Shown here: positions 1 through 64,000 of the stretch, in pieces
Layout: each line of letters opens with the position of its first letter
How positions within the stretch are numbered: the stretch's first letter is position 1
Assembly (NCBI GenBank): GCA_964342815.1
Contig: CAYFHS010000001.1
Span: 243,849 to 307,848 of the forward strand
Length of the DNA: 64,000 nt
Source: an uncultured archaeon
GTDB taxonomy: Archaea > Thermoplasmatota > Penumbrarchaeia > JASLWR01
Direction: 5' to 3'
Translations under genes and position numbers: made by a program
Notes under the pieces: model-generated
Seen by the model: the letters and a program-made list of their open reading frames with translations, nothing else
Told to the model about the DNA's origin: nothing
The model's database searches: none

Positions 1-3000
1 TCCTGCTTGTAATTGAGGGCCTTGCACCGGTCCTCCGGGGCCCCCTTGTTGTGGGGGGGGCAGAGGTGCTCCAGGCGGAATAAGGACGGCTCCGGGTTGT
101 TGATCCGTTTGTGGGGGTGCATTGGGTGGTGGTGATGGTGGGAGTTGCGGCCCGGACCCCGGTACGGGACCAGGAGGAGGGGATGGGGGAAGTTGTTGGT
201 CCGCCGAGATGGGCAGTGCAGAACCCATTGCGGGAGCGCCTGGTTGAACGGGAGATGAAGCTGCATTCCCGGGAATGAAGCTATCCCCCGAGATTCCAAA
301 AAAGGTATCCACTTCGTTCGTGTCCTGATGATCCACGGTTGGAGGACGGTATGCAGCCATTGCCTTGATCCTTGCATTTTCCACTTCGTAGTTCTGGGTA
401 ACGGCTTCTATCCTTCTGCGCTCCTCTTCCTCCTTCTCTTTTTTCTCCTTTTCCAGTATAGTATATTTGGCCTTGGAAGTGATGAATACGAATCCGATTA
501 TAACCATCATTAGGAAAACCGCGCAAATAATGATGATCAGAAAGGGAACCTCCGTCTCGGTCACAATTATTCCTCCTCCGTTATTCACTATGACATCAGG
601 CGTTTTCCACACAGATATGTTGCTGTAAATCGTCTGAAAACTGCCGTTGAATTTCTTACCGTCGTGGTCCCGTATCATGAGAAGGACGGTGTATTCGCCT
701 TCCTTTATGAACGAATACTTTGAATAATCGGTTCCATTTCGGCTCTGTTGGCTCCAGATCACATCCGAACTAGCGCCGCTGGCGAAAGGAGGTGTGCCCT
801 TCTCGTATACCACCCATGCGAATTTAACATCATCGCCATCCACATCCCTGGTGGCGTTACTTTCTATGACAATTTTCTTCTGCGTCCTATCCCGGACGTA
901 GAACCTGTAGTCATAATTGTCGATCTTGGCTGTATCTTTATCCTTGTCCTCGCTCTCGATCCAGATCTCCCAAATTTTTATAATGGGTTCGTCGTTCATC
1001 GGCCTCGCATTGAATATAATCGTCTTCGAAATGGTCACTTCGCCGTCTGTGAGGCTCAATTTGATCGTTTCTTCCCCGTTATAATCCCTGACAGGAGAAT
1101 ATCTGATTCTAGCTGCTGAATCGTTTATCTTTTCGATATTAATACGGTCCGGATCAAAGTCAATGAGGTTAAAGGTAAGTATCTCTTCACCATGGATGAA
1201 ATCGGGATCCGTGGCGGTTATTATTACATCGGCGCTCTCATCCTCGTCGATATCAAACCTGATGGGGTCGACATGTCCGGCAATCTTCGCACCGCCTTCC
1301 ATTAAAAAAGAGCCAAACGAGGGGGCATCGTTAGTATTTGTTATCTTCAACGTGAAATTCTTTTCGAGGACTACCGGTAATGAAGGTGAAGAGGCCGCAT
1401 CGTCATCGAATATGCTTATATTTATTGGATACTCACCAACCATTTCGTTCGTCGGGGTGAACGTGAACGTGAAAGTGTAGAGGTTTGTATCATCATTGGA
1501 CGTGCTTTCTTCGATTACAAGATCCGGTAGAACATCGGCAAAGTCGCTGGTAAGATCCAGGGTATCCTCCATGTCATTAGAGTCTACCGCCTGAATGGTT
1601 ATGCTGTATTCGGAGTCCTCTTGGGCTGTGATCCTTGGGAGGAAATGGACTATCTCAGGTGGGTCATTCACGCTCATAATGCTAAAATTTATCGTATAGG
1701 TTATGAATCCGATGATATCGGTTGCCTTGAAGGTCAGGCTCTCGTAGATGGATGCCGCCATGTAAGTGTTGGTTTTGGTTGTAACCCTGAAAGACATGTT
1801 CTTGATGAAAGATCCGGTAAGGTTATTGCTCTCGAACTTCAGCCCCCAGCTTCCATTTGAGTCGGCAACTCTGAAGTCTATATCATCCTCCTCGAGGTCA
1901 TAGAAAACGTTGTTGAGATCGAGATACGTGGCATTGCTGTCCTCATAGAGCACAATGAGCGATGGTGCGCTTTCGTTTATACGGGGTGCCGTATTCACAT
2001 CGATGACCCATATGAGAATATCTCTTATCATGGTGAAGGCGAAGTGGTTTCCCCAAATGTCGAAAACGTGCATCATAATCGGGTACATACCTGCTTCGGT
2101 TCCATGGGGAATAATGAACTCTGCAGTGTAATTTCGATCCCCTGGGACCACGTCGCCATTAGTTCCGTCATCCTTGAACTCCACCGGCAGCGGCATGTCG
2201 ATACTCGTGAAGTTGCCCAACACATATTCAACACTGAATATCTCATCGTTATCCTTTACCCAAAGTTCTATCTTTCCCACCGAAGTCCCGTCTGCCATGA
2301 TGTTGTTCGCACCGTCTGGATATATCACGAAGGAACCTTCCTGAAAAGGTATCGAATCCTGCTCCGTTATCTCCATTGGCTGAGCGGGCCATTCACCCGG
2401 CATGGCAGTCCCGTTAATGTGGGGTTCCTGGCCAGTGACATCGGTAACCACCAGTTCCTGACCTCCGGGATTTGCGAAATCCAACTGATACCATCCTAGC
2501 TCATCTGGAAACTCGGAATTTCCGAAAAGGGCTCCGGCAGTGTATTTTTCCCCCGTCATATCATTCAGGTCAGTCACACGAACGAAAAGGTTGAGAACGG
2601 TTGTGGGTGATGGTGATATCCCGAAATAAGAGGCGTTTATTTCAACTTCGAATATCTTATGACCGTCTCGAACCCCAGGGACGAATGTGAAGTTGAAAGT
2701 TTCGTTGTTCTCGATGGGATCGATCATGAGATTGTCGAGCCTGCTGTCCTCGTCCCGGTCCTCTCCTCCCGTGTCCTTTACCAGATAACCGAACTTGTCC
2801 ACCTCATAAGGGATAAAATCCCATCCTGCAAAAGCCAGCATGCCAAAGTCCTTTACTTGTCCTCTCGGAGCGTTGAAATCCTTCAAGGCCCCATCCGCGT
2901 CTCCGTCGATATATATGGCAAGAGAATCGGTATTGTCATTCCATACGGAGGTGTCATTACTCACATCCACGTAAAAGAACAGATGTGTCGAATTGTAACC

Positions 3001-3174
3001 TACGGTGAGATTGCAAGGTTTATCTGCCCGGGTGGAGGTATACTGCAGGTCCATTTCACCCTTCTCGATGTCAGAATTGGTATTGGTTGACGAACAAAAG
3101 ATAACTCCAGGTATGATCAGGATGGCGGTTATTGTGAAAAGAATTATTTTTTTAGTGAGATTCGACCAAAGCAC
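1..3174 (-). CDS. Large secreted/membrane-anchored surface protein (>1058 aa; choice-of-anchor X and cadherin/Ig-like modules, TM, Pro-rich tail), partial at window edge
   Basis: Manual translation: GTG at 3174 after AGGTGAT SD; signal-like N-terminus (LTKKIILFTITAILIIPGVIF); FKDDGTNGDVVPGDRNYT motif; repeats ending NDPP/NDAP/NDEP; TM VPFLIIIICAVFLMMVIIGFVFI near 490-560; Pro/Gln-rich tail; no stop before position 1, so absent from the ORF track. Confidence 0.85.
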   Translation of the reverse strand, partial: MLWSNLTKKIILFTITAILIIPGVIFCSSTNTNSDIEKGEMDLQYTSTRADKPCNLTVGYNSTHLFFYVDVSNDTSVWNDNTDSLAIYIDGDADGALKDFNAPRGQVKDFGMLAFAGWDFIPYEVDKFGYLVKDTGGEDRDEDSRLDNLMIDPIENNETFNFTFVPGVRDGHKIFEVEINASYFGISPSPTTVLNLFVRVTDLNDMTGEKYTAGALFGNSEFPDELGWYQLDFANPGGQELVVTDVTGQEPHINGTAMPGEWPAQPMEITEQDSIPFQEGSFVIYPDGANNIMADGTSVGKIELWVKDNDEIFSVEYVLGNFTSIDMPLPVEFKDDGTNGDVVPGDRNYTAEFIIPHGTEAGMYPIMMHVFDIWGNHFAFTMIRDILIWVIDVNTAPRINESAPSLIVLYEDSNATYLDLNNVFYDLEEDDIDFRVADSNGSWGLKFESNNLTGSFIKNMSFRVTTKTNTYMAASIYESLTFKATDIIGFITYTINFSIMSVNDPPEIVHFLPRITAQEDSEYSITIQAVDSNDMEDTLDLTSDFADVLPDLVIEESTSNDDTNLYTFTFTFTPTNEMVGEYPINISIFDDDAASSPSLPVVLEKNFTLKITNTNDAPSFGSFLMEGGAKIAGHVDPIRFDIDEDESADVIITATDPDFIHGEEILTFNLIDFDPDRINIEKINDSAARIRYSPVRDYNGEETIKLSLTDGEVTISKTIIFNARPMNDEPIIKIWEIWIESEDKDKDTAKIDNYDYRFYVRDRTQKKIVIESNATRDVDGDDVKFAWVVYEKGTPPFASGASSDVIWSQQSRNGTDYSKYSFIKEGEYTVLLMIRDHDGKKFNGSFQTIYSNISVWKTPDVIVNNGGGIIVTETEVPFLIIIICAVFLMMVIIGFVFITSKAKYTILEKEKKEKEEEERRRIEAVTQNYEVENARIKAMAAYRPPTVDHQDTNEVDTFFGISGDSFIPGNAASSPVQPGAPAMGSALPISADQQLPPSPPPGPVPGSGPQLPPSPPPNAPPQTDQQPGAVLIPPGAPLPPPQQGGPGGPVQGPQLQAG

Positions 3175-3426
3175 GATATCACCTGCTAAACCGTTCCATC
3201 CAATTTCTTTATCAGGTAAATAATACTCCCCTGATCAATGGGACAGAACATTCAATCATGGGATATGGCAAATATTATACTTCTATATTATGGTTTTTCA
3301 AATATTTTGAAATGGCGGATAATCTCTGCGTTATCCATAACTTACGCTTAACGGTGGAATGAGAATATTTCTTATTGGGGGGTCCAGCGTTTCCCACCAT
3401 GAAAATAATTATATCTCTATGGGTTT

Positions 3427-4428
3427 TTATTCTATTGGCTCGGCCTTACTGGCTGCGATCAGCACGGTTCCCACGTTCATTGGAAACGAAGCGATCTCGT
3501 TCTTTTTGAGATTGTAGGTATTGCCGTCCTCCGACATGAAATCTCCGGTGTCCTCGATTATCCTCACCATTATCGAGGCCGCCCTTCCCGGATTAAGGTT
3601 GTTTTCCACAATGTTGGGGGTAGAATCCCGTGGTAACGATTCGTGATCTTTTGCCAATGACGGACTCCCGTTTTCATGCACATTGGCCAAATCGTTCACC
3701 TCGATCTCCGGGGCAGAAGGCATCTCGTCAGGCTCAACGGGATCCGGCCCTACTTCTATGTCACCTTCACCCAGTTGTTCCTTTTCTGCGTATTCCTCAT
3801 AGGGTTCGATAAAACTATTGTCCCGGGCTTCATCGTTCTCCTCGGGAGCTACCGCTTTTTCCTTAGTTCGTCCCCCCTCAAAAAAATCCGGGGGAAACTC
3901 TTCATCCAATTCCGACGGCATATCAATATCGCCCATGGCCGAGGAAGGCTCCATTACGTAGGCAGCTCCCCTGATGCTGTCTCCGATTGTTAAAAGGTTC
4001 TTTCCCTCGGGATCAGTCTCCATAAGATCGATAATCTCCTTCATCATTCCGGAATCCACTTCGGATTGATTCATTATTGTTCTTTTGGATTTAAGGACGA
4101 GAAAGACCATTGCCGAATACAGATTCCTCTCCTCCGGGACTAGGCGTGCAAGGTTCGGCTCGCGACCGTCGACCTTGTGGTTTACAAGGGTAAGAATCTT
4201 CCGCAGACGGCTTAAAAAAATATCCGACAAGCTGGCTTTGGCCGTTTTCCACTTCCGGTAGCTCCTCTCTACCTCTACTTCGCCCCGTTGTTTTCCCTGC
4301 CATAAACCCTCGAGCATGTCAAGGTGCCGCTTCGCTGATGTGAAAAAATCGTCTTCGAGCTTTGCCAGGGTCCGGTCGGACTTCTCCTTGCTGAGAGTAT
4401 CCCGGATGTCTTTTTCGACCTTGGTCAT
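3427..4428 (-). CDS. DNA replication factor GINS (Gins15/51-type) with long acidic linker
   Basis: N-terminal helical A-domain (LAKLEDDFF...RLRKIL...LVPEERNLY) and C-terminal B-domain (VRIIEDTGDFMSEDGNTYNLKKNEIASFP...KAEPI). Confidence 0.75.
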   Translation of the reverse strand: MTKVEKDIRDTLSKEKSDRTLAKLEDDFFTSAKRHLDMLEGLWQGKQRGEVEVERSYRKWKTAKASLSDIFLSRLRKILTLVNHKVDGREPNLARLVPEERNLYSAMVFLVLKSKRTIMNQSEVDSGMMKEIIDLMETDPEGKNLLTIGDSIRGAAYVMEPSSAMGDIDMPSELDEEFPPDFFEGGRTKEKAVAPEENDEARDNSFIEPYEEYAEKEQLGEGDIEVGPDPVEPDEMPSAPEIEVNDLANVHENGSPSLAKDHESLPRDSTPNIVENNLNPGRAASIMVRIIEDTGDFMSEDGNTYNLKKNEIASFPMNVGTVLIAASKAEPIE

Positions 4429-4524
4429 TATCTCAATTATTTCGACTTCGATAAATTAAATTTGTTGTTAAATTAATGATAATTGGAATTGCGTTTTCTG
4501 TGTTCGTTGGTCCACTGTAATAGA

Positions 4525-5448
4525 TCAAATCACGGGTCTCGGCAGAAGTCCCGCCCTCTCCGCTATCTCCGGTACCTTCTCCTCCCACATGATGGCCATG
4601 ATATGGGCTCCCGCCACGCCCTCGATCTTCTGTAGCCGCTCCAGCGTTTCGATAGCAATATTGAGACCTTCCGCCTTTTTGTCGCTTGCCGCCTTGAGCC
4701 TTTCTATTATCTCGTTCGGGACGTCCACTCCGGATACGAACCTCTGCATGTATCTCGCGGCGCCAACGGATTTGACCGGGATGACCCCTGCCATTATCTT
4801 CGCCTTCTTATGGAGCCCCGCCGCCCTTACCTCTTTCATCTTGTCCTCGAACTTGTCTATGTCGAATATCCCCTGGGTCTGGATGAAATCCGCACCTGCA
4901 ACGATCTTCTTCGCCAATCGTGGGATCCTCACGTCAATCGGTTCGCTGAATGGGCTCCAGACTGCGCCGATATGGAGTTTCGGAGAAATCTTTATCTCAT
5001 CCCCGTTGCAGAATTTGCCCTCGTCCCGCATGTTCTTGACCATCTGGAGAAGCTGCATGGAATCCAGGTCATAGACTCCCTTTGATCCGGGATGGTTCCC
5101 CAGGGTCTGGTGATCTCCGGTAAGGCATAACAGGTTCGGCACTCCAAGCGCACCGGCGCCAAGTATATCGCTCTGCATCGCAATGCGGTTTCGGTCCCGG
5201 ACCGTCATTTGCATCACCGGCTCCAGTCCTTCTCGTATCAGTAAAGCGGCCGTAGCTAGAGAGGAAATCCGGACTACCGCGGTCTGGTTGTCGGTGATGT
5301 TTGCTGCGTCTACGGCTCCCTTCAAGTGCCCGATATTTTTTATCACTCCCTCTATTCCGCAGTGTTTCGGCGGTCCCAGTTCACCGGTCACAGCGAAGTT
5401 ACCTTTGGCCATTACCTTTTCCAACCGTCCATCAGAATTGAACACCAT
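4525..5448 (-). CDS. metF: Methylenetetrahydrofolate reductase, catalytic subunit
   Basis: ELGPPK, ANITDNQTAVVRISS, QMTVRDRNRIAMQSD, LCLTGDH, KKIVAGADFIQTQ motifs. Confidence 0.95.
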   Translation of the reverse strand: MVFNSDGRLEKVMAKGNFAVTGELGPPKHCGIEGVIKNIGHLKGAVDAANITDNQTAVVRISSLATAALLIREGLEPVMQMTVRDRNRIAMQSDILGAGALGVPNLLCLTGDHQTLGNHPGSKGVYDLDSMQLLQMVKNMRDEGKFCNGDEIKISPKLHIGAVWSPFSEPIDVRIPRLAKKIVAGADFIQTQGIFDIDKFEDKMKEVRAAGLHKKAKIMAGVIPVKSVGAARYMQRFVSGVDVPNEIIERLKAASDKKAEGLNIAIETLERLQKIEGVAGAHIMAIMWEEKVPEIAERAGLLPRPVI

Positions 5449-6137
5449 TACGCATCACCCTCCTGCTCTATTACGAGATCTTCCCTGACTATCTTTCGGG
5501 GTCCTTTATGACCGGCCGCTCGCCAATCGTTAGGGGGTTGGATCTCCTCAAACTTCTTCTCATCCCCACGTTCCCTGAGTCTTTCGAATATAAGATACCA
5601 GGCGCAGTCTATGTCCTTGTCCACCTCACATTTCCCGTCGGACGTAGTTCCTCCGCACGGGCCATTGAGTAGGCTCTTGGAACACCTCGCCACCGGGCAT
5701 ATACCACCGGTGAGATGTAAACGACAACTACCGCAGGCACGACAGTTCTCCACCCATATCCCCTGTTCTTCCGGCATTCCCATGAATGTCGTGTTCAGGG
5801 CCGGGACGATAATGTTGTCAGGGAACATGCCAGCAATAGTCTGTACGCCTATGCCGCAGGCCATGGATAATACCACGTCATGGGATTCGATTTCTGTTTT
5901 TATTGCATCCACGAACTCCTTCTCGCACTGCCTTTCTATGGTATTCTCATCGAAAGTCATTTCCGCATCATCCATTTTGCATTTTATTCGCAGTGCTGAA
6001 GATAGAATACCTACTTCTTTTTCACCACCTGTAGAACATACTGTAACGCAGGTTCCACATCCCAAGACCAGGACCTTTTCATACTTCTCAAGCATGTTCA
6101 TTATCTCTTCTACAGGTTTTCTTTCCGCTACTATCAA
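5448..6137 (-). CDS. metV: MTHFR small Fe-S/Zn subunit MetV
   Basis: GCGTCVTVC, CEKEF, ACGIG, CRACGSCRLHLTGGICPVARCSKSLLNGPCGG...CEV...CAW; overlaps metF and mvhD. Confidence 0.92.
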   Translation of the reverse strand: MIVAERKPVEEIMNMLEKYEKVLVLGCGTCVTVCSTGGEKEVGILSSALRIKCKMDDAEMTFDENTIERQCEKEFVDAIKTEIESHDVVLSMACGIGVQTIAGMFPDNIIVPALNTTFMGMPEEQGIWVENCRACGSCRLHLTGGICPVARCSKSLLNGPCGGTTSDGKCEVDKDIDCAWYLIFERLRERGDEKKFEEIQPPNDWRAAGHKGPRKIVREDLVIEQEGDA

Positions 6138-6568
6138 TTTTTCACCTTACCTTTTAGATTAATGGGGGAAGGACCTAGTTGTTTTATCTTCTCCGTCATC
6201 TCTAACGCTACTTGGGCGAACCTGGGACCAGCCGAGGTAGACATGTTGTACATCTCCAAACGATCACCTCCGATCCCAAGCTCTTCCAATAATTTCTTCG
6301 CGTATTGTACCCGTTTTTTAGCACGATAGTTACCCTCGATAAAATGACAACTCCCCTCTTCACATCCTGCTACATAAACGCCGTCCGCACCGTCTTCGAA
6401 CGCTCTCAATAGGTAGAGAATATCTATCTTTCCACTGCATGGTAACCGAATTATCTTGATATTGGCCGGATATTTCAATCTCATAGTACCCGCAGTATCC
6501 GCGGCCCCGTAAGCGCAGTAGTGACAGCAGTAAGCAATGATCTTGGGCTCGAAGTCCTTACCGCTCAT
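6134..6568 (-). CDS. mvhD: MvhD [2Fe-2S] subunit
   Basis: YCCHYCAYGAAD, RLPCSGK, GADGVYVAGCEEGSCHF; likely ATG at 6568 overlapping the upstream stop (ATGA). Confidence 0.95.
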   Translation of the reverse strand: MSGKDFEPKIIAYCCHYCAYGAADTAGTMRLKYPANIKIIRLPCSGKIDILYLLRAFEDGADGVYVAGCEEGSCHFIEGNYRAKKRVQYAKKLLEELGIGGDRLEMYNMSTSAGPRFAQVALEMTEKIKQLGPSPINLKGKVKN

Positions 6569-9500
6569 TTTATCCCCTCCGCCAGGATTCCGTCGCATTG
6601 GGCCAATATCTGGTTATCCTTATAGTGTTGTAATTGAATGGCCTTGGCTGGGCACTCGCCTACACAGATGCCGCATCCCTGACATTCTGCAGCAATGATC
6701 TGTGCAACACCCTCTTCATTGATGCTCGGCACATTATATGGGCACACTCGGACGCATGTTAGGCATCCTGCGCACAGATCTTTTTCTACAACGGTAATCG
6801 AGCCACCTATTTCCAGGTTATCTTTGGATAGTATGGATCCCACTCTTGCTGCGGCACCACTTGCCTGAGCCACCGTATCGGGTATGTCCTTGGGTCCCTG
6901 ACAGCAACCTGCAAGGAAAATACCACTGGTAAACGTATCGATAGGTCTTAATTTCGGATGGGCCTCCATCATAAACCCGTCCGCACTTCGTGATATCCTG
7001 AGGAGGTTTGCCATTTCTCCCGAGCCCTCACGGGGTACAATACCTGAAGCCAGCACTACCAGGTCCGCCTCGATATCAGATTGTCCTGCGGCCTTGACCA
7101 CAAGTTTACCATTATCTTTTATAACTTCAATCTCGTCGGACAATTGCCTTCTCCTATAATGAACTCCCTCCTCTTGAACCCTGACGTAAAACTCCTCGAA
7201 ACCCTTGCCAAAGGCACGCACGTCAGTATAATAAATCGTAACATCGGAATCGGGCATTTTTTCTCTCACGAGGTGTGCCTGTTTTGCCGTGTACATACAG
7301 CACACCCTGGAACAATGCTCATTTCCCGCCCCATCCCTGTCTCTCGACCCTACACATTGTATGAAAACCACTTTTTCGGGCTCCTTCCCGTTAATTTCTA
7401 TGTGTCCGCCTGTGGGGCCGGAAGCGGATACTAACCGTTCAAACTCGATGCCGGATATCACATTCTTGAGCTGATCGTATCCATATTCGGGTAACGATGC
7501 GGCATCGAAGAGATCAAACCCTGTTGCAACTACAATCGATCCCACATCAACCTCAATCATCTCTTCATTCATATTATGGTCAATCGCATCAGCCTCGCAG
7601 ACGGCTACACATTCATAACATTCCACGCAACCACCGCAATCCAAGCACCTTCTTGCTTCTTTAATGGCCTCTTCCAGGGAATAACCCAGCTCAACCTCCT
7701 GGAAATTGTTCTTCCTTTTATTGAGGGGAAGCATTCTCATTGGGATTTTCTTCCTCTTTTTTACATTTTCCACGGGAGGTTTGAAAACTGGCAGCATCTT
7801 ATCCCTGCCTTCTGTCAAATCAATTCCGTTGATATACCTATCGATGGATTCTGCCACTCTTTTTCCTGCCCCTATCGCTTCAATGATCGTGCCTGAACCC
7901 AATATTGCATCTCCGCCGGAAAAGACTCCCTTTACACTCGTCTCCAATGTAACCGGATCTACCTTTATAATACCTGTACGGGTTGTTTCAATTTTGAAAT
8001 CATCGGAAATCTCATCAAGAGCCACCTCCTGACCGATGGCATATATCAGAGAATCAACTTCCATAGTATATTCAGAGCCAGGTATCGGTAGTGGTTTTCT
8101 TCTACCGGTTTTATCTACATCCCCCAATTCCATTTTTACGCATTCGATAGCCTTGATCCGTCCATTTTCACTGATAAATTTTGTGGGGACAGTTAAAAAT
8201 TCCAATTTTACGCCTTCCTCAATGGTTTCATCAATTTCCCATTCGGGCTCGGCAGGCATTTCTTCTCTAGAACGACGATAGAGGATTTTAACATCTCCAG
8301 AGCCCAATCTCAAACATGATCTAGCGGTATCCAGGGCTGCGTTACCTCCTCCTATAACAGCCACTCTATTACCTATCTTGGGATAGGCTTCTTTTAATCC
8401 GCTCAACTTTATGGCACCCACAGGACATATCGCTGCACATTTGCCGCACCCTCTACACAATTCTTCCAAAATGTATGGGTTTTTCTTTCTGTCCGGTTTG
8501 ACGTCATTATCAGGTCTCCTCATATCAACAATCGTTTCATAGGGACACTCTTCCATACATAATCCGCAACCAAAACAGATTTCCGAACTTATTGATGCTA
8601 TCGGAGTTGTTTTTATTACCCCTAGATTAAGGTCTTTTAAAAATTCAATCGACTGGAATACTCCTTCCAATGACTCGGTCTCCAGGCCCGATTTTTTACC
8701 TTTTTGTGCACCTATAGCTAGGAAAACTGCCCTGTACCCTCTTTCCATGATCTCTTTGATGGTAATCTCTCTACCCACCTTCATATTCAGAAATATTCGA
8801 ATTCCAAGATTGGTTACATCGGTGATTTCTTTTTCAAGTATTTCCTTGGGCAATCTGAAGGTAGGAATTCCAAATCTCATCATGCCGCCCAGGACGGGCA
8901 TTTCCTCGAATATCGATACGTGGTATCCCAAAAGGGCCAAATCATTAGCGGCTGTAAGCCCTGCAGGTCCTCCACCTATTATGGCCACCTTCTCCGCCCG
9001 AGTATCGATTGGAGGGGTCTTGGCAATAGGAATCTCAAGTTCGAAATCCCCAACAAATCTTTTTATTTGAGCGATTCCTACCGGTTCGTCTATTTCTTTC
9101 CTGGTGCAGGCATTCTCACATGGCCTGTGGCAGACTCTTCCGCAAATCGATGGGAAGGGTAAATGTTCTTTTATTACCTTTAGGGCCTGATAGAACTTGC
9201 CTCTACTAACCAATGATACATACCCGGGGGCCCCGATTTGCGCCGGACATACACTCTTGCAGGGTTGTAAACCTTCCCTACTAATGGTATATTTTAATGG
9301 CACGGCCTGAGGAAATGGAACCGATATTGCATTTCTGTCATCCAAACCGAAATTAAACTCATTAGGAATGGCCACCGGACAGACCTTGGAACATTCTCCG
9401 CAGCCTATACACTTTTCCCAATCTACGTAAGTGGGTTTTTTCCTGATCTTTACATGGAAGTTACCTACATAACCATCGACGTTTTCAACCTCTGCACAGG

Positions 9501-10134
9501 TTATAAGTTCAATGTTAGGGTGCCTCCCCACATCCACCATTTTCGGAGTCAGAATACAAGCAGAACAATCTAGTGTTGGGAAGGTTTTATCCAACTGCGA
9601 CATTCTTCCACCCACACTGGGAGTTTTTTCCACCAAATATGTTTTATAGCCCATGTCCGCAATGTCCAACGCTGTCTGGATACCGGCGATTCCACCTCCG
9701 ATCACCAGCGCATTCGATGTCACACCAACCGATGTCATTTCCAGGGGCTCCAGATGGATTGCGCGGGCTACCGCGCCCCTGATCAGCTCAATTGCTTTTT
9801 CGGTCCCTATGGACTTGTCCCCGTGTACCCAGGAGCACTGTTCTCGGATATTGGCCATCTCGAATTGAAATGGATTCATTCCTGCCTCCTTACAGAGAGC
9901 ACGGAACGTAGGCTCATGCATCCTTGGGGAACACGAGGCTACGACGACACGATCCAGTTTCTCCTCACTAATGTCTTTTTTGATCATCTCCTGACCTGGA
10001 TCTGAGCACATGTACTTGTATTCCCTGCACAGCACCACTTTAGACAATGTACCTATCTCATTAACTACCTTGGGCACGTCGACCGTAGATGTGATATTGA
10101 TACCGCAGTCGCAGACATATACGCCAACCTTCAT
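6565..10134 (-). CDS. hdrA: HdrA-family flavoprotein with inserted GltD/NfnB-like NAD(P)H-binding module (HdrL-like), 1189 aa
   Basis: VGVYVCDCG, VVVASCSPRMHEPTF, GGGIAG, DKTFPTLDCSAC; insert FPSICGRVC, GGGPAG, GGGNAA...YRR; C-terminal QCVGSRD, CSRVCC, ferredoxin. Confidence 0.95.
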   Translation of the reverse strand: MKVGVYVCDCGINITSTVDVPKVVNEIGTLSKVVLCREYKYMCSDPGQEMIKKDISEEKLDRVVVASCSPRMHEPTFRALCKEAGMNPFQFEMANIREQCSWVHGDKSIGTEKAIELIRGAVARAIHLEPLEMTSVGVTSNALVIGGGIAGIQTALDIADMGYKTYLVEKTPSVGGRMSQLDKTFPTLDCSACILTPKMVDVGRHPNIELITCAEVENVDGYVGNFHVKIRKKPTYVDWEKCIGCGECSKVCPVAIPNEFNFGLDDRNAISVPFPQAVPLKYTISREGLQPCKSVCPAQIGAPGYVSLVSRGKFYQALKVIKEHLPFPSICGRVCHRPCENACTRKEIDEPVGIAQIKRFVGDFELEIPIAKTPPIDTRAEKVAIIGGGPAGLTAANDLALLGYHVSIFEEMPVLGGMMRFGIPTFRLPKEILEKEITDVTNLGIRIFLNMKVGREITIKEIMERGYRAVFLAIGAQKGKKSGLETESLEGVFQSIEFLKDLNLGVIKTTPIASISSEICFGCGLCMEECPYETIVDMRRPDNDVKPDRKKNPYILEELCRGCGKCAAICPVGAIKLSGLKEAYPKIGNRVAVIGGGNAALDTARSCLRLGSGDVKILYRRSREEMPAEPEWEIDETIEEGVKLEFLTVPTKFISENGRIKAIECVKMELGDVDKTGRRKPLPIPGSEYTMEVDSLIYAIGQEVALDEISDDFKIETTRTGIIKVDPVTLETSVKGVFSGGDAILGSGTIIEAIGAGKRVAESIDRYINGIDLTEGRDKMLPVFKPPVENVKKRKKIPMRMLPLNKRKNNFQEVELGYSLEEAIKEARRCLDCGGCVECYECVAVCEADAIDHNMNEEMIEVDVGSIVVATGFDLFDAASLPEYGYDQLKNVISGIEFERLVSASGPTGGHIEINGKEPEKVVFIQCVGSRDRDGAGNEHCSRVCCMYTAKQAHLVREKMPDSDVTIYYTDVRAFGKGFEEFYVRVQEEGVHYRRRQLSDEIEVIKDNGKLVVKAAGQSDIEADLVVLASGIVPREGSGEMANLLRISRSADGFMMEAHPKLRPIDTFTSGIFLAGCCQGPKDIPDTVAQASGAAARVGSILSKDNLEIGGSITVVEKDLCAGCLTCVRVCPYNVPSINEEGVAQIIAAECQGCGICVGECPAKAIQLQHYKDNQILAQCDGILAEGIK

Positions 10135-12159
10135 CTAGACCACCTCCAAGGCTGCTCCGACCATGGCTTTCAATTGTTCCAGCTTGAATCCTTTGACAAC
10201 GATGCCTTCTTTCGGGCATGTCGCCTGACATACCCCGCATCCCTGACAGGCCACTTCGGTAACTTCAACAGTTTTCTTTATCTCCCTGTTCCTAATGTAT
10301 TCGATCAAAGTAAGTGCATTATAAGGACACGGGTCGATACAATAAGCGCATCCGTCACAGTTCTTGTCAATTACAAATGAAATATGTGGTGCTAATTCCA
10401 CTTTGCCCTGGTCAAGAGGTATCAACGCCCTTGCTGCGGCTCCGGATGCCTGGGCCACCGTGTCCGGTATGTCCTTTGGCGATTGGGCACATCCTGCTAA
10501 AAATAAGCCAGGCGATATCGTATCCACTGGACGCAGTTTGGGATGGGCCTCCAGTAAGAAACCATCGGCACTCTGGGACAGTTTCAACACCTTGGCAACA
10601 CCCTCACTTGTGCTCAGTCGGGGGATAATGGCTGTCGCAAGGACCACGAGATCCGCTTCCAAGGGGGGAGTGTCTCCGCTTTTCACAATGAGCGGACCGT
10701 TTTCAGCACCGGGCGTTTTAGGCACGACCTCAAGGGGATCCTCCAGTTCCCTATGGATATAGACAACGCCTTCATCCTTGACCCGATTGTAAAATTCTTC
10801 AAAACCTTTTCCGAAGGCCCTGACATCCGTATATAGCACCGTTGTATCCGCATCCTGCAACCTCTCTCGAACAAGATGGGCATGCTTTGCAGTGTACATG
10901 CAGCATACTCTTGAACAGTATGAATTGCCCCCTTCGCACCTTTCTCTGGAGCCCACACATTGGATGAACACCACCTTTTCCGGGCGTTTCCCATCAATCA
11001 GTATCTCTCCCCCGGTTGGGCCGGAAGAAGAACAAATACGCTCGAACTCCAATCCCGTTATCACATTTTTATTAGAACCATATCCATACTGTAGATTTTG
11101 AGAGGGATCGTAAAGGTCAAAACCAGTAGCTACGATAATAGTCCCTACATCCAGTTCGATCTCTTCGTCTTTCAGATTGAAATCGATAGCATTTGTGGGA
11201 CAGGCTTCCTGGCATTTGGGTGCCTTTCCGCATTTGCCTCTCGTTACCATCAAACAACGATCTTTATCTATGGTAAATTTCAAAGGAACGGCCTGGGGAA
11301 ACGGTAGATAGGCCGAACCTCGCATACCGATATTCGCATCAAATTCGTTCGGAATCCTTCCCTTGAGGCGGCACGCTTCCGCACATTCTCCGCAACCGAC
11401 ACATTTCTCAATATCGATGTATCTCGATTTCTTTTTTATTTTAACAATAAAGTTGCCTATGTATCCCCCCACTTCCGTTACTTCAGCATAAGTGAGAAGT
11501 TCGATATTCGGGTGTCGGGCCGCATCAACCATTTTCGGGGTCAATATACATGCGGAACAATCCAGTGTTGGGAATGTTTTGTCCAGTTGCGCCATTCTCC
11601 CGCCTATGGACGGGGATTGTTCTACCAAATATACTTTAAAACCGTTTTCAGCAATATCAAGCGCGACCTGGATGCCAGCAATCCCGCCACCAATAACCAA
11701 AGCATTGGGTATGACCTCCACTTCTTTCTTCTCTAACGGCTCCAGTAACCGTGCTTTGGCCACTGCCATCCGTATTAAATCTTCAGCTTTTTCGGTAGCC
11801 TCTCGAGGCGTCTTATTGTGTACCCAGGAACAGTGCTCACGGATGTTAGTCATCTCGAAAAGATATGGATTAAGGCCTGCTTCCGACAGTGTGATTCTAA
11901 ATGTGGGCTCATGCATCCTGGGGGAGCACGAGGCTACAATAACCCGAGTCAAATCCATTTCTTTGATATCATCCTTTATTAGTTTTTGGCCTGGCTCGGA
12001 GCACATGTATTTATAAAAACGGCTCACGGCAACATCAGGAAGAGTTCCCGTATATTCCGCGACCTTTTTCACATCGACAACCGCCCCGATGTTTATGCCA
12101 CATTCACATACATAGACCCCAATTCTCACTCTGCTTGCGTTGTTAGCTCCATCCGACAT
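10135..12159 (-). CDS. hdrA: Heterodisulfide reductase subunit A (canonical length)
   Basis: RIGVYVCECG, SCSPRMHE, DKTFPTLDCSAC, QCVGSR...CSRVCC, terminal CDGCAYC/CQGCGVC; likely ATG at 12159. Confidence 0.96.
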   Translation of the reverse strand: MSDGANNASRVRIGVYVCECGINIGAVVDVKKVAEYTGTLPDVAVSRFYKYMCSEPGQKLIKDDIKEMDLTRVIVASCSPRMHEPTFRITLSEAGLNPYLFEMTNIREHCSWVHNKTPREATEKAEDLIRMAVAKARLLEPLEKKEVEVIPNALVIGGGIAGIQVALDIAENGFKVYLVEQSPSIGGRMAQLDKTFPTLDCSACILTPKMVDAARHPNIELLTYAEVTEVGGYIGNFIVKIKKKSRYIDIEKCVGCGECAEACRLKGRIPNEFDANIGMRGSAYLPFPQAVPLKFTIDKDRCLMVTRGKCGKAPKCQEACPTNAIDFNLKDEEIELDVGTIIVATGFDLYDPSQNLQYGYGSNKNVITGLEFERICSSSGPTGGEILIDGKRPEKVVFIQCVGSRERCEGGNSYCSRVCCMYTAKHAHLVRERLQDADTTVLYTDVRAFGKGFEEFYNRVKDEGVVYIHRELEDPLEVVPKTPGAENGPLIVKSGDTPPLEADLVVLATAIIPRLSTSEGVAKVLKLSQSADGFLLEAHPKLRPVDTISPGLFLAGCAQSPKDIPDTVAQASGAAARALIPLDQGKVELAPHISFVIDKNCDGCAYCIDPCPYNALTLIEYIRNREIKKTVEVTEVACQGCGVCQATCPKEGIVVKGFKLEQLKAMVGAALEVV

Positions 12160-12495
12160 CAGGATACCTTCATGATTAGGAGTTTCCACTCATCATTGTA
12201 ATAAAGCTTCAGTAGGCAAATATTACATCATCGACCGGGGGTCTTATGTTCCCTACTTACATATTATCCCCGAGAATTATGTATTAAGTGCCATAATTTT
12301 TGTCAGAAATTATACAATAATCCAGAATCTGGTTGTTGTATATCTGATCACCAATCACAATACTATTAATTCTATTAATATCTTTTGAGATTTTTATTTT
12401 CTCACTTCGTTAGGGTGAAAAACGTTTTAAGAGAGGAAGAATGAGGTAAAAAATTGACTAGAGGTTCAATGAACTTAGATTAAAGAAGAACTTTA

Positions 12496-12660
12496 TCAAA
12501 ATGCTGCGTAAGACCTAGGGCCCCACATCTTCAGGGCTCCAACCATTTCATTCACTATTTTGGTAAACTTCGGCCTCTAGACTGCTGACACCAATTCCAC
12601 CCTGAATCTCTCACGCTAAGGGCTAAAATCCTTCAGCATCAGTTACATGGTCTCCGTCTG
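12496..12660 (-). pseudogene. mvhD: Vestigial 3' fragment of an mvhD
   Basis: Manual translation LMLKDFSP*RERFRVELVSAV*RPKFTKIVNEMVGALKMWGP matches the MvhD C-terminus (ERFRLEWVSASEGPKF...LGP pattern); two in-frame stops. Confidence 0.7.
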
Positions 12661-12668
12661 TTGTGTAC

Positions 12669-13094
12669 TCATCTTTCCTTATTACTTACAGGTGAAGGAC
12701 CCAATTTTCTGATTTTCTCGGTCATATCCACAGCTACTTTTGCAAACTTGGGTCCCGAAGATGTGGAAATATAATGCATTTCTATCCTCTCGCTTTCCAA
12801 GCCGATTTCCACTAATAATTTTTTTAGATGTTCAACACGCCTTTTCGCCCGGAAATTGCCCTCTATAAAGTGGCAACTACCTTCCTCACATCCCGCCACA
12901 TAAACGCCGTCCGCACCATCCTCGAATGCTTTCAAAATATAGAGGATGTCTATTTTTCCGCTGCACGGTATCCTTATTATCTTGACATTGGTGGGATATT
13001 GTATCCTCATTGTGCCCGCCATATCTGCAGCTCCGTATGCGCAATAATGACAGCAGAAGGCAATAATCTTTGGCTCGAATCCCGAATCCGTCAT
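12669..13094 (-). CDS. mvhD: MvhD [2Fe-2S] subunit (second copy)
   Basis: FCCHYCAYGAAD, RIPCSGK, AGCEEGSCHF. Confidence 0.95.
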   Translation of the reverse strand: MTDSGFEPKIIAFCCHYCAYGAADMAGTMRIQYPTNVKIIRIPCSGKIDILYILKAFEDGADGVYVAGCEEGSCHFIEGNFRAKRRVEHLKKLLVEIGLESERIEMHYISTSSGPKFAKVAVDMTEKIRKLGPSPVSNKER

Positions 13095-16000
13095 TCTCCA
13101 ACCTCTTTCAGTATAGCATTACATTGACCTAATAATTGATCATCTCGAAAATGCTGCAATTGAATTGCTTTGGCCGGACATTCACTTACACATATGCCAC
13201 ATCCCTGACATTCCGCCTCATCTATCCGGGCGACTCCTTCCTTCGAGATCTTCGGTGCGGAGTAAGGGCATACTCTTATACAAGTAAGGCAAGTAGCACA
13301 TTTATCCGGATCGACCACTGAAATAGTACCGCCTATTTCCAGCGACTCTTTGGAGAGAATCGTACCTGCCCTTGCTGCCGCGGCACTCGCCTGGGCGATG
13401 CTCTCATCAATGAACTTTGGAGAATGGGCCAAACCCGCGAGGAAGACACCGGGGGTAGCAAAGTCCACAGGGCGTAATTTCACATGGGCCTCTAAAAAGA
13501 ATCCGTCCTTCGTCATGGGCAGTTTCAACATCTGGGAGAGTTCTATTGCTCCATCCTGAGGGAGTATTGCATTACTTAACACTAACAGGTCCGGTATAAG
13601 TGTTATCTCTCTATTAAGTATTGGTTCACGAATAGATACCTGCAATCCTTCATCATCGCTCACTATAGGAAGGTTCTCATCATCATAACGTATGAAAATG
13701 ATACCCTTTTCAGCTGCTTCCCTGTAATATTTTTCTCTGAATCCATAGGTTCGAATATCCTTGTAGAGCACGTAGATGTTGGTGTCGGGACTCTGTTCCT
13801 TGATCTTCAACGCATTCTTTATGGCACCGCTGCAACATACCCTGCTGCAGTAGGTTCTCTCCTCTGTGCGTGAACCCACACATTGGATCATGACCACATT
13901 TTCTGAGTTAAATGTATTTTTTACTAGTTTCTCTTCGAGTTCCTTCCTCGTACAGACATTTTTATTTACTCCATAGAGATATTCGCTGGGAATATATTCT
14001 TTTCCTCCGATTGCTAAGATAATTATACCATGATCGAATTCGTTCTCCGCCGCATCATTTTGAATGATAGTTGTCTTAAAGTTACCAATAACACCATCGA
14101 TATTTTTTATCTTTACCCCTGTGGAAACATGGATCAATTCGTTCTCATGTACACGGGAAATTATATTTCGTAAAAACTCTTGGGGATCTTCACCACCTAA
14201 CATGTAATGTGTATTTAGTGCTGCACCCCCCAACTCATTTTCTCGTTCAATTAGAAATGTTTCATATCCCTGTGCCGATAATTCCAGAGCAGCAGTCATA
14301 CCGGTTATGCCGCCCCCGATAACCAATCCTCTTGGGACAATGTCAATTTTTCTTTTCATTAGGGGATGATTTAATAAGGATTTTGAAACTGCAACTCTGA
14401 CGAGATCCATGGCTTTCCTTGTAGCCTCTTCCGGTTCGGTATTGTGTACCCAGGAACATTGTTCTCTTATATTCGCCATTTCAAATAAATAAGGGTTGAG
14501 ACCGGCTTCCTGAATCGTATTTTGAAATAACGGCTCGTGGGTTCGCGGAGTACACGCGGAAACGACGACTCGGTTCAGGTCATTTTCTTCAATAATATCC
14601 ATCATCTTTTTCTGTGTATCTTGGGAGCAGGTATAAATGAACTCCTCGGCCTTGACCACATTAGGTAACGTTTTTGCATATTCGACAACCGCAGGTACAT
14701 CTACCACCGAGCCGATATTGATTCCGCAATTACAAACGAAGACCCCTATCCGAGGCTTCTCGGCGGTGATATCCTTCTCGGGAGGGTATTCTTTAACAGA
14801 AACAAGGCTATTCCTTTCAGATGAAATAATACTCGATGCTTTGGCGGCGGCCCCGGAAGCTTCAATAACGGTCTCGGGAATATTCTTCGGACTCGAAAAA
14901 GCACCGCAAACATATATGCCTGGTCGAGAGCTTGTCATAGGAGAAAAATATTTAGTTGAGCAGAATCCGGACTCGTTCAGATCTATACCAAGTATATCGC
15001 TTATCGCGTCATTCGACCTCGGTGGTATCAATCCCGTTGACAGAACCACCATTTCAAAGACTTCTTGTTTCATCTCCTCGTTTTCCAAATAACTCAAAAT
15101 AAGATTGTTAGTGTGGGCATCTTCTTCGATGTTGGGAATCCTGCAGCGAGTAAACTTAATACCGTATTTTTCTTTTGCCCTGATGTAATAGTCATCGAAC
15201 TCCTTTCCGAAAGCTCTGATGTCCATGAAAAAGATATGTGTTTCAAGCCCCTCCACGTGTTCTTGAGCCAGAAGTGCTTCTTTCATCGCTGCCATGCAGC
15301 ATACGCTGGAACAGTATTCATTACTTCGTTCATCGCGCGAACCGACGCATTGTAAAAACGCAATTTTTCGAGGCTCCTTCTCATCCGACAGTCGTCGGAC
15401 CTTTCCCTGATATGGGCCTGAAGCGCTCAATATCCGTTCGAATTGAAGATTTGTGATCACATTCGGGAATCTTCTATAACCATATTCGTTATCTATATCC
15501 GGTTCGTAAAGGTCAAAACCAGTAGATACGACTATGGAACCAACATTCAGTTCCAGTTCCGTAGGGACCATCTCATGGTCAACGGCCTCCGCTTCGCAGC
15601 TCTTGACACATTCTAAACATTCCGAACAGATACCACAGCTCAAACAACGGTTTGCTTCGGCAATTGCCTCTTCTTCGGTTAATCCCAATTCTACTTCCTC
15701 AAAACTGGAAAGTCTTTCCTCCAGTGTGATGGTCCTTGCCTTCCTTCGTTTCTCGATTTGCACGTCTTCGATATCTACCTGACTGCTTATATCGGGTAAA
15801 TCCTCACTCTTCAAGCTCTCCTCCAAATTCTCAGCGCCCTGGAGGAATTTGTCTATGGTAATGGCCGCCCTTTCACCGGCTGCAATGGCATCAATGACCG
15901 TTGATGGACCGGTAATGAAATCCCCTCCTGCAAAAACTCCCGGCGTATTGGTCATGAGTGTTGTTGGATTCACTGCCAACCGTTCCCATTTAGTTATCTC

Positions 16001-17515
16001 GAATTGGGCCTCCTCGGGAAGGAACGATATATCGGGAGCCTGACTCACGGCCGATATAACCATATCAACATCCACCACGAATTCCGAGCCTTCAATTGGG
16101 ATTGGCCTTCTCCTTCCACTCTTATCCGGTTCCCCTAACTTCATTTTTATACATTCTATTTTGGACACTGTCTCTCCATTATCAGATAAGATCCGAGTGG
16201 GGCTGCATAGAAAATGGAACTTCACTCCTTCCTCACCGGCCTCTTCGACCTCCTTTGGATCCACAGGCATCTCATTTCTTGAGCGTCTATATAATAGAAA
16301 TACCTCATTAATCCCCATTCTCCTTGCGCTTCTGGCACAATCCATTGCAGTATTTCCCCCTCCTATCACCGCCACCCTGTCCTTTAGCTCGACGGGCTCC
16401 CCTAAATTAATCTTCCTCATGAATGTGACGCCGTGATATACTCCTTTCAAATCTTCCCCTTCAATTCCAAGTTTAAAGGGGTTGTGGGCTCCCGCTGCAA
16501 TAAAAATGGCATCGTAATCTTTTTGAAGTCCCTGAAGTTTGATCTTCTCCCCTATAGGCGTGTCCAACTTAACCTCCACACCCAGACTGATTATATTATC
16601 GATTTCCCTGCGAAGGACCTCCCTTGGTAGACGATAGGATGGAATTCCCACCCGCATCATGCCACCTAATACCGGAAGTGCTTCGAATACCGTTGTCTGG
16701 TAGCCTTCCACCGTGAGATTATATGCGGCGGTAAGACCTGCGGGACCACCGCCGATGACAGCTACCTTTTGAGGTTTCTTCTCCTTTTTTTTCGGGAGAA
16801 TGGGCTCGTCCTCGAAAGTTGGTTCCAAGTCCGCTAAAAAACGTTTTAATGCACTGATGGCCAAGGGATCGTCCACTTCCCCCCGTTTACAGTTCAGTTC
16901 ACAGGGATGGGTGCAAATCCTCCCGCATATCCCGGGAAAAGGATGGGCTTTCTTCACAAGTTCGAGAGCCTCACGGAACTTTCTCTCCCTGATTAAAGCT
17001 ACATAACCCTGTACGTTCGTCTTGGTGGGACAGGCAACTTTGCATGGGGATTTACCCCGCTTTTGGATGGTATATTTTAACGGGACCGCCTGAGGGAAGG
17101 GTACATAGATCGCGTTTTTATTGGCGAGTTCCATATCAAACTCACTGATGATTTCCACGGGACAGTTCTTAGCACACTCACCACATCCTATGCATCTACT
17201 CTCATCTACATAGCGGGGATGCCTTAAAACCGTCACTTTGAAATTGCCCTCTTTCCCTTCTACGCAACTAATTTCGGATAATGTGAGAAGTTCGATATTT
17301 GGGTGTCTTGCGACCTCAACGAGCTTTGGTGAGAGGATACACATGGAGCAGTCGTTTGTGGGGAAAGTCTTATCCAGCTGGGCCATTCTACCCCCGATGG
17401 CCGGTGATCTTTCAACGAGGAATACCTTAAAACCGCTATTAGCCAGGTCCAATGCGCTTTGCATTCCCCCGATACCCCCGCCGATAACTAGAACCGCACC
17501 TATCTTTTCATCCAT
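13091..17515 (-). CDS. hdrA: HdrL-type large HdrA with GltD-like NAD(P)H module and tandem HdrA domains (~1474 aa)
   Basis: GGGIGG, DKTFPTNDCSMC; insert FPGICGRIC, GGGPAG, GGGNTA...YRR; then QCVGSRD, a second HdrA unit RIGVFVCNCG...SACTPRTHE and a terminal ferredoxin; likely ATG at 17515. Confidence 0.95.
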   Translation of the reverse strand: MDEKIGAVLVIGGGIGGMQSALDLANSGFKVFLVERSPAIGGRMAQLDKTFPTNDCSMCILSPKLVEVARHPNIELLTLSEISCVEGKEGNFKVTVLRHPRYVDESRCIGCGECAKNCPVEIISEFDMELANKNAIYVPFPQAVPLKYTIQKRGKSPCKVACPTKTNVQGYVALIRERKFREALELVKKAHPFPGICGRICTHPCELNCKRGEVDDPLAISALKRFLADLEPTFEDEPILPKKKEKKPQKVAVIGGGPAGLTAAYNLTVEGYQTTVFEALPVLGGMMRVGIPSYRLPREVLRREIDNIISLGVEVKLDTPIGEKIKLQGLQKDYDAIFIAAGAHNPFKLGIEGEDLKGVYHGVTFMRKINLGEPVELKDRVAVIGGGNTAMDCARSARRMGINEVFLLYRRSRNEMPVDPKEVEEAGEEGVKFHFLCSPTRILSDNGETVSKIECIKMKLGEPDKSGRRRPIPIEGSEFVVDVDMVISAVSQAPDISFLPEEAQFEITKWERLAVNPTTLMTNTPGVFAGGDFITGPSTVIDAIAAGERAAITIDKFLQGAENLEESLKSEDLPDISSQVDIEDVQIEKRRKARTITLEERLSSFEEVELGLTEEEAIAEANRCLSCGICSECLECVKSCEAEAVDHEMVPTELELNVGSIVVSTGFDLYEPDIDNEYGYRRFPNVITNLQFERILSASGPYQGKVRRLSDEKEPRKIAFLQCVGSRDERSNEYCSSVCCMAAMKEALLAQEHVEGLETHIFFMDIRAFGKEFDDYYIRAKEKYGIKFTRCRIPNIEEDAHTNNLILSYLENEEMKQEVFEMVVLSTGLIPPRSNDAISDILGIDLNESGFCSTKYFSPMTSSRPGIYVCGAFSSPKNIPETVIEASGAAAKASSIISSERNSLVSVKEYPPEKDITAEKPRIGVFVCNCGINIGSVVDVPAVVEYAKTLPNVVKAEEFIYTCSQDTQKKMMDIIEENDLNRVVVSACTPRTHEPLFQNTIQEAGLNPYLFEMANIREQCSWVHNTEPEEATRKAMDLVRVAVSKSLLNHPLMKRKIDIVPRGLVIGGGITGMTAALELSAQGYETFLIERENELGGAALNTHYMLGGEDPQEFLRNIISRVHENELIHVSTGVKIKNIDGVIGNFKTTIIQNDAAENEFDHGIIILAIGGKEYIPSEYLYGVNKNVCTRKELEEKLVKNTFNSENVVMIQCVGSRTEERTYCSRVCCSGAIKNALKIKEQSPDTNIYVLYKDIRTYGFREKYYREAAEKGIIFIRYDDENLPIVSDDEGLQVSIREPILNREITLIPDLLVLSNAILPQDGAIELSQMLKLPMTKDGFFLEAHVKLRPVDFATPGVFLAGLAHSPKFIDESIAQASAAAARAGTILSKESLEIGGTISVVDPDKCATCLTCIRVCPYSAPKISKEGVARIDEAECQGCGICVSECPAKAIQLQHFRDDQLLGQCNAILKEVGE

Positions 17516-17516
17516 T

Positions 17517-18421
17517 CTATGCACTCACTTTCCTTAAGAACTCGATTTTACGAAATAATGGCTTCACTTTCACATGTTTCTTGTTGACTGCCAGATCCCT
17601 ACGCGGGTGAAATCCCATGACCAGACCCAGGAGTTAAGTATAATATAGAACTGGTATATCATATTTGACATCGGCCTTTGCACCGATGGCAGGGTGATAT
17701 TCGTAATAGATAATATCACCGAACGAGCGGATCACAATCATAACATCCGTATTTGCCGCCTTGACATGATCGAGCTTCTGTTTCACCATATTGGTGGACG
17801 TGTCCTCCAAAAACGCCAATATACCGCTGCAGCAGCACTGAAGTCTATCCCGGTAAGAGACAGGCTCGGCTCCGGTGATCTCGATGAGTTTGTCCAGGCT
17901 CTCGGGAAAGTAAGGACTGTCGAAATGATCGAACAAATAGGTTGGCTTGATGTAATGCCATCCGTAATGAGGGGCGATCTTAATACCTGCCAGGGGATGC
18001 GTGAGCGCCTCTTTCACCTTGTCGAAACCGATCTCCTTAAAAGGAAGCGGATAACATTCTTTACCTTCACATTACCCTTGGAAACATGCCCCAGGTCGGA
18101 CAATTCCTCGTTGACCTTCTTTAACTCCTCTTCGCGGTCTCCGTCCGAGTAGTGCTTTGCCACTTTCGTGAGGTGACCCGAGCAGGCTCTGCAGAGGGTC
18201 ACAAGCTATTCCGCTTCTGCGAGACCGAAATTGCGTGCCGCCACTGCCATGGCGGGATGATGATGTACGCCATCTATAGGAAAACCACGGTATGAAAAAC
18301 CGAGGATGTCCACGATTTCTATCCCCAGTTTCGAGGCGATTTTTCTTGTGGAAAGTTCATAGTTGGAATCCCTGACGGATACCGTACCCCTCAAGAAAAG
18401 GGCGATCCCGTGTTTAATCAT
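17517..18421 (-). pseudogene. hdrB: Degraded hdrB
   Basis: HdrB homology throughout, but TAG near 18206, a frameshift near 18040, TAA near 17634 (YYT*LLGL), and conserved Cys lost (LRG, SYRG, HYGW, IRSFG). Confidence 0.9.
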
Positions 18422-18424
18422 CGT

Positions 18425-18640
18425 TGCCAATCCCCTTGATCGCGTCATGAATGCCTGCTTTTTCATTACTTCCTTTGGTTCCGAGATCTTGAATTCAGGT
18501 TACGACATTCCTTTCTTTGCCCTTACAGTATTTTCGAACTCACTGACCTCTCGTATGCGGCCGAACTTTTCCAGCAGGTCAACGCCGGCTCCCATTGCCT
18601 TTGGTAGATATCCTTCCTTGGGGATGAACTTTATTATAAC
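18425..18640 (-). pseudogene. hdrC: 3' remnant of hdrC
   Basis: KEGYLPKAMGAGVDLLEKFGRIREVSEFEN..RAKKGMS*PEFKISEPKEV resembles an HdrC C-terminus directly upstream of hdrB; the 5' Fe-S part is absent. Confidence 0.6.
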
Positions 18641-18773
18641 GATATATTTTTCTATATAAGCGTGATTAGTGTGTTGGTTATCGGTTATATATTCAATATT
18701 CCTATTTTTAGAAGCTAAAGGTATTAACACGATTCGATTCAGGCATATATTTGCGCTAAAGGAGAATACATAG

Positions 18774-20102
18774 ATGAGGATAGTCATGCTCGCCCCCTTT
18801 GGTATACATCCCAAAGGGACCGTCCTTTCGCGGACGCTCCCCCTGGGATACGCTTTGGCCAAGAAGGGCAATGAAGTTGTCCTCGTAATACCCCAGGAAG
18901 AAGACGTCTCCATCACTACCAACGTCAGCAGGGGTTCCCTCCGGCTCTTAAACGTACCGACAGGTCCACGCGGGTATGCCATAGATGATCTCGTGGTATC
19001 GTACGAGATGATGCGTAAAACATCCTCCCTCGAACCCGAAATAATCCACGTTTTCAAACCCAAGGGATACGGAGGATTGGCGGGAATGCTCAAGTGGGCG
19101 GGCGACATATTGCGTAATGAAAAGAAACCGCTCGTTCTGGATGGGGACGACCATGAGGGGTTCGGCGGTATGAACGACGTCATACCCTATCCGGTGGCGT
19201 GGAAATTGTTTTTCCACTTCCAGGAAAGGTTATTACCCCGCATCTGCGACAGAATGACGCTGGCGAGCACGTATCTCATGGATTATTATTCCAGTTTTGG
19301 TGCCGAGCGAGAAAATATGATCCATCTGCCTAACGGCGTTAATCCGTTCATCCATTTTCCGGGGAATATAGATGAAGGACTGGAGGAGTTCGTTTCAAAA
19401 CGTCATATGGGAATGGAAGAGCTTAAGGGGATGAAAAATGAAGGTTCCAATGCATTTACGAATGGAAATATCAAGGATCAGGTCCCGGAGGAAACCATTT
19501 CCCTCTTTTCCCGTTTCAGGGACCACGGGACCGAAAGAGTGCTTAAAATATTCCGGGCGGTCCAGAACCTTGATCGCAGGGCAAAATTCCTGCTCGCGGG
19601 GGACTGGGCGGGTAACGAGACCGTAAGGCTGAGAAAGGGAATGAAAAAATATCTGAAAGAAGGGAGTTTTCAATTTACCGGGACATTCCCGTTCACTTCC
19701 ATGCAAGAGGTCTTTTCCCATTCGAACATTGCAATGGTGCCTGTGGACGATTCGAATATCACCAGGGCAAAGTGTTCAGCCAAGCTGGTGGATCTGATGG
19801 CCATGGGGAAAGCAGTGGTGGCAGATAATATTGGGGAGAACGGGAATTATATCGAAGATGGCGTTACCGGATGCTTGGTTGATAATATCGTTGGTGCCGG
19901 TATCCCTGAAAAAGATGATCATCATATAAGGGATAATGAAAAAGAGAACTTAAAGGAGTTCTCGGAAAGACTGATCTACCTTCTTGACAATCCCATGGAG
20001 GCAAACGAATTGGGACGTGAAGCCAGGAAAAGGGTCAACAGCGAGTTCTCTTGGAGAAAACTGGCCCGAGGTGTGGCTGATCTCTATCACCAGCTGGTGT
20101 GA
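18774..20102 (+). CDS. Glycosyltransferase family 4
   Basis: GT-B motifs, RAKCSAKLVDLMAMGKAVVADNIG, ELGREARKRV..FSW. Confidence 0.9.
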   Translation: MRIVMLAPFGIHPKGTVLSRTLPLGYALAKKGNEVVLVIPQEEDVSITTNVSRGSLRLLNVPTGPRGYAIDDLVVSYEMMRKTSSLEPEIIHVFKPKGYGGLAGMLKWAGDILRNEKKPLVLDGDDHEGFGGMNDVIPYPVAWKLFFHFQERLLPRICDRMTLASTYLMDYYSSFGAERENMIHLPNGVNPFIHFPGNIDEGLEEFVSKRHMGMEELKGMKNEGSNAFTNGNIKDQVPEETISLFSRFRDHGTERVLKIFRAVQNLDRRAKFLLAGDWAGNETVRLRKGMKKYLKEGSFQFTGTFPFTSMQEVFSHSNIAMVPVDDSNITRAKCSAKLVDLMAMGKAVVADNIGENGNYIEDGVTGCLVDNIVGAGIPEKDDHHIRDNEKENLKEFSERLIYLLDNPMEANELGREARKRVNSEFSWRKLARGVADLYHQLV

Positions 20103-20140
20103 TAGGCGCGATACCCGCTACAGTACCGCCATGTTGATCT

Positions 20141-20893
20141 TCAGCCGGATAATTGGCATTCACCCATCTTGATCCCGGTTGGGATGTGGTACAGGTAGAA
20201 ATAATCACCTTCGACGGTGTTCAGCGGTTCGGATAATACCTTGAAATATTCATAGGCTTCCATGTAATCGTCCTGATTGACCCAATAACTCACGGAATCG
20301 TCCATTGAACTCTCATCGGCTTCCCGAACAGTACCGTTTATCAATTCTTCACCGGTCTCCGCAGAAACGATATGGTAAGAAATATTATCGATATTCGCAT
20401 CCCCCTCGGATATGTATTCTACCTCCACAATGTAGGTTATTCCATAAAATATATCCGAAATGCTATCGGAGGAAAGAAGGACATCCGGGGCTTCCTCCAG
20501 GATTATGACGGTCACGGCAAAATAGGCGATATCTTCATATTCACCGTCGAAGACTGTTAGGTTTACTTTGTGCGTGTCCTGTTCCAGCTCCCCGTAATAA
20601 ACTGTGAAAGTATGTTCCACCACTGGGCCGGTGGTATTACTACCGTCATCGAATTCCCAGAAATACGTCAGTTCATCCCCGTCATCGTCGTATGACCCCA
20701 CACCGCTAAATACCACTGGTTGAGAGAGAATCGCTTCCGAGGGTGCATTGATTACAGCATGGGGGCTATGATTTCCCTGACCGATGGTATCGTTTTCGTC
20801 CAACATCATATAAATAGCATATGCTGCAATAATCGTGAGAACACACGCAACTGCAATTATTATTTTTGTTCTCAGGATCAATTTCTTCGCCAC
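20141..20893 (-). CDS. Membrane-anchored PKD-domain protein
   Basis: N-terminal TM; FSGVGSYDDDGDELTYFWEFDDG...VEHTF...VNLTVFDG. Confidence 0.8.
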   Translation of the reverse strand: MAKKLILRTKIIIAVACVLTIIAAYAIYMMLDENDTIGQGNHSPHAVINAPSEAILSQPVVFSGVGSYDDDGDELTYFWEFDDGSNTTGPVVEHTFTVYYGELEQDTHKVNLTVFDGEYEDIAYFAVTVIILEEAPDVLLSSDSISDIFYGITYIVEVEYISEGDANIDNISYHIVSAETGEELINGTVREADESSMDDSVSYWVNQDDYMEAYEYFKVLSEPLNTVEGDYFYLYHIPTGIKMGECQLSG

Positions 20894-20918
20894 CGGAATT
20901 GTTTATATAAAAACCCGG

Positions 20919-22958
20919 TTAATATGCCGGCGGGGGCGGTATTCCCTGTCTGGGTCGTCCGCCAGAATCACCGGATGGTGGTGAAGGCCTCCTGTACGGA
21001 TCGTTATCATTGATCTGTGATTCGTAGTCATCGGAATCCGACGTTTTTGTCTTCTTACCTTTTATTACCAATACAATGACCAGCACCATTACGGTAAGGG
21101 CAACCAGAATTCCCAAGCCGATAAATATCCATTTCATATCGATCTTATCGTCATCCGAGCCGGATTTCTTATCGTTTATGTCGGCATAGAGGGTATTTCT
21201 CTCGGTCTTGAAACTCTCCACCTCACTCTCCGAGGCCAGAGTGGATTTGAAATTACTCTCTTGTGATATTGTGGGGGGCGTTACTCCAAACTCGTCGAAG
21301 ATCTCGCTGGGGATTTCGGGGGGTATTATCTCTGTCTGAACGATCATACCCAGCTCAGGAGCGTAATATAGGTTGATCTCCATTCCTTCCGGGCCCATTA
21401 TACCGTCGAAGATATCTTCGAAGGGATCAAAACTATCTTCCTCGTAATAATAATCGTCGTCATAGTAGTAACTATCATTATAGTAATAATCATCGTCGTA
21501 ATACTCGTCGTCGTAGTCATCATCGTAGGAATCGTTGTAATCATCTTCATCATCAGAGCGGCTTCCCGCCTGTTCCTGGTATACGATGGTATCCAAGTAG
21601 ACTATCTCTTGGCTCGGACCTTTAATCATGACTTCATAGACCTCTCCCTTTAAAATATCAATACCCATACTTTCCATGGGCATGTCGAAAGCGATATACT
21701 CTCCGTTGTTCCACATATGGTCTTCAAAATCATACGATGAATTTCGGTCACCTCCCAGGGCGGTTCCATTCAAATAGATGCGTTCGTTGAAATCAAGCTT
21801 CCTGGGTGAGTATCCTTGCCTTGCCACATAGAATGAATACATCGAGGGATCGATATCGACACCTTGCACTGCTCGTATGGTAAAGAAGCAGCCCTGTGTT
21901 TCATCAAAATTGTTTCCATCCCGCGATTCAAAGGCCATAATTATCACATCGTCCCAATCATCATCCCAATCATCGTCATCATAATATTCTTCCAACGCCT
22001 CAAAATCCGGGCTTATGGGTATGACTGGCGTTGTTGTGCCGTCAGCGAGAGTTATGGTGGTCTTCTTTCCGGATTTCAGGGCAAGCCAAATTTCATCGTC
22101 AAAGTCCTCCGGTCCCCCGCTCTCTTCTGCCAGATCAATAGTTTCGTCCTCGTGAATGTCGTCCTCTTCGGGGATTCCCGTAATGTCCGCTTTCGCGCGT
22201 ATCTTTCCAGATACGGATGCGGTCCCTGTGAAGCTGCCCTCGGGGGTCCATTCCTCGTTCTCCTCGATGGGTAGCTCAAAGATATCGAAGGGCTCATCGA
22301 AATCCAATGTGGCAGTTGCAACGATATTTTCGGTCTTTATGGAAGCGCCTCCCTTGATATCAAAATTCATGTTTTCGATACTACCTCTCACTGAGGCCGC
22401 GGCCTCGGCATTGAAAGAGGGTTTCAAAGACGCATCGATCCTGCTTAATGCAAGCTCATCGATGGTCATCCACATGTCTATGACGAGATCGAACTCAAAA
22501 TAATACTCCGCACTGCCGCTTCCTTTTATACTGTTACCCATACCGGCTATGTTGGCACTGGCTTCAACCCCCAGCCCGCTACCGAAATAGATTGTATTCC
22601 TTACCTGGTAGCACACCTCGCCGTTGACGTCGGCGTCGTCGGACAAGACCTCGGAGGTCATGTACAATCCCACGCCTCCGCCGTTAAAATCCACATTGAC
22701 ATCGAATGTTTGGACATCACCCGAAGCTTTCAATTCCTTGCCAGCTTCATCCAAGATTTTATCGATATCAAGGTCCGCGATCAGGTCATTCAAGTCCATG
22801 GATAGGGATTGGGACCATTTCTGGCCCTTTTCAAGAACCGGTGCTGAATTACCATTTTCCCGAACGTTGTCGTCCTCGGCATAGCTTATTGGTAATGCCG
22901 ATAATGTAAGGATCACCAATAAAGATAAACTTACTATTTTGATCATTATATTTTTCAT
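20919..22958 (-). CDS. Secreted, C-terminally anchored protein with Asp/Tyr low-complexity block
   Basis: Signal peptide, TM near the C-terminus (WIFIGLGILVALTVMVLVIVLVI), Pro-rich tail, D/Y block at ~21430-21556. Confidence 0.8.
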   Translation of the reverse strand: MKNIMIKIVSLSLLVILTLSALPISYAEDDNVRENGNSAPVLEKGQKWSQSLSMDLNDLIADLDIDKILDEAGKELKASGDVQTFDVNVDFNGGGVGLYMTSEVLSDDADVNGEVCYQVRNTIYFGSGLGVEASANIAGMGNSIKGSGSAEYYFEFDLVIDMWMTIDELALSRIDASLKPSFNAEAAASVRGSIENMNFDIKGGASIKTENIVATATLDFDEPFDIFELPIEENEEWTPEGSFTGTASVSGKIRAKADITGIPEEDDIHEDETIDLAEESGGPEDFDDEIWLALKSGKKTTITLADGTTTPVIPISPDFEALEEYYDDDDWDDDWDDVIIMAFESRDGNNFDETQGCFFTIRAVQGVDIDPSMYSFYVARQGYSPRKLDFNERIYLNGTALGGDRNSSYDFEDHMWNNGEYIAFDMPMESMGIDILKGEVYEVMIKGPSQEIVYLDTIVYQEQAGSRSDDEDDYNDSYDDDYDDEYYDDDYYYNDSYYYDDDYYYEEDSFDPFEDIFDGIMGPEGMEINLYYAPELGMIVQTEIIPPEIPSEIFDEFGVTPPTISQESNFKSTLASESEVESFKTERNTLYADINDKKSGSDDDKIDMKWIFIGLGILVALTVMVLVIVLVIKGKKTKTSDSDDYESQINDNDPYRRPSPPSGDSGGRPRQGIPPPPAY

Positions 22959-23309
22959 TTTTCTACCTCCTTTGTCACCTTGTTTGATTTCAAGGCTATC
23001 AGTTCATTGCCCACTATCTCAATTCGGTAACAGTGCTGGGCACATATGCAGTAGAGAGGGGATTTGCGGGATTTATAGTTTACGTCTATTTTACAAATCT
23101 TCAAATGGTGATTTTGTAGATACCCAAATTGATTGATAAAGAAAAAATAGTAGTTCTTCTATAATACGATAAAGAAGGAAAAAACCATTCCTGTCCATTC
23201 CGACGAAATGCAGTCGTGTGGGTCATTATGTAATAAAAAAAAGTATAGCCGCGGAGGTCTATCGCTTCCTCTTTGAGCTAGCATATATATTTACATCGGG
23301 TGAACGTTC

Positions 23310-24080
23310 ATGAAAAAAAAACATGTCCGAAATGAAGAAAGGGGCCGGAATATATCGAACCGTAAAAAACTTCAATCAAAGATCGACAATACTGATATTA
23401 ATAATTTATATTATGAACCATACCAACATATTCTTCACCTGAAGCCCATGGAAGCCATTCAGGAACACGCAAAAGCCGTGCATAAAACGGTTCAGCTTAT
23501 GAAAAAGATGTTTGATGCATATATTGAAGAGGACTTCACAACTGCGGATGAATATCTTCCGAAAGTGAAAGAAGCCGAATTCAAAGCAGATAACATAAAA
23601 TCCATAATTAGAGACAAACTCCCAAGAAGTTTCTTTTCCAGCCTGACAAAAGATGACATGAATTCTTTTCTGAAAGAATTGGATTCCGTGGCCGACAGTG
23701 CGGAGGACGTAGCCGATTATTTGGCCGCAAGAAGAACCAAAATTCCGGAAGAGGTGAAAAAGGGCTTTAAAAAACATTCGGATATAGTAGCCCAGTCAAT
23801 GAATATCCTATTTGACGTCATCACGGACCTGGGCCGGGTAATGAAAAGTGTTTTTCGCAAGAAGGATGTGGATGAATTATTACAGAAACTGCACTGTGTT
23901 GCTATTGCGGAGCATGAGGCCGATAAGGTCAAAATGGAATTGAGAAAGATAATATTCAACCTAGAGGGTCACGATCCCATTGCAGTGTACCACATGCTGA
24001 AACTCTTGCAGTTCTCGGACTATGTGGCTGATCACGCCGAGAATGTCGAAGGTCGTATAAGGATAATCGTAAGCCATTGA
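23310..24080 (+). CDS. DUF47/PhoU-like phosphate transport regulator (start uncertain)
   Basis: EAEFKADNIK..IR, ELDSVADSAEDVA, EHEAD, DYVADHAENV. Confidence 0.85.
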   Translation: MKKKHVRNEERGRNISNRKKLQSKIDNTDINNLYYEPYQHILHLKPMEAIQEHAKAVHKTVQLMKKMFDAYIEEDFTTADEYLPKVKEAEFKADNIKSIIRDKLPRSFFSSLTKDDMNSFLKELDSVADSAEDVADYLAARRTKIPEEVKKGFKKHSDIVAQSMNILFDVITDLGRVMKSVFRKKDVDELLQKLHCVAIAEHEADKVKMELRKIIFNLEGHDPIAVYHMLKLLQFSDYVADHAENVEGRIRIIVSH

Positions 24081-24127
24081 AGGTGTCACGAACGGCAAAA
24101 AATATTTAATTCATTCCCCTTTTACAC

Positions 24128-24691
24128 TTGTATATGGGTATTTTGAAGGAGTCTAGCTTCTATAAATTAGTTAGGAAAAATATCGAAAAGATAAGAGAAC
24201 AGGGGGAACCTCCCCGGACCGATCTAAGTGCCTTCGATTCAATGGATAAGTACGTTTGCGACCTATGCAGAGCTTCTGTCAATCGGTCCGGTCTGTTACA
24301 ATGTTCTTTTTGTGGTAGGTGGGTCTGCCGAGATAATTGTTTTGACCGGGAGGATGTTTCTTGTATAAACTGTCACGGCGTTATTAGGCTTTTGCGCGAG
24401 TCACGGAAGATGGACATAATCTCCAAGAAGAAAGCAGTTCTGCTGGATGAGCAGAAGTCGGCTCTTCGTGACGAAATGAGCTATCAAAAGAAAATGGAAG
24501 AACTCGAAAAGAAGAAAAAGATGCAGGATCTGGAGTTCGAAAGTAAAAAATTAGAGCTGGAACGCAAAAAGAGTTTGCTTGAGATCGAAGCCGATATTAA
24601 ATCCCGGGATTCAGGTGGAGGGATGCTCAAGGCAATCAGGAAAATAAAAAAGATGAAGAATTCGAATGGTACTGGTAATGACAAAAGGTGA
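24128..24691 (+). CDS. Hypothetical protein with 8-Cys zinc finger and coiled coil
   Basis: CDLC...CSFCGRWVCRDNC...CINC followed by a K/E coiled coil. Confidence 0.7.
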   Translation: MYMGILKESSFYKLVRKNIEKIREQGEPPRTDLSAFDSMDKYVCDLCRASVNRSGLLQCSFCGRWVCRDNCFDREDVSCINCHGVIRLLRESRKMDIISKKKAVLLDEQKSALRDEMSYQKKMEELEKKKKMQDLEFESKKLELERKKSLLEIEADIKSRDSGGGMLKAIRKIKKMKNSNGTGNDKR

Positions 24692-24908
24692 TACCGTGGA
24701 TGAACTGAACGCCATGGCCAAAGACCTGGATTGGGCAGAAAGGCTCAAGAATACGGAAGATTATCTTAATCCCGATCGCTCGAAAAAGAAGGGTTTTCGC
24801 GGATGGTTGATATTAATTGCTTTCGTTTTAGGTCTGGGACTTTCCTCAATTATATTCTATTGGTGGGATCCCATTAATGAGTGGTTAAGCAGTTTACCTG
24901 GTCTATAA
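24666..24908 (+). CDS. Small single-TM hypothetical protein
   Basis: Overlaps flanking genes; TM GWLILIAFVLGLGLSSIIFYWW. Confidence 0.6.
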   Translation: MVLVMTKGDTVDELNAMAKDLDWAERLKNTEDYLNPDRSKKKGFRGWLILIAFVLGLGLSSIIFYWWDPINEWLSSLPGL

Positions 24909-24928
24909 TAATCCCCGAAGGTGTTCAT

Positions 24929-26575
24929 ATGAAGGCTAAGACAAAAATTCTGAGAGGGTTGATTGTACTTTTTGTAGTATTTTTCATGTTATTAATTCTG
25001 GCTCCAACTGGCCAGGCCGATAAGATCATTGTGAAGGAAATTCCCGGAGAGACTTATGAAAAAACCATCAGCACGGGAGAGGAAGCAACTTACATATGGG
25101 AGGTTAAGAATGAGGATCCGGTCTCCAAATACCATGTGATAATTGAACTGGGGGAAGAGAACGAAGATTGGCAGAGCGACATTTTTCCCTTCGATTTTGA
25201 CATAGAACCCAATGAGAATGTGACGGTGAAATTAACTGTAAGCACAGAATCACGTTTCGACGGAGATATGCAGGATCACAGGTTATACTTCAGGTTCTCA
25301 TCGGGAAAGAAGAACTCTACGGCAGATGCATATGCTAAAACGACCCAGGATATTCCCGAAAGCGAGAAGAAACTGACATTCAGCGGTATTGAAATCCCCC
25401 TTCCCGAGGCCCTCAACAACATGCTCGGTCGTTTCGCAGGCTCATTCCTGTTATGGGTTGCAATGGCACTGCTTTCGTGGTTCTTATTGAAAATAGTAAT
25501 GGCAAGGATTACAAAAAAGACTGTTACCGATCTTGATGATAAGGTCTTGGGCGTGGTGCAGACTCCGTTGATACTCCTGATAGTGCTCTATGGCGTGGTG
25601 GATTCCCTCGTATATCTGGAATTGACTCCGGCTACGATATCGCAGATAAAGACAGTATACGACTTCGGTTTAATGCTCATTACCATGTGGACTGCATTCC
25701 GCCTTTTCAGGATAGGATTGGAGTTCATAGCCGAGCGCTGGGTAAAAAAGAAGGAGTTTCATATAAAGTTCGTATTGATCCCGTTGATCGAAAAACTGGG
25801 CAAAGCTGTATTCTTTACAGTTCTCTTCATTCTTATTTTAGGTTTTTTCGGTGTGGATCTAACTGCCTTCGTGGCCGGGGCCGGGATACTGGGTCTAGTC
25901 GTCGCCTTCGCGGCACAGGATACCCTCGCCAATTTCTTTGCTGGTATATTCCTTATTATGGAGCCGAAGTTCAAGGTTAATGATACCATCACTTTTGAGA
26001 ACGAAGTTTATCTCGTTAGAACCATTGGCTTGCGCACGACCCAACTGTATGATATTTACCAGAACATGGATGTTATTGTGCCCAATCATACTCTTGCCAC
26101 CTCGAAGCTGGTAAACCTTGACGAGCCTGACAAGAAACTCAGGATAACACTTCACATTCCAGTGGCCTTTGCAACCGACATAGACAAGCTGGAAGAAGTG
26201 GTCCGGGATGTCTCTGACAGGCATCCGGATATTATCACCGACAACCCGACAAACGAACCGCTTTTGTATTTCAACGAGTTCGGCCCGTATTATCTGGATT
26301 TTGTTTTCATGTTCTGGATAGAGAATCTTGAGGACCGTTTTTTTATCCGACAGCGGGTTTTCAAATCGTTGTACAAGGGATTGAGGGATATGCAGATAGA
26401 AGTACCGCTGCCTCAGACCGTTTATTCGATTAGTGATGGTAAGCTGCATGATCACCCCTTGGTTGAGGGTATCGATGTTCAGGCCAAGCTCGATTCGTAC
26501 AAAGAAGGTGATCCGGTCCTTGATCGAAATAATAAGGCCCGGGTAAAAATGAAATTGGCAAAAAAACAGAAATGA
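24929..26575 (+). CDS. mscS: MscS-family mechanosensitive channel with extracellular N-terminal domain
   Basis: AGAGILGLVVAFAAQDTLANFFAGIFL, IGLRTT, VPNHTL; likely ATG at 24929 after GAAGGTG. Confidence 0.92.
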   Translation: MKAKTKILRGLIVLFVVFFMLLILAPTGQADKIIVKEIPGETYEKTISTGEEATYIWEVKNEDPVSKYHVIIELGEENEDWQSDIFPFDFDIEPNENVTVKLTVSTESRFDGDMQDHRLYFRFSSGKKNSTADAYAKTTQDIPESEKKLTFSGIEIPLPEALNNMLGRFAGSFLLWVAMALLSWFLLKIVMARITKKTVTDLDDKVLGVVQTPLILLIVLYGVVDSLVYLELTPATISQIKTVYDFGLMLITMWTAFRLFRIGLEFIAERWVKKKEFHIKFVLIPLIEKLGKAVFFTVLFILILGFFGVDLTAFVAGAGILGLVVAFAAQDTLANFFAGIFLIMEPKFKVNDTITFENEVYLVRTIGLRTTQLYDIYQNMDVIVPNHTLATSKLVNLDEPDKKLRITLHIPVAFATDIDKLEEVVRDVSDRHPDIITDNPTNEPLLYFNEFGPYYLDFVFMFWIENLEDRFFIRQRVFKSLYKGLRDMQIEVPLPQTVYSISDGKLHDHPLVEGIDVQAKLDSYKEGDPVLDRNNKARVKMKLAKKQK

Positions 26576-26687
26576 GCATTAATGGGGCAAATGTCTCTGT
26601 GTAATCTGAGATAATATTGTATCGTTTCATGTTTTATCATCCACATAGCAAAATTTTTTATTTTAGGAGAAATATATATGTGGGAAC

Positions 26688-27734
26688 ATGGCAAAAACAC
26701 GATTACCGGAAGGTGCAAAGAGCTTGACGGCAAAGGTGTCCGTCATACCAAGGGACGCTATTTGCACAAATTGTATGAAGACTATTCGCACTGGAGAATG
26801 GGTGGTGGAATGTGGATGCGGAAGGAAATATAATATGGATTGCGCATTTGAGCTGATGACCTGTTCTTTCTGCGGAGCCGATTTCTACGATATGGACCTT
26901 TCAACCGAAAAAGAGAAAGTACCCATAGGACAGTTTTTAAACCACGTGGATCGCTATTACGAACGCTTGACCGATTCAAGAAAAGAACCAATTCTCACCG
27001 TACCGGTGCCGAGTGTAAAGCTGACGACCCCGGTGCGCACTAAACCCCTTCCATTCGTTTCTGCGAATATCCTTGGTAAGGGTACGGCAGCTTCGCATTT
27101 GCAGATGGAGCAGTACTGTGCCCGTGCGATAGGCATCCAGAACTCATTTATAACTGAAGCGACAAAGGCCCGTATAAACACAACCAAAGCCGTGAACAGT
27201 CTAACTCGGGCCAGAACCGCCCTGAAAGTGCATGATATAACAAACTCGCTTTCATTTCTCAAACAGGCAGACCAGGAGATAAAGAACAAGATAATCCATA
27301 CAATAAACATATCATCTCAGTTGATGAAGGATATCGAGAATGAGGGAGCCAACATACGTATAATAAGGAATCTTATAATAATGGGTTTCAATTCCCTGGA
27401 GGAAGGGAAGATTCTTGCATCATTGTATTACCTGCGTAGAGTGAACGAGGAGGTGGAGCGGATGAAAGCATCAGGTGATCCGGCTCACTATTTCGAGGGG
27501 GAGGATTTCTATTCATTGATCGGAGTCGAGAAAGATGCCGATTTTGGCACTATACGCAAAGCTTATCGAACTCAGATAACGGAACTTCACCCCGACAGGC
27601 ATGCAGAATCCGATGAAAAAACAAGAACGGCGGCCGAAGATAAGGCAAAAAGTCTCAACAGGGCATACAATACGCTGAAACGGTCCCAGGAAAGACGTCT
27701 TTACGATATAGCCATGGGTTTTTGTAAATATTGA
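26688..27734 (+). CDS. RING/PHD-like zinc finger plus C-terminal DnaJ (J) domain protein
   Basis: DFYSLIGV...IRKAYR...LHPDRH...LNRAYNTLK...RRLYD; N-terminal CxxC-x12-CxC-x7-C-x6-CxxC. Confidence 0.85.
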   Translation: MAKTRLPEGAKSLTAKVSVIPRDAICTNCMKTIRTGEWVVECGCGRKYNMDCAFELMTCSFCGADFYDMDLSTEKEKVPIGQFLNHVDRYYERLTDSRKEPILTVPVPSVKLTTPVRTKPLPFVSANILGKGTAASHLQMEQYCARAIGIQNSFITEATKARINTTKAVNSLTRARTALKVHDITNSLSFLKQADQEIKNKIIHTINISSQLMKDIENEGANIRIIRNLIIMGFNSLEEGKILASLYYLRRVNEEVERMKASGDPAHYFEGEDFYSLIGVEKDADFGTIRKAYRTQITELHPDRHAESDEKTRTAAEDKAKSLNRAYNTLKRSQERRLYDIAMGFCKY

Positions 27735-27872
27735 ATCTTCCTTTATCCTATAGAGCTCCCCACTGTTCGAATATCGTCCTATAAAGTTTATATATTTACA
27801 ATGAGATACTTGGATTACTGTAAGGTAGGAATGGAACCAAATATTATTGAGCTTATGTGAGGGAAATATCGA

Positions 27873-29138
27873 ATGATCGCAGGTAAATATTCACGGATGG
27901 CCGTTGCAGCGATGCTCATTATGGGTCTCCTTATGGTATTGCCAGGACCCGCGGCGGGAGCCAGTATAGTTGTAAGGGGTGTCGACGATAGTGGCGAGGA
28001 CATAGGGGAGGATGGAATTTTCGATTTTCTTATCATAACGGTACAGCTTAACGTCGAAAACGGGGGTGACTATACCATCTACGGGACCATTGAACAAATC
28101 AACTCGGATCCGATAATGGCTCACAACATGTCACAGCTATCCATGGGCGACGGAATTCTCTCTGTGAAGATTCCGGGAGCAAAGATATTCGAATTAAACC
28201 GGAACGGACCCTACGATGTCACCCTGAGGATCATCAATAATAAGGATCATATTTCCCATGCGCATAAGACGAAAAGGTATTCCTACGAGGACTTCAACCC
28301 ATCGAGCGAACTGGATGTCCCCGTCCTACCGTTGGATAACGAGAACATCACACTGGACTTTGCATCCATCATGCGTAAACCGCACATAGAATTCTACCCA
28401 ACGCTACAGAAAGAAAAATATAAATTTTCCGTTTCCTTTGATCATATAATCGGTTTTGCGGATGACGGAGATAAGGTATATGGCCCGAATGATGATGTAT
28501 TGTTCAGGGGTGATCTCTCGCAGATTATATGGTTTCCCATGATATCATCGAAGGATAACACCTTCCGCCTGAGCATGAGCAATACGATAAAATTGCTTCC
28601 TCTGAAGGAAACGAACACTCCGGTGAACGTAACTGTGGAATTCATATTCAGTACTAACGTTCAGGGAACATACAAGAAGTTCGATATAGATCTGATACTG
28701 AACGAACCTGTGGAAGGGATCGATTTTTTCGCTCTCGAGCATCATCTTGAAGACCTCAAAGATATGACAGAGTTCAACTTCGTCGATAATGAAAGAACGG
28801 CAAGGGTACAATTCGTCAACGGCGGTCGTGAAGAGACTGCCTATTATGAATGGATCAAGGAGGCCGATAGCTATTCAGCAGCTGGTGAACAGACCGTCGA
28901 ACTCACCCATTCTTACAGCATCGACGGTTCGGTCATGAGCTTGTACATCAACTATCCCAATGAAGCCACGACCGACAGGATATTCCACGATCCCGTGCTG
29001 GGGATCAAGATGAAGCCCGCGGATCCGAACGGAGAGGTGAGCAAAAGCGGGCACAGCCCAGTACTTTTTGTGATAGCGGTTGTGGTAGGCGGTCTTTTCA
29101 TTCTTTATACTATTCATTCCCAGAGAAAAAGGGAATGA
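27873..29138 (+). CDS. Secreted, C-terminally anchored surface protein
   Basis: Signal peptide; DDSGEDIGEDGIFDFLIITVQLNV module; C-terminal TM plus basic tail. Confidence 0.8.
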   Translation: MIAGKYSRMAVAAMLIMGLLMVLPGPAAGASIVVRGVDDSGEDIGEDGIFDFLIITVQLNVENGGDYTIYGTIEQINSDPIMAHNMSQLSMGDGILSVKIPGAKIFELNRNGPYDVTLRIINNKDHISHAHKTKRYSYEDFNPSSELDVPVLPLDNENITLDFASIMRKPHIEFYPTLQKEKYKFSVSFDHIIGFADDGDKVYGPNDDVLFRGDLSQIIWFPMISSKDNTFRLSMSNTIKLLPLKETNTPVNVTVEFIFSTNVQGTYKKFDIDLILNEPVEGIDFFALEHHLEDLKDMTEFNFVDNERTARVQFVNGGREETAYYEWIKEADSYSAAGEQTVELTHSYSIDGSVMSLYINYPNEATTDRIFHDPVLGIKMKPADPNGEVSKSGHSPVLFVIAVVVGGLFILYTIHSQRKRE

Positions 29139-29173
29139 AGGATCAGAATAGTTTTGGCACTTGGTAATAAAAA

Positions 29174-31270
29174 TCATACGAGCAGCATATTGGCTACCAC
29201 TACCGTTAAGGTGAATACCACCAGTGTCACCGGCAGTGTTCTCGCGAATGCGACCTTCACCTCAACTTTGTCGTCCCCGTACCTTATGTTCGTGCAGAAA
29301 TATATGATTATAAGTGCCGTGAAAAGAAGATATATGCCGATTATGAGTGAAAATATCTCCGCCGGTATGGGCGCGCTGTCTCCGAATCCCAGCTCAAAAG
29401 CTCCGATACCTGCCATGCTTGCAGTTTCATTGCTGGTTATGGGACCAATATCACCTATATTCTCCGTGAGCATGAGATAGAGGGCCGTGGTTATTCCCAT
29501 GATCAACGGACCGAAGACGGAGCCGGTGGTAAGCATCATGCTTCTTATTCCCGACAGATTGTTATCGATCTCTTTTTCAACACTTTTCAGATCGCGGAGG
29601 TATCGGGATATCTTGATAATCGTTGCCCCGGCCGTTGATGCATCCTTCTTTATGGATTCGATGACGGTTCCCATTGTAGCCCGGATTGTCCTCGATGGCA
29701 GGTCCGACAGGATTCCCATGGGGCCGAACAGTGCATCTTTGAGAGTGCTCCTTACTACCTGCAGGTTGTAGAACATCTGTCGGTACAATCGTCCGATATG
29801 GGTGCCTTCCAGGGTCTTCGAAGTGGATCGGAGTGAATCTTCGAACGCCTTTCCTTCTGCAATCCGGCTTCCAAGATGATAGAGCGCATCGGGAAATTCG
29901 TCCTCCATCTTCATTACTACCTCTCTTTTTCGCTTCTGGTGCTTACTGGTGCGGTGCGAGTAATTCACAACGGCCATGCCAGCACCCCATATGACCGGAA
30001 GCGGTGTCAGCGATCGGATAAGAGCATCCGAATCCTCAGTGAGCGACCGCATCCACAATATACTGAGGATCAATCCCAGTACGAAAATGGAAATGGAAGT
30101 GGCAATTATAAGGTTGCTCTTTTTTCTTGAAAGCGGATTTGGGATCATGGGGGGTACCGAGGTCCCCGGCCTGTTTCCCAGTATGTGGAATGCATAAAGA
30201 AAGGTCACCCCGGGGAACAGGATATCCATTAAAATTATTATCATTGGCAGCGAATTTGCCCCCACCTGCAGTAACGGAAGAAGTGCTCCTACGATCATGG
30301 GAAGCATTATTCCGAGAGAGAACAGCACCATTGTGGGACCGGTAAGTGAATTGGCAAATCCTTCCATCTGGCGTTTCGTCCCCTCAAGAATAACGTCATT
30401 TGCCGTGTCAAGCGCGCGATGTATTCCCTCTTTTGTTTTCTCTATGGCTGCGTTCCTTATGTTATAGAGAGCTCTTTTGAACTCTTCGGAGAACTCCCCG
30501 CAAAAGAAGGCAAAATCAAGAAATGATTCCTCGATGCTGTCGAATTCCCTGATGTACACGTTCCAGAGTATCTTTTTCAGGTTCGTAGATAACGGTTCGT
30601 CCACATTGTCCGAGGCGAATTCGATGGCCGTATTCAATGACGGATTGAGATACATGGACATTGACATGTAATTGATGGTCTCGGGAAGCCTCCCCAAGGT
30701 TTTCACCTGCACCTTTCGGGCTTTGTTCATTGGATATCGAAGTATCATACTGGCGATTATCGGAGGTGTCAGCAGTGTTACAAGAGCAATAACGAACATT
30801 ATTAGATTGCTGATCTCATATCCCAAGAAATTCAGCAATGCCAAAATTACCGAATCAATGAATAATAGAAAAGGGAATAGGACCATCAACGCGAAGTTCG
30901 AAAAGATCGGGACCTGATACGGCTCGATATCGTATCGAAGATATTTCAGTGAAAAGTTCAATTCATGCTTTTCGTACTTGATCTTGGCAGCTATAAATAT
31001 GTCCTGACAGAGATTGAAGCGGTTCTCCTCGTCCCAGTAAAGTTCATCGGTCTTCTGGAACTTTTTCTTTGCCTCTTTGAATTTAGCCTTGGCTTTTTCG
31101 AATTTTTTCTTAGCGCTTTCAAACTCCTTGTCGCGTTTTTCATCATACTGTGTTTTTTTCTTTCCCCTGTCCTTTCCGATCAATTTCGTTGCCAGTTCGC
31201 ACCCGTGTGTAAACCAGTTTCTATTGTAGAAACCTGCGCCAGATTTCATGGATTGACCGCTACTGGGCAT
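29174..31270 (-). CDS. Type II secretion F / TadC-FlaJ-like membrane platform protein
   Basis: Two T2SSF-like halves (LPETINYMSMSM...LNTAI; EFPDALYHLGSRIAEG..FEDSL), multiple TMs; adjacent to the ATPase; start probably 31270 or 31249. Confidence 0.8.
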   Translation of the reverse strand: MPSSGQSMKSGAGFYNRNWFTHGCELATKLIGKDRGKKKTQYDEKRDKEFESAKKKFEKAKAKFKEAKKKFQKTDELYWDEENRFNLCQDIFIAAKIKYEKHELNFSLKYLRYDIEPYQVPIFSNFALMVLFPFLLFIDSVILALLNFLGYEISNLIMFVIALVTLLTPPIIASMILRYPMNKARKVQVKTLGRLPETINYMSMSMYLNPSLNTAIEFASDNVDEPLSTNLKKILWNVYIREFDSIEESFLDFAFFCGEFSEEFKRALYNIRNAAIEKTKEGIHRALDTANDVILEGTKRQMEGFANSLTGPTMVLFSLGIMLPMIVGALLPLLQVGANSLPMIIILMDILFPGVTFLYAFHILGNRPGTSVPPMIPNPLSRKKSNLIIATSISIFVLGLILSILWMRSLTEDSDALIRSLTPLPVIWGAGMAVVNYSHRTSKHQKRKREVVMKMEDEFPDALYHLGSRIAEGKAFEDSLRSTSKTLEGTHIGRLYRQMFYNLQVVRSTLKDALFGPMGILSDLPSRTIRATMGTVIESIKKDASTAGATIIKISRYLRDLKSVEKEIDNNLSGIRSMMLTTGSVFGPLIMGITTALYLMLTENIGDIGPITSNETASMAGIGAFELGFGDSAPIPAEIFSLIIGIYLLFTALIIIYFCTNIRYGDDKVEVKVAFARTLPVTLVVFTLTVVVANMLLV

Positions 31271-33170
31271 ATAGAACGCGCCTCTCGAAGATATTGAGCC
31301 ATTCGTCGTAAAGGGTGCTGTAGTCAATTTTCTTGAAACTCACGTAATGCCGTTGTATCACATTCCAGAATATATTGTTGGCAGTGCTCACCGCCTCGAT
31401 TCCGAGTAGCTTAGGCTCGTTGAGTTCGTGTGATTTCTGGACCAGTGTTTGCTTGATCTTTGCCCGGATGTTGATATTCTTCATGACCTCTTCCATGGAC
31501 ATGCTCCAGTTCGAAGCAATGTTCTGCAGCAGCTCGCTTTTGAAATTGAAACCCTTGGTGGGTTCAACCATGTCCTTATCTGGATTATAGCTCATGAGAT
31601 CCATGAACATCTCGTCCTTATCGAGAGAGATGTCTTTCCGTACCTCTGCGATCTGGGTAACTCGTTTTATGGAATCCTGTATCCCGCTGGGTCTTGTGAG
31701 ACCCGCAACCACAATCACATCCGTGGCAGTGAAGGATTCCCTGTTGATGCCCATATCATAGACGATCCTCTCGAATACAGCTTTTGCGGAGTTCGCATGA
31801 AAGGTCCCCAGCACCGAACTGCCTGCAGTCCCTGCCCGCATTGCCTCGTACAGGGTCTTCGCTTCCTCGCCCCGGACCTCACCCATAACGATGGCCGATT
31901 CACCAAGCCGCAGTGATACCTTCAAGGCATCAACTGCGCTTCTCTCGCCCATGGACCCGATAGTGGACTGTATGAAAAGCGACTGGACCTTGTAACCCAT
32001 GGCCTGCATCTTCATCCCTGGAAGTTCCAGCGTGTCCTCGATGGTCAATATTCTCTGACTCTTGGGAAATTCAAGTAAGAGCGCACCCAGGAGAGAGGTC
32101 TTTCCGGCACCCCGGCTTCCTGTGACTATAATGGTAGCCTTGCCATCTATGAGGAATGATAATAATCCGGCGGCAAGGGGCGTTAAACTTCCCACATCGA
32201 TAAGCTTTGTGAGGGTCCAGGGGTCCATGGCATGTTTCCGCAAAGCAAAGGCCGTACCCTGCGGGCTCAAAGGCCGTCCCACCACGGTTACCCTGGTGTC
32301 GTATGCCTGAAGGTCGCATTCGAGAACCGGCATTGCTTCGGAGAACGGGCGTCCGCTGTCGTATCGGAAACGCGAAAGCAGGCTCTCCACGTCGTTTGTG
32401 GAAAGAATAATATTGGTACGGCATTTCACTGGGAACTGGGATCGGCCGATCTTTCCAAGCATAACATATACGAGGTTATCCGGAGCCGGGGCATCTATAT
32501 AGATATCGTGAATATTGGGATCCTGCAGGATTATCTCGATTATACCCATTCCCGCGGTGTATCTGGCAAGAACGGAGGAAAGTGATTTTATCTGATCCGT
32601 CACCTGCCCCTTGTCGAATTTGATGTTGTATAGATTTGCAAGTTCGTAAAAATGATACTCGCCGAATTTTCTCACGTAATCCTTGGCCTGGTTGATATTT
32701 GACAGCTGGATATTCGGGGGAAAATCCTCCATGAGGTTCTTGCGGCTGACGTCCAATAACCTGAGAAATCGATCTTCAAGAGCATATTCGGGAGGCGATA
32801 TGTGGTAATACCCCTCGGTCTCGTCCTCCAGTTTGTGGATGGTAACTTTTGCGTCCCCGACCTTGTAGGATATCAGCTCTTTGGCATTTCCAGGGGGTTT
32901 GGGTATAAGCCATGACGATGAGAAATTAGGTTTGATACGTCGGTTCAGGCTGAAAATTCGATAAATACCGGTCTTTACGCTTTTTATGTTCGTCTGGCCG
33001 CTGAACCGGTACATTCTGCTCTGTATATCCTGGCACTTAGTAACGATCTCCTTCGAGGTGTGGTATGTGGTCTCCAGCATGCTCTTTTTGAATACCCATT
33101 GAGAATTATCCGGCGGATCATATTTTGCCAGAGATCGTGATTTTGAATATTGCTCGTTACTGTCAACCAT
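31260..33170 (-). CDS. Type II/IV secretion (TadA/FlaI/VirB11-family) ATPase
   Basis: Walker A GSRGAGKT, TIEDTLEL, Walker B MGEVRG, His-box GTFHA. Confidence 0.93.
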   Translation of the reverse strand: MVDSNEQYSKSRSLAKYDPPDNSQWVFKKSMLETTYHTSKEIVTKCQDIQSRMYRFSGQTNIKSVKTGIYRIFSLNRRIKPNFSSSWLIPKPPGNAKELISYKVGDAKVTIHKLEDETEGYYHISPPEYALEDRFLRLLDVSRKNLMEDFPPNIQLSNINQAKDYVRKFGEYHFYELANLYNIKFDKGQVTDQIKSLSSVLARYTAGMGIIEIILQDPNIHDIYIDAPAPDNLVYVMLGKIGRSQFPVKCRTNIILSTNDVESLLSRFRYDSGRPFSEAMPVLECDLQAYDTRVTVVGRPLSPQGTAFALRKHAMDPWTLTKLIDVGSLTPLAAGLLSFLIDGKATIIVTGSRGAGKTSLLGALLLEFPKSQRILTIEDTLELPGMKMQAMGYKVQSLFIQSTIGSMGERSAVDALKVSLRLGESAIVMGEVRGEEAKTLYEAMRAGTAGSSVLGTFHANSAKAVFERIVYDMGINRESFTATDVIVVAGLTRPSGIQDSIKRVTQIAEVRKDISLDKDEMFMDLMSYNPDKDMVEPTKGFNFKSELLQNIASNWSMSMEEVMKNINIRAKIKQTLVQKSHELNEPKLLGIEAVSTANNIFWNVIQRHYVSFKKIDYSTLYDEWLNIFERRVLYAQ

Positions 33171-33179
33171 GGAACCACG

Positions 33180-33785
33180 TCATGTGTGATAGATTATCTT
33201 GTAGGCGCTTAACAGGATGAACCCCACGATCTTTTCGAATCTTTTGAATACATCCTCAAGGTTCTCCAGCGTATTGTATCTGCAGTTGTTGCAGTAATCC
33301 CCTTTGGGTTGGAACTTGTGAACTTCTGTGATCATAGGATTAAGGTGATTGTAGAATATTTCAAAATCCCGTGCAAACTCTCCCTTTAATTTGGAAAATA
33401 ACTTCTGTGGATTGACCGGACAGGCCGAGCAGGGGATCTTTTTCTTGTATTTGGGATGATGCAGCTTGAACTGGTGGTCCGGTCTGCGTAGTGAGTAGTT
33501 CCCGATCTGGTTCACAAGTGACTTCATTCGTTCCATCAATTCGACAGAGTCTCCGAAATACATGGTGTCCAGATACTGGGATATGTAAAGATAATCAACC
33601 ATGTAAACTTCCGAAAGAGAGTTCAGAATGCCGCTGATGCACCCCGGGTTGGCCATGGAATAGTTCTGTGTGCAGGCCTTGCACTTGATCACCATCTTCT
33701 GTTTCTGGCCCTCGAACTCCAGCTCGTAGTCGCACCGTGTGGGTTGTTGAGCAACCGTTTTCTTGTTTTTTACGTTTCCAGCCAT
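33180..33785 (-). CDS. Cys-containing hypothetical protein, probable accessory or detached N-terminal domain of the secretion ATPase
   Basis: CKAC...C, CSAC, CNNC motifs; ends 9 bp before the ATPase start. Confidence 0.7.
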   Translation of the reverse strand: MAGNVKNKKTVAQQPTRCDYELEFEGQKQKMVIKCKACTQNYSMANPGCISGILNSLSEVYMVDYLYISQYLDTMYFGDSVELMERMKSLVNQIGNYSLRRPDHQFKLHHPKYKKKIPCSACPVNPQKLFSKLKGEFARDFEIFYNHLNPMITEVHKFQPKGDYCNNCRYNTLENLEDVFKRFEKIVGFILLSAYKIIYHT

Positions 33786-34130
33786 ATTCCAGCCACGTCC
33801 AGAATCTTCCCGCGAACAGGGTCTAATTAGTTAACATTCTCATTCTATATAACCATTTTTACACTTTGAAGTTAGCATTTCATTCCCGATTGGGACTGTG
33901 GAAAAACCTATAATAGCTGCGGAAAATTCGGGAAAAAAGCACCGGTGACCGGTTTGCCGTAAGATTACGATATAACCGTGATAAATTTCAGCCAGCAGTC
34001 CAGGAGAAAAAATTTATTTATCAGCATAATATTATTCGGAAATCTTACAATTGTTCAAAATGAGAGCGAATAATCGTATTAATGTACAAAAATAATTACA
34101 TAAAATGACACGTTTTTTATATCAAGATAA

Positions 34131-35492
<1,362 letters not shown>

Positions 35493-35523
35493 TTAGAAAT
35501 GAGAACTGGCAATCGATTGAAAT

Positions 35524-35555
35524 GCCCGGCATTGGTATATGTGTCGGGCTTTTTT
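35524..35555 (+). terminator. Hairpin plus T-tract after gdhA
   Basis: GCCCGGCA...TGTCGGGC followed by TTTTTT. Confidence 0.7.
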
Positions 35556-35655
35556 GTATTTTTCTAATTCATATGGGCTCTATTTGGGATTTTCATTATT
35601 TTTATTCGGGCATAAGCTTAAGAACTATCTATTGTAATCGGGTTGATGAAGGATC

Positions 35656-36570
35656 ATGGTCAAGGAGAACACACATCTTTTCGCAGCGGAGAAGATACTT
35701 CATCTCATAGAGGGTGCGGATATACGAAAGCTCATCGAAGCGAATATTGGAAGTTACCATCTCGGCTCAATCATACTGGACTCTTTTTTTTACAGTGGTG
35801 ACAAGAATATAAAAAAAATATCAGCGCTGCTTCACGGGAAACAAGGGGATCTCACCAATGGTATCATTTTCCAGGTTCTGGATGAAGCCCGGAATTCGCG
35901 AAATGCAGCAGATCTCTCCTTCATCATGGGGTATCTCACCCATTCTGCACTTGATATAACCTTTCACCCGGTCATATATTACTATACGGGAAATCACAGG
36001 GACGGCTCCATAGATGAGCGAAAAGCTACATACCTGCACTGGCATTACGAGACCTATCTGGATGGTAAATGGAATGATCGATACTATATCGAAGATTTGA
36101 TCGATGAGAAACTCATCCATGGATTGCGTTTCTTTGATATTATATCAAAAAAGATGAACGTACCGAAGGGCGGGTTATTAAATGCCGTGAGAATACAAAA
36201 ATTCTTCAATAAATTGTTCAGAAGCGAGCTTGCATATCGTTTTATCTGTTTTGCCAAACGTATCCACCTCACGGATGAAACGCCATTGGGTATTTTTTAC
36301 GGAAATCTTGATCGTGAGAAAATAAAGCTCGAAGAGAGTTTGGTCTTCCGTGACCTGATATCGGGTGATGAGAAAAAGACTTCACTGGATTTCATTCTCG
36401 AAGAAGCCTGTTCGCTTGGTGTAAGTATGATAAAAAGCGCATACGATTATTATAACGGTGGGAGCCGTGAGGAGTGTGAACGGGTCATTTCCGGAAAAAG
36501 TCTGGCCACGGGAAAGTTGAAAATACCAGTGAGCGATATCAAATATACCCGATTCGCCAGTTTAAAATGA
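35656..36570 (+). CDS. Zinc-dependent phospholipase C family protein
   Basis: THLFAA, LGSIILD..FY, LH, GYLTHSALD..FHP, H..YETYLD. Confidence 0.75.
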   Translation: MVKENTHLFAAEKILHLIEGADIRKLIEANIGSYHLGSIILDSFFYSGDKNIKKISALLHGKQGDLTNGIIFQVLDEARNSRNAADLSFIMGYLTHSALDITFHPVIYYYTGNHRDGSIDERKATYLHWHYETYLDGKWNDRYYIEDLIDEKLIHGLRFFDIISKKMNVPKGGLLNAVRIQKFFNKLFRSELAYRFICFAKRIHLTDETPLGIFYGNLDREKIKLEESLVFRDLISGDEKKTSLDFILEEACSLGVSMIKSAYDYYNGGSREECERVISGKSLATGKLKIPVSDIKYTRFASLK

Positions 36571-36601
36571 TAGACGCAGTCCCTGGGTAATTGATATTAT
36601 C

Positions 36602-39600
36602 CTAGTCGTCCTCGTCCAGATCGTTTATCTCAATATCCTCATCGAACAATTCTCCGCATTCGGGACACATCTCATCATCGACAGCGATTGGCGCTCCGCA
36701 CTCTGAGCAGATCATCTCGTCCTCGAAGAAGGATTCACCACAATAGGGGCAGAGGACCTCATCGGGGTCAACCGATGCACCGCATTTATCGCAAACGAAA
36801 TCCGAATCCTCTTCCACCAACCCTTCGCCGCATATCGGACAAGACTCTGCATCTTCTTCCTCTATCTCAGCGCTGCAAAAGGGACACTTGTTCTTATCAT
36901 CAGTTTCAATTTCCTTTCCCGCTTCCTTTTTCAGAGGTTTCGTTTTTTTCTTGGGTACAAATCCGCAGGACGGGCATTTCTTGTCGTCAATATCGAGAGG
37001 TGTACCGCATTTCTTGCATCCTATCTTGAAATCGGATTTTTTCAGTTTCAGACCGCATTCCGAGCAGACCTTATCTCCCGGATCCACCATGGCTCCACAT
37101 TGGGGGCAAGATGACACCTCTCCGATTTCCTCTGTGATCTCTTCACCGAGAGCAGTTCGTGCATACCTGTTACGGAACGTCACGTACATCATAATCACCA
37201 GCACAATTACAAGTACGATGGCTAGAACCGTTCCAGCGGTGGTCAAGGTCATTTCAAGTCCGTCGTCATCCTTTTCGGATGGTTTCACCGGTTCCGCCTG
37301 TTCTTCCTCGGTAGTGAAGTTGAATTTGTATCTATCTCCCAGAGTCCGGCCGCTTATACTTCTGATACCAGTGTGAAGGACCACAGAGTATAGTGTGTCG
37401 TATTCGAGTTCGGAATTAGGTACAAGAATGACGCTCTTGTTATCGTTGGTCATCTGTAATTTGTAGCTAACAAGCGGGGTGATCTCGATACTGCCGTTAA
37501 AGGATGACAGTTCCATGGGTTTGGAAAAAGCGATACTGATCTGTGTCTTCACCGATACCTTCTCCTGATCATCTTCGGGATACACCGCCAGAACCTCCGG
37601 GTTCTTCTCTGCCTCCAGGGTCCTGAAGGACCAGCTGACCGTCTCTTTCAGTATATTGTCGTAGAGGTCTGTGATACCCTTATTGCCGTTGAGGTCTTTG
37701 TTACCCTTTGTAAGCATTACAGTATATTTCGACCCGACCGAAAGAACTGCCTGAGGGCTTAAAGTGACAGTGGCGCCGTTCACAAGCACATTTCCACTAA
37801 CCGGATTGTTCTTCGGGTCCAGCAGCACGAAGGAATCATTGTCGACTCCTTTCACATTTTCACTGAACTTTGCCCGAATTATTGTATCAAGGGGAACGTT
37901 CCTGGCATTCTCCGCGGGCAGGAGACTGTTCATCAACACGAAGGGAGAGGATATGTCTATACGGCCCATAACCGTCAGGTTACCGATGAATGTCACGTTA
38001 GCGTGTATTCTCTTTATCGAGGTATCCACCCTTGCGAGAGAGTCAGCTCGAACCCATTTTTCGTCGGATGTTTCAATGTAGAGGTCAAGAGTGTTTTCGT
38101 CCGTAATGTGACTGATATTCTTATCTGCGTAATTGATCCCAACCTCGATATGATCCCACTCATCATCAGCTATTCCCTCTATACCGATGGCAAATGTTAA
38201 GTTTATAGTATCCATATTTATTCCTTTTTCAGACACAAGTTCGTCACTTAGAAGGGTAATGGTTATGGTGGGGAGCTTACCCTTATTCTCGTAGAATAGG
38301 GTAGCGGATATTCCATGCTCGCTGTAATATAGGGAATCAGGTCGCGGCAGCTGGCGAACGGTCAATATCATATTATCTGTCCCTTCATTCCAGCTCATAT
38401 CCCTTGCTGCGAGGGTGACATTATATATTCCCGGATTATCGAACCTGAAACTCGGGTTCGTACCGTAAAGAGTCACATTGTTCTGTGCGTAGACGAAACT
38501 CCAACTGAAGTTAACCGCTCCTACGTTATCCACCGTATCCGAACCGTCGAATTCATATAATCCTTGTTCGTATATCCACTTATCCGGTCCAGCATTCGCT
38601 TCGGGAGGAGTAACGTCGTTGACCACCACCACGATTTTCCTGGTGATGTTGTTGAACGTTATGGACTGGTTGATCCCGGTTGAGAAACCGTCCTTTGATG
38701 CAGTTATATCGTAGTAATGGACTAGGACCCCTGATGAAATTATCTCCTGTTGGGTTGCCAGAACGTAATTGATCTCACCTTTATCATTTGTGGTGAAAGT
38801 ATTGGTGGATAGTGTCACGTCCGAGGTAACATGTTCGACCAGTGTAACGGTGGTGTAGGGTACACGGTATGAATATTCATCTACGGATACGAATGAAACG
38901 AAATATTTCACCCATATCTTTGATCCATTGTCAGCAGGCGGTATGTAATACTTGAAAGGTACGGTGTTTACAAGTTCTATAACCGAATCTTCACGGACAT
39001 CGAGATCCTCGGTTTCCGATCCGGACAGGGTGGAGTTCAGAATATATAAAAGAGATGAATTTGAAACCAGTACTCCCTTGCTGTTACCGGTGATATCGCA
39101 GTTTGTTATGGTTCCGGTACTGTCCCTGTCCAGAGAAAGTGCGGTGCCGTTGATGTTGAGCATATGGCAGGCGTTCATATGCAGCGAGGCCCGGGACATG
39201 GTTATTCCCGCTCCCCTGGTGTTGGTTATCATCGAATCAGCAAGTTTTAGGGATGTGTACGATGAGTTCTTGAGGCACATGATACCGAAACTGTCGAAAT
39301 CCAGCATCATCAGGTCATTGAGATAAACGTCAGAATTAAGGACCAATATACCCCCGTGGCCACCTTGGATCCGTGAAGATGCAATAAGCGGTATTGTGTT
39401 TTTCACGGTGGAATTGATGACAACACCGATATGTTCGGCTGTTAGCTCGCAGTCGGTTATCCAAGTCTTGTCGCTTTCGATGAAGAGACCCCGCTTATCC
39501 GGTTCCTGGGTATAATCTTGAACACCAGGGTCGTATCCGCAATTTAGTATGATAACCTCGTCCATTCTCAATGTACCGCCGCTTTTGACCCAGAATCGAT

Positions 39601-42600
39601 ACCTGCTTTCTCCACCAGCTCCCGTGGAGTTCAGCCGGCTTTTATTATTGCTGCCGCCGTACAAATAGAGTTCGCCGCCGTTCTCGACCACTATGGATCT
39701 GGTTCCGTTGCCAGGAACGTGAAGCTTCAATGTAAAGTTCCTGAATGTAAGTTTGCCGCCGTTTTTGACTGTCAAATTACCCCAAAGGTCCATGACGATA
39801 TTCTGGAAGATCATGGTCTTATCTACGACCCAGTCCACGAGAACGTCCGTACTGTTCAGAGTGAGGTTCCTGGTCAAACTTGAATTTATATAAAAAGTAG
39901 AGTCTGTCTTAAGCCCTCCGTATTCCACTCGGACCGTGTGAGGGGTAAATAATTCCATGGCCGATGCACCCCAATCCTTGGATTGAACCGCTTCCAGCCG
40001 CATGGCGGTACCGTTTTGGGTCGTTATTCCCTGGGCGACCTGCGTACCGTTCAGATCGAATAGCGTTACTACGGTACCCGGTATCGGGAGTCCAATACTG
40101 TTCAATACACGTATGTTGAGATACCATTTCGTCGTAAGAACTGCATTGCCCCTTACTTCGGATATCACAGTGGTCGTGTTGAGTATCACCATATCCCCGA
40201 AATCAAGCATAAGTCTGTGAAAACTGCTGTTCACTGAGGTGGCGTTTTCGTCTATCAGATAGTTGCCGGTCATATTGATCCGTGAAGATCCTAGTATCAC
40301 AACGGCCTGATTATTGCAGTTTTCGAATGTATTATTAGTAATATTCCAGTCCGATACCCGCAGTGCATGCACACCTCCAACCGTAGCATTCGTGACCGAA
40401 TTGTTATGGACCAGCAAACTGGATTCGTCCTTGTACACAAAGCCGGTACCGCTCCCGTTGATCTTGTTATACAAGTAAGTGTGATCTTTGTTATTGTAGG
40501 CGTTGATTCCAGTAACGTTGACAATACTGATGTCATTGGCTGAGATGGTATTGATCTTGGAATTGTTTATGTTGAGGCCCACATCCACCGATCGGATCAC
40601 ATTACTATACAAAATGTTCTTGTTCGAGAGTCGGCTGACGTTAATACCATTTGCACTTTCGCTTATGATATTGTAACTGACATTGTTGCTTGCGCAGAAC
40701 GCCATTACAACCCCGCAGTTACCCTTACCTGATATTGTGTTGTTTTTGACGGTGGAGTTCTGTGAGTACCACATCTCGATCCCTGTGCTGTTCCTGTCAC
40801 TCCGATTGTATCTCCCCTTGATGACGTTGCCGGTGATCCGGATGTCCCTTGTGGCCTGCAGATAGATATCGTTCCTCTCATGGGTAAAACTGTTCCCGGA
40901 TATGTTGCACTCCAGAGTATTGATCAGCAATATGCCGTTTTCACTTGTAAACGAGTTCCCTGTAATGGTGGCGTTCCTGGATTTTATGTAGATGAGCCCG
41001 GTATGACAGTCAACGAATTTGCTGCCCCGAACCGTGGTATTGTTGGCACCCACGAAGAAGCCGCTTCTCTGTAAAGGGAATATTGTAGATGCATACCCGC
41101 AGTTTCTCACCTCTGAATTCCTCATGGCGAACTCTCGTGTACGGTTAAGAAACACTAGATATGCGGAATCCGTACCGCTTTTAATCAGCGATCCGTCATC
41201 GGTACCGATATCGTCATCATTGTCCAGAATGAACAGGCTCGAGTTGCTGTTGGCAATAAGCATGAACTGTCCGTTCGCCGCTGGCATGAATATAAGAGTA
41301 GTGTTTCTGAGGGTGAGGGTAGAATCGGATGTGATATTTACATTACCATAGAGCTTGATAGTTTTGTTTATCAGCTGTACTTCGCCGGTTATGTTCCAGT
41401 TTCCGTTATATGCGGATTGTGGGAGGGTCAGATTCACTGTGGATGTGGAATTGACCTGGGCTTCGGTGTAATTCATTACTATGGACGCTGGGTGCGTGGC
41501 AGTGAAATTGTATGGATTGTAATGAACAGTTGCAGTGGCGTTGCGAACCATAGAGGTGATCTCGATATCCGAGCCGGATCCCGCGGGTAGGGAGAGATTG
41601 TATCTTTCAGCTCCGGTTTTGTCCTTGATGGATACCACGGTTCCGGCGTATGCCTGGCCCTGGTGATCAAGAACATTAACATTGATGTAGTTAACGATAT
41701 GAGCAGTTGCATCCCTTGTTATGGATATTATATTATAGGTGCTGTTTAAAAGTTTCGCGTTACCCGAGCTGAGGTTCAATGAGACATTAGATTCGATTAT
41801 CTCCATATCAAAGAGGTTTGTGTTTTGTACTGAAAGTCCGGTAATGTTTGCATCGGTTATATCACTGAGCTGTACCTCTGTGGAAGTGGTGTTGATGGTG
41901 GTGTTGTCCATGGATATTGTACCGCCTGCGGCGATTATCCCGTGGGTGCCGGTGATATTTGTATCAGAAACCGCAATATCGGAGGCAGTGGCTGCCAGGC
42001 CGTTGTTGCAGTCCTCGAGATAGGAATCGCTGATATTTACCTGACAGTTTGTTAGGTAGATCCCTTTCTGCGCATCATATAGGGGTGTTTCGTTACCTGC
42101 CCCGCTTATGCGAACGTCCGACATGTTAAGCCAGCTTCCGCTAGCGTTGAACTCGAAACCTTTTGAATTATTGCTAGTAATGAGTGATGTGTAACCCGCC
42201 TGGGACGGCTGGTCGTCGTAATCAGATATATCGAGGGAAGCGTTGGTGAGATTCAGGTGATACTGGCAGTATCCCGTCTGGTTGAAATTTATGATAGAGC
42301 TTTTCAGTATGAGACGCGATCCGGGCTTTACGTCGATCCACCCGGTTATGTTCAAGGTGCAGTTGATCAGCGTCAGGTTCGAGGAGCTCTGCAGAGTTAA
42401 GTTGCCGTTCATATGAATGAGGGAATCGTTGAAACTGAGATCGTCCCCGTGAACGAGATTCCAATGATTGCCTGAGTTGTTGAATATCCGTAGGCCGCCG
42501 GGCGATAGCTGACCGCTGTCCGCCGGTCCGCCCGTATCGGCAAGTGTCAATTGATGGTAGGGGACAAATAGGCCGCACAATATCATGCTCACTGCCAGAG

Positions 42601-42682
42601 CCGCGTATATCTTTGGCAATCCGGATTCCATAATAATCACATTTTTCTTCAGTATTTTTTCCGTGGTCTCTCGCAAGACCAT
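36602..42682 (-). CDS. Giant surface protein (2026 aa): parallel beta-helix repeats, PKD, Ig-like domains, TM, five cytoplasmic double zinc ribbons
   Basis: Signal region, Asn/Ile-rich beta-helix repeats, EANAGPD..FDGS PKD, FSKPM..S Ig-like domain, TM, ten CxxC pairs at the C-terminus. Confidence 0.9.
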   Translation of the reverse strand: MVLRETTEKILKKNVIIMESGLPKIYAALAVSMILCGLFVPYHQLTLADTGGPADSGQLSPGGLRIFNNSGNHWNLVHGDDLSFNDSLIHMNGNLTLQSSSNLTLINCTLNITGWIDVKPGSRLILKSSIINFNQTGYCQYHLNLTNASLDISDYDDQPSQAGYTSLITSNNSKGFEFNASGSWLNMSDVRISGAGNETPLYDAQKGIYLTNCQVNISDSYLEDCNNGLAATASDIAVSDTNITGTHGIIAAGGTISMDNTTINTTSTEVQLSDITDANITGLSVQNTNLFDMEIIESNVSLNLSSGNAKLLNSTYNIISITRDATAHIVNYINVNVLDHQGQAYAGTVVSIKDKTGAERYNLSLPAGSGSDIEITSMVRNATATVHYNPYNFTATHPASIVMNYTEAQVNSTSTVNLTLPQSAYNGNWNITGEVQLINKTIKLYGNVNITSDSTLTLRNTTLIFMPAANGQFMLIANSNSSLFILDNDDDIGTDDGSLIKSGTDSAYLVFLNRTREFAMRNSEVRNCGYASTIFPLQRSGFFVGANNTTVRGSKFVDCHTGLIYIKSRNATITGNSFTSENGILLINTLECNISGNSFTHERNDIYLQATRDIRITGNVIKGRYNRSDRNSTGIEMWYSQNSTVKNNTISGKGNCGVVMAFCASNNVSYNIISESANGINVSRLSNKNILYSNVIRSVDVGLNINNSKINTISANDISIVNVTGINAYNNKDHTYLYNKINGSGTGFVYKDESSLLVHNNSVTNATVGGVHALRVSDWNITNNTFENCNNQAVVILGSSRINMTGNYLIDENATSVNSSFHRLMLDFGDMVILNTTTVISEVRGNAVLTTKWYLNIRVLNSIGLPIPGTVVTLFDLNGTQVAQGITTQNGTAMRLEAVQSKDWGASAMELFTPHTVRVEYGGLKTDSTFYINSSLTRNLTLNSTDVLVDWVVDKTMIFQNIVMDLWGNLTVKNGGKLTFRNFTLKLHVPGNGTRSIVVENGGELYLYGGSNNKSRLNSTGAGGESRYRFWVKSGGTLRMDEVIILNCGYDPGVQDYTQEPDKRGLFIESDKTWITDCELTAEHIGVVINSTVKNTIPLIASSRIQGGHGGILVLNSDVYLNDLMMLDFDSFGIMCLKNSSYTSLKLADSMITNTRGAGITMSRASLHMNACHMLNINGTALSLDRDSTGTITNCDITGNSKGVLVSNSSLLYILNSTLSGSETEDLDVREDSVIELVNTVPFKYYIPPADNGSKIWVKYFVSFVSVDEYSYRVPYTTVTLVEHVTSDVTLSTNTFTTNDKGEINYVLATQQEIISSGVLVHYYDITASKDGFSTGINQSITFNNITRKIVVVVNDVTPPEANAGPDKWIYEQGLYEFDGSDTVDNVGAVNFSWSFVYAQNNVTLYGTNPSFRFDNPGIYNVTLAARDMSWNEGTDNMILTVRQLPRPDSLYYSEHGISATLFYENKGKLPTITITLLSDELVSEKGINMDTINLTFAIGIEGIADDEWDHIEVGINYADKNISHITDENTLDLYIETSDEKWVRADSLARVDTSIKRIHANVTFIGNLTVMGRIDISSPFVLMNSLLPAENARNVPLDTIIRAKFSENVKGVDNDSFVLLDPKNNPVSGNVLVNGATVTLSPQAVLSVGSKYTVMLTKGNKDLNGNKGITDLYDNILKETVSWSFRTLEAEKNPEVLAVYPEDDQEKVSVKTQISIAFSKPMELSSFNGSIEITPLVSYKLQMTNDNKSVILVPNSELEYDTLYSVVLHTGIRSISGRTLGDRYKFNFTTEEEQAEPVKPSEKDDDGLEMTLTTAGTVLAIVLVIVLVIMMYVTFRNRYARTALGEEITEEIGEVSSCPQCGAMVDPGDKVCSECGLKLKKSDFKIGCKKCGTPLDIDDKKCPSCGFVPKKKTKPLKKEAGKEIETDDKNKCPFCSAEIEEEDAESCPICGEGLVEEDSDFVCDKCGASVDPDEVLCPYCGESFFEDEMICSECGAPIAVDDEMCPECGELFDEDIEINDLDEDD

Positions 42683-43104
42683 GAGACAATACCCGATTAC
42701 ATGAATACTTATATATTTTTTTTATCATTTAGGAAATACAGACCATCCTGTCGTTTTTTCCGAGCATCACGGCATATCCTCCGGCATGCCTGACCTGCCC
42801 GGGCGTTACCGGGCAAGAGGACTCCCGAATTTCTTTTTTTCCTATTTTTTTCTTTGTGAGGGTTGGCCAGCGGAGGAAAAATCCCAAAGAAAAAAACGGT
42901 TTTTTATCTGAAGACACTCATTCGTTTTTTTTTCACTGAATAAGAACGGCCTTAATTCTCTGGAGCGAAAAGATATGTTATAGAGCCTGACCGATCAATC
43001 ACTTTTCCAAGATTTCCGCATCGAAAGGTATCTTATCCCTGAAAAATCTCAATTTTCCGGTGTGAAGTGGTCATAGATGCTATTGAGTTTTATCCGCAGG
43101 TGAC

Positions 43105-52944: not shown

Positions 52945-53310
52945 AAATGTGGGATCCGTCTTCACTTGACAAGACGGAGGCTACTGGCCCTTCTTGGCAT
53001 GTTAGAAGTGCCAGTATGGTACGTCTTTACTTGTAAAGTCAGGAACATTTGGACTGACTTCTTGGTAAAGGTGTCCCGTACCGGGCCCTATTACTTGTTC
53101 AGCCAAGCCCATAGGTCTTGGCTTCTCAAGTACGATGTGCCAGAATGGGTCGGCTTTTCACGTAAAGCCAGGAACATTTGGACTGTCTTCTTGGTAAAGT
53201 TGAACCAGAATGGGACGGCTTTACACGTAAAGTCAGGCACATTTGGACTGACTTCTTGGTAAAGTTGAACCAGAATGGGACGGCTTTACACGACAAGTCA
53301 CCACCTGTCC
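52945..53310 (+). repeat. 65-bp-period non-coding repeat array with hairpins
   Basis: Unit starts 52967, 53032, 53097, 53161, 53226, 53291; the 53161 and 53226 units are near-identical and the others align mostly without gaps. Confidence 0.85.
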
Positions 53311-53580
53311 TGTGCGGTGAGTCCACTGCGTTCCGATGCCCGCGTTGCTTCGGTGAATAGAAATTCACCTGCCTCCTCGGCCAACTAACTGTTGGCCGGG
53401 ACCGAAACGTTCCCAAAAGGAATGTTTCCAGTATCGGAACATTACCCCCAGGATGCATTGGAAATGCATCTTCTCTCGTAGCTTTGCTTTGCGAGGGTGT
53501 AGCAGAGCCCAGGGGGTCTGCATAGCAAAGCGGACACCCTCAGGAGCAAGCTCCTTACGGGAGCCGCTAGGGTCACCTTC
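53298..53580 (+). ncRNA. Candidate structured RNA downstream of the 65-bp array
   Basis: Long-range helix 53330-37/53433-40 enclosing hairpins 53352-69, 53378-98 and 53404-28; further stems 53452-70, 53473-97, 53494-540. Confidence 0.45.
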
Positions 53581-53774
53581 ACCACACAATGAAAGCAAAA
53601 CCGCATAATTATTATGTGATTTTAAAGAGATTATTTGGAACAATCGTCAGGGAGGGAATAAAATTTGTCGGCAAGCCTGCGGCTGCTTATAATTATGATT
53701 TTAATACCGCATATATCATCGGCTGAAAATTATTATTCAATTACTTTTAAATATTTCAAAGGCCTTCTGGGGGT

Positions 53775-54194
53775 TTGGTGGAATTTATGGACCATGTAGC
53801 TGAATATAATAGAAATCCTTTAAGTAAGATGGTCACAGGCACCAGGAAGGCTGCCGTACATTTTCTTAAAAAAATGGAACCGCCCTTCGAGAGTATAGGT
53901 GAGGATGATACGCTATACATGACCACGAGGGATGGAATAACCATTGCGAAGGCCGAGGTTGAAAAGGTTGAGAACTTCAAGGATTTGGACCCCGAGAAGG
54001 CGAAACAGATTATCACCGAGCATAAGGATGAGATTTCGCCAACACAGATCATGCTCGAAAGAGATATTTACAGAAAGTATCTTACCATCATATGGTTAAA
54101 GAACCTTCAGGAGATGGCCCCTTTTACAATATCTCCGAAATATAAACACCAGCATTGGGTATCAGTGGAAGATATAAACAAAATACGACGTTAA
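53775..54194 (+). CDS. Hypothetical protein, tentatively ASCH/PUA-like
   Basis: MDHV..Y...KMVTGTRK...IGEDDTLY...AKAEVEKV...YLTIIWL...PF.I...W pattern. Confidence 0.5.
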   Translation: MVEFMDHVAEYNRNPLSKMVTGTRKAAVHFLKKMEPPFESIGEDDTLYMTTRDGITIAKAEVEKVENFKDLDPEKAKQIITEHKDEISPTQIMLERDIYRKYLTIIWLKNLQEMAPFTISPKYKHQHWVSVEDINKIRR

Positions 54195-54249
54195 TCCACA
54201 AATTGTTACAACCGGTATGCAAAAGAATTTTAAGACCTTGTAGTTTTTA

Positions 54250-54873
54250 TTATTTGCACTGTATCAAATTAATCTTTTCGCATACCATTTTTTCTATATC
54301 AATCGGATCGGTTTTTATCTTTTCTGAGATTTGGATACCCGACATTGCCAGCAATTCGTCCCTTAATGGTTCATCGGAAACAATTTCTGGGCTTTTTTGA
54401 GGACCGGTTCCGGATATGATCCATTCTTCATTTAGTCCAAGACCGCGTATTAGTCTTCTCCCACCAGCTATTAGTGATTCTTTGTATCTTAGCTCGAAGT
54501 TTTTTCTGTAAGTGATAATGTTCTCCATGGAATAATCCCTTATCAATCCCTCCACTCCGGCCCGGGGTGATAGAAAGATTAGAAATCTTTTCGACCCTGT
54601 AGAAAGACCGAAATGATCCAAAGCGTCCTTGATCTGTCTTTGACCCGATAGCATTAACAGGATTTCCAAAGTAAAGGTTCTAGCAAAATTTTCCCCATAT
54701 GCAAAATTCTTTACGGCATTAATAAATGCAGTATCGAGATGCCTCCTTCCAAGGACTGACCCATAGGTTAAACACTGTGTAAAAAGTCCCTCCTCCCTTC
54801 CTTTAATATCCAGTGCCGGTAGGAAAGAGGTCGTATCTAAGGAATCTCCACATACCGAACTTAAAATATACAA
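54250..54873 (-). CDS. cgi121: KEOPS complex subunit Cgi121
   Basis: ARTFTLEILLMLSGQRQIKDALDHFGL motif. Confidence 0.75.
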   Translation of the reverse strand: MYILSSVCGDSLDTTSFLPALDIKGREEGLFTQCLTYGSVLGRRHLDTAFINAVKNFAYGENFARTFTLEILLMLSGQRQIKDALDHFGLSTGSKRFLIFLSPRAGVEGLIRDYSMENIITYRKNFELRYKESLIAGGRRLIRGLGLNEEWIISGTGPQKSPEIVSDEPLRDELLAMSGIQISEKIKTDPIDIEKMVCEKINLIQCK

Positions 54874-54962
54874 AAGATCACTTCCTCAAAAGGCAGGGGT
54901 AGGGTGACCTGATCGGATTGACCGCAAGTGTTTGAAGGGTAGGGTCCAACAGTTTGGCTCGG

Positions 54963-57900
54963 TCATCCGAGTTTGTGTCCGCACCACAGGCAGAACATGG
55001 CTTTTTCGGGTACATCCTGTCCGCATTTCGGACATTTCCCCTCAGGAATCTCTTCCTCTTCCATTTCCTCCAGTGGTTTTTGGAAATAATCCCTTACGAA
55101 CACCTCGTTATCGAGGGCGAATGCCACGTATTCCTGACTGCGCTCAATACCTGTTGTAATCTTATCGAACATGGAAACGGCCATGGCCTTTCGTATGCTG
55201 TCCCGGGCGATCTCCCGGACCTTGTCATAGTCCTTGCTTTCAAGCATTTCTTCCACCGTGGAAAATATTTCCTGGGCTTCCGAAATGTCCACACCGTTAC
55301 CGCTCAGCTCATCCAGCTTTGTTCTGACATTGTCCACAACTGCAGAGGCTGCTCTCAGTTCCTTCTGTTGAATTGCCATCAACTGGGCCTCTTCGGCATA
55401 ATCAAGGCTATCTTGATATTTCCCCTCCTTGAAGGCCTTCATGGCTGACTTGTATTGTCCTGTTGGTTCCTTGACGTCCGCCTTAATGGCCTTTGCGGCT
55501 TCAATGACCGTTTTCGCAGCTCTCACGGCATCTCTAGCAATATTGGAGAGTTTGTCCACCTTGTATCGATCTACATTTGCACCTATTGTAGCACAAATGT
55601 CGATGACCATCTGGTATTCTCGGTCCTCAAATGCCTCCGAAGCATCCATCAAGGTGGCGTTCATGTCGCTAACATCCATGCCGTCCCGCAGACCGTCCCT
55701 TATTATATCTCCAGCGTATGCCAGCACATTTGCTGCTTCGATGACCAGTGCAGCATGCTTTGATTTATCCCCCATTGCCCTGGCGCTTTTGTTCAGTTCC
55801 TCGCATTTTTCGAAATCGTTTTCTTTAAGTGCCTCTTCCGCTTCCTTAAGCAATACTTGGGGTCTGCTGATATCCACCTTATCGGACATCTCTTCAAGGT
55901 ATTCCCTGGTTGCCTTGAGCTTTTCGGTCAAAAGACTGTGGTAATGCTTGGTATACCGGTCCTTCAATATCTCCTTTGCCTCTTTTGCAATGTATTGAGC
56001 TTCCGGAAATTTTTTCTTCGTTATCAGGGTTTCCACTGGCTGGAGTTTGACAACAATGTCGCTGGTATCAACTCCGAATTCTTCCAGGTCTTTCAAATAT
56101 CTATTGCAGTCTTCCAGGATTGTCCCTACGGTTCCCTTCTTGAAATCGTCCCTGAACCTTGCAGCGATAACCTTTGCCTCCTTTGCAAGTTCAAAGGCCG
56201 CTGCAACCTCCTCTTCTTCCACATTTTGGGCAACTTGGGTAAGAACCTTCTCCAGCTCGGCAACATCTTTTCCCTTTACCTTCAGTTTTTCAGCCAATGC
56301 AGTTGCTACCTTTTGGTTCTTCTCGGTTTCGTCCTTCATGTAGGTGATCCTTGACTCCTTGGTTATCTCCTGGGCTTCATTGGAATGCTCAATGGCCAGC
56401 GGGTACTCCTTTTTTTCCAGTGCCGCCTTTGCCTTCGTGAACATTTCTTGAGCCTGTGAAACGTTGGCACCCAGGTTCTTCACCTCTAAAAGGAAATCGT
56501 GGGTTGCCAAGAGAGAATCGATAACATAGTGATAATACAGGCGATCTGCCTGAGAATGTGCCTCTTCCGCCAGATTCTCCACCGAATCGAAATCCTTTTC
56601 CTTCAATTTTTCAGTAGCCGAATTCAAAAGATCAGTGGAGCCCGTAAGATTCACTTTTCCACCGGTAACCTCTACAATCTCTGACAGGAAATCGGCCATC
56701 TCCTTTACCATATCCTGACATTTTAACTGCCGGAAATCCTCCCAGAGCGCGTCCCCGGTAACAAAAGCCCTCTCGATCACTTCTAATGACTCTCGGTAGC
56801 GGGAACTCTCGATCAGGACGGTCGCTTCCTCCAGAAGACTTCTTGCCTCCATAATATTACAGCCCTCTTCCTCCATTGCCTCAAGCTTCTTCGATGCCTC
56901 GTCCCTCCTGCCGATGGCCTTATCCTTGAAATCCCCGGTAATCTTGGCGCCTATGGTTTCCCTTATGGCTCTCAATGAATCTATGGCATCGTAGAATTTC
57001 CCCTCATCCTTCAAAGCCGAAGCCGAGGCGATGGCTTCCTTTTCCGGCTGAATATCAATCGAGAGATTTTTCGCCTCGCCCATACCAGTTCGTAGAAACG
57101 AGATCTCCTCCTTGATTATCTCTTTCAATTTGGCATCCAACAGCTCTTTCAATGGTATCTTTGCATTATCGGATACCTCTCGGGCTTTTACGTAATCTTC
57201 CTGCTCGAAAAATCCGAGGCTCTCAGTCTGCATTTCGATTATTGGTCCGTGCTCTATCTCCAACCTGACAGCTTCATCCATCATTTCTTTGAGTTCGGTT
57301 GCGGAAACCGCGGCTTTCTCCTTTAAAAATTCCTTTTTGTTCTCGAGAGCCATATCCATGGCCTTCAAAGCCTGTTCCTTTGACTTGTCGTAATTCTCCC
57401 TCTCGAAGGCCGTCTTTGATTTGAACAGAAGCGCCTGGGGACGCATGACATCCACACCAAGCTCTTCACATTCCTCGACGATTTCCAGAAAATCGCCGAA
57501 TATATGTTTTATCTCATTAACCAGTTTATCCCTTTTCCCACCTTGGACCAAAATAATGATTTCTTGGGAGGTCTCCATGGATTTATCATATTCGCTATTG
57601 GTGATAAGTTCCCCTGCTGTCACAATGAGTACTTCAATGGAAGCGGGGTCGGGGTAAAGTTCTTTAAATGGTTCGTAAATGTTTTTTGCTTTCTCTAGCT
57701 CAGCCAATGCGTTCTCCTTTCGTTTTGCATCGATCTTGGAACTAAACAGAGCTTCAATTTCCTGAAAGACGACAATAGCTTCTTCGAACATATAATCGGT
57801 CATTCGTTCTGAGGCTTCATTTAAGAGTGTCTCCTCATTTCCAATATCGATCTCCAGCTCTATGGCTGATTGCTTAAGCACGTTGGTCTTTTCGGAATAC

Positions 57901-60083
57901 GCCCGGGCTTCTTCAAATTTCTCCGTCTGACCTTTAATCTCCTCTTTCATCTCCTCAAAGACGCCCATCTTGTTCTGAGCTTCCTGGAGATTACCGGCTT
58001 CGAGAAGCACTTTTGCATCTTCGATCAGTTTTTTTACCTCTTCCTTGTGGGAATCGGCAAAATATTCTATAATCTCGAATCCGGCATAGAATTGAAATGC
58101 CGTGTCGATATCAGTAGCCAACACTTCGCTTAGATATTTTTGATTGATCTCCTCCAGCGTTTTCTTCGTACCCAGAAGTGTTAGACAACCTTTCACGAAA
58201 TCCTGGGATTTGATGGACAATATCCCCTGTTTAAATGTATCTTTTGCCTTGCCCAGTTCAACTCCGGCGCTGTTAAGCGTGTTATAAAGTCCCTTTGTGG
58301 AACCCAGCAGTTGGCTTGCAAGCCTTCTTGCTTCAACGCTCTTTGCGTTATTGATCATCTCGCTTAAGAGGGGTATGAATTCCTCTACTTTTTCAAAATC
58401 GTTGGCAACTATGTTCTCATTGATATTTCCCAGCATTTCCTCGCCTGGGCCAATCTCTAAACCGATCTCCTTGATGACCGTTATATCCGCTTCCATTTCA
58501 TTAGCCTGCAGAGAGTATTTTTCGAAAAGGAAAGAATTTCTCTCATTCTCGATCCCAAGCGTAAACTCTCTTATGAGCGCTTCTATTTGGTCGAAGTTGT
58601 TTTCGTCCAGTAACTGCTTAATGTTATCAATTTGTTCATGCAGTTCTGGAAATTCTTTCCCCGTTAAGGTTTTTAGTGAATCCAAAGAACTATTGGCATC
58701 TTCAAGTTGTTGGGTGAATTTGTCCTTTAATTGTTTGTTAATCTTGACCGAAAGTGAGGTTTTTATTTCCATCAGATTATTGTAAGCCTCCTTGCGACGC
58801 TCTTCTTTTCGAAGTTCCTCCACCTTTTCGAGAGCGCTGACCTCCTCGGATATATCGGCTTCTAAAGATCTTGCTTTTTCCATGATCTCGGGAAGGGTCG
58901 AAAGTTCATTGGTGATTACTTCTGCCAATCTGTTTTTTATTTGCGGATTTAGTACCAACGCGGCCTGTTCTGAGAATTCTTTGACCCTCACCACGAAATC
59001 CTCGATCTTTTTAAATTCTTTATTCTCAAGGCTGGCTTTGTATTTGTTGAACGGGTCTTCAAATATGCTGACATCGATCCCCACATCGCGTGCCTGGTTA
59101 ATCAAGTCCCCGACACCTGTCAGAGAAAGCGAGGCATTTTCGAAGAAGTATTTTTCTTCCGCACTCTCAAGCATTTTCTTGACATTGTTCGTCAATTGGG
59201 CGCCTTTGATATATTCCTCCGATTTGATGGCCAGGATCGCTTCTTTGAATAATTCCTTCTCCTCTTCAAGAGCAAGGCCGTATCCTTTCACCTTTCCGAA
59301 AAGAGTTCTGGTGGTAGTTATCAGGTCCTTCGCAATATTTTTCATCCGTTCTCCCTTTGCCGCCGCCGCCAAGGCCGCTCGGATCATGGAGAGATCGGTG
59401 ACCGGCGCGGCTGCTGGTGTTGAATCTGGTTCTTCCGCTGGTGCGGGCACGGTTTCAGCAGTTTCATCACTCTTCTCCGGAGATCCCTGGTCTTCTATTG
59501 CCGCGGGTTCCACAGGTGCAGACCCTTGGGGCTCCTCCGTTTCTTCTTCCTCTCCTGATTCCGGTGTTGCTTCTGTTGCCGAGGATTCCACAGGTGCAGA
59601 TCCTTGGGGCTCCTCCGTTTCCGGTGCCGTTTCTTCTTCCTCTCCTGATTCCGGTATTGCTTCTGTTGCCGTGGATTCCACGGGTGCAGATCCTTGGGGC
59701 TCCTCCGTTTCCGGTACAGTTTCTTTTTCCTCTTCTGATTCCGGTATTGTTTCTGTTGCTGTGGGTTCGGGGGGTGCTGACTCTACTGGACCCGTTTCCG
59801 GTAGAACTCCCTCTTCCTCCGGTGACTCTTGAAGGGGTTCTTCTGTTGTGGCTTCTACCGATAACTCTTCTGTCTCAGTAACTGGTGCTTCATCAGGAAG
59901 TTCTTGTTTTGTCTGTGGTATCGGTGTTTCTTCCGGTGGGAGCTCAGCAGGTTCTTCCTGCGGAGGCTCTTGGTCCGGTTCCGCAATAGGTGCTGTCGAC
60001 GGTGTAGCAACCCCTTTTTCCTCGGGTTCGCTCATCTCTTTTTCGTTGACACGATTAGTGTTCTCCAATTCTTCATCCCCCAT
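54963..60083 (-). CDS. Giant helical-repeat protein (1706 aa) with acidic Pro-rich N-terminus and C-terminal double zinc ribbon
   Basis: E/K/A/L-rich helical repeats; CPKCG...FCLWCG at the C-terminus. Confidence 0.88.
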   Translation of the reverse strand: MGDEELENTNRVNEKEMSEPEEKGVATPSTAPIAEPDQEPPQEEPAELPPEETPIPQTKQELPDEAPVTETEELSVEATTEEPLQESPEEEGVLPETGPVESAPPEPTATETIPESEEEKETVPETEEPQGSAPVESTATEAIPESGEEEETAPETEEPQGSAPVESSATEATPESGEEEETEEPQGSAPVEPAAIEDQGSPEKSDETAETVPAPAEEPDSTPAAAPVTDLSMIRAALAAAAKGERMKNIAKDLITTTRTLFGKVKGYGLALEEEKELFKEAILAIKSEEYIKGAQLTNNVKKMLESAEEKYFFENASLSLTGVGDLINQARDVGIDVSIFEDPFNKYKASLENKEFKKIEDFVVRVKEFSEQAALVLNPQIKNRLAEVITNELSTLPEIMEKARSLEADISEEVSALEKVEELRKEERRKEAYNNLMEIKTSLSVKINKQLKDKFTQQLEDANSSLDSLKTLTGKEFPELHEQIDNIKQLLDENNFDQIEALIREFTLGIENERNSFLFEKYSLQANEMEADITVIKEIGLEIGPGEEMLGNINENIVANDFEKVEEFIPLLSEMINNAKSVEARRLASQLLGSTKGLYNTLNSAGVELGKAKDTFKQGILSIKSQDFVKGCLTLLGTKKTLEEINQKYLSEVLATDIDTAFQFYAGFEIIEYFADSHKEEVKKLIEDAKVLLEAGNLQEAQNKMGVFEEMKEEIKGQTEKFEEARAYSEKTNVLKQSAIELEIDIGNEETLLNEASERMTDYMFEEAIVVFQEIEALFSSKIDAKRKENALAELEKAKNIYEPFKELYPDPASIEVLIVTAGELITNSEYDKSMETSQEIIILVQGGKRDKLVNEIKHIFGDFLEIVEECEELGVDVMRPQALLFKSKTAFERENYDKSKEQALKAMDMALENKKEFLKEKAAVSATELKEMMDEAVRLEIEHGPIIEMQTESLGFFEQEDYVKAREVSDNAKIPLKELLDAKLKEIIKEEISFLRTGMGEAKNLSIDIQPEKEAIASASALKDEGKFYDAIDSLRAIRETIGAKITGDFKDKAIGRRDEASKKLEAMEEEGCNIMEARSLLEEATVLIESSRYRESLEVIERAFVTGDALWEDFRQLKCQDMVKEMADFLSEIVEVTGGKVNLTGSTDLLNSATEKLKEKDFDSVENLAEEAHSQADRLYYHYVIDSLLATHDFLLEVKNLGANVSQAQEMFTKAKAALEKKEYPLAIEHSNEAQEITKESRITYMKDETEKNQKVATALAEKLKVKGKDVAELEKVLTQVAQNVEEEEVAAAFELAKEAKVIAARFRDDFKKGTVGTILEDCNRYLKDLEEFGVDTSDIVVKLQPVETLITKKKFPEAQYIAKEAKEILKDRYTKHYHSLLTEKLKATREYLEEMSDKVDISRPQVLLKEAEEALKENDFEKCEELNKSARAMGDKSKHAALVIEAANVLAYAGDIIRDGLRDGMDVSDMNATLMDASEAFEDREYQMVIDICATIGANVDRYKVDKLSNIARDAVRAAKTVIEAAKAIKADVKEPTGQYKSAMKAFKEGKYQDSLDYAEEAQLMAIQQKELRAASAVVDNVRTKLDELSGNGVDISEAQEIFSTVEEMLESKDYDKVREIARDSIRKAMAVSMFDKITTGIERSQEYVAFALDNEVFVRDYFQKPLEEMEEEEIPEGKCPKCGQDVPEKAMFCLWCGHKLG
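59505..59770 (-). repeat. ~90-bp coding tandem repeat (about 3 units, EEPQGSAPVES..TE..PES)
   Basis: Repeated gg(t)gcagatccttggggctcctccgtttc. Confidence 0.85.
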
Positions 60084-60086
60084 GAT

Positions 60087-62021
60087 TTATTCCTCCTTTT
60101 TCTTGAGTTCTTCCAGGTTTGCCACCAGATCGCTGGGAAGGTCGATTCCGAGAGCTTTCATCTCCGCTATCATTTCTTCCAATTGCATGATCTCGGTTCG
60201 GTACTGATCCCGGCGATAGTTATTCAAATGTTCCTCTTTAGATTTTGCGAAACTTTCGAGTATTTTATCCAAAGCCAAGTAATCCTCGGATTCCAGCACG
60301 TTCATTCCGGAATCGATGATTTCATCCAGATCGGGGTACCCTCTTTCCGTTTTGGCAGAAATTCCGGAGATTTCCTCCCTGGCTTTCTCGATCTTTTCAA
60401 TGTAAATCTCCTTGCGTCGCAGTGATATCTTTCGATCCACTGACCGTTTCAGTTCTTCGACATCGTTTATAACTTCACGGTATTTACCTTCTTTATTCAA
60501 TAATTCAATTTTAAGGAATTCTTCTATCTCTTCAGTGATATCCGCCCCAATGTCCTTGGCCTCTTCCATTTCATGCTGTATCGTGGGAAACTTCAATGCA
60601 ATTATATCCTGCAATTTACCATATATCGTTTCAGTCAGTTTTCCCATTGCTTCAACAGCTGTATTATTGGCCTTCTCAAGCTTGCCGCTGCCATGCAGCT
60701 CACTAACTATTTCGAATACTTTTTCGAAACGGGATATGTCAATATCAAGTTCCGCAGCTTCCTGAATCAGTTCACCAGCTTCCTCCAAAAGGGATTTGAC
60801 GTTTTTCACGTAGAAATCCTCGCGAGCATCCTTTACGGCTTTATCGGCTTCCACTGCCAGCCGGTAAGCATCGGCGTATTCGAGCTTCTCGAAGACGTAT
60901 TTTGCTTTGTATAGATATGCTTCGGATTTTAAGGTGTAGGCACCCATTTCCTCGTTTTCTATCAACGATTTTTCGATATTTATCAGAAGATTACTAAGCT
61001 CTTTAATTTGCTTGTTGCCCCTGGCTTCTTCGATTATCTGAATCGTTTCCGAGGATATCTCAAAGGCGTTCTTGTATTCACCAGCTTCGAATAGGGATTT
61101 TGCATTTTCCAGCCTCGCATCAATGTCTGAAAGATCAATATTATCCTGATTCGCTTCCATCAGTGCTTGTCCTTTTTCGATCCCCGTGCGAGCGTCTTCT
61201 ATCATTTTCTGCTCTATTTTATCTTCAAGGTTTTTCCCAGTTTCTTCCAGCATGGATAAGGCTTCCTCAACCTTCCGACATTCCAACAATTCATCGGCTT
61301 TTCCAAGCTTTTCAAGTTCCAGGGAGATGTCTATCGATCCGTCATTTGTCGTTTTTACAAGCTCGTTCACATTTTCGCGGAAGATTATAAATTCCTCTTT
61401 TTTCTGGAGGTTCAACTTAACAGCAGTCTCTTTTACCGTGTATTCGTTGAGTTTCATTATTGCTTTTTTGAATTCGTGGCAATTGTAGAGCGATTCTATC
61501 TCGTTTAATTCCTCTGCCATCATCCGTTTATTTTCTCCAGTAAATATGTTGCACAAAGTAATATCATTGAGAAAATTCCGGGGTCGTGCCAGGGATTTGG
61601 TTATATATTCCTTTTGCGATTTCTCCAGCATTGATTTTGTCTTCAGGGTCAATTGACAGCCTTTGATGTATTCCTTGTTCTTTATTGCCATGACAGCCTG
61701 TTTGAAGGTCTCCCTTTCCTTTGGAAGCTCCAATCCAAAATCTTTCAAGCGTGTGAATATGGATTTCGTGGTATTGATCATCTCTCTTGCGACGTTTTTC
61801 ATCTGGTCGCCTTTTGCAGCTTCCGCAAGAGCGCTCTTGATCCTGGAGATCCCATTCTCGGCTTTTTTAAATTCGTGCTCTACATTTTTTTCTGATACTG
61901 TTGCAGGTTCACCATTCGGCCCAACCACCCTAGGAGCTTCCGTAACATTATCTCCAGCAGTCGAACCCGGTTCATCCGGGGAACCTTCATCAACGGGAGA
62001 TTTCACTTCCTCATCGTCCAT
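60087..62021 (-). CDS. Helical-repeat protein, paralog of its neighbours
   Basis: Shares the FKQA...IK..EYIKGCQL motif; C-terminus similar to that of the upstream ORF. Confidence 0.85.
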   Translation of the reverse strand: MDDEEVKSPVDEGSPDEPGSTAGDNVTEAPRVVGPNGEPATVSEKNVEHEFKKAENGISRIKSALAEAAKGDQMKNVAREMINTTKSIFTRLKDFGLELPKERETFKQAVMAIKNKEYIKGCQLTLKTKSMLEKSQKEYITKSLARPRNFLNDITLCNIFTGENKRMMAEELNEIESLYNCHEFKKAIMKLNEYTVKETAVKLNLQKKEEFIIFRENVNELVKTTNDGSIDISLELEKLGKADELLECRKVEEALSMLEETGKNLEDKIEQKMIEDARTGIEKGQALMEANQDNIDLSDIDARLENAKSLFEAGEYKNAFEISSETIQIIEEARGNKQIKELSNLLINIEKSLIENEEMGAYTLKSEAYLYKAKYVFEKLEYADAYRLAVEADKAVKDAREDFYVKNVKSLLEEAGELIQEAAELDIDISRFEKVFEIVSELHGSGKLEKANNTAVEAMGKLTETIYGKLQDIIALKFPTIQHEMEEAKDIGADITEEIEEFLKIELLNKEGKYREVINDVEELKRSVDRKISLRRKEIYIEKIEKAREEISGISAKTERGYPDLDEIIDSGMNVLESEDYLALDKILESFAKSKEEHLNNYRRDQYRTEIMQLEEMIAEMKALGIDLPSDLVANLEELKKKEE

Positions 62022-62024
62022 GAT

Positions 62025-64000
62025 CTAAGCCTCTTTTCGTTTTAATGCTTCTAAATTACTCAATATCTCCGCAGGTACTTCGAGCCCGAGGTTATTCATT
62101 TCCGAGATTATCGTTTCAAGCTGGGTGATTTCCTCCCGGTATTTATCATCCTGGTGCTGACGGTATGCTTCATCCTTTCCTTTTGAGAAATTCTCGAGTG
62201 TGGAATCCACATCCTCAAAATCTTCGGAATCCAGTTTGCTATTTGCGGAATTAATGAGCTGAGTCAGGTCAGGGTGCTCCTTGCCGGTTTCCTCCTGCAA
62301 GGCCGCCAATTCGTTCCTGGCTTCGTCGATATTTAACAAATATTTATCTTTCTTGCTGGTAGTAATCTTCTCGATAACCTTTTCCTTGATTCCCACCATC
62401 TCTTCTTTTGCTTCGGGGAATTTCCCTTCCGCTATTAAAACCTCTATTCTTCCCAAGATTTCACGGTATTCCTTTACATCCACCTCTATGGTCTCCGCCT
62501 CTTCAATTTTTTTTCGTAACGCTTCAGATTCGGCATTGACAATATCCGGTATTCTGGATTGTATAATATTCCTAATCTTCTTTCTCGCTTCGAAGGCTAG
62601 AGCATTACCTTCCTCGAGCTCACCATTGTTGAAATGGGATTCCGATTGGGCGATCATATTCTCGATTTCCACCGTGTCAATATCGCAAGCCTTCGCTTCC
62701 TTCAACAGATTCTCCACTTCGGAAATGAATGGTGAGGTGTTGGATTTATAAAATTCTTTCCTTGCCAGCATTGCGCTGCTCTCAGCCTTGGATGCAAGTT
62801 CATAAATATCATCGTAGATTTCCTTATTGAAAAGGTACGCTGCTTTATAGAGAAGGGCTTCAGACTGGATTACTTCGGCCCCCATTTCTGAGTTTTCATC
62901 TATGATTTCCTGGATTTTATCCAGTATTCCCTTTAAATATTCAGGTTTGGCTTTGATTAGTAAATTCTTGATCTCCGAGGTCATTTGGCAGCCTTTTACA
63001 TACTCTTCACCTTTGATCAATAATACTGCCTGTTTGAACATTTCCTTTTCGTTGTCAAGAGGAATGTCCCAATCCTTGTATTGTTCCAGAAGCTTTTTTG
63101 CTTCTCCTACTAAAACTCTCGCTCTGTCCCGCGCTTTAACGGTACTGGCCTCCTCAAGTAACGAGTTTAGAGAATCGAATTCCTCATGAAAAGCTGGAAA
63201 ATCGAATCTTGAAAGGGAGTCACCCGCCAAGCTCAAGAGTTCTTCTGTTCCCGCGACATCGATTTCAAGTTCTCGCAATGACGTCATTTCCTCTTTTTTC
63301 TGTGAGAGACGGTCGGAGAGTTCCCCGGCCATTTGGACGTTCATTCTATTATCGTTTTTTCGGTTATATTCTCCTAGGGAGGCCTCAGCGGAAAGAATAT
63401 CATCATACTCTAGGGCCTTACCTGCCATTTTAAGATAGAATTGTAGTTCATTGTGAAGTTCATCTTTCTTGAGATTTTCAAGTACTTGTTCCGCTTCTCC
63501 TATTTCCTTGATTTTAATTTCCTTCCTTTTTCCAAGAATCTTTTCTTCCAGTCTCTCGTGAGCCTCTTTTACGGATTTCAATGCTTCTTCAAAATTTCCT
63601 TCCTCCTTCAGAGCGTCCGCGGATGAAATTTTGTTTGTTTCCTTTTCGATATCAATGTCGAGTTCTTTGGCTTTTTCTACTATCTTTTCGGACGCAGTCA
63701 TCTCTGTTTCAATTCTGTTCCGCAGTTCAGCGTTGACAGGTTCGCTCAATATTTTTATTCCTTCAGCAGTTAGCTTGGAAGCTTCTTCGAATTTCTCTTC
63801 TTCCGCCAGACTGCGGCTTTTTTCCACGGTCTCATTAATAGAGGAAACATTCAATCCGAGATTCTCTGCCTCGACCACCAACCGGCCCAATTCATTCATT
63901 GTATTTGCGGCCAGATCACTATGGTAATTCCTTTCGGTCTCCAGAAGCTTTTGTTCCGTTCCAAGAACCAGTTGGCATCCTTTGAGATACTTTTGTGCTT
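62025..64000 (-). CDS. Helical-repeat protein, paralog, 5'-partial (continues beyond the window)
   Basis: Frame stays open upstream of the ATG at 63899 (AQKYLKGCQLVLGTEQKLLE), carrying the same repeat motif. Confidence 0.85.
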   Translation of the reverse strand, partial: AQKYLKGCQLVLGTEQKLLETERNYHSDLAANTMNELGRLVVEAENLGLNVSSINETVEKSRSLAEEEKFEEASKLTAEGIKILSEPVNAELRNRIETEMTASEKIVEKAKELDIDIEKETNKISSADALKEEGNFEEALKSVKEAHERLEEKILGKRKEIKIKEIGEAEQVLENLKKDELHNELQFYLKMAGKALEYDDILSAEASLGEYNRKNDNRMNVQMAGELSDRLSQKKEEMTSLRELEIDVAGTEELLSLAGDSLSRFDFPAFHEEFDSLNSLLEEASTVKARDRARVLVGEAKKLLEQYKDWDIPLDNEKEMFKQAVLLIKGEEYVKGCQMTSEIKNLLIKAKPEYLKGILDKIQEIIDENSEMGAEVIQSEALLYKAAYLFNKEIYDDIYELASKAESSAMLARKEFYKSNTSPFISEVENLLKEAKACDIDTVEIENMIAQSESHFNNGELEEGNALAFEARKKIRNIIQSRIPDIVNAESEALRKKIEEAETIEVDVKEYREILGRIEVLIAEGKFPEAKEEMVGIKEKVIEKITTSKKDKYLLNIDEARNELAALQEETGKEHPDLTQLINSANSKLDSEDFEDVDSTLENFSKGKDEAYRQHQDDKYREEITQLETIISEMNNLGLEVPAEILSNLEALKRKEA

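Follow-up and report, generated by a model that had tools for sequence, protein, structure and literature searches.

A tetrahydrofolate-type MetVF reductase locus with tandem HdrA proteins and a decaying hdrCB pair in an uncultured marine Thermoplasmatota archaeon

Results

Organization of the locus

The window (the whole stretch of 64,000 nucleotides that was analyzed) carries an Hdr-type MetVF methylene-tetrahydrofolate (methylene-H4F) reductase locus in an archaeon, an identification borne out by gene content, coupling, and homology to the Moorella type. With moderate confidence, we read its downstream part (unit B, hdrA to metF) as an NADPH-linked Hdr-type methylene-H4F reductase and its upstream part (unit A, hdrL-mvhD1) as a second HdrA module acting on the same MetVF. 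All cluster genes lie on the minus strand, and each was identified by matches to Pfam and NCBIfam profiles. In gene order, the features are:

18407..18619, minus strand: hdrC relic (tblastn against the HdrC of contig C4)
17523..18448, minus strand: hdrB relic, a pseudogene (six-frame reading, tblastn)
13091..17515, minus strand: hdrL, a fused asymmetric double HdrA of 1474 aa (Pfam/NCBIfam)
12669..13094, minus strand: mvhD1, a [2Fe-2S] MvhD/FlpD protein (PF02662 at 1.5e-52)
12190..12668, minus strand: AT-rich intergenic gap of 480 bp (sequence)
10135..12189, minus strand: hdrA, 684 aa (Pfam/NCBIfam; full-length match to a solved HdrA)
6565..10134, minus strand: hdrA-Nfn, an HdrA of 1189 aa with a GltD/NfnB insert (Pfam/NCBIfam)
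6134..6568, minus strand: mvhD2, MvhD/FlpD (PF02662 at 8.8e-50)
5448..6137, minus strand: metV, the iron-sulfur subunit of MetVF (PF12225 at 3.2e-36)
4525..5448, minus strand: metF, methylenetetrahydrofolate reductase (PF02219 at 6.7e-38)

The last five genes (hdrA, hdrA-Nfn, mvhD2, metV, and metF) are translationally coupled, with stop and start codons that overlap or abut: TAGATG between hdrA and hdrA-Nfn, an ATGA overlap between hdrA-Nfn and mvhD2, a TTGA overlap between mvhD2 and metV, and TAATG (1-base overlap) between metV and metF. An ATGA overlap also joins hdrL to mvhD1, and a GGAG-like box lies 5' of every coupled junction. Gene calls and junction sequences agree with an earlier sequence-only reading, which had described a coupled hdrA-hdrA(L)-mvhD-metV-metF run behind hdrL-mvhD. 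The mvhD2 gene truly starts with the ATG at 6568, in overlap with the stop codon of hdrA-Nfn. The hdrL frame (13091-17524) encodes 1477 aa from a GTG, the ATG at 17515, also the end coordinate given in the sequence-only reading, being the likely true start, and the ATG at 12159 may be an alternative start of hdrA.

Set off by the AT-rich gap, hdrL-mvhD1 is probably a transcription unit apart from the hdrA-to-metF unit. The gap contains an oligo-T run and probably both terminates unit A and provides the promoter for unit B; at 12517-12612, it also contains a weak relic of an mvhD C-terminus that matched residues 102-133 of MvhD1 at 31% identity, with one in-frame stop (tblastn, E 7e-4 in a tiny search space). 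As had been noted, mvhA and mvhG are absent from the window: the only NiFe hydrogenase large and small subunits of the genome are encoded on contig C15, away from these Hdr genes. An NfnA partner (PyrK-like, with [2Fe-2S] and FAD) was not found among the cluster genes; a PyrK-like gene is present in a different operon on C15.

MetV, MetF, and the two MvhD proteins

The core of an Hdr-type methylenetetrahydrofolate reductase (MTHFR), metF and metV, is thus found on adjacent genes, and directly upstream of metV lie mvhD2 and the large GltD/NfnB-containing HdrA gene. MetF, the only copy in the genome (single match in the genome search), is 56-62% identical to bacterial MetF proteins, including the Moorella type, and groups with them in the tree. 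In comparison with the Moorella type, the identities were 64-68% for MvhD, 49% for MetV, and 56% for MetF. MetV contains 13 cysteines that are invariant in an alignment of 16 homologues; no relative of MetV with a solved structure was found.

MvhD1 and MvhD2 share 73% identity. Against the one MetVF-linked MvhD in a genome from the same genus (G001), MvhD1 reaches 77% identity and MvhD2 82%. MvhD1 is also 64% identical to the Moorella-type MvhD, and MvhD2 68-74% identical to bacterial MetVF-linked MvhDs; the five other MvhDs of the genome reached 41-49%. By these identities, both proteins are assigned to the MetVF-linked type as co-orthologues of the G001 protein.

Unit A: HdrL and MvhD1

HdrL combines HdrA and GltD-type NAD(P)H/FAD domains in one polypeptide with mvhD adjoining, as the definition of HdrL has it. 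A first HdrA module with a GltD/NfnB insert (aa 153-656, ~15557-17068) is followed by a second HdrA. Module A is without the N-terminal domain, with Cys197 kept, and without the C-terminal ferredoxin domain, and its inserted ferredoxin domain carries the NfnB/GltD-like insert; the cysteine map revealed complementary feature losses in modules A and B. The frame is fully open and all ligands are retained. HdrL is collinear with the HdrA of Neomoorella stamsii, which belongs to an hdrCBA-mvhD-metVF cluster (47.7% identity); within its own genome, the C4 paralogue shares 66-70% identity with the HdrA backbone of HdrL. Judged from this architecture, unit A is a predicted second NADPH-type HdrA module in the fused form of Moorella and Desulfobacterium that has lost its own HdrBC. 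It would probably feed the same MetVF as unit B, since MvhD1 is a duplicate of a MetVF-linked MvhD.

Alternatively, unit A could be a decaying or independent NADPH:acceptor oxidoreductase, unrelated to MetVF and only by chance a neighbor of the metVF operon. The gap with its oligo-T run parts the two units, the C4 operon of this genome has the closest counterparts of both the hdrB relic and the HdrL backbone, and relatives contain hdrCB-(hdrA)-hdrL-mvhD without metVF, class-level relatives usually having an intact hdrCB before hdrL. However, MvhD1 resembles the MetVF-linked proteins far more than the other MvhDs of its own genome (43-49%), hdrL-mvhD directly precedes metV-metF in the same-genus genome G001, and hdrL is intact in frame and ligands, and we consider this explanation somewhat unlikely.

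The hdrCB relic and intact copies elsewhere

Only the C-terminal third of hdrC remains, corresponding to ~residues 140-203 of the intact HdrC of C4 (65% identity, tblastn); the N-terminal two-cluster ferredoxin half is gone and no open frame is left. The hdrB relic, which ends directly 5' of the hdrL start, is 64-70% identical to the intact C4 HdrB over two frames (tblastn). It is broken by in-frame stops and by one frameshift (near 18040), the CCG-motif cysteines are lost, and a 127-aa fragment still shows a weak CCG domain. Short contigs from three other samples matched pieces of the hdrB relic with zero differences. Given the several stops, the frameshift, the lost cysteines, and this identical sequence in other samples, the decay of hdrCB is real. 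Of the six-subunit arrangement, hdrB and hdrC are therefore present in the metVF cluster as a relic only.

The earlier claim that there is no functional HdrBC held for the locus but failed for the genome, where at least two intact hdrC-hdrB pairs were found (TIGR03288 and TIGR03290 matches). The pair on C4 lies in its own operon with a NuoEF-type HdrA and MvhD, and the pair on contig C41 in its own operon with an HdrL-MvhD fusion; these pairs, and further CCG proteins encoded in the genome, could serve in trans. Intact hdrBC elsewhere, co-expressed and co-purifying, had been named in advance as counting against the claim, and the C4 and C41 pairs go half of that way. With these pairs present, HdrBC independence of the MetVF system is unproven.

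A Moorella-like hexameric enzyme, in which HdrB and HdrC from C4 or C41 join in trans and the local relic is a redundant copy being lost, would be in line with the two intact pairs, with the similarity of the relic to the C4 HdrB, and with the retention in all HdrA modules of the four-cysteine cluster that, in solved Hdr complexes, makes the contact to HdrC. Class-level relatives also retain hdrCB before hdrL, and hdrABC are frequently not co-located with metFV-mvhD (Poudel et al. 2018, PMC6085437). We nevertheless judge such an enzyme unlikely: each intact pair already has its own operon with HdrA and MvhD, hdrB is absent within 10 kb of many bacterial HdrA-MvhD-MetVF loci, and the loss of the copy in cis argues that it was dispensable for its neighbors.

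The HdrA pair of unit B and the NfnB-like modules

The 684-aa HdrA is complete and canonical: none of the four domains or of the cluster ligands is missing, and the protein matched the solved HdrA 8rvu_a over its full length (772 bits). HdrA-Nfn also contains a complete canonical HdrA with all canonical cluster ligands; its NfnB/GltD-like FAD/NADPH module (aa 284-848, 7591-9285) interrupts the inserted ferredoxin domain between both four-cysteine motifs, as seen in the module alignment and the cysteine map. This module holds an extra 2x[4Fe-4S] insert of ~80 aa (aa 513-577, 8404-8598), which is common to the genomes G001, G044, and G046 and the metagenome locus L111.

The Glu356/Lys409 flavin signature (M. 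thermolithotrophicus numbering), a criterion for bifurcating HdrA attributed to Appel et al. 2021 as cited in PMC9430772, was present in all four thioredoxin-reductase-like FAD modules. The signature correlates with bifurcation and is no proof of it. From the conserved signature and the cofactor ligands, we infer flavin-based bifurcation.

Known counterparts of the inserts are NfnB from NfnAB/NfnSL (4ylf, 5jca) and the GltD domain of Sporomusa Stn (8oh5). Both inserts aligned over the whole of NfnB (E 1e-101 to 1e-135); the alignment takes in the YRR motif, the two Rossmann folds, and the pair of [4Fe-4S] sites at the N-terminus. The motifs (LLYRRSRNEMP in HdrL and ILYRRSREEMP in HdrA-Nfn), already noticed in the sequence-only reading, align with the same motif in NfnB 4ylf_B and 5jca_L. 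Both window proteins have YRR(S), as do all nine further HdrA-Nfn proteins from Thermoplasmatota that were examined, and YRR also occurs in some Desulfobacterota HdrL-type proteins, whereas [CSA]LE stands at this place in Moorella (CLE) and in 14 other proteins from bacteria. The match to NADPH-binding NfnB suggests NADPH specificity of both modules. Unlike NfnAB/NfnSL, the cluster is without an NfnA partner; lying inside HdrA as an internal domain, the module would exchange electrons with HdrA clusters and not with NfnA.

Discussion

Proposed electron path

For the NADPH-linked reductase that we favor, we infer complex formation, a ferredoxin branch, independence from HdrBC, and the catalytic direction. 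Electrons from NADPH would enter at the FAD of the NfnB-like module in the 1189-aa protein and reach the HdrA flavin by way of the [4Fe-4S] clusters of the module and then the split inserted ferredoxin domain. From there, they would travel via the ferredoxin domain at the C-terminus and on to the MvhD [2Fe-2S] cluster, the MetV clusters, and the MetF flavin, where methylene-H4F (about -200 mV) would be reduced. The 684-aa HdrA may be the dimer partner of HdrA-Nfn, and its uninterrupted inserted ferredoxin domain the likely ferredoxin site. The reverse direction, confurcation during methyl-H4F oxidation, may also occur. In canonical HdrA, the high-potential branch exits via the cluster that contacts HdrC; without HdrBC, this exit would be unoccupied, so the wiring from MvhD to MetV is a guess.

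HdrA and MvhD could instead be a non-bifurcating wire that only carries electrons between NADPH and MetVF, with neither a ferredoxin branch nor energy coupling. Electron transfer from NADPH to methylene-H4F is exergonic by itself, neither ferredoxin nor NAD(P)+ was co-reduced by the Hdr-type enzyme in extracts of Sporomusa ovata, and for the Moorella enzyme the second acceptor has yet to be identified (PMC9430772, PMC5861303). Yet a single MetF subunit is enough for the plain reaction in many bacteria, and here ~3350 HdrA residues have been preserved intact along with ~20 predicted clusters and five flavin sites, all modules conserve the bifurcation-type E/K signature, and in one of the partners the inserted ferredoxin domain is left free; a mere wire thus appears distinctly unlikely.

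Carbon carrier

Genome profile searches detected Fhs (817 bits), FolD, a fused bacterial-type CODH/ACS, two corrinoid-protein genes, and pterin-binding proteins. Mch and Mer gave no PF02289 or TIGR03555 match in this genome, which is 89% complete with 3% contamination, making absences uncertain. Because Fhs, FolD, and the bacterial-type CODH/ACS are present, Mch and Mer were not found, and MetF is of the bacterial kind, the predicted carrier is H4F and not H4MPT; the initial proposal of a methylene-H4F/H4MPT reductase is retained in its H4F half only. The host, as reconstructed from its genes, would be an uncultured marine Thermoplasmatota archaeon with a bacterial-type, tetrahydrofolate-dependent Wood-Ljungdahl pathway. 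It is very improbable that MetF uses methylene-H4MPT and the cluster replaces Mer in an archaeal-type pathway, as the missing Mer and the role proposed for MetF of ANME-1 and other uncultured archaea (Chadwick et al. 2022, PMC9012536) might suggest, considering the affinity of MetF to bacterial H4F enzymes, the presence of Fhs and FolD with Mch not found, and the fused bacterial CODH/ACS.

Comparison with known systems

The MetFV-HdrABC-MvhD enzyme of Moorella thermoacetica is classed as Hdr-type or 'type IV' MTHFR (Mock et al. 2014, as relayed in PMC5861303 and PMC9430772). The Moorella-type enzyme reduces methylene-H4F with reduced viologen and oxidizes NADH (PMC5861303), and in Sporomusa ovata, HdrA and MetF were pulled down by MetV and MvhD (PMC9430772). 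The Moorella type shares the order hdrC-hdrB-hdrA(large)-mvhD-metV-metF, and its large HdrA matches HdrL in both the GltD/NfnB insert and the complementary two-module build. It differs in that the window belongs to an archaeon, has hdrC and hdrB as pseudogene relics and YRR (NADPH-like) in place of CLE, and contains two complete HdrAs and another MvhD between hdrL-mvhD and metVF.

Similar in layout are HdrL of Desulfobacterium autotrophicum and Desulfobacterota clusters (PMC2702500; loci L026, L032, L037, L050, L053, and L065), in which a ~1480-aa HdrA/GltD fusion is followed by mvhD and metV-metF, hdrB is not nearby, and YRR occurs in some. These clusters are bacterial, have a single HdrL each in place of HdrL plus the HdrA/HdrA-Nfn tandem, include several selenoproteins, and none has an hdrCB relic. 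In a set of 49 bacterial MetF loci whose upstream sequence spanned at least 7 kb (HdrB scored within the locus), HdrA+Nfn-MvhD-MetVF occurred in 10 loci without and 7 with HdrB, and HdrA-MvhD-MetVF in 9 without and 2 with HdrB. HdrA(+Nfn)-MvhD-MetVF without hdrB within 10 kb is the commoner layout among the nearest bacterial homologues, and the HdrB-less arrangement is therefore neither new as a gene order nor specific to this archaeon.

In archaea, the inserted ferredoxin domain of HdrA9-11 of ANME-1 contains an NfnB-like insertion of ~500 aa, and 'Ca. Syntrophoarchaeum' has MetFV-HdrA-MvhD clusters (Chadwick et al. 2022, PMC9012536). By domain architecture, the ANME-1 proteins resemble HdrA-Nfn in that a complete archaeal-type HdrA bears the module at the same position, and tandem HdrAs are read as heterodimers there; 'Ca. 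Syntrophoarchaeum' is alike in that archaeal MetFV adjoins HdrA and MvhD. In ANME-1, however, the HdrA-NfnB genes are not clustered with metF, and MetF, a proposed H4MPT enzyme, belongs to a different, archaeal clade, whereas the window fusion contains the extra 2x[4Fe-4S] insert and adjoins, in direct coupling, a MetVF of bacterial type. The MvhADG-HdrABC complex of hydrogenotrophic methanogens (5odc, 8rvu) also includes MvhD, and its HdrA is matched end to end by the 684-aa protein; it differs in that the locus is without MvhA and MvhG, has HdrBC as a relic only, and has MetVF in place of the terminal reductase/donor, and no heterodisulfide metabolism is expected in this host.

Published precedents exist for HdrA-NfnB fusions, for HdrL, and for archaeal MetFV-HdrA-MvhD clusters. 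Particular to this locus are the tandem of two complete HdrAs, one with an Nfn insert, coupled directly to MvhD-MetVF; the extra 2x[4Fe-4S] insert within the Nfn module; the two MetVF-type MvhD copies; and the second HdrL unit with its hdrCB caught mid-decay.

Gene organization of the cluster

The ORF list and domain profiles for the window placed every gene of the cluster on the minus strand:

18619-17523, minus strand: relic of hdrC and hdrB
17515-13091, minus strand: hdrL; a GTG at 17524 is its start in the ORF list, and the ATG at 17515 agrees with the N-termini of homologues
13094-12669, minus strand: mvhD1
480 bp, AT-rich: gap between mvhD1 and hdrA
12189-10135, minus strand: hdrA (684 aa)
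10134-6565, minus strand: hdrA with an NfnB/GltD insert (HdrA-Nfn, 1189 aa)
6568-6134, minus strand: mvhD2
6137-5448, minus strand: metV
5448-4525, minus strand: metF

An archaeal GINS gene lies downstream of metF. A GGAG-like box precedes each of the five junctions at which stop and start codons overlap or abut, namely hdrL/mvhD1 (ATGA), hdrA/hdrA-Nfn (TAGATG), hdrA-Nfn/mvhD2 (ATGA), mvhD2/metV (TTGA), and metV/metF (TAATG). Since these overlaps and abutments are seen directly at the junctions, the gene calls and junction sequences confirm the gene description of the sequence-only reading, including its translationally coupled run. A promoter and terminator scan using a sigma-70 model, which does not cover archaeal promoters, gave no excess over shuffled sequences (27 promoter sites compared with 23, and 11 terminators compared with 12).

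A decaying hdrCB pair upstream of hdrL

Six-frame reading upstream of hdrL revealed an HdrB-like sequence with in-frame stops and one frameshift, in which the CCG-motif cysteines are replaced (FSYRGFP, for example, stands at an expected CCG). When compared by tblastn with the intact proteins encoded on contig C4 of the same genome, the hdrB relic showed 64-70% identity to HdrB, its closest match, and only the last third of HdrC was detectable (65% identity). The hdrB relic ends a few bases before the start of hdrL, as hdrB does in the intact hdrC-hdrB-hdrL operons of relatives. An assembly error is an unlikely source of the relic, because its several lesions are independent and because, in three further samples (two of which belong to other studies), contigs match parts of both the relic and the gap with zero differences, although these contigs are short and may represent the same population.

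The hdrC relic is truncated on its N-terminal side, near the 3' end region of a GT4-family glycosyltransferase gene on the plus strand (18774-20102, within region 18620-20102), beyond which genes for PKD-domain surface proteins are located. The rearrangement that deleted the front of hdrC may have been the source of this glycosyltransferase and surface-protein block.

Cofactor sites of the three HdrA proteins

The HdrA modules, without the insert, were aligned with the Moorella-type HdrA of Neomoorella stamsii and with the same-genus protein, and every cysteine of the 684-aa HdrA was mapped. This protein matched the solved methanogen HdrA 8rvu_a from end to end (772 bits) and has kept all ligands: those of the N-terminal domain, the paired Cys194 and Cys197, eight cysteines each in the inserted and the C-terminal ferredoxin domains, and a four-cysteine cluster in the thioredoxin-reductase domain. 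The 1189-aa HdrA-Nfn has the same full ligand set, and its NfnB-like module splits the inserted ferredoxin domain in two.

HdrL is, in its build, an internal heterodimer. Module A is without N- and C-terminal domains and retains Cys197 together with an inserted ferredoxin domain that is split; module B has both terminal domains and neither Cys197 nor an inserted ferredoxin domain. HdrL resembles in this respect the Moorella HdrA and the tandem or fused HdrAs of ANME, for which the same complementarity has been reported (Chadwick et al., PMC9012536). The Glu/Lys pair by which a bifurcating HdrA flavin is recognised (Kremp et al., quoting Appel et al., PMC9430772) was found in all four flavin modules of the window HdrAs.

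Nucleotide-binding motif of the Nfn-like modules

The alignments of both inserts span the whole of NfnB and of the GltD domain in Sporomusa Stn (E 1e-101 to 1e-135). Where the second strand of the nucleotide-binding fold ends, YRRS is found in the two window proteins, YRRT in the NADPH-binding NfnB of Thermotoga and Pyrococcus, and CLES in the collinear Moorella-type HdrA. An acidic residue at this place of a Rossmann fold usually bars the 2'-phosphate, and an arginine pair binds it. Because YRR provides the arginine pair whereas CLE has an acidic residue, NADPH is the likely donor to the HdrA-Nfn modules of the window. The enzyme containing the Moorella-type HdrA has been reported to oxidise NADH (PMC5861303, PMC9430772).

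The motif was then compared over 35 HdrA-Nfn proteins (those of loci L026-L098, L099, L104, L111, L132, and L190-L197, and those of the window), of which 20 have YRR and 15 have [CSA]LE, the Moorella type being among the latter. YRR is present in every archaeal member, including all 11 from Thermoplasmatota, two of which are the window proteins. No strict link between motif and presence of hdrB was seen in this small set of 35. An extra two-cluster ferredoxin motif of ~80 aa was found inside the Nfn module of the 1189-aa protein and is common to proteins of the same-genus genome G001, of two further genomes (G044 and G046), and of the metagenome contig L111.

A folate-type methyl branch

In the 4.35-Mb MAG (116 contigs, 89% complete, 3% contamination), metF occurs as one copy only, and its product shares 56-62% identity with the MetF proteins of Bacillota, Desulfobacterota, and Chloroflexota. 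The MetF proteins nearest to it bear names that indicate Thermoplasmata or Thermoplasmatota. Formyl-H4F synthetase (Fhs, 817 bits), FolD, two pterin-binding proteins, and a 1373-aa CODH-ACS fusion followed by two corrinoid-protein genes are also encoded; neither Mch nor Mer had a match at this completeness. From the similarity of MetF to bacterial MetF and from these pathway genes, the methyl branch is assigned to the folate type, with methylene-H4F as the predicted MetF substrate. The sequence-only reading had proposed a methylene-H4F/H4MPT reductase; H4F is retained as the carrier, and H4MPT is rejected given Fhs, FolD, the bacterial-like MetF, and the missing Mch and Mer matches in the 89%-complete genome.

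The CODH-ACS fusion (C2:277777-284193, equal to L108:7777-14193, minus strand) is a single frame with a Prismane/CODH domain and CODH_A_N, CdhC, and ACS_CODH_B_C domains, and the two corrinoid-protein genes after it belong to the CdhD family. Within positions 4400-13200 of the window, about one-fifth to one-half of the sampled words were present in marine or seawater metagenome runs from seven studies besides the likely source; three such runs were compared directly, over 12000-19400. As the genome looks strictly anaerobic yet these words occur in such runs, anoxic water columns are suggested.

Other Hdr systems of the genome

The genome search for hdrBC, mvhAG, and Wood-Ljungdahl genes that had been proposed from the sequence gave a divided answer: the folate-type set is present, intact hdrCB occurs on contigs C4 and C41, and the one NiFe hydrogenase of the genome, accompanied by HycI, is on C15. 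Seven MvhD domains are encoded in total. The C4 operon (C4:101060-109160, equal to L011:6060-14160, minus strand) consists of intact hdrC, hdrB, hdrA'::nuoE, nuoF, nuoG'::hdrA (1076 aa), and mvhD. The HdrA backbone encoded there shares 66-70% identity with that of the window HdrL, and a NuoEFG-like NADH module, spread over three genes, is located exactly at the Nfn-insert site of HdrL; it looks as if the nucleotide-input module had been swapped at one fixed HdrA site.

The C41 operon (C41:7100-13368, equal to L013:4100-10368, minus strand) has intact hdrC and hdrB followed by an hdrL::mvhD fusion. Its product is the third HdrL of the genome (1630 aa), collinear with the window HdrL at 49% identity and with the MvhD domain at the C-terminus. 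On C15 (43061-56128, locus L012), the large and small hydrogenase subunits and the HycI protease are located beside two more mvhD genes, an HdrA-fragment::NuoE/NuoF/NuoG-like set, and AsrA/AsrB-like (PyrK-like) genes, forming a second large soluble redox cluster.

Comparison with other genomes and origin of the parts

Loci were typed by ORF calling and BLAST with the window proteins. Among the best 80 MetF loci in the genome collection, 79 were bacterial. Within the 49 bacterial loci with at least 7 kb of upstream sequence, the arrangement hdrC-hdrB-hdrA(+Nfn, ~1490 aa)-mvhD-metV-metF was found in Neomoorella stamsii and six other loci, and a version lacking hdrB in the locus was found in ten, with three more in which mvhD was also not detected; the plain hdrA-mvhD-metVF arrangement occurred nine times without hdrB and twice with it. 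With counts of ten versus seven and nine versus two, layouts without HdrB outnumber those with it among the nearest relatives, which are mostly Desulfobacterota. The pairing of HdrL with MvhD in Desulfobacterota was described in 2009 (PMC2702500).

The closest MetF relatives are P0002 and P0005 (93% and 88% identical). MetF was found in 10 of 60 Thermoplasmatota relatives. G001 has a simple hdrL(1543 aa)-mvhD-metV-metF cluster, just upstream of which the contig ends, and class-level relatives have hdrC-hdrB-(hdrA)-hdrL-mvhD without metVF. A metagenome scan with the 684-aa HdrA returned nothing above 65% identity; L111 carries the same hdrA-hdrA::nfn tandem at 64% identity and breaks off inside the second gene, and one other contig has the tandem in opposite order, behind hdrCB. 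The same-family genome G003 contains two divergent metV-metF pairs ~4 kb apart on opposite strands (L100, C40:4624-11294), with 83% and 42% identity to the window MetF, and no HdrA or MvhD genes were detected in the 20 kb read there.

In an unrooted MetF tree, the window protein fell in a fully supported clade of five members of the phylum Thermoplasmatota, beside a Bacillota clade. Given weak support at the deep nodes and the lack of a root, neither a donor nor a direction of transfer is claimed. An archaeal Met homologue (Methanomassiliicoccus) nested among bacteria has been reported (Poudel et al., PMC6085437). G001 has a single MetVF-linked MvhD, with which the two window MvhDs share 77% and 82% identity; they are 64-74% identical to bacterial MetVF-linked MvhDs and only 41-49% identical to the five other MvhDs of their own genome.

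Wholesale recent import of a Moorella-type operon was dropped as an explanation, because the paralogous C4 operon of the same genome holds the nearest matches (64-70%) of both the HdrL backbone and the hdrB relic; a nearest match among MetVF-linked bacterial genes is confined to MvhD, MetV, and MetF. Just downstream of mvhD1, a weak relic of an mvhD C-terminus was found (12517-12612, minus strand; 31% identity to MvhD1 residues 102-133, one in-frame stop), which may be the seam of a duplication or insertion behind the two mvhD copies. We conjecture that recombination within or close to mvhD brought the hdrA-hdrA::nfn cassette into an hdrCB-hdrL-mvhD-metVF operon, an event that would have left two mvhD copies and a scrap.

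Proposed electron path and its meaning

Energy conservation in methylene-tetrahydrofolate reduction is an open question in the field. The Moorella complex has been partly characterised and its second acceptor is not known (PMC5861303, PMC9430772), and the Sporomusa enzyme showed no bifurcation in vitro (PMC9430772). On the genes, cofactor sites, and pathway context found here, electrons from NADPH would enter at the Nfn-like flavin, pass over iron-sulfur clusters to the HdrA flavin, and continue through MvhD, MetV, and the MetF flavin to methylene-H4F. Ferredoxin would likely act at the inserted ferredoxin domain that the 684-aa partner keeps free. With potentials of about -320 mV for NADPH and about -200 mV for methylene-H4F (PMC5861303), the downhill step could be coupled to ferredoxin reduction, or run in reverse when methyl groups are oxidised, since an NADPH input and a free ferredoxin domain are both at hand. 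A predicted complex of MvhD2 with MetV and MetF, using alignment inputs, scored 0.27 (mark, 0.32) and is counted neither for nor against this path.

A stronger reading, which we put forward tentatively and consider rather doubtful, is that the HdrA/HdrA-Nfn heterodimer, MvhD, and MetVF form a self-sufficient, HdrBC-free enzyme that bifurcates NADPH electrons to methylene-H4F and ferredoxin, with the uninterrupted inserted ferredoxin domain of the 684-aa HdrA as the ferredoxin site and MvhD-MetV in place of the HdrBC arm.

The Hdr-type MetFV complex, HdrL, HdrA-NfnB fusions, and archaeal MetFV-HdrA-MvhD clusters have already been published, as have Wood-Ljungdahl genes of the folate type from Thermoprofundales and other Thermoplasmatota (PMC6461988, PMC11287216). 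In the open-access papers searched, no description was found of two complete HdrAs, one with an Nfn module, coupled directly to MvhD-MetVF; of a second HdrL unit with decaying hdrCB beside an HdrA tandem; of the YRR/CLE split of the HdrA-Nfn family; or of the extra ferredoxin insert in the Nfn module. The complete bacterial-type folate Wood-Ljungdahl gene set of this marine Thermoplasmatota archaeon, fused CODH/ACS included, extends the reports of acetogen-like metabolism in the phylum (PMC6461988, PMC11287216).

The main value of the locus is as a test case for the open biochemical question. In this compact natural variant, the need for HdrBC can be addressed, since hdrCB decays while all flavoproteins are intact, as can nucleotide use, with YRR and CLE forms in one protein family, and the roles of the HdrA protomers, one with an NADPH module and the other with a free ferredoxin domain. 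If the HdrBC-free reading were true, the decaying hdrCB would be a natural experiment for the dispensability of HdrBC, and both the second acceptor long sought for Hdr-type methylene-H4F reductases and the wiring of these enzymes would be identified.

What the first reader, a model, noticed from the sequence alone, without database searches (positions are those of the whole stretch)
53298..53580. Second multi-branch structured region, possibly homologous to the 43.1-43.6 kb element
Seen: an 8-bp long-range helix GTTCCGAT/ATCGGAAC closes three hairpins and is followed by more stems, with G-T pairs on the + strand. Motifs appear in the same order as at 43.1 kb: a GTGAA..TTCAC hairpin, a further hairpin, a GAAAC..GTTT hairpin, CYCTCG...TGCG, then TGTAGC(T)AGA...AGCAAAGC (43320-52 versus 53498-531). 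Inference: two diverged members of one RNA family, each next to a tandem array.
Basis: partly seen in the sequence, partly recalled or inferred. Interest (0 to 1): 0.7.

Follow-up and report, generated by a model that had tools for sequence, protein, structure and literature searches.

The report
Nested small hairpin repeats, not RNA
The strongly folded 260-base stretch is four tiny hairpin-forming DNA repeats inserted one inside another, copies of a repeat family scattered over 100 times through this marine archaeon's genome, and not a dedicated RNA gene.

Summary
It is not one conserved RNA.

Copies elsewhere show four short repeats nested to three levels:
- Host copy A spans 53316-53577.
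- A carries B, a reverse-strand copy (53475-53536).
- A also carries C' (53336-53380 plus 53438-53451).
- C' carries D, a 57-nt two-hairpin element (53381-53437).

A, B and C' belong to one ~64-72-nt two-hairpin "core" family. It has at least 117 copies at 94 sites in this genome, at least 130 and 147 in two relatives, and 2 in a third. The hp2 motif sits at background in 57 other Thermoplasmatota.

A model built from copies outside the window hits only two places in the 64 kb: this region and 43.0-43.6 kb.

The long-range helix is pieced from three different elements. It is missing from the sister species' composites. The whole 680-nt block is absent from the syntenic site in that species.

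Most likely this is transposase-less mobile DNA, like REP/BIME elements or the PATE/SMR repeats of Haloquadratum. No mobilising enzyme was found. The scan reached the same reading elsewhere in this genome.

The parts
52950..53315 (+). Array of 65-nt U units. The last part (about 53283-53315) is a diverged U-like unit that leads into element A.
   Evidence: TRF finds period 65 with 92% matches. nhmmer finds units at 53033-53087, 53097-53160, 53162-53225 and 53227-53290. U is dispersed: 75 hits, and BLAST of the array gave about 49 places (500-nt bins). That the last unit is U-like rests on alignment by eye only. The U profile did not confirm it.
53316..53335 (+). Element A, 5' part: closing-stem strand GGTGA (53316-53320) and the conserved single-stranded arm GTCCACTGCGTTCCG (53321-53335).
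   Evidence: Alignment A2. The closing stem is GGTGA/TCACC here and GGCGA/TCGCC in C13, C19 and C66, a compensatory change.
53336..53380 (+). Element C', 5' part: a core-family copy (arm, hairpin 1 at 53352-53369, 5' side of hairpin 2). It sits inside A at the arm/hairpin-1 junction, bounded by GATGC at 53335-53339 and 53452-53456.
   Evidence: R1 hit 53334-53405, E 6e-9. C' is absent from G000 copies C20, C66, C13 and C19, and present without D at five G001 loci.
53381..53437 (+). Element D: a 57-nt two-hairpin element inside the loop of C' hairpin 2, bounded by TCGG at 53377-53380 and 53434-53437.
   Evidence: All five G001 composites lack it. The D family has 9 copies in this genome; most sit after (C)TCGG inside a core hairpin 2 and run into the rest of that hairpin.
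53438..53451 (+). Element C', 3' remainder (AACATTACCCCCAG).
   Evidence: Alignment A2.
53452..53474 (+). Element A hairpin 1 (GATGCAT/ATGCATC, 53452-53470) and linker TTCT.
   Evidence: R1 partial hit 53452-53470. It is contiguous with the A arm in copies that lack C'.
53475..53536 (-). Element B: a core-family copy in reverse orientation, inserted between hairpin 1 and hairpin 2 of A.
   Evidence: R1 hit 53470-53539 on the minus strand, E 1.7e-4. B is absent from C13:108083-108173 and C19:6008-6076. It is present in C20, C66, C1:342963-343092 and the G001 copies.
53537..53577 (+). Element A hairpin 2 (CCC-TC-AGGAGC..GCTCCT-TAC-GGG, 53537-53561), tail, and closing-stem strand TCACC (53573-53577).
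   Evidence: R1 partial hit 53535-53563; alignment A2.
53330..53440 (+).
   Evidence: It is present in the MFE fold. Its two strands come from the A arm plus the start of C' on one side, and from the 3' end of D plus three bases of C' on the other. G001 composites lack D and so lack ATCGGAAC. Of the other six D-bearing copies folded, only C36 forms a similar helix.
43024..43592 (.). The comparison region: another pile-up of core-family copies. Plus strand: 43221-43291, 43433-43483. Minus strand: 43024-43076, 43313-43383, 43484-43551, 43552-43592.
   Evidence: R1, filters off, E 4e-11 to 0.01.

Best explanation
The region is a three-level nest of four small hairpin-forming DNA repeats. It sits at the end of an array of a further repeat, the 65-nt U unit.

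Three of the four (A, B, C') are copies of one lineage-restricted core element of about 64-72 nt. The core has:
- a conserved single-stranded arm (GCCCACUUCGCUCCG);
- hairpin 1;
- the linker CUG;
- hairpin 2, whose outer and inner stems are split by a conserved UC / UAC internal loop.

The fourth, D, is a different 57-nt two-hairpin element.

Shown: the elements are dispersed, intergenic and independent of gene orientation. They come and go between sister species. They insert into one another at preferred positions.

Inferred, at about 50%: they are non-autonomous mobile DNA. A so-far unidentified enzyme would read the hairpins, probably on single-stranded DNA, and insert next to a short sequence that matches the element's own 3' end.

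The large multi-branch fold is a by-product of stacking hairpin elements, not a selected RNA architecture.

The confidence figure of 0.8 is for the identity of the region as a nest of dispersed repeats. The mobilisation mechanism is held at about 0.5.
For: Nesting:
- BLAST and alignment of paralogous copies give every intermediate: A alone, A+B, A+B+C' and A+B+C'+D, with sharp boundaries.

Family:
- A 20-copy alignment supports the two-hairpin structure. 89.9% of cells are paired against 78% in shuffles (0 of 500 as high). 11 of 17 pairs show compensatory changes. Slid controls reach at most 46%.
- Model R1 finds at least 117 copies at 94 sites in this genome. All window hits with E < 0.01 lie in 43.0-43.6 kb or 53.3-53.6 kb.

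Orientation:
- In co-directional intergenic regions, 25 copies are sense and 26 antisense.

Distribution:
- The hairpin-2 pattern scores 65 against 4 control in this genome, 96 against 4 in the same genus, 95 against 15 in a second genus, and 1 against 2 in a third. It is at background in 57 other Thermoplasmatota.
- R1 counts are at least 130, at least 147 and 2 in those three relatives.
- A stricter pattern (hairpin-1 3' strand, linker and hairpin 2) found only one other species among 185,579, plus one metagenome.

Gain and loss:
- The syntenic intergenic region in the sister species has 57 nt where this genome has the 680-nt block, with flanks 77-78% identical.
- A second relative also lacks the block.
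- Six repeat clusters in the sister species are empty sites here.

Target preference:
- Cutting out nested copies restores a full host core in 9 cases. Seven inserts sit at host position 18-22 in the same orientation. They are bounded by a 4-nt repeat, TGCA or CGCA, that equals the insert's own 3' end.
- C' in the window sits at that same spot.
- D copies mostly sit after TCGG inside hairpin 2.
Against: No mobilising enzyme was found.
- This genome, 89% complete, has no Y1 transposase and no TnpB.
- The Y1 genes in two relatives are ordinary IS200-type, with different end hairpins that do not occur in this genome.

Other weaknesses:
- No terminal inverted repeats.
- The short junction repeats cannot separate a target duplication from microhomology, or from insertion beside a fixed tetranucleotide.
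- Copies are more alike between species (85-92%) than the orthologous flanks (77-78%). That would also fit purifying selection on a cellular function.
- Several nested events may be copies of one event amplified as a unit.
- My gene map is a crude ORF map.
Confidence: 0.8

Rival explanations
1. A single multi-branch structured non-coding RNA gene, homologous to a second member at 43.1-43.6 kb.
For: Strong fold, z -7.07. Shared motifs with 43.1 kb; pairwise alignment z 3.4.
Against: - The fold breaks down into four separately dispersed elements with all intermediates present.
- Its closing helix is not conserved.
- The locus is empty in the sister species.
- No Rfam family matches.
- The two regions hold different numbers and orientations of copies.
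Confidence: 0.03
2. The core hairpins are cellular RNA-level or DNA-level functional modules kept by selection, however they first spread. Examples would be protein-binding sites that affect mRNA stability, transcription or chromosome structure, as proposed for bacterial REPs.
For: The conserved UC/UAC internal loop and the arm are kept while all three stems co-vary. Copies are more similar between species than neighbouring orthologous DNA. Location is almost wholly intergenic.
Against: - There is no orientation bias relative to genes, 25:26.
- Presence or absence differs at orthologous loci.
- Copies disrupt one another's hairpins by nesting.
- One genus in the same family has only 2 copies.
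Confidence: 0.15
3. The nests arise without a dedicated transposase. Microhomology-mediated recombination, template switching or gene conversion would act between copies that share short palindromes such as ATGCAT or TGCA.
For: TGCA or ATGCAT recurs up to four times per element. The junction repeats equal the insert's own 3' end. No transposase was found.
Against: - Solitary copies sit in unique DNA at sites that are empty in the sister species.
- One near-identical subfamily entered at least four different host copies at the same relative position.
- D inserts at a different, equally specific site.
Confidence: 0.15
4. The elements spread through an RNA intermediate (retro-mobile, SINE-like).
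For: The elements are compact and strongly folded on one strand. No DNA transposase was found.
Against: No poly-A or other 3' tail, no flanking duplications of variable length, precise internal target positions. Reverse transcriptase genes were not searched.
Confidence: 0.04

Closest known systems
PATEs (palindrome-associated transposable elements) and SMR-A small mobile repeats of Haloquadratum walsbyi (PMC3119063)
   Same: Archaeal, too short to encode a transposase, and numerous. PATEs have no terminal inverted repeats but do have near-terminal palindromes. SMR-A elements insert preferentially inside the palindromes of other mobile elements, building nests. Their mobilisation is called enigmatic in that paper.
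   Different: - PATE palindromes resemble those of IS605-type transposons in the same genomes. Here no IS605-type element with matching hairpins exists.
- SMR-A elements are about 110 bp with prominent inverted terminal repeats. The core and D elements are 57-72 nt without them.
- There is no sequence similarity, and the phylum differs.
Bacterial REP / BIME / REPIN elements with RAYT (TnpA-REP) transposases (PMC3116915, PMC2817692, PMC3733652)
   Same: Short imperfect-palindrome repeats at more than 100 copies per genome. They are intergenic, clustered in mosaics with alternating orientations, vertically persistent within a lineage, and their hairpins carry conserved unpaired bases. On the complementary strand, hairpin 2 reads C-GTA-GG, which recalls the GTAG tag.
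   Different: - No RAYT. The Y1 genes of relatives score 22-26 bits on the RAYT model against a cut-off of 80, and 100-115 bits on the IS200 model.
- The GTA lies in an internal loop, not as a 5' tag.
- The unit has two hairpins plus a conserved arm.
- The host is an archaeon.
MITEs
   Same: Non-autonomous, short and multi-copy, with short direct repeats at junctions.
   Different: No terminal inverted repeats, and no related autonomous transposon. The insertions are orientation-specific and land inside sister elements.

Membership tests
Any Rfam RNA family | Score at or above the family's gathering threshold | tested here: not met
   No gathering-level hit in the 64 kb. The permissive searches of both regions gave only chance-level hits, E 1.9 or worse.
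   The sister species has 57 nt in place of the 680-nt block. There are no R1 hits at the syntenic loci of two relatives.
   The five G001 composites lack one strand of it. Of the other six D-bearing copies, only C36 forms a similar helix.
REP / REPIN with RAYT | High-copy intergenic imperfect palindromes | tested here: met
   At least 117 copies at 94 sites, mostly intergenic.
REP / REPIN with RAYT | A cognate RAYT (TnpA-REP) gene, usually flanked by the repeats | tested here: not met
   - No Y1_Tnp in this genome.
- The relatives' Y1 proteins are IS200-type, below the RAYT cut-off.
- They are not flanked by core copies.
- The IS200 end hairpins are absent here.
REP / REPIN with RAYT | A GTAG or CGTC tetranucleotide tag at the 5' end of the palindrome | tested here: inconclusive
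   The complement of hairpin 2 reads CC-GTA-GG. The GTA forms an internal loop between two stems rather than a terminal tag.
MITE | Terminal inverted repeats related to an autonomous transposon | tested here: not met
   The ends of aligned copies are not inverted repeats.
MITE | Target-site duplication | tested here: inconclusive
   Direct repeats of 3-5 nt (TGCA, CGCA, GATGC, TCGG, CCC) bound the nested inserts. They equal the insert's own end, so duplication cannot be told from insertion beside a fixed site.
PATE (IS605-derived) | Palindromes similar to those of IS605-type transposons in the same genome | tested here: not met
   No Y1_Tnp or TnpB here. The IS200 hairpins of the relatives differ from hairpins 1 and 2.
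SMR-A-like behaviour | Preferential insertion into hairpins of other small mobile elements | tested here: met
   Seven of nine nested cores sit at the arm/hairpin-1 junction. D copies mostly sit inside hairpin 2.

The most novel reading that the evidence does not exclude
The core, D and U elements form a self-targeting system of transposase-less archaeal mobile DNA, moved by an enzyme of a kind not yet recognised. That enzyme would read a hairpin with a fixed UC/UAC internal loop on single-stranded DNA. It would choose its target by matching a short sequence to the element's own 3' end, a guide-like rule, so that the elements preferentially colonise each other's hairpins.
Probability: 0.2. Interest if true: 0.7.

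Novelty: new variant of a known kind. Interest (0 to 1): 0.35.

Why it matters
For annotation, it removes a false candidate. Hairpin nests like this give extreme folding z-scores and mimic large structured RNAs, and this genome holds dozens of them.

For mobile-DNA biology, it gives a cleanly resolved three-level nest with every intermediate preserved. The insertion positions are reproducible: the arm/hairpin-1 junction, the hairpin-2 loop, and the linker. This occurs in an archaeal lineage where no matching transposase is visible. That makes the question "what moves transposase-less hairpin repeats?" approachable, because the target and the element ends are now defined to within a few bases.

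Tried and rejected
- Rfam at gathering and permissive thresholds: nothing. tRNA/tmRNA scan: none.
- Expression: no RNA holder listed among public runs.
- Laid DNA contigs from four marine samples. Contigs with no differences bridge the C' and D junctions. The "joints" that skip 117 or 62 nt match paralogous copies, so they say nothing about polymorphism.
- Y1 transposase and TnpB in this genome: none.
- Y1 genes in the relatives looked promising because they occur in the two element-rich relatives and not in the poor one. They are IS200-type with unrelated end hairpins, those hairpins are absent here, and only a weak core-like hit lies outside one of them. Rejected as the mobiliser on present evidence.
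- The only two genes flanked on both sides by core copies are an FGE-sulfatase-like protein and a PNPase-like protein, not transposases.
- G.T against A.C mismatch test for a preferred folding strand: 21 against 52, but 23 of the A.C cases come from two columns of one subfamily. Inconclusive.
- U profile on the last array unit after removing the nest: no junction-spanning hit. That A sits in a U-like frame therefore rests on alignment by eye and on three clear cases elsewhere of a core inside a U unit.
- Literature searches found no description of these elements in Thermoplasmatota.
- Ideas considered from memory and dropped because the defining motifs are absent: K-turn, bulge-helix-bulge intron, hammerhead or twister ribozyme, group II intron domain V, integron attC.

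Full report
**Observation.**
The window lies in a 4.35-Mb, 116-contig, 89%-complete genome of a marine Thermoplasmatota archaeon. A CGI-121 gene and giant zinc-ribbon surface proteins are nearby, and the closest other species is the MAG ETNP2_MAG_1.

The finding sits in a 957-nt intergenic region. On one side is an 886-aa gene on the minus strand. On the other is a 139-aa ORF on the plus strand.

The stretch 53290-53590 folds to -129 kcal/mol, z -7.07. The minus strand folds almost as well, z -5.2. No Rfam family matches.

**What the pieces are.**
BLAST against the organism's own genome showed that separate parts of the region recur separately at many sites. Aligning the best copies gave a clean series:
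- Two loci (C13, C19) have only a ~90-nt element A: arm, hairpin 1, linker, hairpin 2, and a short closing stem.
- Three loci (C20, C66, and C1 46 kb downstream) have A with a 62-nt insert B between hairpins 1 and 2.
- Five loci in the sister species have A+B plus a ~60-nt insert C' between the arm and hairpin 1.
- The window has A+B+C' plus a 57-nt insert D in the loop of C' hairpin 2.

Each insert is bounded by a short direct repeat:
- CCC for B in most copies;
- GATGC for C' (53335-53339 and 53452-53456);
- TCGG for D (53377-53380 and 53434-53437).

The closing stem of A is GGTGA/TCACC here and GGCGA/TCGCC elsewhere.

**One family.**
Profile searches started from A, B and C converged on one unit. 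I aligned 20 copies from elsewhere in the genome (A1). The unit is a conserved arm, a 7-bp hairpin 1, the linker CUG, and a hairpin 2 with a fixed UC / UAC internal loop between a co-varying outer stem and a highly variable inner stem.

Pair counts support this:
- 89.9% of cells are paired, against 78% in shuffles (0 of 500 as high).
- 11 of 17 pairs show changes on both sides.
- Slid controls reach at most 46%.

The covariance model R1 built from that alignment was run with filters off over all 64 kb. Every hit with E < 0.01 fell in 43024-43592 or 53334-53563. B is recovered as a minus-strand copy (E 1.7e-4) and C' as a plus-strand copy (E 6e-9).

- GTGAA..TTCAC is a hairpin 1.
- CYCTCG..TGCG is a hairpin 2.
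- TGTAGC..AGCAAAGC is a reverse-oriented copy.
- In both regions a plus copy happens to be followed by a minus copy.

Direct pairwise alignment of the two regions is only weakly significant, z 3.4 with 2 of 300 shuffles as high. That fits two different assemblies of diverged copies.

**The long-range helix.**
GTTCCGAT is the end of A's arm plus the first bases of C'. ATCGGAAC is the last five bases of D plus three bases of C'. The sister species' composites lack D and so lack the helix. Of the other six D-bearing copies, only C36, which also sits behind another arm, forms something similar. The multi-branch fold is therefore a by-product of the nesting.

**Genome-wide behaviour.**
R1 finds at least 117 copies at 94 sites: 76 single, 13 pairs and 5 triples. 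Only 150 of about 1,460 candidates were scored, so this is a lower bound.

With a crude ORF map, most copies are intergenic. In co-directional intergenic regions, sense and antisense are 25 and 26.

The hairpin-2 pattern is enriched in this genome (65 against 4 control), its congener (96 against 4) and one other genus of the family (95 against 15). It is not enriched in a third genus (1 against 2) or in 57 other genomes of the phylum. R1 counts agree: at least 130, at least 147, and 2.

A stricter pattern, which adds the hairpin-1 3' strand and the linker to hairpin 2, was scanned over 185,579 species and a metagenome collection. It found one further species and one metagenome.

**Gain and loss.**
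At the syntenic site in the sister species, the conserved flanks (77-78% identical) are 57 nt apart instead of 680. A second relative also lacks core copies there.

In the other direction, six of twenty loci fetched around core copies in the sister species are empty in this genome. One has flanks abutting to the base.

Composite copies are 90-96% identical within a genome and 85-92% between genomes.

**Target preference.**
I cut each of the 117 copies out in silico and asked whether the joined flanks make a full host core. This gave nine nested events.
- Seven inserts are in the same orientation as the host, at host model position 18-22. That is the arm/hairpin-1 junction, the same spot as C' in the window.
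- In the cases that restore a perfect host hairpin, the junction repeat is TGCA. In another subfamily it is CGCA. In both it equals the insert's own 3' end.
- Two inserts are reversed and sit at the linker/hairpin-2 border, as B does.

Most of D's nine copies sit after (C)TCGG inside a hairpin 2. Core copies also sit inside the second hairpin of bona fide U units at three loci. This is why I read A as a U-like unit carrying a core. The profile test did not confirm that last step.

**Mechanism.**
Shown:
- The elements are dispersed, structured, lineage-restricted, independent of gene orientation, and polymorphic between species.
- They nest at reproducible positions.

Inferred:
- They are non-autonomous mobile DNA recognised through their hairpins.
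- The lack of inverted terminal repeats, the conserved unpaired bases in the hairpins, and insertion beside a tetranucleotide that also ends the element all resemble IS200/IS605-type and REP/RAYT single-strand transposition. That comparison rests on established knowledge of those families.

The enzyme is missing, however. There is no Y1 transposase or TnpB here. The Y1 genes of two relatives are IS200-type with unrelated end hairpins that do not occur in this genome.

Microhomology-driven recombination and retained cellular function remain live alternatives.

**Comparison with known systems.**
The nearest described systems are the PATE and SMR-A repeats of Haloquadratum, read in PMC3119063, and bacterial REP/BIME/REPIN elements. 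The region fails the defining tests for membership in each: no related IS605 element, no inverted terminal repeats, no RAYT. It is best called a new variant of transposase-less hairpin repeats.

Earlier follow-ups of this scan reached the same reading for other stretches of this genome, including 43.1 kb. I re-derived it here from the sequence.

Noticed in passing
G000:C11:20126-22504 (locus L048:527-2905): A 792-aa protein with two RNase PH domains, KH and S1, the bacterial PNPase layout, in an archaeal genome. It is flanked on both sides by core repeat copies.
   Followed up: partly
L055:1405-1896(-), L053:1423-1890(-), L054:1465-1956(+): Intact IS200-type Y1 transposase genes in the sister species (two, plus three fragments) and in a second genus (one). 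The G001 copy read (L055) has subterminal hairpins of the form CCAGNNCC-TTTA-GGNNCTGG. None occur in this genome or in the element-poor genus.
   Followed up: partly
window 52860-52949: An AT-rich segment with a TATATAAAG box at 52899. It is conserved with the sister species although it lies just outside the repeat block. It could be a divergent promoter or the start of a small transcript reading into the repeats.
   Followed up: no
window 42720-42750; G000 C5:94028, C21:36316, C2:227195, C23:52656, C2:179772: At least five loci share the flanks tcatttaggaaatacaga + core copy + tcgattttttt(c)gtcaatcgcgagaac. In those places a core copy is part of a larger multi-copy upstream region. The same left flank stands at 42720-42750 in the window.
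   Followed up: no
alignment A1; for example G000 C23:38265-38332: The first bases of the core arm tend to repeat the 5' outer strand of hairpin 2 (CTGCGCCC twice in C23; GCGCCC in C16 and C2). Both can therefore pair with the same 3' strand. This could be an alternative fold or a guide-like feature.
   Followed up: partly
window 53775-54194: The 139-aa ORF downstream of the block has no Pfam family. It is conserved in two relatives.
   Followed up: no
G001:C117:13577-16649 (L080) against G000:C20:9557-12431: The A+B composite on C20 may be shared at a syntenic site with the sister species: 561 nt against 368 nt between the aligned flanks. That would make it an old insertion.
   Followed up: no
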